From: Candidatus Latescibacterota bacterium
Lineage (GTDB): Bacteria; Latescibacterota; UBA2968; GCA-2709665
Direction of reading: 5' to 3'
DNA: 64,000 nt
Assembly: GCA_965219455.1 (NCBI GenBank)
Contig: OZ244744.1
Span: 5,440,001-5,504,000, forward strand
This document shows, in pieces, positions 1-64,000 of the stretch (positions are counted from its first letter, which is position 1; each line of letters begins with the position of its first letter). Below the pieces are notes generated by a model. That model worked only from the letters and a program-made list of their open reading frames with translations. It ran no database searches and was not told the DNA's origin. Both the position numbers and the translations under genes were made by a program.

Positions 1-2
1 TG

Positions 3-1004
3 AAACGGCGCATGGAAGCGTTACCCACGGTGTATAATGTACGAACCAGCTTCCAGGATGGTCAGCCCGAAGTGGACGTGGTGTTGCGGCCGGACGTCAC
101 GGCGGCGTTTGGTCTCACGTCACAGAACCTCGTACGCGAACTCGAGCGCAGACTGGCAGGTGAGGAAGCCGGGGAACTCTCCAAAGACCAGCGGGCGCGA
201 ACCATCCGGGTGGGTTTCGAAGATGTTGATCTTCGCGAGTTGAAACACACAAGAATTGACGGTCCCGACGGGGCGATGCTCACACTGGGAGATCTCGCCG
301 ACTTGCGCGTTGTCCAGGGGCCGCGGGAGATTTTGCGTGACGGTCAGCGCCGGGTGGGTAGGGTATCCGCTTATCTGACCGACGGGGTGGTGTTGAGCCA
401 GGCGGCAACGCAGATCAGACAGGCGGTGGGACAGATGGCCGTTCCGAACGGATATCGGGTGATCGTTACAGGCGAGGAACGGGAGCGGGCCGAGTCATTT
501 GGCGGCCTGCAATTCGCCCTTTTGCTGTCGGTGGTGCTCGTATATATGGTAATGGCTTCGCTTTTTGAGTCTTTGCTCCATCCGTTTACCGTGATGCTGA
601 CAGTGCCGCTGGCAGGCATCGGGGTGGTGTTCGCATTCTGGAGCCTTGGAGAAGCGTTTGGCGTAATGGCATTCATCGGAGCAATCATGCTGGGAGGAAT
701 CGCGGTGAACGACGCCATCATTATGGTGGACCGCATCAACCAGCTGCGGCGCGATACGGACGACTTGAGACAGGCGGTTCTCCAGGGTGCGCAGGATCGG
801 CTGCGTCCGATCCTGATGACCAGCGCCACAACCATTCTTGCGCTGTTACCCATGGCGGTGGGGGTCGGCGAAGGCGCCCGTTTGCGGACGCCGATGGCGG
901 TGGCGGTTATCGGCGGGCTGGTGACGTCCACGCTGATGACCCTTGTGGTGATTCCTGTGGTTTACGAATTGATCGAACGGCTCAGAATCAGGAGAGCGTC
1001 GTGA
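3..1004 (+). CDS. AcrB/AcrD/AcrF-family RND efflux permease, C-terminal part (5' truncated by window edge)
   Basis: Frame is open from the window start. RND C-terminal motifs LVYMVMASLFES, GIAVNDAIIMVD, RLRPILMT and GGLVTSTLMTLVVIP. Confidence 0.9.
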   Translation, partial: KRRMEALPTVYNVRTSFQDGQPEVDVVLRPDVTAAFGLTSQNLVRELERRLAGEEAGELSKDQRARTIRVGFEDVDLRELKHTRIDGPDGAMLTLGDLADLRVVQGPREILRDGQRRVGRVSAYLTDGVVLSQAATQIRQAVGQMAVPNGYRVIVTGEERERAESFGGLQFALLLSVVLVYMVMASLFESLLHPFTVMLTVPLAGIGVVFAFWSLGEAFGVMAFIGAIMLGGIAVNDAIIMVDRINQLRRDTDDLRQAVLQGAQDRLRPILMTSATTILALLPMAVGVGEGARLRTPMAVAVIGGLVTSTLMTLVVIPVVYELIERLRIRRAS

Positions 1005-4000
1005 TTCTCCCCGATCTTGCGGTACGGCGGCCAGTGACGACGTCCATGTTTTTCGCTGCGTTCGCCATATTGGGTGTCGTATCGTGGACCCGGCTTCCGG
1101 TACAGCTCTTTCCCGAGCTGATTTTTCCCGAAGTTTTCGTTACGCTCTCGCTGCCGGGGGCCGCTCCGGAACAGGTTGAAAGGGACCTGGTGATTCCCGC
1201 CGAAGGGGAGATCGGCAAGCTGGACGGGGTCCGGGAGATGGAGTCGTTTGCTATGGCCAATATGGGTGGCATAAGAATTTCCTATGCCCCGGACGTGGAT
1301 ATGAAATTCGCCCTGCTTCAGCTGCAAAGCAACCTGAACAGGTTGCAGCCGACGCTGCCCGAACGTACGCAAACGGATGTACAGAGGTTCGATTCTACAG
1401 ATCTGAGCAGCAGTATCATGGAGCTTCACGTGCTTGCCGATTGGGATCTGAACCAGCTACGGGAGTTCACGGAGGAAAAAATCCGTCCTGAATTGGAGTC
1501 TATCGACGGTGTTGTGAATGTGTCCGTAATGGGCGGGCGGCGCAGCGCCGTGGAAATCGTCCTGGATCCGTTGCTGCTGGAGGCGCATGGCCTTTCCATC
1601 GCACAGGTACGGGGACGCATGAACAACTATAACCGGCGACGTGAGTACCTCGGCCGCGTATACGACGGGAATCGGGCTTACTCGGTGAGCATTCAGGGAC
1701 AGTTTACCGACCTGCGCCAGATTCGGGATCTTGTGTTGAACGCGGACGGTACACTCAGACTTGGCGACGTTTCCCGGGTGGGATACGGACTTCAGGAACA
1801 GGCCGATCGCCACAGAGTCAACGGCAAACCATCGGTGGGGGTCCGAGTTCAGAAGGACGACGACGCGAATCTGGTCGAGGTGGCCACCGCTGTAGAAGCG
1901 GCCATTGGACAGCTGAATCGGAATTTCAAGAGCGAGGGTGTGGAATTGGGCGTGAGTTCGTCTCAGGCGGACCTGATGACCGGGGCGCTTTCCACCCTGA
2001 AACAGGCGGCCATTGTCGGCGCTGTCCTCGGACTGATCGTGCTCTTTCTGTTTCTTCGGAACCTTCGTTTTGTCTCGGTCCTCCTTCTGGCCATTCCGGT
2101 TTCTCTCCTGATGACCTTTAATCTGATGTACCTGGGGGGACTATCCGTGAACGTCCTGTCGCTTTGCGGCCTGGCCCTCGCGATGGGAATGCTCGCGGAC
2201 AACGGCATCGTGGTGATGGAAAATATCTTCAAGCACTACGAGCGTGGAAAACCGCCGGCCCAGGCGGCGCGGGAGGGGACGGCCGAGGTTGGGCGCGCGG
2301 TGGTCGCGGCAACCGCCACCACCGTTACCGCTTTCCTGCCCGTTCTGTTTATCGAGAGCGACGCGAGGGACCTGCTGCGCGAACTGGCGTTGTCCATGGC
2401 GTTTCCACTTATGGCATCACTGCTGGTCGCGCTGACGCTTGTACCGGCCCTTGCCGTCCGCGCATTGAGCCGCGAGGTCCGGCAACCGCCTGACGTCCGC
2501 GGCTTACTCGAACAGTATACGCTACTGTTGAAGGCGGCTCTGCGGCACCGCGTGTCGGTCGCCATGTCAGTAGGGGGCGCGCTCGCGCTGACACTCGTCG
2601 TGGCCTTCTTCTTCCTGCTACAGCAGCAGGTACGGCGAGAGGAGACGCGATTTACGGTTTACGTGAACCTTCCGCAGGGGGCCACACTGGATGCCACCGA
2701 TGAGGTCGCTAAACAGGTGGAAGAATCTGTGAGGGACGTGCCCGGGCTGGACCGGTTTACGACGTCGGTTCAGGAGGCCGAGGCAAACGTTACCGTCCTG
2801 CTGGGAAAGCGTACTGACCGGCCGGGCGGCATCTCGCTGGATGAAATCAAAGAGCAACTCGACGAAAAACTGCAGAACGTGCAGGGCGGTGTGGTCGGAT
2901 ACGAGCCCAGGCCGCGGGCAGGGAGGGGCGGTCGCGGGCAGGGGATAGGGCAGCGTCGGAGGCGCAGTTCCGGTGGTTTCGATCTGACGGGGGCCACGCC
3001 GAACGAGCAGGCCGTGGTTCGAGGATACGATTTTACAATACTCACGATGATCGCCAACGACATGGTGTACCGCCTTGAGGAACTGGAGGAGGTGGATGCC
3101 AACAGCGTACGCGCTGACGCCGAACGGAGTTCGCCGGAGGTTCAGGTGATTCCCGATGCAGCGGCCCTGTTCGACCGGCGGCTCGGGGCACAGGAGGTAC
3201 TGGCTGCCATGGGAGACACCCGCTTTGACGGATTCCGCACCACCGTACCGTTTCTGCTGCCCGACGCAACCGAGGTACCCATCGAAGTGCGTACGATTGA
3301 AGAGGAGGACCGCGACCGCTACGGGCTGGCTGAATTCAAACGCTCCCGCATTCTCAACCAGGAGGGGCAGTACGTGTCTCTGGACGAAGTCGCGCGGGTT
3401 CGAACGGACGAGGGCAGAAGCAGCCTGTTGCGGACCGACCAGGCCCGTCGGATTGTGGTTTCCTACCAATTTCCTTCGGAAATTCTGGATTCACAGCCAC
3501 GGTTGGATGTTGCGAGACGGTCCGTGCGGACGACTCTGCAGGATATGGTGCTGCCGGAGGGCTATTCTATCGAGACAATCGAGGCGCAGGAAGAGACGAT
3601 TTACTATTGGATGATGGGAATTGCCGCGGTGCTCATCTACATGATTCTGGCCTCGCTGTTTGAATCTTTCGCGTCTCCGGTCATCATTCTATGTACGTTG
3701 CCGCCCGCGGCCATCGGCTCCTGTTGGGCGCTGATGGCGTCGGGCACGGGTCTGAGCCAGCAGGAGGGCCCCATGGCGCTTCTGGGCCTTATTGTCCTGC
3801 TGGGTATCGCCGTGAATAACGGAATCATCCTGATTGACGCGGTCGGCGTGCTCAGGTCCCGTTTCGGATATCGCAGGGAACGTGCTGTACTGACCGCGGC
3901 AAGGTCCCGAGTGCGACCCATATTGATGACGACGGCCACAACGCTTCTGGGCGTTCTTCCGCTCGCGCTGGAATTCGGTGGTGATTTTGAAATCTGGCCG

Positions 4001-5713
4001 CCGTTTGCAATCACCGTTCTGGGTGGCTTGTCGGTTTCCATGGTATCCACACTGATCCTGATTCCGGTCGTTTACATGGGGCTGGATCAGATCGGAGCCT
4101 GGCTGGCCGACATGGGGTTTGTCGGCGTCACGCTCTCCCTGCTGGCTACCGCTGCGGCCGGCTACGGCGTATATACCCGATATGAAAGCATTTTCTGGGC
4201 AGCCCTGTCGATATTGCCCATCTGGTGCGCGTTCCTGGCGGCGGTGTGGATCGTCCTGAAGGTGCATCGCGCTCGAGTCGACGCCCGTCGGGCGTCGAGC
4301 GCCGTGTATTCCATTCAACTCAGGAATCTGACCAAAATCTACGGCGCACCCGGGCGTTTTGGCCGGGAGTGGGCGCGCAACGAGCGTCGGAGAGGGCGGT
4401 TAATGGAATTGGGATTGGATCCGCAGGACCGCAAAGCGGTTCGTGATGCTCTCCTCTGGAAGCTGCCGTTGCTCGCCCTGTTGGTGTTTTTTACCTCCTA
4501 TTTCGAGGACGAAATCTGGATCTATCTGCACGGGTTGGCGCTTGCATTCATGCTGGCACACGTGGGTCGACGTTTCGGCGACCTCTGGCGAGGGCGTTTG
4601 TCGGCGCCGGTGGACCGCATCGGAGACTTTCTGCACAAAGTCGCTCTACCACTGGGGTTTATGGCTTATGCGCACTGGCGGCTGAACTTGCTTTCCGTCA
4701 CCATTGCAACCTTCGGATTGTGGGCCGCCTATCGTCTGGCGCGATGGCTCGCGGACAAGGTGCGGACTGGCGAGATAAATCTCGATGACCTGCCCGGGCG
4801 TTTTGCACGGGCGCGCCGATGGTTTTATCGGATGCCATCGGCCCTGCCCCTTATCGGTGTTCCCCGCCCGGAATTTCGGGCGCTGGCTGGCGTCAACCTG
4901 GAAATCGGCAGGGGAATGTTCGGTCTTTTGGGCCCCAATGGCGCCGGTAAGACCACGTTGATGCGTATTCTTTGTCGGGTCCTCGAACCCAGCTACGGGT
5001 CGATTCAGATCGATGGTCGAAACATCTTGAGGAAGGGTTCGATTCATGGTCTGATCGGGTACCTTCCGCAGCACTTCGGCAACTACGAACATCTCTCCGC
5101 ATACGAATTTCTGGAATACCGGGCGCTGCTGGAAGGCTATAAGGACCGCAAGATTCGCGAGAGGCGGGTGATCGAATCTCTGGAACAGGTAAATCTGATC
5201 GAACGCAAGGAAGATCCGATCGGGTCTTTCTCAGGGGGAATGAAGCAGCGACTTGGCATCGCACAGACCCTCTTGCACACCCCGATGATCGTGGTGGTGG
5301 ACGAGCCCACTGCGGGGCTCGATCCGCTGGAGCGTATCCGGTTTCGCAACCTGCTCGCCCGCTTGAGTCAGGATCGGATCGTCATTTTTTCCACGCACAT
5401 TGTGGAAGATATCTCCGGAAGCTGCAATCGACTGGCGGTACTGGATCAGGGGCGTCTTCTGTATACGGGAACGCCGGAGGAGATGAGAAATCTGGCGGAG
5501 GGACGGGTTTGGGACGCGGTGGTTTCGGAACAGCACTTTTCCGAATTGGAAGAAAAACTGAAGCTCATATCACACCAGCGAGCGTCAGACGGCGTCCGAA
5601 TGCGATTCTTGTCCGAACGTCCACCGGTTGGCTTCGGCGCGCAGAGCGTGGATCCAACCCTGGAAGACGCGTATCTCTACCTTCTTGGCGGAGGAGAGGA
5701 ACAGCCGTGCTGA
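1001..5713 (+). CDS. RND permease fused to a C-terminal ABC transporter ATPase
   Basis: aa 1-~1030 form a complete AcrB-like subunit (RRPVTTSM, GMLADNGIVVMEN, RVRPILMT). C-terminus has Walker A GPNGAGKTT, signature FSGGMKQR, Walker B VVVDEPT and H-loop STH. GTGA overlap with the upstream gene. Confidence 0.9.
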   Translation: MILPDLAVRRPVTTSMFFAAFAILGVVSWTRLPVQLFPELIFPEVFVTLSLPGAAPEQVERDLVIPAEGEIGKLDGVREMESFAMANMGGIRISYAPDVDMKFALLQLQSNLNRLQPTLPERTQTDVQRFDSTDLSSSIMELHVLADWDLNQLREFTEEKIRPELESIDGVVNVSVMGGRRSAVEIVLDPLLLEAHGLSIAQVRGRMNNYNRRREYLGRVYDGNRAYSVSIQGQFTDLRQIRDLVLNADGTLRLGDVSRVGYGLQEQADRHRVNGKPSVGVRVQKDDDANLVEVATAVEAAIGQLNRNFKSEGVELGVSSSQADLMTGALSTLKQAAIVGAVLGLIVLFLFLRNLRFVSVLLLAIPVSLLMTFNLMYLGGLSVNVLSLCGLALAMGMLADNGIVVMENIFKHYERGKPPAQAAREGTAEVGRAVVAATATTVTAFLPVLFIESDARDLLRELALSMAFPLMASLLVALTLVPALAVRALSREVRQPPDVRGLLEQYTLLLKAALRHRVSVAMSVGGALALTLVVAFFFLLQQQVRREETRFTVYVNLPQGATLDATDEVAKQVEESVRDVPGLDRFTTSVQEAEANVTVLLGKRTDRPGGISLDEIKEQLDEKLQNVQGGVVGYEPRPRAGRGGRGQGIGQRRRRSSGGFDLTGATPNEQAVVRGYDFTILTMIANDMVYRLEELEEVDANSVRADAERSSPEVQVIPDAAALFDRRLGAQEVLAAMGDTRFDGFRTTVPFLLPDATEVPIEVRTIEEEDRDRYGLAEFKRSRILNQEGQYVSLDEVARVRTDEGRSSLLRTDQARRIVVSYQFPSEILDSQPRLDVARRSVRTTLQDMVLPEGYSIETIEAQEETIYYWMMGIAAVLIYMILASLFESFASPVIILCTLPPAAIGSCWALMASGTGLSQQEGPMALLGLIVLLGIAVNNGIILIDAVGVLRSRFGYRRERAVLTAARSRVRPILMTTATTLLGVLPLALEFGGDFEIWPPFAITVLGGLSVSMVSTLILIPVVYMGLDQIGAWLADMGFVGVTLSLLATAAAGYGVYTRYESIFWAALSILPIWCAFLAAVWIVLKVHRARVDARRASSAVYSIQLRNLTKIYGAPGRFGREWARNERRRGRLMELGLDPQDRKAVRDALLWKLPLLALLVFFTSYFEDEIWIYLHGLALAFMLAHVGRRFGDLWRGRLSAPVDRIGDFLHKVALPLGFMAYAHWRLNLLSVTIATFGLWAAYRLARWLADKVRTGEINLDDLPGRFARARRWFYRMPSALPLIGVPRPEFRALAGVNLEIGRGMFGLLGPNGAGKTTLMRILCRVLEPSYGSIQIDGRNILRKGSIHGLIGYLPQHFGNYEHLSAYEFLEYRALLEGYKDRKIRERRVIESLEQVNLIERKEDPIGSFSGGMKQRLGIAQTLLHTPMIVVVDEPTAGLDPLERIRFRNLLARLSQDRIVIFSTHIVEDISGSCNRLAVLDQGRLLYTGTPEEMRNLAEGRVWDAVVSEQHFSELEEKLKLISHQRASDGVRMRFLSERPPVGFGAQSVDPTLEDAYLYLLGGGEEQPC

Positions 5714-6429
5714 ACTGGCGAGAATTGCTGCTGACCACGTGGCGGCTCTATCGGCTTAGCTGCAGGATCATATTTCACAGGAAGTTGATGTTCATGGCCA
5801 TTGGTGTTCTTGTCTATTACGCCGCCATGTATGCATTTGCAGTCTGGCGCCCCAGCGAAGGATTCGGCGTATCGCGAGCGCTCAATGTTCTGGTTGAAAT
5901 TCCCGGCATCGCCCTGGCCATTTATCTGACGATGGATCTCGTTGCAGGCGAACGCGATAGAAATACACTGGAGACGCTATTCAGTACAACCTCGTCCCAC
6001 TATAAAATATGGGCGATTCGGATGGTCGGAGTTTATCTGGTGTTGGCGGGAACCCTGATGGGAATGACGGTTGCCGCCTATTTCTTATTTGCGGAATTGC
6101 CGATATTCCGGGGTGGGTTGAATGCGTTTCTGCCAGCGTGTTTCACCGCGGGGCTTACGTTTTACTTTTCCGTTCTCTGTCGAAGCGGCAATGCGGCCGC
6201 GATGCTCGCTACCGGAGTGATGGGCCTGACTCTGTTCATCTCGGAATCCATGCCAGATTCTCCATTCACGCTTTTTCTGAGTACGTTTGATCCCCCGGTG
6301 GGTATGGAAGGCACCCTGTGGGGCGACCAGGTGCTGCTGAATCGCCTGGCTGTACTGATGCTGTCGGGATTGCTGCTTTTTATGGGCCTGCGCAAGATGG
6401 AAGCCAGGGAGCGATTGGTATCTTCGTAG
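5707..6429 (+). CDS. ABC-2-type transporter permease-like membrane protein
   Basis: About six hydrophobic segments and the GERDRNTLETLFST motif typical of ABC-2 permeases. GTG start overlaps the previous stop. Confidence 0.75.
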   Translation: MLNWRELLLTTWRLYRLSCRIIFHRKLMFMAIGVLVYYAAMYAFAVWRPSEGFGVSRALNVLVEIPGIALAIYLTMDLVAGERDRNTLETLFSTTSSHYKIWAIRMVGVYLVLAGTLMGMTVAAYFLFAELPIFRGGLNAFLPACFTAGLTFYFSVLCRSGNAAAMLATGVMGLTLFISESMPDSPFTLFLSTFDPPVGMEGTLWGDQVLLNRLAVLMLSGLLLFMGLRKMEARERLVSS

Positions 6430-6614
6430 CGGTATGTGATTCCGCCCCGGATGAACCGATCGTACGCCACACGGCCACGGATTCCGAATCCGGTCGACGA
6501 CACGGCATTATCAGGTCGTCGTCACGGGCGGAATCTGCGGAGCGCGCCACTTTAGGTTGGACATGTCACCGATCTGATGCGCGAGACACCGGCCGGGATT
6601 CTCGCCCGCCGATG

Positions 6615-7787
6615 TTATTCCTTGCGTACATCCAACCGGACCTTGCGGGGTTCTACCTTTACGACCGTCAGATCCGTCCCGTGTGTTATCGACTCGACGC
6701 CAAACTCGAATGTTCTGCGTCCGAACCTGACGTAGGCGGCATTGATCACGAGTCGAAAGTCGTCCACGGGCGCCAGCAGAAAGGCGCGCCGCGGCCCCTT
6801 CACGGTTACGTTTACAACGTCCGGTCTGACCCCCTCCAGTGTATAGCCACTCGGTAGGTTCTCCACGCCGACCTCCACTTCGTACGTCGTTTCCTGGACC
6901 GCCGCGCCGGGTACCAACAACAGCCATGCACCGAACGCCAGCGCGAAGGAGAGCAAACCTTCAGCGAGATGTCGCGCCAGCCAGCCCCGACCGGTCCTCC
7001 TCGCGCTCGCGACCACGTGCTGCGCGTGCTCCTGTAACCTGGCCAGCAGTTCCTCGGGATCGTCTATAATCTCCAGTCGACCCTGCCGCGCGACGGCGAT
7101 GGTGCCGCGCTCCTCGGAAACCACCAGGCACAGGGCGTCGCTACGCTCGGTCAGCCCGAGTGCCGCAGCGTGGCGAGTGCCTCCGGGCCCGAGTTCGCCC
7201 CGGTTTTCCGAGAGCGGCAGATATACGGCGAAACGCTCCAGCCTGTCTTCTCTCATAACCAGAGCGCCATCGTGACCCGCCGCCGCCGTGCCGAACAGGC
7301 TATCGATAAGTTCCTCGCTGATGGTCGCTTGCAGTTCAATCCCGCCTTGCAAATACCGATCCAGCGGCTCGCGTCCGGGCAATACCACCAGGGCGCCCTG
7401 CCGCTTCGCCGCCAGTTGATGCATCGCCCGAACCAGCACCGCCAGACTCCCGCTCCGGGGGCGCGATACCCTCCTGCCCAGGCCGAGTGCGGCAATCTGT
7501 TCAAAGAGCCGTCGCAGGTCGTCCTGAAAAACGACAACAAGCAACACAACCAGGACCGCAAAAAACCCCTGGAAGATCCACGCTGTCAGTTGCAGTTCGA
7601 ATTGCCGCGCCAGCAGGTAGAAGGCACCCAAAAAGGCCAGCCCGATGAGCGCCATTCGGGCGTGCATTCTCCGAGTCCAGACCAACAGGCCCCAGAACAG
7701 TACACCCACGACCGCTATGTCCACAAAATCGGCCAATGCGATCTCAAGTAGCGTCATATCAGGAGATTTCCCGGCTGCCGGATTCAC
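6615..7787 (-). CDS. Diadenylate cyclase (CdaA/DisA_N) with C-terminal YbbR-like domain
   Basis: Three N-terminal TM helices, FQDDLRR, HDGAL, GTRHAAA and VVSEERG motifs, then a TM helix and a YbbR-like beta domain. Start may be ATG 7757. Confidence 0.85.
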   Translation of the reverse strand: MNPAAGKSPDMTLLEIALADFVDIAVVGVLFWGLLVWTRRMHARMALIGLAFLGAFYLLARQFELQLTAWIFQGFFAVLVVLLVVVFQDDLRRLFEQIAALGLGRRVSRPRSGSLAVLVRAMHQLAAKRQGALVVLPGREPLDRYLQGGIELQATISEELIDSLFGTAAAGHDGALVMREDRLERFAVYLPLSENRGELGPGGTRHAAALGLTERSDALCLVVSEERGTIAVARQGRLEIIDDPEELLARLQEHAQHVVASARRTGRGWLARHLAEGLLSFALAFGAWLLLVPGAAVQETTYEVEVGVENLPSGYTLEGVRPDVVNVTVKGPRRAFLLAPVDDFRLVINAAYVRFGRRTFEFGVESITHGTDLTVVKVEPRKVRLDVRKE

Positions 7788-8108
7788 TGGATGGAGGACG
7801 CGAGCCTGCCCACGATGGGCGAATACCTGCCGGCTCGAAATATGGGCAATCTTTCACAATTCGTCAAGACCGCAGCGAATCATTCCCGCTGGGCCGTTGA
7901 ATGTCGATCGGGGTCTCCGGCGGCCTATTCATCGCGCGATCCGGTCGGAGGCACAAGGCGTTGGATTCAGACGTCCTGCAAGACCACGCTTCGGATCTCG
8001 CCTTTCGCTTGGTCAGTCCAGGGTAAATACATATATTTAGAGACATTCAGGGCAACCGGAAATGGACATCTGTTTGTCTGACGCTGTTTATGGACGGAGG
8101 AGAGCGAT

Positions 8109-8789
8109 ATGCAGGGTACACGGGGACGATTGAGCAGGCGGGAACTCAGGCAGGACGAGTTTGCGAAAAGGATATTGGTTGCATGGGCTTATGTGGAGGA
8201 GAACTATATACGTGTGCTTGCCGTGGGCGCGGGGGTGGCGGTCCTTATCCTGCTAGGCGTATTCGTCATGCACCGGATGGACGCCCGGGCCATGGAGGCA
8301 GTGGAGGCGGAGGGACGGGTTCGGGTATTGTTGCTACAGGGGCGGGTTGACGATGCCATCTTGGAAGCAGAGCGCATTGCGGAAGCCTATAGTGGTGATG
8401 CAGCCGCAGGGCGAGCGCTTCAACTGGCTGGCGGCCTTTATTTCGAAACGGGGCGTCACGCCGAGGCACAGGCTGCATTTGAAAAATACCTCCAGGAGTT
8501 CGACTCGACGGGTCCCACGGGGTATAGCGCCTGGTCCGGTGTGGCCGCGGCGATGGAAGAACAGGGCGATCCCGCGAGTGCGGCGGCCAGATACCAGGCG
8601 TTCGCCGATGAATTCGAAGACTCGCCGTTCGCGCCCAATGCACTCAAAGAGGCGGCCCGTTGTTATCGGGTCTCGGGAGATACCGATCAGGCCAGGAATC
8701 TGTTGCAGCGCATTCTGGACAGGTATTCCAAGAGCCCGGTCGTTCGGAGCGCAGAGGAGGAACTCAAGCAGATGGGTGGCATCGGATGA
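8109..8789 (+). CDS. Membrane-anchored tetratricopeptide repeat protein (YfgM-like)
   Basis: LSRRELRQDEF N-terminus, one TM helix, then TPR-like helical repeats. RBS GGAGG. Confidence 0.75.
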   Translation: MQGTRGRLSRRELRQDEFAKRILVAWAYVEENYIRVLAVGAGVAVLILLGVFVMHRMDARAMEAVEAEGRVRVLLLQGRVDDAILEAERIAEAYSGDAAAGRALQLAGGLYFETGRHAEAQAAFEKYLQEFDSTGPTGYSAWSGVAAAMEEQGDPASAAARYQAFADEFEDSPFAPNALKEAARCYRVSGDTDQARNLLQRILDRYSKSPVVRSAEEELKQMGGIG

Positions 8790-11700
8790 CCGATCCGCAA
8801 CTCATAATGACCCGTTCACGCGAATTTCTCCCGACCAATCTGGCCGACGATATACTGCTGGTGGTACCGGACGACATGCTGCGGCATTCAACCGTCGCCC
8901 GCGTCCGTGAAGCGATCGGAGAGGCGGGACGACTGCCTGAAACGATCCCACAGAGGCGTTTTCAGCCGGCGATGTTCCGGAAAAAACACGTGATTGCCTG
9001 CGGAAATCTGGCAAATAACCGGGCGATTCAACGTTTGTATACCGCCCGTTGTTGTTTTGTTGATACCTTTTTCCCCGGTGCGAACGGGTATCTGGTCAAA
9101 TCGATTTCGAATCCGTTCGGGTACGGCCGGAATTGCATTGTCGCAGGCGCCAGCACGGAGGAGGCGCTGGTGGCGGCCCTGGGCGTCTTCAGGGACATCG
9201 TCGCCGCCAGCAGCGGCAGCCTGGATCGGGTTCACGCCGCGTCTTTCGACCACAACCTGCCTAGATTTCCGGAAGCCTCCGAGATGGACCGGATGGTTCG
9301 GGACGATCTGGAGATCTGGGGTACGGGGTGGTCCGCTTCGCCCTTTCGGGGCGGCAGGCTGCTGTCCTATCTCTGGCACTATTACCTGACAGATCATCCG
9401 GTCTGGGCGCGAGCGGCGGTGGATATCCTGAAGGGATCGATAGAACCGTGGCGCGCGGAGTGCCGTGCGCACCCGGAGGCATACCACTGTTTCTTCAACC
9501 TGCACCTCCACATCCATCTTTGGGACCTGGTGGAAGACAGCCCGCTGTTCATCCCTGAAGACCGCCTGAGGGCGGTCACTATGTTCGGCGAGTTGTTGAG
9601 ACATCTCATGAAACTCTCCTACGTCTCCGAGGATGTGAATCCGCCCGGTGAAATTCGGCAGAATCACACGACTTTTATCGGGTTGAACCTGGCGGTGGGC
9701 GCCGATTATATGATCAGGCGGTACGGCATCGGGGAATTTCAGCGGACGAACGATATCGCAAAGCGCATATTCGAAGGTCAGATGGATTCTTATAAGCCCG
9801 ACGACGATGGGGGAGTGGGGTATACCTGGCATGTACCTCAGGAAACCCTCTCTTATTTTCTGTATCGCGGGGACGACCGTTATATTACCGGGGGCCACGT
9901 GTCGGATCTATGCAAATTGGCGGTGGTGACAACCGACAATATGCGCAGCGAGTGCGGTTACGGCGATACCTCGGGATACGCCCGCTTTTCCACGAATGGT
10001 TGGGAAACGCGCCTGTGGCCGTTCATGGTATCGACCTGGCATCGGCCGGACCCCGAACACCTCTGGACGTTGAACTGGCTGGGCGACGGAAAACGTCCTC
10101 CGCTGGACCGGGTGATGCACGGCCTCTATTCCACAATAGACTACGTCGACGACGGCTTTGCCCAGGCGGGGTGCGAGCCGAAAGCACCGAACGGTTTGCT
10201 CGGAATCAGCGTGATGGATATGCCCGAGGCCGTGCTGAACTGGGTCCGTCGAAATGTCCCGCGGGCGCATCATCCGGTTCCCGGTGGACGGTATTTCGAT
10301 AAATTGTCCCTCAGGCGGAACTTCGAGCCCGACGGCGAATACCTGTTGCTGGAAGGACTCGGCACGACCTGCCATGGACACGAAGATACCAATGCGATCG
10401 TACGACTTACTTGGAACAACAGGGCGTGGCTGGCAGACGGGGATTACATCCGGGCGGCACCCAGGTTTCACAATTCCGTCGTGGTCCTGCGAGACGGTGT
10501 CGGCGTTCTCGAATCGCCTGGAGACGGCGTGGTCATCCCACCACTGGCAACTTTGAACAACAGTAACGACGGAACGGAACTCGCGATGCTCCGCACCGAG
10601 GCCGCGGGTTATAATGGCGTGGATTGGCAACGGGATATTTTCTGGCGCAAGGGTCGATACATGGTGGTTATGGACCGGCTGTGCTGTCGTGAAGCCGGCG
10701 ACTATCACATGCAGTGTCTCTGGCGGATGGTAGGGGATCCGGCACTTCAAGCGGACGGGGTCCACATCCGGCAGGAAGGAGAAGGGTTTCATATTCGCAA
10801 CGCGGACGGTTCCGCACAAGAGGTCGTTCCGGATCCGCACGTCAAGAGCCGCTGGGGAAGCTATCCCCATTCGGACGGTACGATATCCGTGTTGCATCAG
10901 CGAATAGGGTGCGGGCTCGAGCCCGGTACGTCGTTTACCTTTATGAATCTGCTCACCCCGGACACAGACATTCATATGGAGCGGGTCGGTCCCGATGCGG
11001 TGAAAGTGACGGACGCAGACGAAGTCACGTTGTTGGGTGCGGGAACGCTGGAAATGGATGACCTCGAACTTTCGGGGAGCATGTTCGCCTGTCTGGCCAG
11101 GGACAATCGGGTGGTTGTGCAGGGCATCGAACGGCTGGCCGGACAAGAAGTTGACTGTATTGAACAGGTCGTGGATCGTCCGGAGCTTGCGGCGGCGATC
11201 CGGTCCGTACGTGAAACCCCGGCGGTGAGGCCACCGTCGGACCGCCCCTCGGTTTCAGACGGCCTGACGCAACGATGGCGCCGGGAATTCCCCGCCGGCA
11301 TCCGGGATATCTCCGTCGCAGGGGACGGCAGTCTGCTTCTGGCAAGCGGGGGAGACGTCGCGTGGCTGGACGCGGAATCCGGCGAGACGGCCTGGTCTCG
11401 ATCCGTCGACGTGGAGGGCGGCGCCAGCCGGGTACATGCATCGGACATCGACGGCGACGGGAATTCGGAAGCCCTGTTGGGAACCGAGGACTCGCGACTT
11501 ATTGTACTGGAAGGAGATTCCGGAAAGGAGCGGTGGCGGCGCGGGTTGCGGAATATGTCGAGTCGCGGCTCGAGGGTGTCGGGCCTCGCCGTTGCGGATC
11601 TGGAGGGCAATGGCGACCTGAGCGTGCTTGCCGGTACCGAAGGATGGTTTGTCAATGCGTTTGCGCACGACGGCAGCCCCAAATGGGCCGAGTGGTTTCG

Positions 11701-12328
11701 ATATCACGCCATAACCGCGCTGAAAGTGGAGGACACGGACGGAGATGGAAGGGCCGAGATTCTGGTCGGTACGGAATATTATACGCCGCTAACGGTCCAC
11801 AATTTCGACGGGTCGTTTCGCTGGTCCACGTTCGAACAGGTCGGATCGCATGGTAACGCCACAACACCCAGGCGCGGCATCTGCCTGAAACATATGGTTG
11901 TATGTGATCTTGATCGCGACGGGATCCTCGAAATTGTCTATGGCACGGAGGATGGCTGGGTCTATGCCGTCAAACCGCACGATGGAGCGGAACTCTGGCA
12001 CATCAATCTCGTGGGAGAAATCACTGGGATTGTCGTTAAGGACGACGTCCTGATTGTCGCCTGCGAATACGGCGCGCTCTACGGGTTCGATTTTGACGGC
12101 AATCTGAAATGGCGCCGCCACGAGGCGCAATGGATTCACGCGCTCGCTGAATCGTGCGGCGTGATGGCCGTCGCGGCCAACCGTCGGGAAATCCGGACGT
12201 ATGACATCAAGGGACGCTGTCAGGGCTTGTTGGAAATGCCCGCGGACGTCACGTCGCTCACCGCGGAGGCGAGCGGATTCGTGTGTGGTGCGGGACGACT
12301 GCTGTTTGTATTGGATGTTTCCAACTGA
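8786..12328 (+). CDS. Large protein with heparinase II/III-like region and C-terminal FG-GAP/PQQ-like beta-propeller
   Basis: ATGA overlap with the TPR gene. HGHEDTNAI and HNSVVV motifs resemble heparinase II/III. Repeated DIDGDG/DLEGNG/DTDGDG/DLDRDG motifs. Confidence 0.65.
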   Translation: MTDPQLIMTRSREFLPTNLADDILLVVPDDMLRHSTVARVREAIGEAGRLPETIPQRRFQPAMFRKKHVIACGNLANNRAIQRLYTARCCFVDTFFPGANGYLVKSISNPFGYGRNCIVAGASTEEALVAALGVFRDIVAASSGSLDRVHAASFDHNLPRFPEASEMDRMVRDDLEIWGTGWSASPFRGGRLLSYLWHYYLTDHPVWARAAVDILKGSIEPWRAECRAHPEAYHCFFNLHLHIHLWDLVEDSPLFIPEDRLRAVTMFGELLRHLMKLSYVSEDVNPPGEIRQNHTTFIGLNLAVGADYMIRRYGIGEFQRTNDIAKRIFEGQMDSYKPDDDGGVGYTWHVPQETLSYFLYRGDDRYITGGHVSDLCKLAVVTTDNMRSECGYGDTSGYARFSTNGWETRLWPFMVSTWHRPDPEHLWTLNWLGDGKRPPLDRVMHGLYSTIDYVDDGFAQAGCEPKAPNGLLGISVMDMPEAVLNWVRRNVPRAHHPVPGGRYFDKLSLRRNFEPDGEYLLLEGLGTTCHGHEDTNAIVRLTWNNRAWLADGDYIRAAPRFHNSVVVLRDGVGVLESPGDGVVIPPLATLNNSNDGTELAMLRTEAAGYNGVDWQRDIFWRKGRYMVVMDRLCCREAGDYHMQCLWRMVGDPALQADGVHIRQEGEGFHIRNADGSAQEVVPDPHVKSRWGSYPHSDGTISVLHQRIGCGLEPGTSFTFMNLLTPDTDIHMERVGPDAVKVTDADEVTLLGAGTLEMDDLELSGSMFACLARDNRVVVQGIERLAGQEVDCIEQVVDRPELAAAIRSVRETPAVRPPSDRPSVSDGLTQRWRREFPAGIRDISVAGDGSLLLASGGDVAWLDAESGETAWSRSVDVEGGASRVHASDIDGDGNSEALLGTEDSRLIVLEGDSGKERWRRGLRNMSSRGSRVSGLAVADLEGNGDLSVLAGTEGWFVNAFAHDGSPKWAEWFRYHAITALKVEDTDGDGRAEILVGTEYYTPLTVHNFDGSFRWSTFEQVGSHGNATTPRRGICLKHMVVCDLDRDGILEIVYGTEDGWVYAVKPHDGAELWHINLVGEITGIVVKDDVLIVACEYGALYGFDFDGNLKWRRHEAQWIHALAESCGVMAVAANRREIRTYDIKGRCQGLLEMPADVTSLTAEASGFVCGAGRLLFVLDVSN

Positions 12329-12472
12329 AAATATAACAGATTCCAGACCAAAGGTTTAATGACAGATATTCATGTAATTCTGGAGGCTAAACTGAGGCCA
12401 GGAAGGACAGTACGATAGGAGAATCAAGGTAAGACATGCTCAACACTGGATCCAACTATACCAGGAATACAC

Positions 12473-12784
12473 CATGCCCTGGCCAAGGTTCCCCTCCTCG
12501 TCATTGATGACTTCGGACTCCGACCCCTTGGCCCGCCGCACGAGGACGACTTCCATGACCTCGTCGCCGAACGCTATGAACGCGCTGCCACTATCGTCAC
12601 CTCCAACCTCGACTTCAACGAGTGGGGCAACGCCTTCTCCAATCGACTCCTCGGCGCCGCAACACTCGACCGACTGCGACACGCCGCCTACCGCATCATC
12701 CTCGACGGACACAGCTATCGGTCTCCGCGTCCTCTACATACACCACACAAAATCACCCTTGCAAAGGAGGTCACCAAAACCTAA
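12473..12784 (+). pseudogene. istB: IS21-family IstB ATPase, C-terminal fragment
   Basis: Start-less frame translates to LAKVPLLVIDDFGLRP...TIVTSNLDFNEWG...AATLDRLRHAAYRIILDGHSYR, containing IstB Walker B and sensor motifs. In-frame stop upstream; no istA. Confidence 0.85.
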
Positions 12785-12823
12785 TTACATGTCACGTCTG
12801 AGACCCCCTTTTTCACCCTCGTT

Positions 12824-12852
12824 CACTGGCGCCTTTACACCGATCATTGACA
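12824..12852 (+). mobile_element. Probable IS21 right terminal repeat
   Basis: ...GGCGCCTTTACACCGATCATTGACA ends in CA just downstream of the istB fragment, as in IS21 ends. Confidence 0.5.
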
Positions 12853-13111
12853 GCATCGAAGAAGGCAAACAGAATTGTCCCAGGGTGGTTGCCGAAATAC
12901 TACGTTATTTTCCCGCATCTCATCTGTTGGAACACCGTGTAGGAGTAGACCAAATTCCGGCCCTTCTTTCATCGGCACTACTTTGGCAAATTTCAGAAGG
13001 TAAGGTTCCTAAGTATACCGGTCCTGAATATTCTCTGAATCTGTTCGTTGGTATATCCGGCAAAGAGTGAAACGTCCTGAGTCATCGTTGTCTCCTGTAT
13101 GATGCGTGGGA

Positions 13112-15094
13112 TTATCCTGAATCCCCGAACGATGCTGCGAATATGAGGAAGTCGGAAAAGCCGACCATGCCATCGGAATCCAGATCAAATCTGGAATCGT
13201 AATCCGCATCCGTGGATTGTTTTCCAAACACTTGAGCGAATTGCACAAAATCCGAAAAGCCAACAGATGAATCGCCGTCGAAGTCACCTGTCAATTGAGA
13301 TTCGACACTCAGCGTTATTGAGCTATACCGTTCAATCTCTACCATTGTACCATCGGAAAGAGAGAAGATCGCAGTCGTGAGGTTTATGGAAGTGCTGTCC
13401 GAAAAGTTGTCTGCAACAACGAAGGTTAATGTTCCCATCAGGCCTGAATTCTTCTCGAAGGAGCCTTTTCCTGTTGTGGCTGTGCCTACGGTAACGGCAT
13501 TCTCTGCGTGGGCTATAACTGCAAGGGCATCAGGTATAAGTTCCCCGGCCTCAAAGGCAAATGAGTTGGTGTTGATAGAAGTGGGGTCATGTTGTAAAGA
13601 AACTTGAAATCCGTTTAGCGTTGGCATGTCGGTGCCAAAGATTTGGACGGTGATTGAGTCTCCACTGGTGACTCCTTGCAATGTTTGCGCGTTTCGATTT
13701 TCAGGACCACGTTCCAAGTCCAAATCAATCTGGGATGAAAAAACTGTGGCTGTAAGGGGAATAGTTACGTTGGACTGATCTGGATCTGTATTCAAGACTG
13801 TGATTGTGCCGGTGATTTCTCCAGGTGATTCCGGTTTGATTGTGAGAGTGACGGAAGCGCTGTCCCCACTTTCAATGTGTACCGATTTGGGCTGGACGGA
13901 CAAACCTGGAATTTGTGAGGAAATATCCTGAATGGATAGTGTCATATTCCCAATGTTGGACACTTGCATAAATTTCGTTCTTGAAGAGCCAAGGACGATT
14001 TCGCCCATTGGGAATGTTTCTGGTATCTCAATGTCAGGTTCAAATCCCTTGCTGTTGGTGATCCGGTAGATTTTGTTTTCTTCGATATCGGCAAATATGA
14101 CATTGCCTTCTTTGTCGATGGCAAGGTCTGATGCTTTTCCGGTGACTGTGCTGATTTTTTCGGTGCCAATTTCCCGAAATCCAGAATCGTCGTTTATTTC
14201 TCCGTATCGAAATACACCTAACGATTGGAATGGTGCGTATGTTGCATAGAAAAGGTTCGATTTGGACAAGGAAAATGACTGGACATTATGGCTGCTGTGT
14301 GTAAATACGCTATCTTGGGTGCCTGATTTCCCGTTGTATCTTGCAATTGTTGTGCTGCCATAATACTCAGGGCCACTGTAAGTATATATTAAGAAGACAT
14401 TTCCGAGGGCGTCTACATCAATGTCATTTTGAAAGTTCTGATTAGTACCCGGGTCGCTCAGAAAGGTTACAGCATCTCCTGATGGGATAATTCGCATTAC
14501 AGATGAGATGAAGTCGTCTTTTCTCCTTCTGAGAATTCTTTCAGTGTACCGATCCGTGAAGTAGACGATGCCATTGAGGTTATCAATGGCAATCTGTCCA
14601 GGTACAAGGTTCGGGGCTTTGTGCACGGTGGACATGATGCCGGATTCGGTAACTTTTCTAACGCGGTGATTTCCTGTGTCGGAAATGTAAAAATCCCCGT
14701 TTTCAGCAACGCTTACGAATTGAGGGGAGTTGAGTTGTACTTCAGTGGCAATGCCGGTTTCTTCTGAGAAACCCCCCTCTCCCGTTCCTGCCACTGTGGA
14801 TATGATGCCCGTTTCTGCTTCGATTCGGCGGATTACATGGTTTTCAGAATCGGCTATGTAGAGATTCCCGTCAGCGTCAATGGCGATTCCAGTCGGAGCG
14901 TTGAGTCCGGCGTAAAGGGAAGATCCATCATCGCCAGTGTAAGATGCTGTACCTGTTCCTGCAATCGGATAAACCAGGTTCTTTTTCTGAACAATGTCAT
15001 ATGATTGGGCATGGCAATCACTGGCATTTGATATCAGTGTGAAGACGGGGATGAGGAAGATTAGTTTGGACATGGAGTTGGCAAGACGTTGCAT
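13112..15094 (-). CDS. Secreted NHL-repeat protein with Ig-like, cohesin-like and dockerin/EF-hand domains
   Basis: Signal-peptide-like start, NHL repeats (LNAPTGIAIDADGNLYIADSENHVIR), an Ig-like domain, a cohesin-like domain and a paired GDFDGD..VGFSDF / FDLDSDG.VGFSDF dockerin-like C-terminus. Confidence 0.8.
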   Translation of the reverse strand: MQRLANSMSKLIFLIPVFTLISNASDCHAQSYDIVQKKNLVYPIAGTGTASYTGDDGSSLYAGLNAPTGIAIDADGNLYIADSENHVIRRIEAETGIISTVAGTGEGGFSEETGIATEVQLNSPQFVSVAENGDFYISDTGNHRVRKVTESGIMSTVHKAPNLVPGQIAIDNLNGIVYFTDRYTERILRRRKDDFISSVMRIIPSGDAVTFLSDPGTNQNFQNDIDVDALGNVFLIYTYSGPEYYGSTTIARYNGKSGTQDSVFTHSSHNVQSFSLSKSNLFYATYAPFQSLGVFRYGEINDDSGFREIGTEKISTVTGKASDLAIDKEGNVIFADIEENKIYRITNSKGFEPDIEIPETFPMGEIVLGSSRTKFMQVSNIGNMTLSIQDISSQIPGLSVQPKSVHIESGDSASVTLTIKPESPGEITGTITVLNTDPDQSNVTIPLTATVFSSQIDLDLERGPENRNAQTLQGVTSGDSITVQIFGTDMPTLNGFQVSLQHDPTSINTNSFAFEAGELIPDALAVIAHAENAVTVGTATTGKGSFEKNSGLMGTLTFVVADNFSDSTSINLTTAIFSLSDGTMVEIERYSSITLSVESQLTGDFDGDSSVGFSDFVQFAQVFGKQSTDADYDSRFDLDSDGMVGFSDFLIFAASFGDSG

Positions 15095-15138
15095 AACGAA
15101 ACCCTCTCGCGAAAGAGAACACAAATGAATCCGGCACC

Positions 15139-16525
15139 GAGATATTGTCAAATGTTGTGGATGGCGGCGAGCGCATCCTGATGGATTAGGCGGCGGCTTT
15201 GACGTCTCCATCCTGGAATTCAACGCCCTGGACGACGAGTTCAATGAGTTTGTGGCTGTGTAACCGCTGCCAGTGTTTTTGGGCTTGGGTGGTCAGTTTG
15301 TAGACCATCATCAAAGTGGCATTTCTAGAGCCGCATCCTTTGGTCTGGCGTGTGCGGTGGCGAACGGTGCTGAAGGTGGATTCAATGGGATTGGTGGTAC
15401 GGAGGTGTCGCCAGTGGGCGGCTGGGAAATCGTAAAAGGCGAACAGCACGTCCTTGTCTTTTTCCAGACATGAGCAGGCCTTGGGGTATCTGGCTTCATA
15501 CAGGGACAAGAAGTCCTCGTAGGCGCCCAGGGCATCCTGTCTGGTGGGTGACAGATACATCTGGTGGAGGCGCGCTTTGGCCTGTGCCTGGACCGTTTTG
15601 GGGAGGCTATCCAGCACGTTGGCACTCTTATGCACCCAGCAGCGCTGATGGTTTGTCCCAGGGTAGACTTCCTCCAGCGCTGCCCAGAACCCCAGACCGC
15701 CATCGCCAATGGCCAGGGCAGGCGCTTCTTTCAACCCTCTTCTTTTCAGGTCCGTCAGCACACCTTCCCAGGACAGCTTGCTTTCCCGATGCCCATCTTC
15801 GATGGCCAGCAGTTCGTTACGGCCGTCCTTCGTGGCACCGATGATGACTAAGATACAGGGCCGATCCGGTTCCAGCCGCACCTGGAAATAGATGCCATCG
15901 GCCCACACATACACGTAGTGTTTATCTGAAAGATCGCGATGTTGCCACTCTCGATACTCTTCATCCCAGATCTGTTTGAGCCGAACAATGTTGGCGGGTG
16001 ACAGGCCGACGGCATTCTCACCCAAAATCGCAGAGAGCGCCTCGGGGAAGGACGACGTGGAGACCCCCTTGAGATACAGCGCCGGAATCAACGCATCGAT
16101 CGACGGTGCCCGGCGCATATATCGTGGCAAGATGGCAGAACTGAACGTCTTGTCCTCACGCCTGTCGTGCACACGCGGCTGCCGGATCTCAAGGTGTCCT
16201 ACGCCCGTGATCAGTTCCCGTGGCTTGTGAGAACCATTCCTGACCACTTGACGGTGGCCACGTTCATCTTTCTCGTCTTGCAAGTTCTTGACGTAGGCTT
16301 CCACTTCAAAATCCAACGCGGCTTGCAGCATCCGCCTGGCCCCGACACGAATCAAGGCTTCCAGGCTCAACGTCACTTCATCTTTGACTATCGTCTCAAC
16401 TTCGGAGCCTGTATATTGTCTCATCGAGCGTATCCTTTCTCCCTCGTCTGAGGGATCTCGGGTTTGTTGTGATACTATAGGATACGCTCTTTTTTTGCCT
16501 CATCCACAACTTTTGAATATACCTC
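15139..16525 (-). mobile_element. Complete IS256-family element with 9-bp target-site duplication
   Basis: Imperfect 25-bp terminal IRs at 15139-15163 (GAGATATTGTCAAATGTTGTGGATG) and 16501-16525 (CATCCACAACTTTTGAATATACCTC). TCCGGCACC is repeated at 15130-15138 and 16526-16534. Confidence 0.93.
15186..16424 (-). CDS. IS256-family (Mutator) transposase
   Basis: YVWADGIY, IGDGGLGFW, QRCWVHK and RTTNPIES motifs. Confidence 0.95.
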   Translation of the reverse strand: MRQYTGSEVETIVKDEVTLSLEALIRVGARRMLQAALDFEVEAYVKNLQDEKDERGHRQVVRNGSHKPRELITGVGHLEIRQPRVHDRREDKTFSSAILPRYMRRAPSIDALIPALYLKGVSTSSFPEALSAILGENAVGLSPANIVRLKQIWDEEYREWQHRDLSDKHYVYVWADGIYFQVRLEPDRPCILVIIGATKDGRNELLAIEDGHRESKLSWEGVLTDLKRRGLKEAPALAIGDGGLGFWAALEEVYPGTNHQRCWVHKSANVLDSLPKTVQAQAKARLHQMYLSPTRQDALGAYEDFLSLYEARYPKACSCLEKDKDVLFAFYDFPAAHWRHLRTTNPIESTFSTVRHRTRQTKGCGSRNATLMMVYKLTTQAQKHWQRLHSHKLIELVVQGVEFQDGDVKAAA

Positions 16526-17642
16526 TCCGGCACCCGGTAAGAAGGTGTCGGGCGGCATGGGCATTATAATATTTCGCCTTGACAAGACGCAAGACTTTTC
16601 TGGATAAGATTCGAGGGAGGATATACCATGAGCAGGATAGAGGAAATGATAGAGCGCGTGAGGGGCGGCGAGGACGCTGAGGCGATTGTTGAGGGCCTGG
16701 GGGGGGCCTGGGGTGGGGAGAGAAGGGGAAGAAAGGCGATTCTGAGGGCTTAGACGAGCGTCTGGAGCGTTTTCTAAGGAGGAAGTAAGAATACGGGGAT
16801 CGCAACTGTGAAGCTGATGTCGAAATTGGATCTTGCGAGGGTTCAGAAAAGGGCAATTGCAATTGTCGGCGTGGTATCTGCAGTTCTTGGTTACATTTTA
16901 GGGCGCATAGGCTGGAGGGCGTTGGTGAGGTTTCTCTCGGGCTTTCCATTGAAAATATCCGCCTGGTGACAATTGTTAAATGCCTGCACAGGAGAGTCTT
17001 GGCGGACCTGGCAATTCGAAAGCGAGGAATCGCAATGAGCGCAACCGATGAGAGAAAACGAAAGCCGATTGTGGAGGTTGCGGGGGAGCGAATATCAGCG
17101 TACGAAAAAGGAGTTAGAGGAAGCCGTAGGGTCGATTTTCCCTGACGATCCGCCGTTGGTGGAATCCGGCAAGGGGAAGCAGGCAGAGAAGGACTTCAAG
17201 GCGTGGCCGAAGCGTTTGCAGGAGCGGCAGGACAAGTCCTTATTGGTCTGGTTTGTAAAATAGGTTGCTCTTCGGGTTTTCTCAATGGGCCCATTGGTCG
17301 TTCGCCGGAGATAGGGATATGGGGAGAACGACGGACAGGCGTGGAAAGTGGGCCACAACGTGTCGTTTGGGCAGTTTCCGGGAAAAGCCGTTTCCCGCTC
17401 CTATTGAAATTATATGGATAAGAATTGAAGACTCCAGGCCAAATTGGCATTTTAATATATAGTTCCCAATACTAAAGTCACCAGAACATGGCCGGACGAT
17501 TGAAAGCCGCAGCGAAACTGTGCATTGTGCAGATATCGGTTGATACCTTATCGAGATTTTCCTACTTGCTAAACCTGGGCTTGTTGGCGGACAAGCGATC
17601 ATAACGGTCAACACAGAATCTCCACACAAAGGAGGATGCTAG

Positions 17643-18416
17643 ATGGATAGGCGACAAGAGATGCAAATGACGGTTTTAGTGTCGCAAAGGGACTTACCCC
17701 ATGAACCCATCCGTCCAAAGCCGTGTGATGTATTATGGAGGTACATGAACTTCGAAAAATACGTCGCCATGCTGATGGATGGCGGCATCTACTTTTCGCG
17801 TCCCAGTGAATTGGGCGATGACTACGAGGGAAGCCTGCCGAGAGTGACAGTCGAACGCTTTAGGGACATATTGAACCAAGGAAAACGTCATCAAACTGCA
17901 GAGAATGAAGCACGATCTCAACAAGCCTTTATAAGGAACGCATTCGTCGTTTCGTGCTGGCACGAAATGCCACAGGAGTCAGATGCAATGTGGCGTCTCT
18001 ACGCTGGAAACGGTGCCGGGATTGCGATCAAAACCAACTTCGATTCGTTGCTAACCGCTGTCCTTGGGGATGATATACTAAGTGACGACTATCGGGCTGG
18101 CAGAGTAAAGTACGTAGACTATGAAAAGTGTGATATTCCGACGCTATTCGGAATGCCGCTATTTTACAAGAGGAAATCCTTCGCCCATGAGCGTGAAGTT
18201 CGGATTATACGCTTTAAAGAAGATAGTGGATCCAGTACCGGGGAAACGCATAGAGTAGTTTTACGCACATTAATCCACGAGGTAGTGCTTTCGCCTAATG
18301 CAGACGATTGGATGTACAACGTCGTAAAGACGACAACAAGGCGATTTATTGAACCATTAGCGGAAAAAGTCAGAAAATCGGAGATTTCAAAACCAATCTA
18401 TCTAGAGGATCTTTAA
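17643..18416 (+). CDS. DUF2971-like protein
   Basis: LWRYM, VSCWH..ESDAMWRLY, GIAIKT and KRKSFAHEREVR motifs. RBS AGGAGG. Confidence 0.7.
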   Translation: MDRRQEMQMTVLVSQRDLPHEPIRPKPCDVLWRYMNFEKYVAMLMDGGIYFSRPSELGDDYEGSLPRVTVERFRDILNQGKRHQTAENEARSQQAFIRNAFVVSCWHEMPQESDAMWRLYAGNGAGIAIKTNFDSLLTAVLGDDILSDDYRAGRVKYVDYEKCDIPTLFGMPLFYKRKSFAHEREVRIIRFKEDSGSSTGETHRVVLRTLIHEVVLSPNADDWMYNVVKTTTRRFIEPLAEKVRKSEISKPIYLEDL

Positions 18417-18867
18417 GTGACGCATCCAAATAGAGTAGCCGGGCCGAAGTGTTACTGCGCTCGGCCTGTCAAAACTGGAATATGGTGCCAACGACCGTCC
18501 AAATAACATAATGTGCGCTTTCGGTTGCTTTGCAGCCGATTCCCGACACATCCGCCAAGGATGTTGAGCCGTTAGACCGGGCGTTGTGGGAGTTGTGGCA
18601 GCAGATAGAGAAGTGTTTTCACGGCATCTCTATGCGGAGACCAGCGTACAACTGTTACAGAGCGCACCGATCGTCCAGGACATTGCTTAGGGATTTTGCG
18701 AAAACGGGGCGAGTGAGGCCCTTGACAGGATTGACAATTGTGATTTCTTTTTATTGAAGATGCGTCGTGAGCCTTCTGGAACGAACCAACTAAAAACCGG
18801 TATAAGATACATTATGTAAACTTGAGGTTGGCGCAGACGGCTTCTTTGCCAATTGTCTCTGATATTT

Positions 18868-19536
18868 CTATTCGAAGGGCCCATTCTGCCTGTATTTCTC
18901 CTGCAGCATGGTCAATTCGGTTTTCAGACGTCCTATTTCCCTGTTTTTGGCCGCCACGTCCTCTTTGAATGTTTCGCAGATGTTGTCGAGCATCCGGTTT
19001 TTTTCTCTCAGGCGATTCCGTTCTTCTCCGAGTCGGTTCATTTCTTTTCTGAGCCAATGCGCCGTTAAAGCTGCCTCTTCCCGGGCTTTATCCGCAGAGT
19101 GCAGGTTTTCCCGCAAACCCTCGACGTCATCCTTGTATTTTCGTGCTTCGGTCCATCCGGATGCGGACGACGCTTCGAGTTGAGCCTGACGTTCGCTCAG
19201 TGCTCGAAACTCGGCCGTGCGTTCGGCCAGAGTGCGCTCAACGGCATCCAGTTTTCCGACACGCTGTTGCAACCGGTCATAGTCATCCCGATGAAGCTGC
19301 ACCAGGGGCTCGCTTTCGAGTCGTTCCAATCTTTCTGATTCTATAATTTTTCCATATTTCTTCCTATAAATTTCCATTATATTTTCTTTGGGAATTCTCC
19401 ACGCGCCATTCCACTTCTGCGCCTTCAGAAATTCACGATCTATGTAGTTTCGGACCGTTTTCGTGGTTACTTTGAGCAAATGTGCCGCTTGATCGATGGT
19501 TAAATGCTGTAACTGGACGTCTCCGGAGTCGGACAT
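18868..19536 (-). CDS. Excisionase-type HTH (HTH_17) DNA-binding protein with long coiled coil
   Basis: LTIDQAAHLLKVTTKTVRNYI...WRIP N-terminus followed by a heptad-rich C-terminus. Confidence 0.7.
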   Translation of the reverse strand: MSDSGDVQLQHLTIDQAAHLLKVTTKTVRNYIDREFLKAQKWNGAWRIPKENIMEIYRKKYGKIIESERLERLESEPLVQLHRDDYDRLQQRVGKLDAVERTLAERTAEFRALSERQAQLEASSASGWTEARKYKDDVEGLRENLHSADKAREEAALTAHWLRKEMNRLGEERNRLREKNRMLDNICETFKEDVAAKNREIGRLKTELTMLQEKYRQNGPFE

Positions 19537-19650
19537 AATCCCTCCATTACATAATTATTCCATTTATTTTCATAAATTATTATAAGACATTTCATCCCTG
19601 AATTCAAGAGCGATTCACGGGTTGGATTCGTCCACGGAAGGAAAACGCAA

Positions 19651-20760
19651 ATGAAAAGTGCAGGTTTGAAACATACCCCACTCTCCGGACAGCATGTGGC
19701 ACTAAACGCAAAAATGGTCGAATTCGGAGGTTGGGAGATGCCGGTCCAATATTCCGGGATCGTTGCGGAACATCAAGCGGTGCGAACGGCCGCGGGGCTG
19801 TTCGACGTCAGCCACATGGGCCAGATCCAGGTCTCGGGGTCCGGAGCGAGGGATTTCTTACAATATCTGGCAGCCAACGACATCGGGAAGCTGGAAATTG
19901 GCAGATGTCAATATTCCTTTCTCCTGAACGAACGCGGCGGCACGATTGACGACATGATGGTCTACCGGATCGAAGCGGACACCTACACGCTCGTTGTCAA
20001 CGCTTCCAATGCGGAAAACGACTGGGCTCACGTGCGGTCCACGGGGATTGGCCGTAAAGGAATCCATCTGCATAACGGAAGCGGCGCCAGCGCCCTGCTG
20101 GCATTCCAGGGTCCCGCAGCCGGTAGAATCCTATCGGAACTGACGTCCGGCGACGTCGAGGCGCTTCGTTTCCACGATGTACGTCCGTTTACCGTTGCCG
20201 GTCTGCCGGTAATGCTCGCCGCATCGGGTTATACCGGCGAAAACGGCTTTGAGATGTTCGTGTCGTCGGACGAGGTGGAATTGTTGTGGCGCGCGCTCCT
20301 GGACGCGGGTGAAGACGTGGGAGCGGTACCGGTTGGTCTGGGCGCCCGGGATACCCTCCGGCTGGAGGCCTCGCTGGCCCTGTACGGACACGAACTGGAT
20401 GAGAATACGTCTCCGTTGGAGGCCAATCTCGGTTTCGCTGTGGCGAAGACCGGATCGTATATCGGTTCCGGTGCGATTCGGGAGCAGATGGCGCGCGGCG
20501 TCGACAAAAGGCTCGTGATGCTGGAAATGATCGACAGAGGCATCCCACGCCAGGGTTACGAGATTCACCGTTCCGACGGCACGACCACAGGCGTCGTCAC
20601 CAGCGGGTCGGTCTCGCCCTGGTCCGGCAAGATCATCGCCATGGGCTTTGTGAACCCGAAGCTCGCCAGGCCGGGCCAGGAACTGCTTGTGTCCGTCCGC
20701 AACCGGCGGCTTCGGGCAAAGGTGGTTCGCCGACCGTATTACCGTCGTCCAAGCACTTAG
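19651..20760 (+). CDS. gcvT: Glycine cleavage system aminomethyltransferase T
   Basis: FGGWEMPVQY, GLFDVSHMG, GYTGENGFE and GLGARDTLRLEA motifs. Confidence 0.96.
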   Translation: MKSAGLKHTPLSGQHVALNAKMVEFGGWEMPVQYSGIVAEHQAVRTAAGLFDVSHMGQIQVSGSGARDFLQYLAANDIGKLEIGRCQYSFLLNERGGTIDDMMVYRIEADTYTLVVNASNAENDWAHVRSTGIGRKGIHLHNGSGASALLAFQGPAAGRILSELTSGDVEALRFHDVRPFTVAGLPVMLAASGYTGENGFEMFVSSDEVELLWRALLDAGEDVGAVPVGLGARDTLRLEASLALYGHELDENTSPLEANLGFAVAKTGSYIGSGAIREQMARGVDKRLVMLEMIDRGIPRQGYEIHRSDGTTTGVVTSGSVSPWSGKIIAMGFVNPKLARPGQELLVSVRNRRLRAKVVRRPYYRRPST

Positions 20761-20842
20761 TGTCCTCCCCCCTACCCTGCCGATTTCGTCTCCTGACGCT
20801 AAACCACGTCGATCCGCACGAACATCTGCATCCAACTGTATT

Positions 20843-20884
20843 AAAAAAACGAACCCGGAGTCGGTGGATGACTCCGGGTTTTTG
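20843..20884. terminator. Bidirectional intrinsic terminator between convergent gcvT and leuS
   Basis: AACCCGGAGTC-GGTGGAT-GACTCCGGGTT stem flanked by A- and T-runs. Confidence 0.75.
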
Positions 20885-20887
20885 TAA

Positions 20888-23341
20888 TTACGCCACGATA
20901 TTGACGAGGCGATTGGGAACGACAATCACCTTTCTGGGTACCTTGCCCGCCAGATGGTTCCTGACATTCGGCTGCTCCAGCGCCAGTTTTTTGACGTCGT
21001 CGCCTTCCGCATCCACCTCCACCTGAAACCGGGCGCGGACCTTACCGTTGACCTGTACCGGCATCTGAATGGTTGCCGGACGCGCAAGATCCTCGTCCCA
21101 TTCGGGCCAGGCCTGTTCGTGAACGCTGTAGGTTTCGCCGATGCGTTCCCACAGTTCTTCCGATAAATGCGGCGCAAACGGCGCCATTAACAGGCACAGC
21201 GACCGGACGGCATCTTTCCATTCGGCCGATTCGGCGACCGCCGCGGTTTTTGCTTTACCGAGCCGGTTGACGAAGGTCATCAGAGCGGCAACGGCGGTGT
21301 TGAAGTCGAACGACTCCAGGTCCGCCGAGACCTTCTTGATCGCCTGGTGGGTCATCCTCTGCAGTTCCGTCGTCTCCCCTATACCCGGTGGCTCGCCCGC
21401 CGACTCCACCGGCTCCACGACAAGCGACCAGACCCGGTTCAGAAATCGGGGAACGCCCTCCATGCTCGCCGGGTTCCAGGGGCCGCCCTGGTCCCAGCGG
21501 CTGATGAACATCAGATACGCCCGAATGCTGTCAACGCCGTGCGCATCGATGAGATGGTCCGGATTCACCACGTTGCCCCGGGACTTGCTCATTTTCTCGT
21601 AATCCTCGCCCAGTATGATTCCCTGGTTGAACAACCGGACCATGGGTTCGGCTTCGTCCGTGGCGATCAGCTTCATATCCCGCATCGCCATGGTGAAAAA
21701 GCGAGTGTAGAGCAGATGCATCGTGGCGTGTTCGATACCGCCCGTATACTGATCCACCGGCAGCCAGTAGGCCCCCTCGTCCGGATCGAACGGGCCGACG
21801 CCGTATTGAGGACTGAGATACCGGTACTGATACCACGATGAACACATGAATGTATCCATCGTATCGGTTTCTCTCAGCGCATCCCCGTGACATTCCGGGC
21901 AGGTCGTATGCAGAAATCCCTCGTGATGTTTCAGCGGAGATTCGCCCGTAGGCAGAAACTCCGCATCGTCCGGCAGTGTCACGGGAAGATCCCGTTCCGG
22001 GACGGGCAACACGCCGCAGTCGGCGCAGTAGACGATCGGTATGGGGCAACCCCAATACCGTTGACGGGAAATCAGCCAGTCGTGCAACCGATAGTTTACC
22101 TTCCGCTCGCCGATTTCCCGATCTTCCAGATCTTCAGCCACCGCGTTCTTCGCGGCCTCGGATGACATTCCGCTGAACCTTCCGGAATTGACCAGCGCGC
22201 CTTCTCCCTCGTACGGACGCCGCAGGGGGCGACCATCCCAATCCGGAGGCGAAATTACCGTTGAAACGGGCAATCCGTACCGTTTCGCAAACTCGAAATC
22301 CCTTTCGTCGTGTCCGGGCACGGCCATGATCGCGCCGGTTCCGTACGTTGTCAGCACATAGTCGGCAATAAAGATCGGCACCTCGGCGTCGTTCATCGGA
22401 TTGATCGCATACGCACCCGTAAAGACACCGTCCCTTTCTTTGTCCAGCGATAATCGATCGATTTCGGATCGCCTGCCGACCCTCTCGCGGTACGACGCGA
22501 CTTCGGCCGCCCGGGCCTGAGTTGTTATGGTATCGACAAGATGGTGCTCCGGCGCCAATACGGCGAACGTAACGCCGAAAATCGTATCCGCGCGCGTGGT
22601 GAAAACCCGGAATGATTCCCCCGTTCCCTTCACGCTCATTTCAAACTCCACCCCGTCGCTGCGGCCGATCCAGTTGGTCTGCATCGTTTCGACCCGGTCG
22701 GGCCAGTCCAGGCCCGAAAAATCCAGCAGGGAATCCGCATATTTCGTTATCCGGAACAACCACTGATCCAGGTCTTTTTTGACAACCGGGGTGTCGCAGC
22801 GTTCGCAGTGGCGGTCGTCTCCCCACACCTGCTCTCTTGCAAGCGTGGTATTGCAACGGGGGCACCAGTCCACCGGGGCCTTTTTCCGATAGGCCAGCCC
22901 GTGGCGATAGAACTGCAGGAACAGCCATTGCGTCCACTTGTAATATTCGGGCTCGCACGTGACGATCTCTCTGTCCCAGTCGAACATGGCGCCCATTTTC
23001 TTCAAATGCCGCCGCATTCTTTCCACGTTGTCCATGGTCCATTTGGCCGGATGAATTCCCCTTTCGATGGCGGCATTCTCCGCCGGCAGCCCGAACGCAT
23101 CAAAACCAATCGGGAACAGGACGTTATATCCTTTCATCCGCATCCATCTGGCGCGAGCGTCGGAAGGCGCCATCGCATACCAGTGTCCGATATGCAGGTC
23201 TCCCGACGTATACGGCAACATCGTCAGCGCATAGTGCTTGGGTCTGCCTTCCTTAACGGCGCTCTTGTAAAGCCCCGTCTCCTCCCAGCGTGTGCGCCAC
23301 TTGGACTCGATCGAAGCGAAGTCATATCCACTCTCAGCCAT
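20888..23341 (-). CDS. leuS: Leucine--tRNA ligase
   Basis: HIGH (LHIGH), KMSKS, DWLISRQRYWG and GGIEHA motifs. Confidence 0.97.
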   Translation of the reverse strand: MAESGYDFASIESKWRTRWEETGLYKSAVKEGRPKHYALTMLPYTSGDLHIGHWYAMAPSDARARWMRMKGYNVLFPIGFDAFGLPAENAAIERGIHPAKWTMDNVERMRRHLKKMGAMFDWDREIVTCEPEYYKWTQWLFLQFYRHGLAYRKKAPVDWCPRCNTTLAREQVWGDDRHCERCDTPVVKKDLDQWLFRITKYADSLLDFSGLDWPDRVETMQTNWIGRSDGVEFEMSVKGTGESFRVFTTRADTIFGVTFAVLAPEHHLVDTITTQARAAEVASYRERVGRRSEIDRLSLDKERDGVFTGAYAINPMNDAEVPIFIADYVLTTYGTGAIMAVPGHDERDFEFAKRYGLPVSTVISPPDWDGRPLRRPYEGEGALVNSGRFSGMSSEAAKNAVAEDLEDREIGERKVNYRLHDWLISRQRYWGCPIPIVYCADCGVLPVPERDLPVTLPDDAEFLPTGESPLKHHEGFLHTTCPECHGDALRETDTMDTFMCSSWYQYRYLSPQYGVGPFDPDEGAYWLPVDQYTGGIEHATMHLLYTRFFTMAMRDMKLIATDEAEPMVRLFNQGIILGEDYEKMSKSRGNVVNPDHLIDAHGVDSIRAYLMFISRWDQGGPWNPASMEGVPRFLNRVWSLVVEPVESAGEPPGIGETTELQRMTHQAIKKVSADLESFDFNTAVAALMTFVNRLGKAKTAAVAESAEWKDAVRSLCLLMAPFAPHLSEELWERIGETYSVHEQAWPEWDEDLARPATIQMPVQVNGKVRARFQVEVDAEGDDVKKLALEQPNVRNHLAGKVPRKVIVVPNRLVNIVA

Positions 23342-23365
23342 CTGACGGCTCCCTCTTCTCACATT

Positions 23366-24661
23366 TTAAGGGTAAAGCCGCTGCAGCATCCGGGGAAACG
23401 GAATGGTCTCCCGTACATGCCGCAACCCGCAGATCCACGCCACGGTCCGTTCGATGCCCAGGCCGAAACCGGCGTGTGGGACCGATCCGTAGCGTCTCAG
23501 GTCCAGGTACCATTGGAAAGGGGCCTCGTCAAGTCTGTGTTCGGCGATTTTCCGCCGTAATTCCTCCAGGTTGTCCTCCCGTTGCCCGCCGCCGATGATT
23601 TCTCCGTATCCTTCGGGAGCCAGCATATCCATACACAGCGCCAGCCGTCCGTCGTCCGGATCCCCCTTCATATAAAAGGCTTTACACGCCGCCGGATACC
23701 TGTGCACCAGGACAGGACGATCGAACTGTTCGGCCAGAACGGTTTCTTCGTCGCCGCCGAAATCATCGCCCCACGCATGCGATATGCCCTTTTTATTCAC
23801 GATGTCCACCGCTTCCGTATAGGAGACTCTGGGGAACGGTTTCTTCACGCGTTCGAGCGGCTCGAGATCCCGTTCCAGTAGCTCCAATTCCTCCCTGCGG
23901 TTTTCCAGGACCTGCTGAACCACGGTACTCACGAAATCCTCCGCCAGATCCATGTCGCCATTCAGGTCCATGTAAGCCACCTCCGGCTCGACCATCCAGA
24001 ATTCGGTGAGGTGCCGTCGGGTTTTGGATTTCTCCGCTCGGAATGTCGGCCCAAAGCAGTAAACCTTTCCGAAGGCCATGGCGCTGGCTTCCAGATAGAG
24101 TTGTCCACTCTGGGTCAGGTAGGCCTGATCGTCGAAGTAGTCGGTCTGAAAGAGCGTCGTGGTGCCCTCACAGGATGAAGGCGTAAAAATCGGTGAATCC
24201 GTCAGGACGAATTCTCTTTCATCGAAATAATTCCTGCATGCCCGGATTACTTCGCTTCGCACCCGCAAAATGGCGTGCTGGCGGGAAGAACGCAGCCAGA
24301 GATGACGATGATCCATCAGAAAGGCGGTACCGTGCGCTTTTGGCGTTATGGGATAGGGTTCCGATGCCTGGACCACCTCGAAATCGGAAACCCCAACCTC
24401 AAAACCCAGGGGCGAGCGTCTGTCTTCGCGCACAACCCCCCATACGCGCAGCGACGACTCCCGGGTCAGGTTACCGGAGCGCTCAAACAGGTCTGACGAC
24501 ACCTCCCCCTTGAACACGATACATTGCACCACACCGGTTCCGTCTCTCAGTTGTAGAAAGTGCAGCTTTCCGCTGGAGCGTTTGTTGTGCAGCCAGCCCT
24601 GAAGAAGCACCTGACGCCCGTCGTACCCGGCGATCTTTGAAATCGAAATCGGTTCGGCCAT
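23366..24661 (-). CDS. asnS: Asparagine--tRNA ligase
   Basis: OB-fold, [25 protein letters not shown] and [12 protein letters not shown] motifs. Confidence 0.96.
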
Positions 24662-24840
24662 CGTTTCCCTCTTCGGACCAGGCGGTCGTTGCGTCCCTAA
24701 CAGTCCGTTGAAAAAGTTGCTCTGCAGGCGAGACCGAGCCGAATCGGGGGATTCGGGGAGGGAGCGCAACGTTGCAAAACCAAAAAAGACGACCGGAAGT
24801 TGCCGATCGCCTTCTGCCGACCACTGGTTTTCCTGCCGGA

Positions 24841-26979
24841 TCAGCGCCGACTCGGCCTTCGTGGACCTCGAGATTGGCGGGGCGGTGGTTCGACGTACCC
24901 GGGGGGCGGTTCGAAAGTCGCCTTGCGACTGAGTCGAACCTTACCCTGGTCGTCGATCGAAACCACCTTGACGTCCACCTTATCCCCTTCGGACAGCACG
25001 TCTTCCACCTTGTTCACACGGTGGTAATCCAGCTCGGAAATGTGGCAGAGCCCCTCTTTCCCGGGGAGAATCTCGATAAAGGCGCCGAAGTCCAACGTTC
25101 GCTTGACCGTTCCATTGTATACACGGCCCACTTCCGGATCTTCCACCAGCGCCTTGATCATCTGCATGGCTTCTTCGCCGGCCGCAGCGTCGACCGAACT
25201 GACGGTAATCAACCCGTCGTCTTCCACCGCTACGGTGGCTCCCGTTTCTTCGATACGGCGAATGGTCTTTCCGCCCGGGCCGATAACCGTGCCGATCTTG
25301 GAGGGATCGATATAGACTGAGAGAATGCGCGGCGCGTAAGGAGACAACTCCGGCCTGGGGCGGGCGATCGCTTCGTTCATTTTGCCCAGAATATGGTCCA
25401 GCGCTCCCCGGGCGCGCCCGAAGGCCTCCTGCATAATCTCAAGACTGATTCCCTTGACTTTGATATCCAGCTGGATCGACGTCAATCCCTCGGCCGTCCC
25501 CGCAATCTTGAGATCCATATCGCCGAGATGGTCTTCCGCACCCAGAATATCGGTCAGCAGCGCCCAATTGGAACTGTCCTCCCCCATCACGAGCCCGACT
25601 CCCGCGCCCGCAACGGCCGTCTTGACGGGAACCCCAGCATCCATCAGTGCGAGCGATCCGCCGCACACCGTGGCCATGGACGACGAACTGTTCGATTCCA
25701 GAATTTCGGAAACCACCCGAATTGTATAGGGAAAGTGCTTTTCGTTGGGTATGGCGGGTATCAGAGCCTTTTCCGCAAGAATGCCGTGTCCAATTTCCCG
25801 CCTTCCAGGAGCCCCGATCCGGCGGGTTTCCCCGACGCTGTACGACGGAAAGTTGTAGTCCAGCATGAAACTCTTATAGGACATTCCTTCGAGATCGTCC
25901 ACCATCCGGGTATCCAGCTTGCTGCCCAGCGTGGCCACGCATAGCGCCTGGGTCTGCCCCCGTGTAAACAAAGCCGAACCGTGTGCGCGCGGCAAACTCC
26001 CGATTTCAATCTCGATCGGCCGCACTTCGTCCAGGTCCCTTCCATCGATCCGACGGCCTTCTTCCAGAATCATCCGGCGCATTTCCGCCTTGACAATCGC
26101 CCCGATTTCAGCGGCGATTTCCGCGCGCGATTCCGGATACCCCTCTTCAAGGGTCGCTTGCACATCCTCCTCGATTCCCGCAATAACACTCGCCCGGTCT
26201 TCTTTCTCAGACAACCGGTTCGCCTCTCTGATGCGTTGAGCCGCCAGTTCCCTTACGGCTTCCCCAAGCGCTTCATCGGATTCGGGTTCGACAACCACCC
26301 GCTTTGGTTTTCCGCATCGGGCCACCAGGTCTTCCTGCATTTCCACCAGCCTGGCGATGGCTTCCTGACCCGCCCGTAGCGCACCCAGTACATCGGCGTC
26401 GGGAACCTCGTGGCATTCGCCTTCAACGGAAATAATCGATTCCTTGTTACCGGAAACGATGATGTTGATATCGCTTTCTTCCAGCTGTTCATACGTTGGA
26501 TTGATCACGTACTCGCCGTTTATCCGACCCACCTTCACGGCGCCGATCGGTCCTTCAAACGGAATGTCGGAGATACAGACAGCCGCCGATGCGCCGTTCA
26601 TCGCCAGCACGGCGGGGTCATTATCTTCATCGAACGATAGTATGGTTACCAGAACCTGCGTTTCCACGTCCCGTTTCAGGAACAAAGGCCGAATCTGGTG
26701 GTCAATCAGCCTCGCGCTCAACTTTTCCGTTGTGGAAGGCGCGCCTTCACGCTTGAAAAAGTTGCCGGGAATTTTGCCGCTTGCATAGAACTTCTCTCGA
26801 TAGTCCACGGTTAACGGAAAAAAATCCAGATTGGATACTTTGGTATCCGCCACCGTTGCAACCAGTACCACGGTTTCACCATATTGCATCCATACGGCGC
26901 CGTGGGCCTGCTTCGCCACCCGCCCGTATTCGATGGACAACGTCCGTCCTTCCAGTTCCAACTCTATTTTTTCTACCAT
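24841..26979 (-). CDS. pnp: Polyribonucleotide nucleotidyltransferase
   Basis: [17 protein letters not shown] and DHLGDMD motifs, plus KH and S1 domains. Confidence 0.97.
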
Positions 26980-27062
26980 CCACCCATTCTCCTCAACAAA
27001 AATGAAGTTACCTCCAGCCTTCAGCCATCAATCCGTGGGATGTTGGATTTCGCTACAGACAT

Positions 27063-27332
27063 TCAACCACGGATTCCGAGTTTACCAATTAGTGTACGAT
27101 ATCCGGTGAGATCACGCCGCTGCATATACCTCAGGAAACGCCGGCGCTGGCCAACCAGTTTGAGCAGCCCGCGGCGCGAATGGTGATCCTTCCTGTGGCG
27201 CCGCGCGTGCTCGGTCAACATTCTGATCCGCTCCGTCAACAGTGCGATCTGCACCTCGACGGATCCCGTATCCTGAGCGGCTCGACCGAAGGTCTCAACC
27301 AATTCGCCTTTCATTTCGTTTGTTAAACCCAA
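27063..27332 (-). CDS. rpsO: 30S ribosomal protein S15
   Basis: [13 protein letters not shown] and [10 protein letters not shown] motifs. TTG start after GGAGGT. Confidence 0.96.
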
Positions 27333-28279
27333 TGCCTTACCTCCATTTGATGAGCGCACTTCTCTTCCACGATTTCCCGGGCACGCTGCCCGTCTCTTTG
27401 AATTTGCGATACAAGTGCCTCCGAATTCCGAAACCTGCGCTCGTCGCGCAGGCGCCCCACCAGTTCCAGGGATATCCGGCGTCCGTAGAGATCACCGTTG
27501 AAATCCAGCAGGTGGGCCTCCAGCAGCCTGTCTTTTCCGTTAAACGTGGGACGCATACCAAGGTTCATAACGGCCGCATACGGTTCTGGAATAAATGCCC
27601 TGGCGGCGTAGACGCCATTGGGAGGCAACAGCTTCATGGACTCGTCCAATGCAAGATTGGCGGTCGGAAAACCCAACTGCCGCCCGCGACCTTCGCCCGG
27701 CGCCACACGGCCTGAAATGGGATACCCGCCTCCAAGCAACTCACGGGCTTCGTCAATTTTCCCCTTTTGGACCAGATCCCGAAGCCGGCTGCTGCTTACC
27801 GGGCGTTCCCCCACCATCACCGGTGACACAACAGAGACTTCGAAACCGAACCGATCGCCAAGCGTCCGCATGGTTTCGGGATCGCCGCCGCGGCCTTTAC
27901 CAAATCCGTGATCGTAACCCAGCACCACAACCTTCGCGCCCAGATATTCCACCAGATAGGTCGATACAAATGCTTCGGGACTCAACATCTGTACCTGCCG
28001 GGTAAACGGAATAACCGCCAACACGTCGATCCCGGCATCTCCAAGCCGCCGGCGCTTCTCGTTCATCGACGTCAGAACAACCGGCGGGTCGGCAGGATGG
28101 ATAACGGCCCGTGGATGTGGATCGAAGGTGACGGCAACGGCGGTGCCGGAACGCGCACGGGCCGCGGCGACAACGGCTTCGATAACGGCCCGGTGCCCCC
28201 GGTGGACACCGTCGAATGTGCCGACCGTGACCACCGCGTTGGCCAATTCGAGAGTCTGTACCAATGTCCGCGTCTGCAT
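27323..28279 (-). CDS. ribF: Bifunctional riboflavin kinase/FAD synthetase
   Basis: [17 protein letters not shown] and LGFPTAN motifs. Confidence 0.95.
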
Positions 28280-28284
28280 CCGGT

Positions 28285-29205
28285 TCAACCTTTTGGCTGG
28301 CAAAGCACCCGCACGGGCTTCAAGATGCCGTCGTCGGCTCTCCAACGCCCGATTCCGAGCAATACCCCCTCGGGATAAAGCACCCGTACGAGCCGGCCTG
28401 ACTCGAGCGCGTTTCCGTCCTCTACATTGGCAACCACATTGCCATGAATAAAACAACCTGCCTGAGCTGCGTTCAAGTTGAGACGGGGCAGGTCGCGCAA
28501 TAACCGGTTGGGATCCATCAGGTACGGCTGCAGTTCCTCCCCCGACCCGACCGATTCGAGGCTGGGAAGGGTAACGCACTCATCGACACGAACGGGGCCG
28601 GCGGCCGTGCGCCTGAGTCCGGCCAGATACGCGCCACAACCCAGCTCCCGGCCGATATCGTCGGCCAGGGTGCGGATATAGGTACCTTTAGAACATGAGA
28701 CCGTCAGGTGTAAATCGGGAGGCCTGAAATTTTCAATATCGATTCCAAAAATGCGCACGGGGGACGGTCGTCGAGCGACTTCCGTACCCTCCCGCGCCAG
28801 GCGGTACAACCGCGTGCCACCCACCTTTCGGGCCGAAAACATCGGCGGAATCTGTTCAATTTCACCAACAAAAGAAGCCACCGCGCGACGGACAACCGCC
28901 GACTCGGTGGGTACGCGGTCGGACCTGGCCACGACTTCGCCTTCCGCGTCGAGGGTACTTGTGCGGATTCCAAGCCGGACGTGGGCGGAATACGTCTTAT
29001 CGTGGTTCGCAAAATAGGTACTGAGTCGGGTTGCCCGACCGAGGCACAACACCAGAACTCCGGTCGCGAGCGGATCCAGAGTGCCCGTATGCCCCACTTT
29101 CCGAATGTTCAGGCTTCGTCGAACGCTGTCTATCACATCGTGAGACGTCAGTCCCAGAGGCTTGTCGATCGGCAACACGCCAGTGACGTTGATCCCGGCC
29201 TCCAT
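28285..29205 (-). CDS. truB: tRNA pseudouridine(55) synthase
   Basis: GHTGTLDPLATG and CSKGTYIR motifs. Confidence 0.96.
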   Translation of the reverse strand: MEAGINVTGVLPIDKPLGLTSHDVIDSVRRSLNIRKVGHTGTLDPLATGVLVLCLGRATRLSTYFANHDKTYSAHVRLGIRTSTLDAEGEVVARSDRVPTESAVVRRAVASFVGEIEQIPPMFSARKVGGTRLYRLAREGTEVARRPSPVRIFGIDIENFRPPDLHLTVSCSKGTYIRTLADDIGRELGCGAYLAGLRRTAAGPVRVDECVTLPSLESVGSGEELQPYLMDPNRLLRDLPRLNLNAAQAGCFIHGNVVANVEDGNALESGRLVRVLYPEGVLLGIGRWRADDGILKPVRVLCQPKG

Positions 29206-29206
29206 T

Positions 29207-29542
29207 CTACGGCTTCAAGTCATCCAGCAGCCTGTCGATTCTGCTGGCGCGCTCCAGCGTCTGATCCTGCTTAAACTCCAATTCCGGCACGTGTCTCAAC
29301 CGGATCCTCCTGCCGAGTTCCTTGCGGAGAAACGGCATCGCCCGCTGGAGGGTCTTCAGGCTCGTGTCGCGAATTTGCCCATCACCCATCACGCTAACGT
29401 ATACCCGCGCGAATTTCAGATCCCGTGTCACCTGCACGTCCGTGACGGTGACGTAGCCCAGACGAGGGTCCTTTACGTGCCTGTGGATCAAGTCACTCAA
29501 CTCTTCCTGAATCTGCCGTCCTACACTTTCGGCGCGCCACAT
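29207..29542 (-). CDS. rbfA: Ribosome-binding factor A
   Basis: KDPRLGYVTVTDV and RHVPELEF motifs; position after infB. Confidence 0.95.
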   Translation of the reverse strand: MWRAESVGRQIQEELSDLIHRHVKDPRLGYVTVTDVQVTRDLKFARVYVSVMGDGQIRDTSLKTLQRAMPFLRKELGRRIRLRHVPELEFKQDQTLERASRIDRLLDDLKP

Positions 29543-29823
29543 CAGATCATTTCCAGAGAATAGTCAATGAGCTCCACACGGTGGTCCCGTTGTACCATAT
29601 CCATGACTTTGGAAAGCACGCGATTGACGTAACGGGATTCGTTCGCCACCATAGCCACGCCGACCTCCGCCTTCTGCCAGAGTTCGTTATGGCCAACCTC
29701 CGAAACAGATACGTTGTATTTCGCCCGGATCCGCTGCCGAAGACTCTCCAGAATGCGGCGTTTTCCCTTTAACGAACCACTTTCGGGCAGATATAACACC
29801 ATGCGACAAAGGCCAATTGTCAT
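29542..29823 (-). CDS. DUF503 (YlxP-like) protein
   Basis: SLKGKR and YNVSVSEV motifs; canonical position between infB and rbfA. Confidence 0.9.
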   Translation of the reverse strand: MTIGLCRMVLYLPESGSLKGKRRILESLRQRIRAKYNVSVSEVGHNELWQKAEVGVAMVANESRYVNRVLSKVMDMVQRDHRVELIDYSLEMI

Positions 29824-29826
29824 AGG

Positions 29827-32283
29827 CTATAGAGTACGTGCGGTTTCAACCTGTTCATAGGCCTCGATCACGTCGCCCAGCTTGGTATCGTTGAAATTCT
29901 CCAGGCCGATACCGCATTCGAACCCCGACTGAACCTCCCTCACGTCGTCCTTGAACCTGCGCAGGGACCCAATCCGGCCCTCGTAGACCACAACATTGTC
30001 TCGCAGCACCCGAACCATGGCGCTGCGTGTCATTTTGCCGTTGGAGATGTAACAGCCGGCGATAATTCCGATCCGCGGCACCTGGAACGTCTCCCGGACC
30101 TCGGCTGATCCCACGACCTGTTCATCGATGTCCGGAGTGAGCAACCCGGAAAGCGCCGCCCTGATGTCTTCAACCGCTTCGTAAATCACCCGGTAGGAGC
30201 GAACGTCGACCCGCTCCTGAGCAACGACCTCGCGTGCACGGAGATCCGGCCGTACATTGAAGCCAATAATGATCGCATCAGAGGCGGAAGCGAGCAGGAC
30301 ATCGGATTCCGACACCGCGCCTACCCCGCGGTGAATCACGTTGATCCGGACTTCGTCGCTGGGGATCTGCATCAGGGAATCGTGAAGCGCTTCTACGGAT
30401 CCGTCGACGTCGCCCTTGAGAATCAGGCGCAACTCCTGAACCTGTCCGGCCTTGATCTGATCGTGAATGTCAACCAGGCTCACCCTGCGTATCCGATGGG
30501 CCTCCCGCTCCCGGCGCAGCCTTTGCCTTTTCTGGCTGATTTCCCGGGCGGTGCGTTCGTTTTCAACGGAGTAAAAAGAATCTCCGGCCTGAGGCAGTCC
30601 GGACAGGCCGAGCACCTGAACCGGCACCGACGGTCCCACTTCGGGAACCCGATGACCGCGCTCGTCCAAAAGGGCCCTCGCCCTGCCGCTGTAAAGCCCC
30701 GTGACAAAGGTATCGCCGACTTTGAGCGTTCCCTCCTGCACAAGCACGGTCGCCACATTGCCGCGGCCGCGGTCGAGACTCGCCTCCACAATGGCGCCCT
30801 TGGCGCGTCTATCGGGGTTGGCCTTAAGCTCAAGCAGATCCGTTTCCAGGGCTAGTAACTCCAGCAAATCGTTGATATTCTCGCCGGTCTTTGCGGAGAT
30901 CTCACAGGACTGGACTTTGCCACCGTAGTCTTCAAGGAGGACGTTGTGTTCCGTCAGTTGCCGCTTAATGCGATCCACGTCCGCGCCGGGAAGGTCTATC
31001 TTGTTGATGGCCAGCACGATCGGTACGCCCGCGGCACGGGCATGGTCGATGGCTTCAACAGTCTGCGGCATCACATTGTCGTCGGCCGCCACAATCAGGA
31101 CGACCACGTCCGTCACCTGGGCGCCCCTCGCACGCATTGCAGTGAAAGCTTCGTGACCGGGCGTATCGAGGAACGTCACCATCCGGTCGTTGTCGAGTTT
31201 CACGTGATAGGCGCCGATGTGTTGGGTAATGCCCCCGGCCTCGCCCGCGACCACGTTGGTATTCCGAACATAGTCCAGAAGAGATGTTTTTCCGTGGTCT
31301 ACATGGCCCATAATGGTCACCACTGGCGGACGCGGCTTGACATCGCCTTCCACGTCTTCGTCTTCCTGCTCGAGCACCTCTTCAGCAAATTCCTGGAGCT
31401 CTTCAACGTCAACTCCGAACTCGTCGGCAACCAGGGTAATGGTGTCCATATCCAGCCGCTGGTTGATGGTGACCATGAGGCCCAGGATGAGACACTGTTT
31501 GATCACATCGGTGAGCGGTATATCCATCAGTGCCGACAGTTCACCGACTGTGGTAAACTCGCTGACCTTGATGACACGGTCTACACCGACCTCCTCGTCG
31601 ACTTCCGTGTCGTCTCTGCGACGACGTCGACGTGACCGCGTAGTACCGGACTCCATCTGTGCCATCGTGCGACGTACACTGGCTTCGACTTCAACCTGGT
31701 CGGTGGCGGGTCTGCCGCGCTTCCGTCGGCGTCGCTTGCCTTCGCCACGATCGGGGGCGGGCTTATCCTGCGGTTTCGGCGTTCCGGCTTGCGGGCCCGG
31801 GCCCGCCTTGTCAATGACCTCGACCGACGGTTCTCTTCGCGATAAATCGCGCCTTCGCCGCCGCGTTGCCTGGTCGTCGCGAATTTCATGAATCTCAACA
31901 GCCGCTCTGACGGGCTCGGCCGGCCTGGGGGTGTCCGCTGTTTTGGGTGCGGGCTTTTTGGCGCTTCGCGCTTTAGGTTTGACCTGTGTCTTCGGAACTT
32001 CCTTCTTGGCTTCCTGACGTTGTTTTTTCTGGGCGGACTTGCGTTTGATTTCCTGACGAGAGGCGTTCCGTTCCTCCTCGAATTTGCCCTGAATGCTTTC
32101 AACCATCTCCGTTGTACATATAGCCATGTGGTTCTTGACATCGAACCCCAGACCTCTGACGACTTCGACCATCGCAACACTGGAGAGATTGAACTCCCGC
32201 GCCACCTCATAGATGCGCCGTTTTTTGTCATCGGCGGTATCGGATTCCGCCGTAACGGTCTTTGCGGGCGCCTGTCTGATCAT
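29827..32283 (-). CDS. infB: Translation initiation factor IF-2
   Basis: [17 protein letters not shown] and NKID motifs. ATG 32283 follows GGAGGT; alternative GTG at 32295. Confidence 0.97.
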
Positions 32284-32291
32284 GGTCCGAT

Positions 32292-33785
32292 TCACCTCCC
32301 CTCAGATTCTGTTGGGCCGCCGACCTTATCGTCGTCCGATGCCGTCGCTTCGACCGCTTCGCTTTCTTCTGAAAGTTCAATTTCGTCGTCCATCACCGGC
32401 TCACCACCCGATTCGTCCGCAGCTGCGGCTGCCGCTGCTGCGGCTTCTTCCTCGGCGATACGAGCCGCTTCCTCAGCGATACGAGCTGCTTCCTCAGCCC
32501 GCTGCTTTTCGAGTTCCTCTCGGTAGGTCTGCACCTTGACGGATACGACCTTCTCCGCTGCGCCCTGGACCTTTTCACCGGTGGACTCACCGATTCCGGG
32601 CACGTCGAGCAACCGGACAAGCGAGACATCCACAAGATCGTTGGCGGACAATATTCCCGCGGCCTCGAGACGTTCGAGCATCACTTTACCCACACCTGTG
32701 ACTTCCGTTAACGGTACAAACGTCGCCGCCTTCTCCAACTGCAGTTCCTGGAACCGGGTCTCGGTGATAATATCTACCTTCCAGCCCGTCAGTTGCGCGG
32801 CCAGGCGGGCGTTCTGCCCCGATTTGCCAATGGCGAGCGACAACTGGTCGTCTTCGACGATTGCCGTCATCGCTGTTTTGTTTCGGTCGACCACCACACG
32901 CTTGACCGTGGCGGGACTGAGCCCACGGGACAGGAAGATGGCTTCGTCGTCGCTCCAGGGGACGATGTCGATCCGCTCGTTGCTCAATTCCCGCACCACC
33001 GCCTGGACCCGGGAACCTTTCATCCCGACGCAGGCGCCAACCGGATCGATACGGGCGTCGTTCGAATAGACCGCGATCTTCGCCCTTTCTCCCGGTTCAC
33101 GAGCAACCGCCTTAATTTCGATGATACCCTCATAGATTTCAGGGACTTCGAACTGGAAAAGCTTGACCAGAAACTGCGGGTGGGTCCGGGACAGGACCAC
33201 CTGCGGCCCCTTGGATGTGCGGAGAACGTTTACCAGATAGGCGCGGATGGGATCTCCCTGACGGTAGCGCTCTTTTCGAATCTGCTCCTTGAGGGGGATA
33301 ACCGCCTCCGTGCGGCCAAGGTTAATCAGAATATCGCCATGGCTGATCTGCTGGACGGTGCCGCTGATGATTTCTCCGAGTCGATTCTGGTAATCCTCGT
33401 AGATCTTCTCCCGTTCGGCTTCCCGAACTCGCTGGATCAGGATCTGTTTGGTAGACTGAATGGCATTCCGACCGAAATCGGCAAACCGGAGCAACTCCTT
33501 GATTTCGCCGTTGATTTTGACGTCGGGTTCGACCTCGCGGGCAGCCGTAAGTCCGATCTGCAAGGCAGGATCATCGACTTCGTCGTCATTGACGACGGAT
33601 TTGGTGGCGAAGACCTGGATATCGCCGGAATTGAGGTCGATGTCCACCTCGACGTTGTCCGACGTGCCGAACCGCCTCTTGGTTGCGGAGAGCAGCCCGA
33701 TTTCCAGGGTTTCGATCACCATCGCCTTGTCAACGTTCTTTTCCTGAGCAATCTGGCCCAGCGCCTCCAGGACTTCATAGTTCAA
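32292..33785 (-). CDS. nusA: Transcription termination/antitermination factor NusA
   Basis: S1 and KH domains, DPVGACVGMKGSRV and AIGKSGQNARLA motifs. Confidence 0.97.
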   Translation of the reverse strand: MNYEVLEALGQIAQEKNVDKAMVIETLEIGLLSATKRRFGTSDNVEVDIDLNSGDIQVFATKSVVNDDEVDDPALQIGLTAAREVEPDVKINGEIKELLRFADFGRNAIQSTKQILIQRVREAEREKIYEDYQNRLGEIISGTVQQISHGDILINLGRTEAVIPLKEQIRKERYRQGDPIRAYLVNVLRTSKGPQVVLSRTHPQFLVKLFQFEVPEIYEGIIEIKAVAREPGERAKIAVYSNDARIDPVGACVGMKGSRVQAVVRELSNERIDIVPWSDDEAIFLSRGLSPATVKRVVVDRNKTAMTAIVEDDQLSLAIGKSGQNARLAAQLTGWKVDIITETRFQELQLEKAATFVPLTEVTGVGKVMLERLEAAGILSANDLVDVSLVRLLDVPGIGESTGEKVQGAAEKVVSVKVQTYREELEKQRAEEAARIAEEAARIAEEEAAAAAAAAADESGGEPVMDDEIELSEESEAVEATASDDDKVGGPTESEGR

Positions 33786-33797
33786 AAGGACATCTCC

Positions 33798-34247
33798 TCA
33801 AAATTCGAAATGGAGGTTGGCTTTTCTGATTTCGGCGGCCGGAACGCCCCGGGGTTCACCATCTACCGTCAGTTCAAGCTCCGGCCCGTCGTATCGCGTC
33901 AACTGGCCAATCAGTACCCGCCCGCCTTCAAGTATTACCTTAACGGTCCGACCGAGAGCCCGTTTGTAGTCGCGATCGGACTTGAGGGGCCTGTCCAGCC
34001 CGGGCGAGGAGACCTCGAGGACGTATCGCCCGTCAATTGGATCGTGGGTATCCAGGACATCCGCGATCCCGCGGCTGAGGCGCGCGCATTCACCTACGGT
34101 GATTCCGTTGATACAATCCACGTCAATGCGCAGCATTCTGTTCCGGGGACTACCGGTGAACTGCAGGTCAACCAGATCCGCGCCCTGATCCTCCAGATAG
34201 AGCTCAATCAGCTTTTCGATGGATTCCTGCAGCGCCGGATCGTTCAT
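33798..34247 (-). CDS. rimP: Ribosome maturation factor RimP
   Basis: YVLEVSSPGLDRPL motif. Confidence 0.95.
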   Translation of the reverse strand: MNDPALQESIEKLIELYLEDQGADLVDLQFTGSPRNRMLRIDVDCINGITVGECARLSRGIADVLDTHDPIDGRYVLEVSSPGLDRPLKSDRDYKRALGRTVKVILEGGRVLIGQLTRYDGPELELTVDGEPRGVPAAEIRKANLHFEF

Positions 34248-34279
34248 AAACCAGGAACACGAATGGAGGTCCAGATATT

Positions 34280-34351
34280 CAAAAGAGCGGGCACCCGCCC
34301 ACTCTCGCTGTTCAGAGCACTAAATATATGGTATTTCACGCTATAGCGCAA
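34280..34351 (-). promoter_or_regulatory. Sigma70-like promoter and rimP leader hairpin
   Basis: TTGCGC-17bp-TATATT (34351-34323), followed by the hairpin GAGAGTGGGCGGGTGCCCGCTCTTTTG typical of rimP leaders. Confidence 0.6.
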
Positions 34352-34377
34352 GGATAAATTTCCACCAGGGTACCCGC

Positions 34378-34740
34378 TTATCCACCTCCGTCGACAAGGT
34401 TCTTGAGTTCCCTGAGCATCTCGCGCATCTCCGAGACAACCTCATTCGGACCCGTCGGTAGATTCGATTCGGACGTCTCCGCTTCGATAGACAGGTCTCT
34501 CCACAGAGAGGGGTCTTCCTTAAGCCGATCGCGGGCGCCCTGAAGCGTGTACTTTTCACCCTGCCTCAGCCGCTTGATGGCCAGGACGATTCTGAGGTCC
34601 CGCTCCCGGTAGAGCCGATTTTTGGAGCGGCCCCGCCTCGGCCGGAGCATGGGAAATTCCTTTTCCCAATAGCGCAGTACCTGCGGTTCAATACCGGTTT
34701 TTTCAGCCACTTCCCGGATGGAAAAGTAGATCTTGTTCAT
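34378..34740 (-). CDS. MerR-family HTH regulator
   Basis: YFSIREVA...VLRYWEKEF...RLY motif. Confidence 0.9.
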   Translation of the reverse strand: MNKIYFSIREVAEKTGIEPQVLRYWEKEFPMLRPRRGRSKNRLYRERDLRIVLAIKRLRQGEKYTLQGARDRLKEDPSLWRDLSIEAETSESNLPTGPNEVVSEMREMLRELKNLVDGGG

Positions 34741-34747
34741 TACGATG

Positions 34748-36067
34748 TCATCGCTTTTTTTTGAACATGACCCGTACCGGGGTCCCTTTCAGATCGAATC
34801 GCTCCCGCAAGCGGCGTTCGAGAAAACGTCGATAGTGTTCGGGCACGTCGCGTGGCCTGGTGGTAAAGAAAATCACCGTGGGCGGCTCGGCCATCGGTTG
34901 AACACAATAGTACATCTTTGACGCCCGGCCCCTCTTGGTGGGCGGCGGGTGTGACGCGTTGACTTCCTCCAGAAGGCGGTTCAAGGCGGAAGTGGCAACG
35001 CGCAAGCGTCGTTTGTCGTAAACCTCAAGCGCCGACTCCACCACCTTCCATGCGCGCTGACCGGATAGAGCCGATAGAAAAAAGATCGGAAAATCCCGTA
35101 ACGAGGGAAACCGACCGGTTATATCCTGCGTTTGCACAATTGCCGTCTTGTCGTCTTTCTCGATCAGATCCCACTTATTCATCGCCAGCAGCGCGCCCTT
35201 CCCCAATTCGGTCGCGTCGCCGAGTATCTTGACATCCTGAAGTGTGATCCCTTCGTCCGCGTCTGCAATGACAATGGCGACGTCGCAACGCTCCAGGCTT
35301 GTTCGGGTGCGCACGGTACTGTAATATTCGACCTGCTCTTTCACCTTCGTGCGCCTGCGAAGCCCCGCAGTATCGATCAGCAGGAAATCGCGGCCGTTTC
35401 GCTTCATCGGCAGATCGATCGCATCTCGCGTGGTGCCGGGAATCGGGCTGACCACCATCCGATTTTCACCTGACAGCCGATTGATAAATGTGGACTTTCC
35501 GACATTTGGCCTGCCCACCACCGCAATTCGCGGCGGACCGGCATCTTCTTCCGGGGCCGGATCGGTTTCCGGTATAAGCGAGACCACCTCATCCAGAAGA
35601 TCGCCTGCCATCCGCCCGCTCAGCGCCGACACGGGAACGGGCTCGCCGAGGGCCAGGCCGTAGAAACCGGCCACGTCCGGCACGTCGCGCTCCGAATCCA
35701 CTTTGTTGACAACCGGCAGGCACGGTGTCCCGTTCAGGCGTACCAGACGCGCGATGGCCGCGTCATCGTCGGTCGGACCGGTCTTGGCATCCAGGACCAG
35801 CAGGATCACATCCGCTTCGGCCACGGCCACCTCTATCTGATCCCCGACGGATTGCGCAATGCCCGCCCCCGGATTGAGCGTATAGCCGCCCGTGTCCACC
35901 AGCGTGAAGACCCGACGATTCCAGGCGACCTCCGCATAGTTTCGATCTCTGGTCACACCGGGCAAATCGTCTACGACGGCCCGGCGATATCCCAGAAACC
36001 GATTGAATAGGGTGGACTTCCCCACGTTGGGGCGCCCGACAATTGCAACGACTCGTCGCCTCGGCAA
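34748..36067 (-). CDS. der: Ribosome biogenesis GTPase Der
   Basis: Two tandem GRPNVGKS G-domains with DTGG/DTAG, and a KH-like C-terminus. Confidence 0.96.
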   Translation of the reverse strand: MPRRRVVAIVGRPNVGKSTLFNRFLGYRRAVVDDLPGVTRDRNYAEVAWNRRVFTLVDTGGYTLNPGAGIAQSVGDQIEVAVAEADVILLVLDAKTGPTDDDAAIARLVRLNGTPCLPVVNKVDSERDVPDVAGFYGLALGEPVPVSALSGRMAGDLLDEVVSLIPETDPAPEEDAGPPRIAVVGRPNVGKSTFINRLSGENRMVVSPIPGTTRDAIDLPMKRNGRDFLLIDTAGLRRRTKVKEQVEYYSTVRTRTSLERCDVAIVIADADEGITLQDVKILGDATELGKGALLAMNKWDLIEKDDKTAIVQTQDITGRFPSLRDFPIFFLSALSGQRAWKVVESALEVYDKRRLRVATSALNRLLEEVNASHPPPTKRGRASKMYYCVQPMAEPPTVIFFTTRPRDVPEHYRRFLERRLRERFDLKGTPVRVMFKKKR

Positions 36068-36092
36068 GAAATGGTCTCCTGTGTATGCCGCG

Positions 36093-37508
36093 TCATGCCA
36101 CCTGATGCGGCAGTATATACGGATGCTGAGCGCTCACCTGATCGTCTTCCGCGCCCGTGCGGGTATCGCCGCGGGCGGCCCGCGCCGCCGTATCCGCAAG
36201 ATCGTAGGTTCCTATACAGACCTGGCGATTCAAGGCTTTTTCCAGATCCATGGGCGTCAGGTCGTCCAGAAACAGGCCGTGATGGCTCACGCAGTTGGGT
36301 GGCAGGATCACGAAATCGGTCTCCTGCCACTGCGTTTTCAGCGCGTCCAGCATATCCTGTCCGGTCAGCAGTCCCGAAACCGTGATACCCTCACCCAGAA
36401 AACGGTTTTTTACCTCCACGACATGCGCCGTCAACCAGGGGATGCGGTTCAGACGCTCCGCCATTGGCCGGATGAATTCCGCGCCGAGCACGCTTGTGAC
36501 CAGCGTCATCGAGACCGGTCGGCAATTCAGCGATTCGAGCGCGGGTACCCCCGCTTCGAAGCAATCCGTGAACCGGCGCACCATTCCCACACCGTTCTCT
36601 ACAAGCGGAAAGCCGTCGTAGTGGGCGGCCTCTGGGATTCTCCGGCCGGCCATCAGATAGAATTCGTCACCAAAATATACGAAGTTGACGCCGAACTTCC
36701 CTTGAAGACGACGCTGCCACTCCGCAGCCTGGTCCAGGCACTCGATGGCAACCTCCGGCGTTACCGGATCCAGGCGGGGCAGATTCCGGCGGAATCGGGT
36801 CAACCCCAGTGGAACAATGCCCACGGATTCTACGGATGGGTACCATCGGGCCAGATCGAACACCGTGCGCTTGACGTGCTCTCCGTCGTTAAGACCCGGG
36901 CACAGAACGACTTGCGCATGCATTTGAATGTTGTGGCTGGACAGGTAGCCGATGCGCTCCATTACATCCACCGGCTCCGTCCGTCCCAACAACGTTGCCC
37001 TGAGTTCCGGATCGGTCGCATGGACAGAAATGTACATAGGGCTTAGACGCTGTTCGACAATCCTCTGAAATTCCGCTTCCGACAGGTTCGTGAGCGTGAC
37101 GTATGCACCGTGGAGAAACGAAAGTCTGTAGTCGTCGTCCTGGTAGTAGAGGGTCTTTCGCATCTTCCTGGGCATCTGATGGAGAAAACAGAAGACGCAT
37201 TTGTTGTTGCATTTGATGATGGGCATGTCCGCCAAGGTCACGCCAAGGTCATCGTCCGTTTCCTTTTCAATATCCACCACAATGACGTCGTCTCCCCGCC
37301 GGAGAACGACCTCCACCGTCTCTTCGGCGACGTGGAAACGATAGTCGATGGGGTCGTGTACGGGTTCCCCGTTGATGGCCTCGATGACGTCTCCGGGCCG
37401 GATGCCAACGGCCTCTCCGATACCTCCGGAGACGACCTCCTCCACACCAAGACCCACCACCGCTTCGTCGACCTGAGGCAGCCCCTCTACCTGACCTGAT
37501 TTCTTCAT
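36093..37508 (-). CDS. PDZ + DUF512 putative Fe-S (radical-SAM-like) protein
   Basis: N-terminal PDZ, CNNKCVFC, DDDYRLSFL, VLCPGLNDG and ENGVG motifs. Confidence 0.88.
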   Translation of the reverse strand: MKKSGQVEGLPQVDEAVVGLGVEEVVSGGIGEAVGIRPGDVIEAINGEPVHDPIDYRFHVAEETVEVVLRRGDDVIVVDIEKETDDDLGVTLADMPIIKCNNKCVFCFLHQMPRKMRKTLYYQDDDYRLSFLHGAYVTLTNLSEAEFQRIVEQRLSPMYISVHATDPELRATLLGRTEPVDVMERIGYLSSHNIQMHAQVVLCPGLNDGEHVKRTVFDLARWYPSVESVGIVPLGLTRFRRNLPRLDPVTPEVAIECLDQAAEWQRRLQGKFGVNFVYFGDEFYLMAGRRIPEAAHYDGFPLVENGVGMVRRFTDCFEAGVPALESLNCRPVSMTLVTSVLGAEFIRPMAERLNRIPWLTAHVVEVKNRFLGEGITVSGLLTGQDMLDALKTQWQETDFVILPPNCVSHHGLFLDDLTPMDLEKALNRQVCIGTYDLADTAARAARGDTRTGAEDDQVSAQHPYILPHQVA

Positions 37509-37701
37509 ATGGTTTTATATGTTCCTGTTAGAGAATAAAGTGCAGAAAAAACTTATACCATCACTTTGAAGTTAAAACAAACGGTGAAAAGGTCAAGAAA
37601 AATGTGGAGATCCATTCGCGTTTCACGTTGGATCCGGCCAACAACCCGGGTATTCGCCAACAAGCTGCGCTTCAAATTCCGCTCGTACTGACCCGCCCCC
37701 C

Positions 37702-38034
37702 TCAATCAACCGGTGGAGCCAATAGCCCGGGTCTGGTGCCGGCGACCTCGTTGAGAATCAGCGGATCCAGGTCGATGACGCGATGCAGGGTCTGTGCGTG
37801 AAAAAGCTGTCGGGCCGTCAGCCCCTCCGCTCCCGTAAATGTGGTCCTGCAGAGGTTCGTATTGCGGAAAACGACGTCTTCCAGGTCCGTTTCCTTTAAG
37901 GAGCCTTCACTCAGATCGCAATCGGTGAAATCGGCGCCAGACAGATCGGGCGTGAGGTCGGGATTCTCGGCCCGCCAGCGATTCCATGTCTGAACGCTTT
38001 TCCCGATGATGCTCAAATGGGTTGGATTGGCCAT
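37702..38034 (-). CDS. Short pentapeptide-repeat protein
   Basis: MANPTHL...WNRWR...PDLSGADF followed by A(D/N)L-type repeats. Confidence 0.65.
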   Translation of the reverse strand: MANPTHLSIIGKSVQTWNRWRAENPDLTPDLSGADFTDCDLSEGSLKETDLEDVVFRNTNLCRTTFTGAEGLTARQLFHAQTLHRVIDLDPLILNEVAGTRPGLLAPPVD

Positions 38035-38199
38035 TCTGTCGACTGCCTGAGGTAACGAAATCGATGTTGTGTCCCGTCCCGGAAATATGTCACCATTCAT
38101 CCGCCGATTCATCCCGTCTTGCTACGTCGCCTTGCCAGCCGGGCGACTCGACGGCCGAATTTCGGCAATCTATTTCCGGGACAGAACACTGCGGGACGT

Positions 38200-39099
38200 T
38201 TACGATGTGAGCGTGTTGACGAAATAGCCCAGAAAGCGCTCCGAGTCCACATCCACGCACACCTCTGCGTTGGCGTCGCGTTTATCGGATCTGATCGGAA
38301 CTGTTGCGCCGTTGAGCCTGTCGGAACGTGTTTCAACGTGGATGGCGTCGGGCCGTGTATCGCAGATCGCGGGGTTAAAAACCATCGCGACGGCGAGCGG
38401 ATCGTGGAGTACAGGATGCGCCCTTCCCGAGCCCTTGCTCCACAATTGGATGAGCTCGAAGCACAGACGGTTGATGGGTCGGTCCACCATTCCGATCGCC
38501 TGTACCTGGGCGGTGTTCAGACGGCATTTTTCCGTGACATCCAGGCCCACCATGGTGATCGGAGCCCCGGCGCCGAAAACCACGTGCGCCGCTTCGGGAT
38601 CGCACAGGATGTTCCACTCGGCCCTCATTTGACCCACACATCCGCCCATCAGACAGATTGTCGTCTTCTGTGCCAGGCGAGGCTCCATCGTGAAGGCCGC
38701 TGCGATATTCGTCAGTGGCCCTATCGGCACAAGCGTAATGTCGCCATCGCCGCGCATTACCGTATCGATGATGAAATCGACGGCGCGCCCGGCGGCGGGC
38801 GCGGACGTTCCCGGGTATCGCTGAATCGCCTCCATCTGCCGCGGTCGATGCGATTCTATGGCTGCCTTTCCCTTCGATGCGGGATCGAACAACGGTTTCC
38901 CGAGACCCGCGAATACGGGAACGTCGCCCCTTCCAAGCGCGTCCAGGACGCAACAGGCCAGTTCGGCACGACGGGCCGTATCGCGGAATACGGTCGTTAC
39001 GCCGACAATCTCAATCTCCCCGCAAAGCAGCGCGAAAGTCAGCGCAAGCGCGTCGTCGACATCGTCTCCGATATCGGTATCCAGGATGATCTTTTTCAT
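38200..39099 (-). CDS. Inosine/uridine-preferring nucleoside hydrolase
   Basis: DTDIGDDVDD, IGPLTN, AEWN and LHDP motifs. Confidence 0.92.
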   Translation of the reverse strand: MKKIILDTDIGDDVDDALALTFALLCGEIEIVGVTTVFRDTARRAELACCVLDALGRGDVPVFAGLGKPLFDPASKGKAAIESHRPRQMEAIQRYPGTSAPAAGRAVDFIIDTVMRGDGDITLVPIGPLTNIAAAFTMEPRLAQKTTICLMGGCVGQMRAEWNILCDPEAAHVVFGAGAPITMVGLDVTEKCRLNTAQVQAIGMVDRPINRLCFELIQLWSKGSGRAHPVLHDPLAVAMVFNPAICDTRPDAIHVETRSDRLNGATVPIRSDKRDANAEVCVDVDSERFLGYFVNTLTS

Positions 39100-39166
39100 T
39101 TTTTGCCTTTCACGCAAACCCTTTATTGTTGAAATTCTACCACCCCCTAACGTCCCCTATTCCCTT

Positions 39167-39472
39167 GCCCTTTTTCTTGCTTCGCCCAAGAAAAAGGGCG
39201 AAAAAGAAGGGCGCCGCTCGGCGCGGGGCCGGTTTTTCCACGAATCTCGTAGGCGGTGTTGGCTGAAGCGTGTGCCCTACGAACGAATCCGGCCTCACGG
39301 TGTTACAATGCTAAACGGATCAGCGTGGAAAAACCCCCCACCCCACAACCGTACGCTCGATAGGCCTGCTTGAGGTCCTGTACGATAGTGACGTTGTACG
39401 ATAGAGCGCGGAACCAACCTCCACCCGCTTAGCGGGTGACCTGTTGTTCCCGGGTTTATGCGGAACAACAGG
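39167..39472. repeat. Cluster of perfect inverted repeats (structured non-coding element)
   Basis: Stems at 39167-39179/39187-39199, 39231-39242/39324-39335, 39422-39438 and 39440-39450/39462-39472. Confidence 0.6.
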
Positions 39473-39700
39473 GGACGCCTGGTTCCGGCGTTCGAGGTTG
39501 CTGGTGAGCGGCACGCCTTATGCCGCGAACAACAGCCCCCTCCACCCGGACCGGACGCGTTAGAGGTGATGCACTTTGCAGGGCATGGAAAACCCCCACT
39601 TCCCTGGTGGTCCTGGACCGAAAATATATTACTACTCTTCCGCCAATTCATCCCGCCTCGAGGCGTAGTGTTCGTTGCCTGCGCTGCTTGCCTTGCGTGT

Positions 39701-39769
39701 GCTGAGCCTGTCGAAGCAAACTTGTCGATACAATCCAGTCGAAATGTGGACGCTGAGCTTGTCGAAGCG
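39701..39769. repeat. REP-like repeats GCTGAGC(C/T)TGTCGAAGC
   Basis: Two copies here, with related copies at 61278-61290 and 61331-61345 (inverted). Confidence 0.55.
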
Positions 39770-39841
39770 CCCACGGTTCGCTACCGTTCGCTCTTCAGTG
39801 CCCTTCGCCATCGCACCAGTAGCCATTTCAGGTCCTGACAG

Positions 39842-40474
39842 TTACCCCATCAAGTCCACCGGATTCTCGGCGTCCACATGCCGCGCGCCGAAGTTGATGA
39901 GGTGCGCATTGTCATCGGAAGCCAACGCGAACACCGGTTTACCGCGTGTGAGCGCCTCCCGGCACAGCGCCTCAGTCTTGCCTCCCTTTTCCGCATGGGC
40001 GATCAAGACGGAATCCGCAAGCTCAGCGACGTATGCATTTCGCGCGGCCACCGTTGTTGCCGTGGCGCGGCGAATGTTGTCATTGAAAAAGGAGAGTAGC
40101 ATAAGTCTCCCCTCTCCAAGCGGGCGCTTCCAATACTTGGAGATCCGCATCCTGCCAAGTCCCCGCGCCGGACAGACAACGACACGGGCGGAACCCCGCA
40201 ACAGCAGGTCCAGAAATTCCCTTTCCATCGGGGACTGAAAACCCCCCACAACCGTCACGTCCGCATCCCGAAGCGCGCGTGCCAGATCAAAGGTCTTCAA
40301 GATTGCATCTCCGGGACAACGCACTGAACAGAAGAAACCGATCAACCGTCCCTCGAGTATCCCGGGATCCCCCAAAAGCGCAACCGGCGCCTCTCCCCCG
40401 GCGCCGGTGCATCGCCTAAGCACCGCCGGCATACCCGGCTCGATTGATTTGTAGCGTTTAATCATTCGAGGCAT
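39842..40474 (-). CDS. DprA/Smf-like (SLOG/Rossmann) protein
   Basis: FFCSVRCPG, GGFQSPME, ARNAYV and HAEKGGKT motifs. Confidence 0.8.
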   Translation of the reverse strand: MPRMIKRYKSIEPGMPAVLRRCTGAGGEAPVALLGDPGILEGRLIGFFCSVRCPGDAILKTFDLARALRDADVTVVGGFQSPMEREFLDLLLRGSARVVVCPARGLGRMRISKYWKRPLGEGRLMLLSFFNDNIRRATATTVAARNAYVAELADSVLIAHAEKGGKTEALCREALTRGKPVFALASDDNAHLINFGARHVDAENPVDLMG

Positions 40475-40502
40475 CTGTCCAGTCGTTAGAAATCGAAGCC
40501 GT

Positions 40503-40892
40503 CTACCGAAGGTGCTGTTTTACGGTCTCACGTATATTTCGAGCCAGTCGGTACATCCTTTGAGCAATTTCAATGGGTGGCTTCCCGGCGGGCAGGAGGC
40601 CCGACTCTACCGGATACCTCGAATCTGTGTACAGCTCATTCAGTTGAATAAGGAGATCCAATTCTACGTCGAGTCTGGCGTAATCTTGCGTGTGGCTATG
40701 GAGCATAATGAGATCATGTGTTCTCGGTGGTGTCTGTTCATGTTCTTCAAGAACGGCTTTGAACGATTTTTCGATAGCTTGCTGGCAGTGAAAAGCGACC
40801 ATGTGCGTTAATTCATCACGATGGATGATTTCCGCAACGACGGTCAGGTCATCGCCAGCCGATTCAAGCCACACTTTCGCTTGACTTTTCAT
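40503..40892 (-). CDS. HEPN domain protein (toxin)
   Basis: FHCQQAIEKSFKA, RTHDL and SRYP motifs. Confidence 0.9.
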   Translation of the reverse strand: MKSQAKVWLESAGDDLTVVAEIIHRDELTHMVAFHCQQAIEKSFKAVLEEHEQTPPRTHDLIMLHSHTQDYARLDVELDLLIQLNELYTDSRYPVESGLLPAGKPPIEIAQRMYRLARNIRETVKQHLR

Positions 40893-41223
40893 ATAACGTC
40901 TTCCCGGAACTTTCTATCCCGCTGAGAAACGAAGCGCCCTGCTCCCTTAGAAGCTCGTACTCGGCCCTTGTGTATACAACAAGATCGATCGGAAGCCTCC
41001 TGTTTATCTCGCGGATACAATCCCTTACTGCGATTCTTGCCGCCATCCGTTCGCCGTAGGTGCGCGGGACCGCCTGAGAGTCCAAGATGACCAGCAAATC
41101 GATATCGCTATCCACATCACGCTCCCCCAACGCGGCGGATCCAAAGAGCACAATCCTGTAGGGATCGACGCTCCGAAGGCGCGATACGATGTCATCGAGG
41201 TCGTTTACTGTTCTTGTATCCAT
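40864..41223 (-). CDS. Minimal nucleotidyltransferase (MNT) antitoxin
   Basis: LFGS...DSDIDLLV motif; overlaps the HEPN gene. Confidence 0.9.
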   Translation of the reverse strand: MDTRTVNDLDDIVSRLRSVDPYRIVLFGSAALGERDVDSDIDLLVILDSQAVPRTYGERMAARIAVRDCIREINRRLPIDLVVYTRAEYELLREQGASFLSGIESSGKTLYEKSSESVA

Positions 41224-41341
41224 ATAGTCCCCTCTCGGCGCTAACAGCGCGTTCGTTCAGATCAAAAGTCACGCCGTGAGCGCCCCGTTCCACTCACCGT
41301 GAGTGGTCATCAGATGAGGGATCAAGGAAGAGGCGTAGATC

Positions 41342-41566
41342 TTACGCGAACTCATAGAGCGGCACTGTCGTTGCCTGCTGGCGGTCCTCCTCCAGCAGGC
41401 GTTCAATCCTTCGAACCGTGTCGAGATTCAGCAGCACATCGCCGCAAAAGGAACAGACTTCAGCAGGTACATGGTCGATGACGATCACTTGACCACGGCG
41501 CCGTACGGTGTGCATGATTGATTTCGCTTCGTATTCTCCGGGGCATCCGTCGATGCTGCGTTTCAT
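41342..41566 (-). CDS. YgiT-type zinc finger protein
   Basis: VPAEVCSFCGD motif; N-terminal CxxC degenerate. Confidence 0.75.
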   Translation of the reverse strand: MKRSIDGCPGEYEAKSIMHTVRRRGQVIVIDHVPAEVCSFCGDVLLNLDTVRRIERLLEEDRQQATTVPLYEFA

Positions 41567-41856
41567 ACGTAAAGCGCTTCCTCTTCAATGCGTTGAACGA
41601 AGGCAGTCTGGAGATTCTCACTTAGTCGGAGGATATCCACCTTGCAATCAAGGGCTTGCTCGATAAAGATGTAAAGTCCGACGAGATCGTCGAATCTTGG
41701 CTCTTTCAGCTCTACCACCAGGTCGACATCGCTCTTTTCATGTTGCATCCCAAAAGCATACGACCCATAGAGTCCGATCCGCTGGACGTCGAATCGACGT
41801 TTCAACTCAGGTTTGCTGTGGGCGAGAAAGCTGAGAATGTCCTGTCTCGATTTCAT
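41563..41856 (-). CDS. MNT nucleotidyltransferase
   Basis: IGLYGSYA...SDVDLVV and KVD motifs. Confidence 0.85.
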   Translation of the reverse strand: MKSRQDILSFLAHSKPELKRRFDVQRIGLYGSYAFGMQHEKSDVDLVVELKEPRFDDLVGLYIFIEQALDCKVDILRLSENLQTAFVQRIEEEALYV

Positions 41857-41910
41857 TGCCGCTTCTCAAATTATGGGTGAGTACGTTCAATGAAGGCATC
41901 AGAGGCGGTG

Positions 41911-42082
41911 GACTACGAAATACGCGAAATATCGCGAAACAGGATTACGCGAAAGATGCTGTCTATAGTTCGTTTACGAAACGTTCGTATTCCAGTCCTG
42001 GATGATGTCCGAAATTGACGAGCAAGCCGAGTTTCACGCCTGTCGATCATAAATTTCGCGTTTTTTCGCGACTTTCGTAGTT
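41911..42082 (-). mobile_element. Miniature internally deleted copy of the GxxExxY cassette
   Basis: IRs at 41911-41939 and 42054-42082 enclose the last ~27 codons of GxxExxY (STGVKLGLLVNFGHHPGLEYERFVNEL*). A helicase-tail-like flank (RIICPMGLI) extends to ~42110. Confidence 0.75.
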
Positions 42083-42128
42083 AATCAATCCCATAGGGCA
42101 AATGATCCGCTCTCCTGCCAAAACTTCA

Positions 42129-42326
42129 TCAGTCTGCCACGTCAGACCGAAGAATCGCCTGATTATCCAACCTCTTCCCTGCGTCGAGGATTTCAACGCC
42201 CGCGATCTGGCCGGCTTCATCGTAGTCCAGCGCGATTCCTTCCTCAATGAGGTCCGTCGTCACCGTTGTATCCTTAAGGCGAATGTATAGGGCATCCACC
42301 TTATGATCGTAAGAGATCTTCACCAT
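42129..42326 (-). CDS. DUF2283 family protein
   Basis: YDHKVDALYIRL and LDYDEAGQIAGVEILDA motifs. Confidence 0.88.
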   Translation of the reverse strand: MVKISYDHKVDALYIRLKDTTVTTDLIEEGIALDYDEAGQIAGVEILDAGKRLDNQAILRSDVAD

Positions 42327-42379
42327 CGCCGCCTCATATTTCGATCTGGAGCGCAATCTCGCATGCTCACAGAGACCGC

Positions 42380-45300
42380 TCAGTCTAATACACTGAAATA
42401 GCCCCTACGTAGTAAATTTTCCCGCGCCTGTCGAGCGTTCTCACGAACTCGTTCGTCTTCGTGTTCAAGCCCGGCTGTCAGGATGGCCTTTGCATCGTCG
42501 GTTGGAATGACGAACCTGCCGCTTGTAGGCACGGCATTGATAAGCTTTTTAAAGCATTCGACCACCAGATGTGTATGAGTCGGGATCAGCGCTGGCATCA
42601 ATCGCGTAACCTCAAAAGGGAACGATGTTCTTCGGTGATCAACTCGACCCTCATCGAGAGTACCAGTTTCGTCGAGTATATTGTCAACGTCCAAAATCTC
42701 TGATAAAGCGTTCAGGCGCCACTCGACATCCAGGCACTCGGCTTTCAGCCATACGGCGACTTCTCGAAGTTCCATCGGTTCACGGGCGTCAATTCGCCAC
42801 TCGAAAAAGGCAATGATCTTGTCCTGTAAGCCTTCTTCTAGCGGATGGCCAGTATTTTGCAATGAATGCCCTACATAATTAAATAACGTCGCCCAATGCC
42901 TGTGTTCATCTTCGGTCTTCAGGTAAAAGCGTTCCAGCAGACTTTGGTCTCCATTCAGTGGATATACGCCCCACAGATAATACGTAAACAAATGTTGACC
43001 TAGCTTTGAGATCAACTCCCGTCCGATTCCCATTTGCTCGTTCAGGGAATGCAATTGTCCCAGCGCAAACTCGAAGTCGTCTCGAAATCTATAAAAAATA
43101 CGCTCGTAGGGGCGCGACCAGCGAAGGAAATTCCCAAACGCCGCCCGCCATGCGTAATTATCGCTTGTCGGAAAAATAGTGGATTTTTGGGTTATAGCCC
43201 ATTTCTCTTCGAGATTGAATATCCAACCATATAGCCGTCCGAGAATGGCATATTCGGGAATAGTCAGAGAATGCTCTGCCCGGGTCCCGCTCCGGCATTC
43301 AATGATCGCCTTCATTTCCGAAACTTCTGCTTTTTCGTCGTGTCTGCGCAACCAGAATCCAAAATTGACCAGAATCTCCAGAGCACGACCGCGGGTCGTG
43401 TTAATAGCATCAGTCAGCGGGTCTTCTCTATCCAATATGGTCTGACTGCCTTGATCCAGATCGGAATCATATTGCGTGCATAGCAACTTAAGGAGCCTGC
43501 CCAGCTGTCCGCGGACTACGATTGGCACGTTCACATCCCGTTTGACACAGGCTTCGACAAAGTCGCAGACAGCTCGCCGCGAGGAATGCCAACTAGGAGA
43601 CTCCCGTGATTCATCTGCAAATCGCGACCTTCTAGTACCTTCCTTACTCTCCGCTTCGGGACGGGTAAGTGTCCAGACGCAAAACCCTAACCATTGTTCA
43701 AGCTCGTCGAAATTCTTGGCACTCACATGGTCCCGCATTTCATCAACCATTGCCCGTACATAGATGGGCCGCAGTATGTTATCACGATTATTCATCCAAA
43801 ACTGTAGTCTATCTTTGTTCGGAATGATAGAATCCTTGAAAACCTCTTTGAAAGAAGCGGTCAGCGCTTCAATACTGATCTGAGTGAGCCCATTTTCTCG
43901 GTCCCAGTGTTCGTCGTCCCAGGCGTTTATGTAAGTGAGTAGATCCTCATCTGAAAAGCGCGCGAGCTCTTCGGGAGGTATCGGGCTGCGAAAGGTAGTA
44001 ACTCTATCTTCTGCAGAAAAGCTGACGGACGAGTAGCTCTCATCTGTGATTTCTTCTGCGGTTTCATCGGCTTCCAAGCTACGGAAGTAGTCCTCATATT
44101 TCCCAAAGAGCACTGGTGCGAACGGCCTGAGTTGCTGGCGATGGAAATACCTTCTCCGCTGCTCGAAACCAGTCTCAGTGAATTGCTCACTTGTCCATTC
44201 GTGAAATTCTTCCTCTGGAGGCCCGCATAGAATCTTATCGAAGATTTGTGTTCGTTCGGCAATCGAAAGCAACTCATCTCCGAAATGCTCACACGCCAGA
44301 CGTATCATCCGCTGAAACTCATACTGGTGTTCCCGTGTCGCATAATTCCCATGTCCGATCATTGACTCTTGAATCCACGGCTTAGTTTGCTCATTTGGGT
44401 GCAGCGAGTAAAGATGCTGTCGAACACGCTTGAAGACATCCCAGCGTCCATTCCTCAAGGCGTTATCCAAAGTTTCAATTGCCTCGCTAGTTTTGTCAAA
44501 AACCATTTCGCAGGCAAAGGTAAGTGTACGGACAAGGGTTTCTCGATGGTCATGATAGGCACGGCTTTGCCTGTCGAGTCTCGGACACCAGATTTCCGAT
44601 GAATCCCGACTCGACCCAACTTCGAGGAAGTCTTGACCGTGCTCATAACGAATCATGCTCGCTGCCGCATCGATAAGTATACGGGCAACCCGATATGGCT
44701 CTTTCTCGGCTATCGGGCGAATGCCATTTTCAAGGATAGCCCGATAATTCTCGTGAAATCGTGGTGCTGGATTCGGCAATGCCAACATAGATGTCACTTG
44801 ATCTTCGATGGAGGACGTTTGATCCTCCTCGATCTCCCGATGACGGTTCTGTTTTTCTTCGGCATCTGGGTCCGGGACAAACTGAATGAGTATATTTGCG
44901 AATTCCAACGCAGCGTCTGTTTGGCACGTGTCAGTCCAATGTGCTAGCAACTCGGGATATTGAAACGGGAAGAATTGGTGTTCAAGGTTGGCGTATTCGA
45001 GCATCTTGGGCTTCAGGCGTACGGACTGTTCACCGCCAAGTGCCAATGCTATGTCCAAAATAGCAGAATAAACCCTTGGATTATCGACTGCCGGAAGCTG
45101 CAAGACAATTCGAATAGTCTCAGAGACAATTTCCATTGAGGCGTCTTTGCACAAATTCTTTAGATATTCAAGCTCAGGCCAGAAAGGAAATTGAATTTGA
45201 CCGTCTGCCGATTCGACCACATTTGGTGGATCTCTGAAATAGCCATTTTGATGAAGAGGGTCCAGCCATATGTGATTAGTGGTGTTAAGAAAGAAATACC

Positions 45301-46052
45301 TGTAGTTCTCACCACGGCTATGAAGCAGCTTTAGCGCTCGATTTATTTCAATGGATGTGGGAGCGCTTCCCCTACCTAATATCGCCTTAAGTTCGGTGAG
45401 ATCTTCAGTGACAATTGGCACGGTCGGGTCGATGGGTTCCTCAATGAAGTCATCCGAGGTTAGCGCCGGTTTAAACGCTTCGACGTATTCTATCAAAGTG
45501 CCGTAGTAGGCGATGAATGGCCGCAATTTACATGCCAGTGAGAAATCCCCATCAGCACTCACGACCGCGATACTCGCTTTGTGCCTCTCGTGGTAGTCAT
45601 CCAACGCACTAAGAACAAAGGCATCCGGAAATTCCTTTGGCTTTTTCTTTGAAAACGGTGCCTCGATGGAAAAATACCAGTTCACTACATCGTTCAAATC
45701 TCCAACCAGCGGCAGTTGTTCAACGGTAAAATGCTCCTTGAAGACTTCCCACTGGTGCTCCAGTTCTGTCAGGCACTTTTCCTCCAACTTAATTCTTGGA
45801 GGTAAATCGCCTAACGAAAGTTCGCTAATCGGATGAGTATTATGGGCTTTATCCACGGCAGCAGCGGAATCTCTCGCTCTTTTTTTTATAGTGACGCAAG
45901 AGTTCTCGCTCCATCATTTCGGGTACTAATAGCCGAAGCCCACCCTTAACAAAAGTATCCTTTAGGATCTTAAACTCAGACGTATCCAGCTTGAGACCAT
46001 TCCTCACGAAGAATTCTGTATCGATATACAGTGATGTCGGTACGTGTCTCAT
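42380..46052 (-). pseudogene. PIN (DUF4935/PIN_12-like) + long alpha-helical protein, split by a frameshift in an A8 run
   Basis: ORF 46052-45849 (LYIDTEFF...ERE) and ORF 45856-42380 (KEFPDAFV, VVSADGDF) join if one A is removed at 45880-45887. Confidence 0.75.
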
Positions 46053-46334
46053 GTGCACAAATCGGGATATCCAGATAAACGGACAAAATTCGAGAATTGA
46101 CCGACGAATTCGATTGAAATCGGTCCGGGGTCCAATAGCATCTAATGGGTCACACAGACACTCAGAAATCGAAGACCGTCGGGCCAATTGATTGGGTGCG
46201 ACTATTATTATCTAATTCTTCGATGTAATCATGAGAATTGAATTCACCACACCACTCTGTGCGGGATTCACATTGAGAGCTGATGAGGTAACTTGGTCCT
46301 TATTGATAATGCGAACTCCGCCATGTTCGCATCC

Positions 46335-47321
46335 CTAAACCCCGACACCTCGTAATTCGTTTCCGAGGATGAGGTTTTCTGGGGCGGGAACCCAATTATC
46401 ATCAGTGGGAAGGAGTAGTTGAGCTCTAAGTTGCCGCTTGTACCGTTGGAGTCCATCTGCCCTCCCCATATTTCGCAAATGTGTGGACCTTGCAGAATTC
46501 AAATGAATCGAATAGTCGCCGTTGACGTACAGTAGGCCCGTGTCGTACGATCGATGATGTAGAGCGCAAAGGGCCAAGCCATTGCTGACTGCATCGAGGC
46601 CTTTTGGATGGGCATGAGGAACAATGTGGGCCGCATCCACAAGATCCAATTGAATCCCGCACATTGCACACGTATGGGCATATCCATCCAGTACCATTTG
46701 CCTGAACTGAGCGCTTCGAGGATATGCAATGCGGGTTATAGTGACTCTTTGTCGGTTTACCTCAACCGGTCGGTGAAGGGGCTGTCCGAGTGGGGTTTTA
46801 CAATGAACTTCAAACAGCTCTTGGAGCTCTTCGTCGGCGGCTTGATGAAGCACTGATGAGTTTTCAACATACAAACCGATGAGGTCAGGCCGGAAGTTGA
46901 TCACGTTTTGCCCGTCTGAATCGATATACGTAGAGAATCCCTTTGTCATTGCCGTACGCATTGATGATACACGAGTATAAACGGAAAACCGCTGGGCTCG
47001 TGGATTGCGATCAAGGAATCTATCTGGATCCCATGCGCTAAACGCCTTTACATCTGCGGAAAAACCTAAGACCAATACTGTGTCGCCGGATTGCTTGTCG
47101 TTTTTTAGTTTCGTAGGCAGATGGCCTGGGCATTGGATCCGATATTCATCTGGATCAGTGCGTATAGCAAAATGGATGTTGCCAATGAATACCGAAAGAT
47201 ACCGTCCTTTATAGTAAAATCGGTACGGGTTAACTCCACCGGCGAAGTAGACAGCAGGCGTTTGCTGGCGGAGGGCGTCGAATAACGCATGAAAAAGGTC
47301 GGTCTTGTCGAGTAGCGCCAT
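46335..47321 (-). CDS. HNH endonuclease with an N-terminal domain resembling methylase-associated X1
   Basis: FRQMVLDGYAHTCAMCG..LVDAAHIVP..NGLALCALHHRSYD (HNH_2). The N-terminal assignment is tentative. Confidence 0.85.
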   Translation of the reverse strand: MALLDKTDLFHALFDALRQQTPAVYFAGGVNPYRFYYKGRYLSVFIGNIHFAIRTDPDEYRIQCPGHLPTKLKNDKQSGDTVLVLGFSADVKAFSAWDPDRFLDRNPRAQRFSVYTRVSSMRTAMTKGFSTYIDSDGQNVINFRPDLIGLYVENSSVLHQAADEELQELFEVHCKTPLGQPLHRPVEVNRQRVTITRIAYPRSAQFRQMVLDGYAHTCAMCGIQLDLVDAAHIVPHAHPKGLDAVSNGLALCALHHRSYDTGLLYVNGDYSIHLNSARSTHLRNMGRADGLQRYKRQLRAQLLLPTDDNWVPAPENLILGNELRGVGV

Positions 47322-47340
47322 TTCCGATAAGCCTCGTTGA

Positions 47341-50300
47341 TCAAACTAAGGAAATCTTCTCGACGATTTGAAAATCAATCGAGTATGTCGACGATATCCA
47401 TTCATCAATTTCGCGCAAACGGCGATCGGAGGGCAAGTCAGTAAGGCTTGATGGCATGAATCTTTCCTTTATCGATGTAGGTATATTCTTCTCACCGGCA
47501 TCCTGGTTTATACCGCGCACGAGTGAAACGAATGAGAACAACTCTTTAAGATCATCCCAACTTGCACCAATTCCTGAAAGGAACACGAAGTCGGCCCTTC
47601 TCGTTAGCGACGATAGTCTTTGGTAGTTGAAATTGCCGATGTATTTGCCAGCGTTCTTCTTGAAGACAAGCGCAGAATATCTATAATTGTGCAGCACCTC
47701 TCCGATGATTGCCAATCGATGCAAATGATCCTTTGGAATCGAAGAGATCGGTGCAACGAGATCCTCAAGTAACCAATTTGTGACGTGGAATCCATCACCC
47801 CTAGTTAGCCAATACCAGAAACCCGCGTCGCCCCCTGTGATCGCGAGAGCGGCGAAGGCCTCCTCTTTCGAACCCAACGCAACCCAGCCGGATTGCGACG
47901 GAACATGAACACTTCGGTCATCGAGGTGCAATACTGGTGGCGGCTCAATATACGTGGAGATGAAATTGCGCGCGGTTGGCGAAAATCCTAACTTGACAGA
48001 TTCACCACGTAGACCATGGCCCGAAGTTAAAACTGAAGTAGAAAACTGATTATGCATTGCTAATAATTTCGCTCCAAAACGGTTCGTTAGGCGGGGAATG
48101 CCGAAAGTTTCGTTCGGCATCACGTCATCGACTTTGTTGTAGGATATATTGTCCAACAGATAATCACGATAGGCTGCGCGCCACCTGTATAGACGGGTAG
48201 CAAACGAACCGATTTTTCGCGCGGAGGAATTCAGCCAGATTGTGCATCTCTGGCTAACTCCAGAAAATAGTGCGGCCGGTATGTTATCGAACGAAGAAAA
48301 CCAGTGAGTCCCGGTGTTCGCCAAAAGTTCACGTAGACCTGAAAACTCAAAGCTAAATGTCGTTGAAAGAGGAACAATTAACCCACGGCGTCCGCACCGG
48401 CTTGTTATGTGGTGCGACTGTACGACCACGTAACCATATATGTCGGGGAATCTTAAGCTCGTGGTAGACCGTACTATATAACCAACCGACTTGCGGCTTA
48501 CATAGGGAGGATTTCCGACAATCACGTCAAATCCGCCCTGTCGCATGATGCCGTAGAATTCGACAAACCAATGGAATGGCTGGTGACTGTTACGCCATTG
48601 CTCATAGGTAGCCGTGTCGCTTTCTTGAACGCCGTACTCGCTCGCCAAATATCGATCCAATTGTCGCCGCAGATCATCTAATCGTCTTCGCAATACTAAC
48701 TTCGCATTGACGAAAGCACCGGCGTCCATGTTCAAGCCGGTCTGCATGGTGTGGAATATGCGAAAAGCTCGGTTCGCTAATTCGGCGCGTTCTTCGATGT
48801 CGGGAAGAGATTGTTCCTTAAACAAGTCGCCCCGTATAGCACGTCTCACATCGTGGAGAGACGTAAAGCCAATCAGTGTGTTGCCGGCGCGTATATTGAA
48901 ATCGATGTCGGGCAATGGCTCAATCTGTTCGTAGCTTTTCAGTTGCGCGATGAGTTTAAGAAAGAGGCGCAATTTGCAGATTTCTACGGCCTCTTCCATG
49001 ATGTCCACACCATAGAGATTGTTGATAATGATGGACTTGAGTATGAAATATCGTTCACTGGGATGGGACTCGACCTGTTTGAGTATCTGTCGGAAGTCGC
49101 TCATTTTCTCGGGGCGGTGTTTACGCTTAGAGCGCTTCAAATCGTCCAGTAGCCCCCGCATAACCTCGAGGCAGGCAATGTAGATGGGCTCCAGGATGTT
49201 GAGCGCCGCGAACAGGAACGCGCCAGAGCCGCAGGTTGGATCCAGAATCGAGACGCTGGTAAGCCCTTTCCAGAAAGCACGGATCAATTCGGGGCCCTCG
49301 CTCCCGCGGATGACGTCCTCCGCGAATTGCTCAATGTCAAGATTATACGTGATAAGGTCATTGATGGCTGCGACCTGACCCGAAGCCAGTTTGGCGTAGA
49401 TGTCCTCATAGTGACGTCGGCGGGCGACGTGTTCGCGCCAGGTTTCAGTTGGCAGGGCATAGTCGCTTGTCGCGGGTTCATTCCAGCCGGCGCGTTTCGA
49501 GACATCGTCCACTCCTGCTGCTATCTCCTTAGGCAGGTCACGTTTTTGCGCGAGGTCTTCCTTCTTGTGAATATCGTACGTAATCCCGTGGCGGACCGCC
49601 TCGTAGAAATACCGATCCGGATCGTCCCGTAACAGCCGCCATACCCCACCGTCGGGTTTGAATTCGATGGAACAAGCCTTCTTCGCCCGGTCGAAAAGAA
49701 ACGGGATGACGGTGTTGCGGCTGATGTATCCGGTGATATCCTCTTTGGTGTAGTACGCCCCCATCTGCTTCTGGTTGATGTACTTTTCGAAGATGTAACC
49801 GAGCACGTCCGGGTTGATTTCATTGTCGTTGCGTAGAGGCCGGTCGTCCAGGTGCCACGTATAGGCATCGAAGAAGTCGAAGATTCTCTCGAACGCTTCA
49901 TCCGGAATTTGGATATCCGGATTGTCCTGCTCCAGATCGTGTACGTCGAACAGGCCGCCATTTAGAAATGGCACCTTACCGAGCAACGCTGCCAACTCCG
50001 GGGGGCGATTCTCCTCCGGTTGCCCAAGACCGTCATGGAACAATTTCAATAAAAACAGCCGGTAGAACCTGTTGAATCGCCCGTTTCCATATTGCTGCCG
50101 CACCCTTTGGAGCCGGTCCCGGAGGTATTCGGTGTTGTTGTCGAGGAACCCGCGTTTTTGAATGAAGTAGATGAACATCATTCGATTCAACATCAGCGAA
50201 GCATACCACTCTCGGTCCGCCCGTTCTCCGATTCCCTCGATGAAACCCAGAAAGTCCTGTTGTTCCTTCTTAAAGCGGTCGTAGAACCGTTTTGTGACCT

Positions 50301-50790
50301 TTTCTACGTCGAAGGCCGCGCGAACACGGCCGGATACGTCGACGATGGTAAGGTCATCTTCTTCGTCCAGTGTAAAGGCGAGATTCTCCAGCTTTTGGAT
50401 CAGTCGCTCTCCTGAATCCTCCTGGCGGAAGGACTCGGACCGGTGGCGGTCGGGCTGACCGGGTTCCCGCTTTACCCATTGCCATGCTTGTCCGGTTCGG
50501 TCGTGGGTGGCGTAAACGATGATGTGTTCGCGGACCTCTTTGGAGACAGCTGTTTCGATTTTCCGTCGAGTGGCATGTTCGGGAAACGTCGTCTCGGAGT
50601 CAGCAACACATTGGTAGGCGACCATGCCGCGTTTGTGGGCGACGGCCTCGAGGGCGAACGACTGCTCACCTACTTCAATAGCGGTATCGGCACCGCCATG
50701 GTCCCAGCCGAGTTCTTCGATAAAGAGCGTGCGGAGGTCGAATTTCTCAAGATGCGACCTGACTTTGTTTCTGTCTAGAATTAAGGGCAC
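47341..50790 (-). CDS. Eco57I-like (type IIG-style) N6-adenine DNA methyltransferase with C-terminal TRD
   Basis: GAYYT, LDPTCGSGAF, LYGVDI and FDVIVGNPPY motifs. Confidence 0.9.
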   Translation of the reverse strand: MPLILDRNKVRSHLEKFDLRTLFIEELGWDHGGADTAIEVGEQSFALEAVAHKRGMVAYQCVADSETTFPEHATRRKIETAVSKEVREHIIVYATHDRTGQAWQWVKREPGQPDRHRSESFRQEDSGERLIQKLENLAFTLDEEDDLTIVDVSGRVRAAFDVEKVTKRFYDRFKKEQQDFLGFIEGIGERADREWYASLMLNRMMFIYFIQKRGFLDNNTEYLRDRLQRVRQQYGNGRFNRFYRLFLLKLFHDGLGQPEENRPPELAALLGKVPFLNGGLFDVHDLEQDNPDIQIPDEAFERIFDFFDAYTWHLDDRPLRNDNEINPDVLGYIFEKYINQKQMGAYYTKEDITGYISRNTVIPFLFDRAKKACSIEFKPDGGVWRLLRDDPDRYFYEAVRHGITYDIHKKEDLAQKRDLPKEIAAGVDDVSKRAGWNEPATSDYALPTETWREHVARRRHYEDIYAKLASGQVAAINDLITYNLDIEQFAEDVIRGSEGPELIRAFWKGLTSVSILDPTCGSGAFLFAALNILEPIYIACLEVMRGLLDDLKRSKRKHRPEKMSDFRQILKQVESHPSERYFILKSIIINNLYGVDIMEEAVEICKLRLFLKLIAQLKSYEQIEPLPDIDFNIRAGNTLIGFTSLHDVRRAIRGDLFKEQSLPDIEERAELANRAFRIFHTMQTGLNMDAGAFVNAKLVLRRRLDDLRRQLDRYLASEYGVQESDTATYEQWRNSHQPFHWFVEFYGIMRQGGFDVIVGNPPYVSRKSVGYIVRSTTSLRFPDIYGYVVVQSHHITSRCGRRGLIVPLSTTFSFEFSGLRELLANTGTHWFSSFDNIPAALFSGVSQRCTIWLNSSARKIGSFATRLYRWRAAYRDYLLDNISYNKVDDVMPNETFGIPRLTNRFGAKLLAMHNQFSTSVLTSGHGLRGESVKLGFSPTARNFISTYIEPPPVLHLDDRSVHVPSQSGWVALGSKEEAFAALAITGGDAGFWYWLTRGDGFHVTNWLLEDLVAPISSIPKDHLHRLAIIGEVLHNYRYSALVFKKNAGKYIGNFNYQRLSSLTRRADFVFLSGIGASWDDLKELFSFVSLVRGINQDAGEKNIPTSIKERFMPSSLTDLPSDRRLREIDEWISSTYSIDFQIVEKISLV

Positions 50791-50809
50791 TTGGAAGTTT
50801 CCTGACGCG

Positions 50810-51268
50810 TTATGCCCGAACGAGATCGATTAGCGAAACGGTGTCGATTTCGTCGAATCGCGCGAAGTCGTCGTGGTTCTGCGTTACCAACGTTCGGATG
50901 CCATGGGTTGCCATTGTGGCAACGATATTGGCGTCATGCAACCCTTTGCCTTGAAGGTCATATTTCAATGCAAGTTGGCGCAGTTTGCCAGCGACATCCT
51001 GGGTTTCGTCAAAGAGTTGAAGGTGACGACGGAGCTCATCCACGTTGCCAACGACATCGCGGACGTTTAGACCAAATCCATTTGCACGAATGGGACGCGA
51101 TGCGACCACCATGTATTCCCTCAGAATCTGCCCACTTCCGGCGAGGCGAAGACCGCGCCTAGTGGACTCAGCCAGTAACCTTGTTGCTTCACGGTGTTGG
51201 GGCCGCGATTCGTCTGTCGCCGTTAAGAGCACGTTGGTGTCCAGAAACAGAATATTACCGGCCATCAT
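50810..51268 (-). CDS. PIN domain (VapC-like) toxin
   Basis: FLDTNVL, ILRE, HDANIVA and TQNHDDF motifs. Confidence 0.9.
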   Translation of the reverse strand: MMAGNILFLDTNVLLTATDESRPQHREATRLLAESTRRGLRLAGSGQILREYMVVASRPIRANGFGLNVRDVVGNVDELRRHLQLFDETQDVAGKLRQLALKYDLQGKGLHDANIVATMATHGIRTLVTQNHDDFARFDEIDTVSLIDLVRA

Positions 51269-51527
51269 CGCCATAGATCTCATCCCGTTTCCAGGACGTC
51301 GTCCTTCCAGTCCTGACTGTCACTATTTCCACCATTGGGACATCCGCGTCTGTCGTACTTGCCCCGTCAAACTCATCAAGACCGGATTCATCATCCGACC
51401 TGGGACGAAGAACGAAGCCGTCAGGCGCTTTCAAAATCTCGAGATCGTCTCCTGGACCGACCCCCAGCATGTTTAGCACCCGATTTGGCAGGGTGACCTG
51501 ACGTTCTGAGCTTATCTTTACAATCAT
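51255..51527 (-). CDS. AbrB/MazE/SpoVT-family antitoxin
   Basis: VKISSERQVTLP..LGVGPGD motif; overlaps the PIN gene. Confidence 0.85.
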   Translation of the reverse strand: MIVKISSERQVTLPNRVLNMLGVGPGDDLEILKAPDGFVLRPRSDDESGLDEFDGASTTDADVPMVEIVTVRTGRTTSWKRDEIYGDDGR

Positions 51528-51577
51528 GGAGACCTCCTTCAAACCAGATGGTGAGTAATCGAACTAGCACTGACGTG

Positions 51578-51820
51578 TCAATCCCGAAGCGAAGGGTCAT
51601 ACGATTGCTCCCGGAAGTCCTGGAGATCAAACGTCCCCTGTCCGCGCCGGATCTTATCGTGCAGCGTCCCGAGCCGGGAATGATCAATGCGTCTGGGCCT
51701 CAGAACGAACCCGTCCGGCCCTTCTACGATTTCGAGTTGGTCACCCGGGCCAACACCAATAGCGTCCAGCACCCGCGCAGGAATGGTGACCTGGCGTTTT
51801 GAAGTAATTTTGACAATCAA
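51578..51820 (-). CDS. AbrB/MazE/SpoVT-family antitoxin (paralog)
   Basis: VKITSKRQVTIP..IGVGPGD motif. Followed by a truncated PIN start (FGIDTSVLVRLL) at ~51600-51548. Confidence 0.82.
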   Translation of the reverse strand: MIVKITSKRQVTIPARVLDAIGVGPGDQLEIVEGPDGFVLRPRRIDHSRLGTLHDKIRRGQGTFDLQDFREQSYDPSLRD

Positions 51821-51843
51821 GGGAAATCGGCTGAGAGTCATTG

Positions 51844-52385
51844 GACTACGAAATACGCGAAAAGACGCGAAACAGGGTTAGAGGTGGTGAACTACGAAAG
51901 ATACGAAATGACGCGAAAGGGGTGGTGTTGTATACGAAAAATACGAAAAAATGGGAAAGATGTGGTTTATAATTCGTTTACGAATCGTTCGTATTCCAGT
52001 CCTGGATGATGGCCGAAATTGACGAGCAGGCCGAGTTTCACTCCTGTTGATTTCACGTAGTTGATGACTTGTGCGCGATGTTCATCTTTCAATTGTTTCA
52101 CTGCCTTGATTTCCACAATAATTCTGTCGAAACAGAAAAAATCAGGCTGGTAAAACTGCTTCAACGCCTGTCCTTTGTAATGAAGTTTCAAATCTATTTT
52201 CTCCTTGTACGGGATCGCCGAAGAAGTGAATTCCATTGAAAGACACTCCTGGTAAACCGCTTCAAGAAAGCCGGCTCCTTTTTCTCTGTACACTTCAAAA
52301 CAGGCACCGATAATCCGATAGCTTTCCTCTTTGTAGACGATTTTTCCGGTCATACATTCCGCGCCCTTTCGCGACTTTCGTAGTT
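51844..52385 (-). mobile_element. IR-bounded GxxExxY cassette
   Basis: GACTACGAAATACGCGAAAAGACGCGAAA (51844-51872, with extra degenerate copies to ~51950) is inverted relative to ...TTTCGCGACTTTCGTAGTT ending at 52385. Confidence 0.65.
51967..52353 (-). CDS. GxxExxY protein (PD-(D/E)XK nuclease family)
   Basis: GAGFLEAVYQ, PDF..IIVEIKA, QVINY and LGLLVNFG motifs. Confidence 0.93.
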   Translation of the reverse strand: MTGKIVYKEESYRIIGACFEVYREKGAGFLEAVYQECLSMEFTSSAIPYKEKIDLKLHYKGQALKQFYQPDFFCFDRIIVEIKAVKQLKDEHRAQVINYVKSTGVKLGLLVNFGHHPGLEYERFVNEL

Positions 52386-52942
52386 AATCAAGCCCATAGA
52401 GCAGATGATTCGGGGCTCCCGCGGTTCATCCTCCACCTCGAGAACGCGAGCCCCTCTTTACCGACGATTTTTCCAGTCATGCATTTCGCGTCTTTTCGCG
52501 ACTTTCGTAGTTAATCAAGCCCATCGAGCAGATGATTCGGGGCCCTACGTGGTTCATCCTCCACCTCGATAACGCAGACTCCTCTTTGCCGACGACTTTT
52601 CCAGTCATACATTTCGCGTCTTTTAGCAACTTTCGTAGTTAATCAAGCCCATCGAGCAGATGATTCGCGGCTCCTGCGGTTCATCCTCCACCTTGAGAAC
52701 GTGGACTCCTCTTTGCCGACGAGTTTTTCAGTCATGCATTTCGCGTCTTTTCGCGATTTTCGTAGTTAATCAAGCCCATGGAGCAGATGATTCGGGGCGC
52801 CCGCGGTTCATCCTCCACCTCGATAACGCGGTCTCCTCTTTGCCGACGATTTTTCCAGTCAAACATTCCGCGTCTTTTCGCGATTTTCGTAGTTAATCAA
52901 GCCCATCGAGCAGATGATTCGCGGTTCATCAGGTTCATCCTC
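52326..52942. repeat. Tandem array of ~127-bp imperfect repeats (5 core copies)
   Basis: Core TTTCGTAGTTAATCAAGCCCAT starts at ~52376, 52503, 52631, 52758 and 52885 (periods 127/128/127/127). Confidence 0.95.
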
Positions 52943-55900
52943 ACCGTGGATGATGCAAAGCCGTCCATCCTCCCGCATTTCGATGACCAGTCCGGCGAGA
53001 TCATCGTCAGAGATTCCACTGCGCAATTGGCGGTTCAGCGTATCCACAGCGGATTGGCGCGGCGGATATCGGTATATCTCGCCCACTGCCCTGCGAAGTT
53101 GCTCTGTATCGAAGAGTGTGCCCTCGACCCTCTCGGCGTGATTCTTAAGCCGTTCATAGGTGCGGAAGCGCGCACCCGAGGGTCTTCCCAGTTGGCCCCC
53201 GACCTAATTCTCCTCCTTAGCTATGCGCTCAGCGGCTTTTCGTACAAGATCGTGATGGGTTTCGTGCCGGGGAAGCGCCGGTGTATTTGACTTGCATTCT
53301 GCTGCACGCAGAATTTCGAACTGGCTTTCCGTGACGCTGTACCCGTCCCGGTCCATCCACGCGAGGGCATCGTTGCCCTGTGTTGTACGCATGTATACAA
53401 GAACACCGTCCTGCCGGTCCTGTGTATGTACGCCGGATTTGGAGGAATGGACGACGTGAGGCATCTCCTCCACCTTTTTCTTCAGCGACGGATCAGCAGT
53501 CGTGGCGTTTCTCCAGATCTGGTAGGCATACGACGCAAGATCCACCTCGGAATCGTCATCGCCATCGAGGACTCCGGTCTGTTCGTTATATAGATCGACC
53601 ACCGCAAGAGTGTCCTCGTCCTCAAAAAAGGCTTCGTCGGTTCCCACCACTTCGGCGTTCTGTTCGAGGCGTTGCCGTACCCGGGCTCGCAGCCGAATCA
53701 GACGTTCGATGCCCTCCGCGGGTAGGAAGGAATAGCAGAGGATGTTCGGCGCCGATTGACCGATGCGGTCCACGCGTCCGGCTCTTTGGATCAGCCGGAT
53801 AATCGCCCACGGCAGGTCGTAATTTACGACAATGGCGCAGTCCTGAAGGTTCTGTCCCTCGCTCAACACATCCGTGGCAACCAGCACCCGGAGTTCCTCC
53901 TCCGGCGCGATCCGCCCACCTTTCTCGTTGCTTGTGGGACTGAATCGCCAGGCCAACCGCGTGGGATCCGTGGAGCCGCCAGTAACGCCCGAGAGACGTT
54001 CGACGCCTCCGTCCATTAATTGACGTTCCAGGTATTGCACCGTGTCCGCGAACTGCGTGAATACCAGAACCTTCTCACCTGGATGTTTATCCACAAGGAT
54101 CTTCTGCAGAGCGGCAAGCTTGGCGTCGTGTGACGGAATCCATTCACCGAAGTTCTCCAGCATTTCACGTAACGTTTTCGCATCCGACACCAGGGCTTGC
54201 CGAAGTGTCTCGTCGAAATGACGCGGGCTCAGCCAGCGAAATCGCCTTCTGTATCGTTCGCGGTAGGCATGGTAGACTCGTGCGGCGTGGCGCCGGAAAT
54301 CTTCTTCTGTTCTGAGAGATTTCCGAGCTGGAAATCCACCGTCCCCGTCTCCGTCGTCGTCAGAATCGTCGCCGGCAGCACCGTCCGAGTCCGCGTCGAA
54401 AGATTGAGGGTCCAGCAGCCCTGCGTCTGTCGTCCCGATCGGCAGATCCAGACCGTTTTCTATGGCATGGATAAAGATGAAATTCCTCAGTACGTGTCGC
54501 TCAACCGAGAGCTGGAACGAATGACCGCTGCTTTCAAGGCGTTTGAATAGGTTCGTCCGGCAGAATCCCATGAGGCGCCTGCCGGCGCGCGACAGGTCCT
54601 GCAGGATTCGATCCTCGGTCGACGATGGCGGCGGATCGGCCGCGGAGGTCAGGTAGTTTGCCAGACCGTAACGCGGGAGTTCTAACCCGTTAATGGCCGA
54701 TACCACATTGTCGTCAAAGAGCCGGGCGTATTGTTTGTCGATATCGAAGCCAACTGTCCTGGGAACGCGGACGGGGAAATAGGATCGCGTGCCGTCTTCG
54801 AATGTCAGATATCGTCGGCCATTAGCCGTATCCAGCGTGGCATAATTCTCCTGAATGAAGCTGCGAGTGCGTCGTACAAGGTACAGGCGCATCAATTCGC
54901 GCCAGTCGTCCGCATATTCAGATTGCTCGAATGCCGCGAGCGAACGGACGGGCGCCTGGTGGCGTCGGATGAACTCGGTTTCGCCGATCTCTCGCAACAG
55001 GCGTTCGGGACGAATGCCCAGGTCTTCATTCTCAGACACAAACAACCGGATCTGGTTTGAGAGATCCTGGTAGGTCTTGTTGTATGGCGTGGCGGAAAGC
55101 AGAATGCACTTGCTTTCATTCTCCGCGATGTATTCCTGGATTGCCCGGTATCGCTTGCCCTCACGGTTCCTTAGATTATGACTCTCGTCAATCACCACGA
55201 GGCGATACCGGCGCATGTCCGGAAGTTCGCGGGTCGCGCGGCTGATCGAAAGAACCCGGGCGCGCATCCGATACTCTTCGCGATAATCCTTCCACATCGG
55301 CACCAGGTTCTTGGGGCAGATAATCAGCGTTTCAACCCCATAATCATCTTCAAACACGCGCGCTAAAGCCGTGGCCATTAGCGTTTTACCGAGCCCAACG
55401 ACATCGCCAATAATGACGCCGCCGCGTTTGTTCAGGTGATGCGCGGCGATCTTCACGGCGGCCACATGGAAATCGAGAAGCTTATTCCCGAAATCTCTCG
55501 GTATACGGAATTCCGTCAGACCCGCTCGGGCTTCCTGGGACAGGTGATAAGCCATCTTCACGTAAATATGGTACGGTGGGATCAACCGCGGCCCCGCCCA
55601 ACTCTCGTCGATTATCTGCGCGAGTTCCTTAGAAATATCAACGCACCAGCGGTCCTGCCAGCGATCTTCAAACCATTTCGCGAGTTTCTCACAGGAATCG
55701 TGATCCAGAACATCCACGTTTAGTTCGCCCTGGCCGGAAAGACCGGATTGCGTAAGATTGCTGCTGCCCAGGTACCCCACTGAAGGGTTGACGGGATCCG
55801 GCCGGAACAGCATGTAGAGCTTGGCATGAAGCGGATGTCTGAGGAAGAGCTTGACCACGACCTTCTTGGCCTTGATTTGCCTCGACAACCTGCGGAGTCC

Positions 55901-56242
55901 TGCCTCGTCCACGTTGCTAGGTGCGCCCGTCGCCAATTGGTCCCTGAACTGTTCCGCGAGCTTTTTCTTTTCTTGATTGACCTTCTGATTGTCGAGTTCC
56001 TCATTTTTTGCAATCAAACTCCTTGTATTTCGAAACTGCTCGTGAGGCGATCCATGCATGCCTACAAGCAGGCGGCAGCAGTTTCCTTCCCCACCCTGCC
56101 ATCTCTCAACATATTCATCGATCGCCCGCCAACCTCGCAAATTGAAGTAGCCCACACAGAAATCTGCGCGGTCAGAAACCGCCATTGTTTCCGCCAAAGC
56201 CAGCAAGAGACGCTGTTCAATATTGTCGAAAATCCGTGGCAT
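52859..56242 (-). pseudogene. PLD (NgoFVII-like) nuclease-SNF2 helicase, interrupted by an in-frame TAG at 53204-53206
   Basis: HAKLY..GSSN (HKD-like), DVVGLGKT, DESH, SATP, SEGQNLQ and QRAGRVDRIG motifs. The frame continues past TAG (VGGQLGRPSGARFRTYERLK...IICSMGLI). Confidence 0.85.
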
Positions 56243-56301
56243 CAGGCCTTCTTTCTATAGTCTCAGGTCTGTATCGCATCTGACAGCCAGAATTCGGCAA
56301 T

Positions 56302-56334
56302 ACCAGATATAGGCAAGTATCTGGTGTATGTCAA
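56302..56334 (-). promoter_or_regulatory. Candidate promoter with overlapping operator palindrome for the helicase/MTase operon
   Basis: TTGACA-17bp-TATATC with inverted repeat ACCAGATA-N8-TATCTGGT. Confidence 0.5.
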
Positions 56335-56677
56335 CCGGCCAGTGACAAGCCATTAAACCCAATCAACTATTAAATTCCTGATATCAATTCACTTAAAGTC
56401 AATTTCCGTGGCTTACTGGCCTGACAACGCGTCCATACTCACACACTATAGACCCTTGGGAAAACGTCGGCGCAGATTGCAAATGTTCGTCAGGCGCATA
56501 AAAAGAAACAGCCATTCAAACACGAATTTGAGTGGCTGTTGCCCGAGATCAAATACAATTGTGAGGGGCTGCTGGGGATGGGAGCGAAATCCGATAAGTC
56601 AATTTAGCAGAGCAATCGTTACACCGGACGGGAGAGCGGTTTCAGTACCTGAAAATCCTATTGATACAACCATATCG

Positions 56678-57256
56678 TTAGCCATTGTTGCCCCTTTGCA
56701 GGAACTGGATCCCCGAATCACTTATCTCCCAAATTCCTCGACGGCTATCACTGCGCAATAGACCTCTCTCTACCAACGTATTGCGTGCCCAAGCTGCGGT
56801 ATTACGCCAGCGCGGCATATCTGCGGTAGAAGCGAGGGGCTTGAAGTCAATGTCCCTCAGCGTATCCTTCATACGCTGGAGGACGCGCTCAAGTACTTCC
56901 GACATTGGCGCCGATCCACCCGAATCGTTGAGTGCTTCAAGTATGGGACGATAGTAACAATCCACTGGAGTACGCTTTCCTCGCGGAAGGCGGATCCGGC
57001 CTTCGACCGAGGTTCCCTTACTTGCCTTGCGCCGATCTCCGCGGAAGAGAGTCTCCCACTCGCCTCGTATAGTAGCGATCCTGTCGCGGAGGTTTTTGAT
57101 CTTTGCCGCACGCTCAAGAGCGTCTCTCGCCTTCTCGTATTCACCAACTTCGAAAGTGCGCGCGCCATCTTGGTTCACGAACTCTATCTCTGCTTCAATC
57201 TCTTCGAGTACAATGTCGAGCGCAGCCAGCACGTTAGTACGATTATCTTCGTTCAT
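56678..57256 (-). CDS. Mrr N-terminal (winged-helix) domain protein lacking the nuclease domain
   Basis: YYRPILEAL..GGS, RWRNTAAWARNTLVERGLL and RGIWEIS motifs. Confidence 0.8.
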   Translation of the reverse strand: MNEDNRTNVLAALDIVLEEIEAEIEFVNQDGARTFEVGEYEKARDALERAAKIKNLRDRIATIRGEWETLFRGDRRKASKGTSVEGRIRLPRGKRTPVDCYYRPILEALNDSGGSAPMSEVLERVLQRMKDTLRDIDFKPLASTADMPRWRNTAAWARNTLVERGLLRSDSRRGIWEISDSGIQFLQRGNNG

Positions 57257-57315
57257 TGTCGCCTCCTTCTGATGGCGAACGCAAATTGCCGGAGGATACC
57301 ACTTCTCACTATAAC

Positions 57316-57525
57316 TTATTCAACAACAGGGACTTGAATCTCATATCGCATACCATTGTACACCACGTTATGATTGACAGGTAGAAAATTCTTGTCTTGC
57401 TCGACACCATCCTCAAGGGCCGCATGCGCCCTTGCAAGGTTCGGAAAGGACCAGGCTATTTGCTCACCGACTGTCCTGGGTACTGGTATGGCCGTTTTCG
57501 TCTCCATCCAATTTCTGTCAGACAA
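57316..57525 (-). CDS. Small hypothetical protein
   Basis: Short ORF co-oriented with its neighbours; no recognisable motif. Confidence 0.3.
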   Translation of the reverse strand: MSDRNWMETKTAIPVPRTVGEQIAWSFPNLARAHAALEDGVEQDKNFLPVNHNVVYNGMRYEIQVPVVE

Positions 57526-57558
57526 CCGCCAATCCGTCAGTCCGGCCTATCCGTATCG

Positions 57559-58011
57559 TCAGCCGCTGCTTCTGTCAAACTCCAAGCTGCCGGCCTGTTG
57601 ATAGAGTTCGGCCAAAGCGTCTTCGGCTTTTTCATAAGTCTCTCGCAGCGTTCGGTCTTTCCTTATAAGTGGATGGCTGCCAATGAATTGATAGATGTAG
57701 TCCACCGCGACGGAGGCTCGATCCATGAGTTCGAAATAGTGGCCGTCGTTTATTGCGTTATCCGAATCTTCGGGAAAAAGGGTTGATCCACCGTCTGTTG
57801 TATTTTCTTCAAGTATCGGGAAGCGGAATGCCTGGAGAAAATACCTTATGTCTTCTCTTAATTCATGAGGGGTTTCCCCCATAGGTTCGACCGGTTCTTC
57901 CGTCCAGTTCTCTATGCTGCCGTCTTCGCCGTAATAAACCTCGTGGACACAATACGTCACCGAGTCGGTTTCGGTATGACGCTTCCTGATGACCCTGTAG
58001 TCCCACGTCAT
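57559..58011 (-). CDS. Hypothetical protein
   Basis: MTWDYRV..HEVYY motif; RBS-preceded 150-aa ORF. Confidence 0.65.
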   Translation of the reverse strand: MTWDYRVIRKRHTETDSVTYCVHEVYYGEDGSIENWTEEPVEPMGETPHELREDIRYFLQAFRFPILEENTTDGGSTLFPEDSDNAINDGHYFELMDRASVAVDYIYQFIGSHPLIRKDRTLRETYEKAEDALAELYQQAGSLEFDRSSG

Positions 58012-58138
58012 TTCTTTTCTCCTGTGGCGACCGGATTCACCGCCGGCGCCGAGGTAGACGTGCTACGCTTGACTGCACGGGTGACGACAACCCGGTTGAC
58101 CGTCTCCTTAGACGATGCTCTCGTCAGCGGCCGCGCCG

Positions 58139-59317
58139 CTACAGATCCGCCGGCATCTGGCCAGACGGGCGGTCCGGACCCGGGCGGAAGTCTGGAACCT
58201 TCATGAGCTTGCCGCCGTCTTCAATCGAATCGTACGCCCGGATGGCGGGCGCGATTGTCTCCATCGCCCTGTAGACATCCAGCGTTAGCGGCTTGCCCTC
58301 ACGAACGGCATCCCTGAAATGCGCGTGTACGTAGTAGTCGGCATCCCCGTGGCCGCTGCCCCGGGCCTCTGAAGGCGCATCCGTACGCTGATACTGCCAG
58401 TCCACCTCCGCCCAGTCGTTCATTTGCGTATCGGCGAACCACACCTTGGGCTTCTCCTGGAGCGACCGCCGCCATTCCATGCTGCCCTTCGTGCCGATGA
58501 ATTGCCACCAGTGGTGGTCGCCGTGCGGCCTGGGCTGCGTAAACCCGCACAGCATGCGAATCAACGTGTCCTTCTCCGTCTTCATCAATGCCACCTGAAT
58601 ATCGGGGCGGGAGATCTGTGGCCAGGCGTAGCTGGGCTGCTTCGTACTCATCCCCACCACCTCCACCACCCGATCGTCCAGAACTTTCAGCACCACGGAC
58701 ATATCGTGCGAACCGATACCTCCAACGATTACGGGGAGAGAGTGCAGCACCGTCGGTTCGGCTTCGGGATGGTCGGGCAGCGCCCCGACCGGATACTGCC
58801 TGCCGGTTTTGAAATCCTGGAAATACTGATGGGTGCCGTACCACCCCACATACTGGCCCTCGGCGTACGTAATCTTGCCCAGTCGTCCCTCTGCCACCTG
58901 GCGCCGCCAGCCTTCTACGACCCCCCAGAATCGCGTCTGCTCAGCCAGGCTGTACACCAGCCCCGTCCGCTCCACCTCGGTCACAATCCGCCAGCAGTCC
59001 GCCATTGTAAACGCCGCCGGCACCTCCGAGTTCACGTGTTTTCCCGCCTCCAGTGCCTGCGCCGCCATTGCCCCCACCTCCCTCTGCCTCACGCACAGGC
59101 CAACCGCTTCCATCCCATCGTAAGTCAGGAATTCCTCGTAATTCGCGAACGCCTTTACATCGTCGCCGTAGCGGATCGCCCCCAGCGACCGCTCCTGCAG
59201 CGGCTCAATCCAGTCGTAGATCGCGGTGATCCGGTAACCGGGGATCTCCTGCAACAATCGGATCCAGTTCAGGGCGCGATGGCCCAGCCCGGCAATTCCA
59301 ATGCGTATCTCGTCCAT
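58139..59317 (-). CDS. Gfo/Idh/MocA-family oxidoreductase
   Basis: IGIAGLG Rossmann fold, ALEAGKHV.SEVP and GHGDAD motifs. Confidence 0.88.
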   Translation of the reverse strand: MDEIRIGIAGLGHRALNWIRLLQEIPGYRITAIYDWIEPLQERSLGAIRYGDDVKAFANYEEFLTYDGMEAVGLCVRQREVGAMAAQALEAGKHVNSEVPAAFTMADCWRIVTEVERTGLVYSLAEQTRFWGVVEGWRRQVAEGRLGKITYAEGQYVGWYGTHQYFQDFKTGRQYPVGALPDHPEAEPTVLHSLPVIVGGIGSHDMSVVLKVLDDRVVEVVGMSTKQPSYAWPQISRPDIQVALMKTEKDTLIRMLCGFTQPRPHGDHHWWQFIGTKGSMEWRRSLQEKPKVWFADTQMNDWAEVDWQYQRTDAPSEARGSGHGDADYYVHAHFRDAVREGKPLTLDVYRAMETIAPAIRAYDSIEDGGKLMKVPDFRPGPDRPSGQMPADL

Positions 59318-59372
59318 CGTAGTCCCTCCGTCGCCATAGAGGCGCCCCGTGCCCCGGGACCTCGAGTGCGAA

Positions 59373-59870
59373 CTATTCCAGTTCACCCACGGAAAGCGAC
59401 CGGACTGTCACCGTCGATCCCCACGCCGGGCCAATACCCACCGGGCCCATCAGACCCCGGTAGTTGATCCGGTGAAATTCGTCCCCGGTCTCACCCGCGT
59501 TCGTATACCGAAGCTCATCGTCAACCATAACCTGCATGTGGTCCTCCCGGATCACCCACGTCACCCTCATCCATGTATCTTCTGGAATTCGACCCTGATC
59601 CTTCACGTGAAACGCATGGCCGTAAACCGGTTCGTAACACGCCATCTGCCCAGGCGAAGCCTCCCAGTTGAAGATAATATGACCCTTGGCAAAATGCAGT
59701 CGCAGGTTCGTCGAATCCGTCTTCGCCACCGCCACGATTCTCAGCGGCACGGTGTAAGTTCCCGGTGTCCGGGCATAACCGTATCCGGAAAGCCTGAGGT
59801 GTCCTCCATCCGAACTGACGCTGCATTCACTGACCGGCAACATTTCAGAAAGTAAGATCTCTGCCATCAC
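59373..59870 (-). CDS. Hypothetical protein (beta-rich)
   Basis: 165-aa ORF in an apparent operon with the oxidoreductase. Confidence 0.55.
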   Translation of the reverse strand: MMAEILLSEMLPVSECSVSSDGGHLRLSGYGYARTPGTYTVPLRIVAVAKTDSTNLRLHFAKGHIIFNWEASPGQMACYEPVYGHAFHVKDQGRIPEDTWMRVTWVIREDHMQVMVDDELRYTNAGETGDEFHRINYRGLMGPVGIGPAWGSTVTVRSLSVGELE

Positions 59871-59949
59871 TGATTCCTTTAACCGTTTCTGCGCGAACGT
59901 CTTCAGTTTAACGGTTACAACCGGATGACCCTTTCACACCGATCCACCG

Positions 59950-61053
59950 TCACCCTGTCCCGGCTACCAGAACCGGACCGGCAAACAACGCTTCCGGAAG
60001 CAAGCTCGCCGTTGCGCTTGAATGGGCATGGTCGAAGCCATCGGTGGTGACCTGGGCCATCGCCGTGTAAAATGCGCCCTCTCCGCTGACTCCGCTGCGG
60101 TTTCCACCACTATGTCCCCGAAGCCACTTCGGATCGACCAACTGCTCGCCCTTCCACATTCCCTGTGTCGCCAGCAGATGCCCGAAACGGGCGATATCCG
60201 ACGGACTCATCACCACCCAGCCCGGACCGCTTCGCACCGGGTGTCCGTTGATTTCATAGGGCGGATCGAGATACGTATACGAATCCGGAATGTCCGGATA
60301 AAAGTACTTGCTTTCACTCATCGTCCTTCCCGTGTACCAGTCCCAACGTGCCGCCGGAATCCCGATCTTACCGAACAGCCGCTCATCCAGCACCTCTTTG
60401 AGGTCCCGGCCCCAAACAAAGGTCAGGGCCTGGCCCAGCCGCCAGAACCCGGCGCTGCTATAGCGTTCAACAGTGCCGGGTACCACGTGGGAATAGATGT
60501 CGTAGAAAGGGTCCCCGGTCCAGGTCGCCCACGCAGGCCACCATTTGTCCGACTCCTCTCCGGGGCGACCCTCACGTCCCTTGGCCCATTCGTTTCCCAG
60601 TTCCATGGGAAACCCTCCCTCGTGCGTGCCCCCTTCCTTCGGGCCGATGAGATGGCGCCACGTGAGCGTTTCGTGGTGTCCCCGGTTAAGAATCTTGTGC
60701 GGATGTGAAAGCTCACCTTCACCGGTCCAGGTCCTGTGGATCGGCTCATCAGGGTGCAGCATCCCCTCTTCCACCGCAAATCCGATCAGCACCCACATAA
60801 ACGCCTTGCCCATCGAGGCCGTCTGGAACCGGTAATGCCGGTCACCCCAGGCATGCACCAGGTACCCTCCGCGCGTGAGCATGGTCCCCCATTTGTTCCC
60901 GGTATGGTCCTCGCCGCCAAAGGACGCGCCCTTTATGTCCAATCCTGAGAGGAAGCGGTCGAATTTCTCCTCATCCAGCCCGGCTTCAGCGGGCGTAATC
61001 GCGATCCAGTCGTCCTGCGGATAGGTCACCCATTCAGGGATCTCACGTCCCAC
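59950..61053 (-). CDS. Serine hydrolase (beta-lactamase family)
   Basis: SxxK (ASMGK), PGTVERYSS and DIARFGHL..GMWKG motifs. Confidence 0.8.
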   Translation of the reverse strand: MGREIPEWVTYPQDDWIAITPAEAGLDEEKFDRFLSGLDIKGASFGGEDHTGNKWGTMLTRGGYLVHAWGDRHYRFQTASMGKAFMWVLIGFAVEEGMLHPDEPIHRTWTGEGELSHPHKILNRGHHETLTWRHLIGPKEGGTHEGGFPMELGNEWAKGREGRPGEESDKWWPAWATWTGDPFYDIYSHVVPGTVERYSSAGFWRLGQALTFVWGRDLKEVLDERLFGKIGIPAARWDWYTGRTMSESKYFYPDIPDSYTYLDPPYEINGHPVRSGPGWVVMSPSDIARFGHLLATQGMWKGEQLVDPKWLRGHSGGNRSGVSGEGAFYTAMAQVTTDGFDHAHSSATASLLPEALFAGPVLVAGTG

Positions 61054-61542
61054 GTTATTGTCCCCTCCCGTTGAGCTTCACAAAAGTCGGTCTATCAATG
61101 GTGGCGATTCCTCCATCGGGCAACATATATGCCCTCACCAGAAATCTGATGTAAAGCGTGATTCAGGGCGAAGCGGCTCAGGATTGCGTTCAACCGATTG
61201 AAATTCACTCATTCCTTCGATCCTAAGGTAGAAACTCCCGAGATCCACTCTACGCAATCAGCAGTCACGCTCGAAGCAAGCCTGTCGAAATGCCTGCGCC
61301 TCGGGACACTTTGATAACCCTGTTCCGACCCTTCGACAAGCTCAGGGAGCGGCCCAGGGTGCACGCAGCCATCCGTAAATGCCGCCGCCTGACGAGGGAC
61401 CGGACATGCTGCCTGTCAGGCCGATCCCAGTGAGAGAGGCCTGGACATCATCCAAGGCTACAATCCGCCCATCAAAAGAAACGGCCATTTATACACGAAT
61501 GTCAAATGGCCATTTATTGCATTGTAAACGCGGGATTTAAAG

Positions 61543-61618
61543 TGGAGCGGGAAACGGGACTCGAACCCGCGACATCAAGCTTGGGAAGCTTGTGCTCTAC
61601 CTACTGAGCTATTCCCGC
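61543..61618 (-). tRNA. tRNA-Gly (CCC)
   Basis: GCGGGAATAGCTCAG...CTTCCCAAG...GGTTCGAGTCCCGTTTCCCGCTCCA; 76 nt with encoded CCA. Confidence 0.97.
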
Positions 61619-61647
61619 CCCATATATATCGGAATCTACCAACTCCC

Positions 61648-62589
61648 TCAAAGCGTGTCAAGAATTTTGAGAATGGCATCCGGCGCATCGTTCGGGCCCG
61701 CATCGACCCACCTCACGCGCCGCTCCTTTCGAAACCACGTAAGTTGGCGTTTGGCATAGCGCCTTGTACCCGTCTTGATCTGCGCTGCGGTTTCAGACAG
61801 ACCCAATTTGCCGTCCAGATGATCGAAAACCTCGCGATATCCGAACGTATTCAGCGCATTGAGTTCACGGCCATAACCAAGACGTTTCAACGCCCTGACC
61901 TCGTCGACGAGCCCCGAAGCAAACATCCTGTCCACCCGTTCTTCAATCCTCCGGTACAGAAGCCCCCGGTCCATCCCCAGCCCGAACCACTCCGTACGCC
62001 AGTTTCTCGCCCGTTGCGCGGGTTGCTCGTGAAGCACCGAAAGCGGCGTCCCGGTCAGTTCGAAAACCTCCAGTGCGCGTACAACGCGTTTGGTATCGTT
62101 GGCGTGCAACCGTTCGGCCGCCACAGGGTCGACGTCGCGCAGCCTGGCGAAGATTCCGCCGGGGTCCTTCGTTGCTTCGGCCAGAAGACGACCGCGTACG
62201 GCCCCGGTGGTACGTGGAAGCGGTGAGAAGCCGTCGAGAACCGCTTTGAGATAGAGACCCGACCCCCCCACCAGGACCGGAACGCGATTCCGTTCCAGAA
62301 TAGACTCGATTGCCCTGGATGCGTCGCTCGCGTAATGCCCTGCGCTATAATGCTCATCCGGGCTCACAACGTCGATCATATGGTGTTTCGCGAGGGCACG
62401 CTCTTCCAACGTGGGTTTGGCCGTGCCAATGTCCATAGACCGATAGACCTGCCGCGCGTCGGCGGAGACTACTTCACCGCCAAGCGCCCTCGCCAGGGCG
62501 ATGCCGACCCGGGTCTTGCCCGATGCGGTCGGGCCCACGAGTGCCAATACCCGGTGCGGCCTATCTGCTGAATTGCCGGTCGATTTCAT
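61648..62589 (-). CDS. miaA: tRNA dimethylallyltransferase
   Basis: GPTASGKT, DIGTAKP, VGGSGLY and YAKRQLTW motifs. Confidence 0.96.
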   Translation of the reverse strand: MKSTGNSADRPHRVLALVGPTASGKTRVGIALARALGGEVVSADARQVYRSMDIGTAKPTLEERALAKHHMIDVVSPDEHYSAGHYASDASRAIESILERNRVPVLVGGSGLYLKAVLDGFSPLPRTTGAVRGRLLAEATKDPGGIFARLRDVDPVAAERLHANDTKRVVRALEVFELTGTPLSVLHEQPAQRARNWRTEWFGLGMDRGLLYRRIEERVDRMFASGLVDEVRALKRLGYGRELNALNTFGYREVFDHLDGKLGLSETAAQIKTGTRRYAKRQLTWFRKERRVRWVDAGPNDAPDAILKILDTL

Positions 62590-64000
62590 CCAGGGGCATC
62601 TTTACCACGGTTGGCCTGCCCTGCGGGCAGACGAACGGTTCCCGGGTGGCAAACAGGCGATCGATCAGCGCCCGCATCTCCCTTGGCGAGAGCTTCTCTC
62701 CCGTTGGGATGGCCGTGTGCCGGGCATAGGCGGCCGCCAATCGATGCTCAAGCGGAGAAACGACGTTCTGGCGGCTGACCGGGACCGAGGAACGGCGCTC
62801 TTTGTCGGTCAAATCACCTACGATCTCTCGAAGAAGCCGCCCGTCTTCCCATACTTTAAGTTCCACGGGAATGGCATCCACGACCACGGTATTACCGCCA
62901 AAATCCCGTACTCCGAAGCCGATCGCTTCCAACAGCGGCATTGCCTCCCGCACCGTCTGGATCTGCCGCAAGCCAAAGTCAAGCGTGACCGGAAACAGAA
63001 GTCGCTGGCCCAAGCCGGCGTTAGCTTTAAAGCAATCCAGTGTCTGTTCGTAGATCATCCGCTGGTGGGCCAGGTGCTGATCGACAAAAATCAGGCCATT
63101 CTTGATATGCGCCAGGACATATCTGTCGTGCACCTGCCAGACGGAAACCTGATCGACCGTTTCCTCGTCAGTCAGTTCCGCATCGTCCTCCGCGCCCGCG
63201 TGCTTTTCGCGGCTCTCGGCCTTTTTGTTGACGGTCAGGGCAAGCGCCATTTGCACGTCTTCCAGGCCCAGGGGATCTGAAAGATAGGCCTCGCGTTCCA
63301 CGGGCGCGTCCGCAACGCCACCGGCAGGATCCGGCTTAGCGGAAGTGGCCCCGTTTGTAAGGATCGCGGGTTCGGCAAAGCCACTGCCCACTTCCGGAAC
63401 CAGATCCTCCTCCCTCAACCCCGCGCGAACGACTTCGGCAACCGCATCGTAAACCGAGGCCTCGTCCGAAAAACGCACTTCACGTTTGGTGGGGTGCACA
63501 TTGACGTCCAGACGGGAGGGATCCAGTTCCAGTAGAAGCGCAAAGGTGGGATGGAAGCCCTTCACGAGCAGTCCGCCAAATCCATCGTGCACGGCGTGCG
63601 TCACCGCCCGGTCGCGTACCCAGCGCCCGTTGACGACCATCGCCTGTTGTGCGCCCGATTTACGAGCCAGTTCCGGCCGTCCTGCAAACCCCCAAACCCG
63701 GATACCGTGCCGTTCACCGTCCAGGAAAACGGCGTCCCGGCCCAGTTGAACGCCAAATATCGCCTCCAGGCGATGTTGGCGTTCGGACCTCCCCAGGTTC
63801 AGAATTTCGCGCCCGTTGTGAGAAAGCAAAAAGGCAATGGCGGGATAGGCCAAAGCCAGGCCGGTCAGAGCGTCCGCCACGTGTCTGAATTCGGTCTCGA
63901 CACCCTTCAGGAATTTCCGCCTTGCGGGTACATTGAAAAACAGGCCGTGAACGGCGATGGTTGTTCCCCGGTCCCGGCCTGTGGACGTGACATCGCGCAC
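62561..64000 (-). CDS. mutL: DNA mismatch repair protein MutL (5' truncated by window edge)
   Basis: LFFNVPARRKFL, DVNVHPTKREV, DQHLAHQR and CPQGRP motifs; upstream of miaA. Confidence 0.95.
   Translation of the reverse strand: MRDVTSTGRDRGTTIAVHGLFFNVPARRKFLKGVETEFRHVADALTGLALAYPAIAFLLSHNGREILNLGRSERQHRLEAIFGVQLGRDAVFLDGERHGIRVWGFAGRPELARKSGAQQAMVVNGRWVRDRAVTHAVHDGFGGLLVKGFHPTFALLLELDPSRLDVNVHPTKREVRFSDEASVYDAVAEVVRAGLREEDLVPEVGSGFAEPAILTNGATSAKPDPAGGVADAPVEREAYLSDPLGLEDVQMALALTVNKKAESREKHAGAEDDAELTDEETVDQVSVWQVHDRYVLAHIKNGLIFVDQHLAHQRMIYEQTLDCFKANAGLGQRLLFPVTLDFGLRQIQTVREAMPLLEAIGFGVRDFGGNTVVVDAIPVELKVWEDGRLLREIVGDLTDKERRSSVPVSRQNVVSPLEHRLAAAYARHTAIPTGEKLSPREMRALIDRLFATREPFVCPQGRPTVVKMPLDEIDRQFSR

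Follow-up and report, generated by a model that had tools for sequence, protein, structure and literature searches.

The window analyzed is a stretch of 64,000 nucleotides from contig OZ244744.1 of a Candidatus Latescibacterota bacterium. It opens within the gene of an unfused RND permease (RND1), which starts upstream of the window at L005:12921 and is followed by RND2::NBD2, a gene that encodes an RND permease and an ABC ATPase together, and by the gene of a small permease (Table 1). Two genes overlooked in the original prediction, for a second ATPase and for another, much larger ABC-2 permease, lie upstream of the window at the start of the operon, and the order at this locus is NBD1 (the free ATPase), TMD_M1 (the large permease), adaptor, RND1, RND2::NBD2 and small permease. 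The translational coupling that had been proposed for the fusion gene on both sides is seen in its overlaps: its start (GTG at 1001) overlaps the end of RND1 (TGA at 1002-1004) by 4 nt, and its TGA (5711-5713) lies in a 7-nt overlap with the start of the small permease gene. The periplasmic adaptor (MFP) gene looked for upstream is there; a TolC-like outer-membrane factor (OMF) gene is found in other phyla, is part of the operon in Bacteroidota and the short class (described below), and lies elsewhere in the genome studied here. A search with the sigma-70 consensus only found no promoter or terminator sites at the operon ends (L005 7000-7400 and window 6300-6700). In RNA runs, only 0.05-0.06 of the sampled words were present.

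Table 1. Genes, domains and modeled segments at the RND2::NBD2 locus (positions in the window)
Feature	Position	Strand	Basis
RND1 (unfused RND permease, 1027 aa), 3′ part	3..1004	+	ACR_tran over whole protein, E 6.6e-225
RND2::NBD2 fusion gene	1001..5713	+	One ORF, 1570 aa, GTG start
RND2 (RND permease domain of the fusion), residues 1-1030	1001..4090	+	ACR_tran 5-1027, E 1.1e-181
Extra membrane hairpin (two helices) after RND TM12, residues ~1031-1097	4091..4291	+	AF2 model helices 2-31, 35-68
First beta strand of ABC ATPase (IQLRNLTKIYG), residues ~1104-1114	4310..4342	+	Model strand 75-85
Insertion within ATPase fold, residues ~1119-1281	4355..4843	+	AF2 model helices
ABC ATPase body and C-terminal domain, residues 1292-1570, and stop codon	4874..5713	+	ABC_tran 1297-1438
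Small putative ABC-2-type (type V) permease, 240 aa	5707..6429	+	GTG 5707 overlaps fusion TGA

RND2::NBD2 as a genuine and conserved gene

The original prediction described a single ORF carrying a complete RND subunit and an intact ABC nucleotide-binding domain, and this description was borne out. The Pfam ACR_tran match is full length (606 bits, with the cut-off at 28, over positions 3-1019 of the 1021-position model), the ABC_tran match has an E-value of 8.9e-27, and all catalytic motifs are intact. A stop codon or frameshift was looked for near position 4300 and none was found in contigs of four runs from four studies, which span the junction without inserted or deleted letters. Runs X2 and X4 each hold the span 3600-5900 in one contig, while contigs of runs X9 and X7 cover 3800-5900 and 3600-4639, respectively; run X2 may be the source of this assembly. 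The GC content is 55-64% over positions 1-12000, with no break at the operon.

RND, linker and ATPase are encoded in a single ORF in 35 of 36 genome loci of the long class, the layout found here. Among the matches listed, all 120 protein clusters (40-87% identity) carry both PF00873 and PF00005, and 111 of the 120 have a length of at least 1380 aa. When the search was run without a length limit, at least 35 of the best 150 representatives were proteins of 1389-1601 aa matched in their C-terminal part. Homologues with the RND and ATPase parts in separate genes were also looked for and are rare: a search for shorter proteins (E <= 1e-10) returned six matches, three of them on contigs shorter than 2.5 kb, and the other three (P0161, P0274 and P0276), on longer contigs, may be split or frameshifted copies. 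Two shorter proteins, P0208 and P0151, are ~530 aa long and begin with M. The fusion gene is genuine, widely conserved and under purifying selection. The idea that the fusion is artificial, made by loss of a stop codon, by a frameshift or by chimerism in the assembly, can be dismissed, refuted by the independent assemblies of four studies without indels and by the conservation of the fusion.

The linker and the ATPase domain

The C-terminal module of the fusion was modeled with AF2 (mean pLDDT 82.5; model residue i corresponds to protein residue 1029+i). In this model the ATPase fold is present including its N-terminal strand and is split by a membrane insertion, a feature overlooked in the original prediction. 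The first strand is set apart from the rest of the fold by ~175 residues holding four membrane helices; the insertion consists of a short helix, four long membrane helices and a return helix (model helices 90-107, 115-135, 142-167, 173-199, 202-227 and 240-252). K1112, in the first strand, does not vary among 37 sequences. The insertion is present in 34/34 aligned long-class sequences, all of which conserve the 6-helix membrane linker, and is absent from the short class, where the tether has only ~40 residues and no membrane insert.

NBD2 contains Walker A (GPNGAGKT at 1311), signature (FSGGM at 1410), Walker B (VVVDEP at 1431) and H-loop (STH at 1464) motifs. Residues G1311-T1319, Q1357, S1411-G1413, D1434-E1435, L1440-D1441 and H1466 are invariant in alignments of 37 and 34 sequences and, with each catalytic motif invariant, the ATPase looks active. 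Its NCBIfam matches, drrA (the best ATPase family) and GldA-type, are all below their cut-offs. The predicted model aligns with the solved ATPase 4yer_B (TM_1403) over 264 residues (VIA-align, Z 29.4, rmsd 3.3), with model range 72-536 placed on chain range 1-305 and the insertion skipped; model residues 72-75 onwards fall upon residues 1-2 of solved ATPases. The fold also matches NosF (7osf_B) at 30% identity. Foldseek and VIA-align matches are confined to the ATPase (model 72-537), the six extra helices being part of the larger query. NBD2 shares 46% identity and the C-terminal domain with NBD1, the free ATPase of the same operon, and judged from their sequences the two are close paralogues.

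Partner genes and the two operon classes

Among the species genomes of the phylum, 84 of 168 have the linker, as do 34 of the 52 high-quality ones; within the genus it is present in all 14 genomes. Genomes with the linker almost always have just one copy. The fusion with its full partner set occurs across several phyla at 30-40% identity, including culturable Bacteroidota (Prolixibacter, Draconibacterium, Marivirga and Parabacteroides), in two operon layouts. In long-class loci with enough flank, the partners are the small permease (32/32, directly downstream), RND1 (32/32), the adaptor (32/32), TMD_M1 (28/29) and NBD1 (26/29); the three loci lacking NBD1 begin at the TMD_M1 start, and the NBD1 site is outside the sequence covered. 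The order adaptor, NBD1, small permease, RND1, TMD_M1, RND2::NBD2 and OMF was found in 14/14 short-class loci, one of them cut before the OMF, all sampled from a single phylum and hence counting as essentially one event. NBD1 adjoins the small permease and TMD_M1 adjoins the fusion in these 14 loci, which is the reverse of the long class. The modules NBD1/TMD_M1 and NBD2/small permease were never found apart in the loci examined.

The periplasmic part of TMD_M1 has an inactive M1-peptidase-like domain and a Golvesin_C domain. Its Peptidase_M1 scores (24.2 and 25.7 bits) are below the Pfam cut-off of 27.7, and the HEXXH zinc motif and the GXMEN motif of M1 aminopeptidases were absent from all 27 TMD_M1 orthologues inspected. 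M1 peptidase activity was rejected on the basis of the zinc motif count (0/27).

The small permease had been given as a 306-aa protein from TTG 5509, a form that is over-long; the GTG 5707 start is preferred. The claim that it is ABC-2-like stood in part. The over-long form scored 21.6 bits with Pfam ABC2_membrane_2, below the cut-off of 27.2, and the 240-aa form had no Pfam match at E <= 0.001, whereas the orthologue at locus L037 reached 30.2 bits. The AF2 model (pLDDT 85.2, pTM 0.82) had NosY (7o0y_D) as its best fold match (TMq 0.65, E 4e-3), followed by CcmB, PmtD and ABCG5/G8; type V membrane domains fill the top Foldseek rows, none with an E-value <= 0.001. The ABC-2 label is therefore only indirectly supported. 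At L037, a 285-aa permease matched the small-permease profile with an hhalign probability of 94% and the TMD_M1 profile with 7.7%, while the N-terminus of a 922-aa protein matched the TMD_M1 profile with 88.6% and the other with 0.3%. Paralogy of the two permeases was rejected (hhalign probability 4.4%, not significant).

Complex prediction for the C-terminal module of the fusion with the small permease gave 0.53, 0.56 and 0.59 in three runs (median 0.56), while the best of three controls gave 0.00; at least 84% of contacts are shared between the runs, with a partner pLDDT of at least 70. Of 157 solved complexes 116 reached the mark, as did 2 of 215 mismatched pairs, and scores of 0.60 or less at the mark belonged to only 18 of the 157 solved complexes yet to both passing mismatches. 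ATPase-permease pairs have been solved many times, so the pass may reflect likeness to solved structures, and the contact is weakly predicted.

Models of the export system

The best explanation of these data is that RND2::NBD2 belongs to a single envelope exporter with seven conserved parts. We hypothesize, with a probability of roughly 0.45, that one heteromeric ABC-2 transporter is tethered to an RND1/RND2 pump to make a two-step exporter using two energy sources. RND1 and RND2 would form a mixed trimer, by analogy with MdtB and MdtC, and NBD2, hanging from RND2, would pair with NBD1 and power with it a heteromeric type V membrane module in which TMD_M1 and the small permease are combined. 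This module would spend ATP to extract the substrate from the cytoplasm or inner leaflet, and the covalent tether would keep beside it the proton-driven RND trimer, which would take the substrate at its periplasmic face and expel it by way of the adaptor and outer-membrane channel. The swap of permease-ATPase adjacency between the two classes is easier to explain if all four proteins form one transporter. The cargo may be, at a guess, an amphipathic or envelope-bound molecule, since type V ABC and RND systems carry such kinds of cargo. A further proposal can be advanced only tentatively and is doubtful: the heteromeric type V transporter, docked covalently to an RND1/RND2 heterotrimer in a single envelope-spanning machine driven by ATP and protons, would pass its cargo unreleased into the RND/adaptor/TolC path, with the inactive M1-like domain as the hand-over site.

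Two homodimeric ABC-2 transporters, NBD1 with TMD_M1 and NBD2 with the small permease, might instead stand beside the RND pump, the fusion only tethering the second; two RND2 subunits per trimer would then bring two copies of NBD2 together. Most bacterial ABC-2 exporters, including NosFY, are homodimers of one ATPase and one permease. Asymmetric sites are often found in heterodimeric ABC ATPases; the sites of NBD1 and NBD2 are both complete and canonical, without asymmetry, so the sequences fit two homodimers equally well. This arrangement is also favored by the long-class gene order, in which each ATPase gene adjoins and is translationally coupled to one permease gene, by NosFY, a typical homodimeric exporter, being the top fold match, and by the weak complex-prediction support for pairing the NBD2 module with the small permease. 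However, the adjacency is reversed in every short-class locus and the two modules are not found separately, and we consider two homodimers unlikely. A swap in gene order can also arise from chance rearrangement.

Fusions of co-operonic genes are common, and this one could lack mechanistic meaning, serving only to secure the co-expression, co-localization or stoichiometry of two systems with different substrates. This is improbable because the fusion persists with all its partners across phyla and both layouts, split forms are rare and the membrane linker is kept throughout the long class.

The fused ATPase could, alternatively, act directly on the RND domain, replacing or regulating proton coupling in an ATP-driven or ATP-gated pump. 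The covalent link departs from RND TM12, by a short tether in the short class, and the proton relay, in a departure that the original prediction overlooked, differs from that of AcrB, whose residues are D407, D408, K940, R971 and T978. In RND2 the relay is incomplete, N401 standing for D408 and N939 for K940: TM4 has D400-N401 and TM10 has V938-N939-N940, kept in 144-146 of 146 homologues (N940 in 128). Nonetheless, D400, R970/R972 and T977, read from the MdtB alignment, are retained, and the same D-N / N-N pattern is found in unfused RND1 orthologues (D 31/31, N 30/31). Of the 10 RND genes in this genome, 7 show it, including five further unfused paralogues besides RND1, and the relay lysine is absent from all 10. 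The pattern is therefore a subfamily trait and not a loss tied to fusion, and it was rejected as a mark of an ATP-driven RND protein. ABC ATPases need a partner ATPase and the coupling helix of an ABC membrane domain, and two ABC permeases are always encoded alongside; direct action of the ATPase on the RND domain is thus quite improbable. The evidence points to NBD2 working for an ABC-2 membrane module that the tether keeps at the pump. Of the hybrid machine that the original prediction envisaged, the conserved fusion and fixed neighborhood stand, whereas the coupling of both energy sources, like an ATPase that drives the RND domain, is conjectural.

Known systems resemble parts of this locus. 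In MdtABC-TolC and MuxABC-OpmB, as here, two tandem RND paralogue genes follow one adaptor gene and the OMF is encoded in the operon or in trans; MdtABC contains an MdtB2C heterotrimer. MdtB (9lyq_B) is the best solved relative of both RND1 (E 6e-101) and RND2, which aligns to it over residues 6-494 and 766-1035. However, Mdt subunits carry no ATPase, the Mdt operon has neither ABC-2 permeases nor a free ATPase, and the relay is D-D / K in Mdt and D-N / N-N(D) here. The identity of RND2 to MdtB is low, and it fell below the NCBIfam subfamily and equivalog cut-offs for RND_permease_2, MdtB, MdtC and AcrB (best NF033617, 519.7 bits against 1250; MdtC, 367.5 against 1774). In NosDFY(L), a type V ABC system, NosF is among the best fold matches of NBD2 and NosY is that of the small permease, and an ABC-2 membrane module works with a large periplasmic partner domain, as proposed here. 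Unlike the present system it has no RND protein, adaptor or OMF, NosD is a beta-helix protein and not M1-like, and the Nos ATPase is neither split nor fused. MacAB-TolC also combines an ABC ATPase with an adaptor and a TolC-like channel, but MacB is a type VII transporter whose ATPase is fused to its own 4-helix permease, with no RND protein; in the present system the fusion partner of the ATPase is an RND protein and the permeases are probably of ABC-2 type. According to two articles (PMC11539658, PMC8427324), MmpL7 (RND) and DrrABC (type V ABC) are both required for the export of one mycobacterial envelope lipid, PDIM. There too an RND protein and an ABC-2-type transporter serve one export, and drrA is the best, below-cut-off family match of NBD2; they are, however, separate proteins in another type of envelope, with an RND of the MmpL family and no adaptor or TolC-like channel. 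We know of no covalent fusion of MmpL7 and DrrABC.

The system had been called poorly described, in agreement with the full-text literature searched (subscription journals and TCDB were outside its scope), where no description of an RND-ABC fusion or of its seven-gene set was found; the fusion is also not described in the first 300,000 characters of a review (PMC8277102). That inner-membrane pumps feed tripartite pumps is an established idea (PMC4338810). Structurally, the interruption of an ATPase fold by four membrane helices is odd in itself. To our knowledge, only the kinetics and genetics of separate proteins have until now pointed to cooperation between inner-membrane and RND pumps, and a natural covalent fusion gives a direct handle on substrate hand-over from an ATP-driven to a proton-driven transporter. 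The fusion and its seven-part set define a large export system in bacteria of gut, marine and soil habitats. Textbooks present RND and ABC transporters as alternative ways to power tripartite efflux; here both kinds of pump, which are commonly taught as either-or, seem to be combined in a single machine for export.

The fusion gene and its operon

The original prediction described an RND permease fused to an ABC ATPase, between an upstream RND gene and a downstream ABC-2-type permease, and the ORF and domain calls bore out both its coordinates and its description. The fusion, RND2::NBD2, carries a complete ACR_tran domain at residues 5-1027 (Pfam, E 1.1e-181) followed by ABC_tran at residues 1297-1438 (E 8.9e-27). 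All NCBIfam matches fell below their cut-offs, those of the front part being RND_permease_2, MdtC and MdtB, and those of the back part drrA/GldA-type ATPases. The TGA of the unfused upstream RND gene (RND1) and the GTG of the fusion overlap as GTGA, and GGAGAG lies just before this overlap, by a few bases. The TTG at 5509 proposed as the start of the last gene was over-extended, and the GTG at 5707 gives a small permease of 240 aa.

Genes of the operon and neighbouring features (window position = L005 position minus 15000, L005 being the window's genome locus)
Feature	Position	Strand	Description
NBD1	L005 7295-8185	same as fusion	free ABC ATPase, 296 aa; upstream of window
TMD_M1	L005 8192-11560	same as fusion	1122 aa; ABC-2-type membrane domain, Peptidase_M1-like, Golvesin_C
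RND-type adaptor	L005 11554-12684	same as fusion	
RND1	from L005 12921	same as fusion	
RND1, 3' end	window 3-1004	+	unfused RND gene, 1027 aa; start outside window
RND2::NBD2	window 1001-5713	+	one open frame, 1570 codons, GTG start
Small permease	window 5707-6429	+	GTG overlaps fusion TGA
CdaA-like diadenylate cyclase	window 6615-7787	-	DAC domain, CdaA_N, weak YbbR; convergent with operon end
TPR protein	window 8109-8789		ahead of 1222-aa ORF
1222-aa ORF	window 8660-12328	+	PQQ_2/FG-GAP beta-propeller repeats; seemingly unrelated to pump operon

The genes beyond NBD1 upstream are metabolic and seemingly unrelated, and the CdaA-like gene lies downstream on the opposite strand. The membrane domain of TMD_M1 has six to seven helices, and its Peptidase_M1-like stretch is under the Pfam cut-off. 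A peptidase function of this M1-like part was rejected because neither HEXXH nor GXMEN was present in any of 27 TMD_M1 orthologues.

The survey for a conserved neighbourhood proposed with the original prediction, adaptor and outer-membrane factor (OMF) genes included, gave a consistent picture. Among loci with enough flank whose fusion has a membrane-helix linker (the long class), the small permease, RND1 and the adaptor were each found in 32/32, TMD_M1 in 28 of 29 (missing in the degraded L028) and NBD1 in 26 of 29; the sequences of L012, L019 and L031 begin at TMD_M1, with the NBD1 site outside them. The Prolixibacter operon (L007) has a 495-aa TolC-like gene between TMD_M1 and the adaptor, and other Bacteroidota loci have a gap of equal size there. 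No OMF gene was found inside the operon of the window's genome, which has five OEP genes at other sites. Outside the window, on contig G000:C1 near 791314 (locus L002 spans 793564-796755), an RND paralogue occupies a stop-to-stop frame of 1351 codons, long for an RND, and is followed by an OEP gene at about 795805-797043.

The ATPase module and the small permease

The C-terminal part of the fusion (residues 1030-1570) was modelled with AlphaFold2 from 34 sequences (mean pLDDT 82.5, pTM 0.66). In the model, RND TM12 is followed by two long helices and a beta strand at residues 1104-1114 (IQLRNLTKIYG), and then by a short helix, four long helices, a return helix and the remaining ABC ATPase with a C-terminal domain. 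VIA-align superposed model residues 72-536 on TM_1403, a Thermotoga ATPase (4yer_B, residues 1-305; 264 residues aligned, Z 29.4, rmsd 3.3). The alignments of dozens of further ATPases likewise begin at model residue 72-75, which identifies the isolated strand as the ATPase's own first strand. In the predicted structure, a membrane insertion some 175 residues long splits the NBD2 fold. The count of two plus four helices would keep the topology consistent, since the RND C-terminus and the ATPase would both be cytoplasmic. All catalytic motifs of NBD2 are invariant in alignments of 37 and of 34 homologues. Its best ATPase fold matches in Foldseek include TM_1403, NosF and ABCA-family domains, and NBD1 is 46% identical to it and shares its C-terminal extension.

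The small permease was also modelled (AlphaFold2, pLDDT 85.2, pTM 0.82). NosY was the closest structure, followed by CcmB, PmtD, ABCG5/G8 and ABCH, all of them type V ABC membrane domains, at TM-scores of 0.65 or less and with no E-value below 0.001. Three complex predictions that paired the C-terminal module of the fusion with the small permease scored 0.53, 0.56 and 0.59 (median 0.56; best of three controls 0.00). Of 157 solved complexes, 116 pass the mark of this measure, and of 215 mismatched pairs, 2 do; only 18 of the 157 pass with a score of 0.60 or under, as do both passing mismatches. Contact agreement between the runs was at least 84% and partner pLDDT at least 70. The predictions weakly suggest a pairing, and the score may reflect mere likeness to solved structures, because ATPase-permease pairs are abundant among them.

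Two operon classes and the proposed machine

Some relatives, 1389-1458 aa long, are without the extra helices and form the short class. In one of them, at locus L037, the first ATPase strand comes about 40 residues past RND TM12, and the insertion, of about 45 residues, has no membrane helices. The membrane linker is therefore dispensable, and the feature constant across both classes is the covalent tether. The short form was present in 23 of 35 genomes of L037's phylum. In an Acidobacteriota locus (L075:8354-12920), an RND gene with about 24% identity to RND1 and RND2 is followed, some 226 codons on, by an ATPase that shares 50% identity with NBD2. This locus may represent a third, independent type of RND-ATPase fusion.

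The gene order of the short class was the same in 14/14 loci (12 plus L037 and L062, one of the 14 ending ahead of the OMF): adaptor, NBD1, a 285-aa ABC-2 permease, RND1, a 922-aa protein, RND2::NBD2 and OMF. Profile comparison related the 285-aa permease to the small permease (probability 94%, against 7.7% for TMD_M1) and the N-terminus of the 922-aa protein to TMD_M1 (88.6%, against 0.3% for the small permease), and tblastn identities paired NBD1 with NBD1 and NBD2 with NBD2 across classes. Seven parts are common to both classes, and the permease adjoining each ATPase is exchanged. This swap, essentially one rearrangement event, and the strict co-occurrence of the parts fit one heteromeric ABC transporter of two ATPases and two permeases, as judged from gene order.

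We tentatively propose, at a probability of about 0.45, that an RND pump and a type V ABC transporter are tied together through RND2. The analysis shows which parts make up the set, that the set is conserved, that the ATPase is intact and that its fold is split. As to contacts, stoichiometry, transport direction and cargo, we infer a scheme in which RND1 and RND2 would form a mixed trimer with the adaptor and an outer-membrane channel, and RND2 would physically tie this trimer to the transporter made of NBD1, NBD2, TMD_M1 and the small permease. With ATP as its energy source, the ABC part would lift cargo from the cytoplasm or the inner leaflet; the RND part, driven by the proton gradient, would expel this cargo from the periplasmic face. 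Two separate homodimeric ABC-2 transporters are a rather unlikely arrangement: ATPases that each serve their own permease would be expected to stay adjacent to it, yet the permeases were swapped between classes. It is improbable that the genes of this conserved set are co-localised without functional coupling.

Proton relay, spread of the fusion and known systems

Aligned with MdtB (9lyq_B), RND2 has D400-N401 at the AcrB-type two-aspartate site and N939 at the TM10 lysine site, and retains the TM11 arginines and threonine; we take these TM4, TM10 and TM11 positions to have their AcrB-type relay roles. Of 146 full-length homologues, 144-146 share these RND2 residues. RND1 orthologues have the same pattern (D in 31/31, N in 30/31, TM10 N in 30/31), with N (16 sequences) or D (15) at the next position, as do five more unfused RND genes of the genome, in which none of the 10 RND genes has the lysine. 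Loss of proton coupling as an explanation was rejected, the pattern being common to RND1 orthologues and the unfused paralogues. The pattern is a trait of the subfamily and does not speak for an ATP-driven RND. We consider an RND driven or gated by ATP slightly more improbable still than mere co-localisation.

The fusion junction was checked for a frameshift or stop, a concern of the original prediction, by aligning contigs from four public runs of four studies to window 3600-5900. Runs X2 (possibly the source) and X4 each gave a single contig across the whole interval, X9 covered 3800-5900 and X7 covered 3600-4639. None of these contigs showed an insertion or deletion over the stretch that it covered, and the fusion frame was upheld. 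A word-indexed search confined to proteins of 863-2748 aa listed at least 120 clusters for residues 1030-1570, at 40-87% identity; all 120 have both PF00873 and PF00005, and 111 reach a length of 1380 aa or more. When 1.84 billion representatives were searched exhaustively and irrespective of length, at least 35 of the best 150 matches were proteins 1389-1601 aa long, each matched at its C-terminal end. The characteristic linker was found in 36 of the 80 genome loci fetched with the family alignment, and 35 of these have RND, linker and ATPase in one ORF. That the fusion is an artefact is thus practically negligible as an explanation.

The exception is L028, from a Prolixibacteraceae MAG (fusion at about 10663-15353), in which several operon genes are fragmented (linker ORF 143 aa, RND1 612 aa, TMD_M1 339 aa), through either decay of the operon or an indel-rich assembly. 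Few short proteins matched the linker: six did so at E <= 1e-10, three of them on contigs under 2.5 kb. Two representatives from the exhaustive search, P0208 (539 aa) and P0151 (526 aa), have their initial Met within the helix hairpin that follows the RND. They comprise the membrane insertion and the ATPase but no RND domain, and may be either genuine stand-alone forms or truncated gene calls. In the window's phylum the linker occurred in 84 of 168 species genomes (34/52 high-quality, 14/14 of the genus), nearly always as a single copy, and the open frames span about 1570-1600 codons or more. Named carriers include Latescibacterota, Calditrichaceae, Zixibacteria and many Bacteroidota (Prolixibacter, Draconibacterium, Marivirga, Maribellus, Parabacteroides, Bacteroides sp.). 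Marivirga tractuosa (L024), Prolixibacter bellariivorans (L007) and Draconibacterium mangrovi (L012) are carriers that can be cultured and are not pathogens.

The RND/adaptor half of the operon is laid out like MdtABC, and the nearest fold likeness of the ABC half is NosFY. The pairing of RND with type V ABC resembles that of MmpL7 and DrrABC, which act in PDIM export (PMC11539658, PMC8427324). MdtABC, NosFY and MmpL7/DrrABC are not known to have a covalent RND-ATPase fusion, a split ATPase or this seven-part set. Full-text literature searches and a term search of the main tripartite-systems review, with subscription-only papers and TCDB outside their scope, found no description of an RND-ABC fusion, and database labels of the fusion proteins are generic only. 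The fusion system is real and widespread, and it combines known kinds of machinery.
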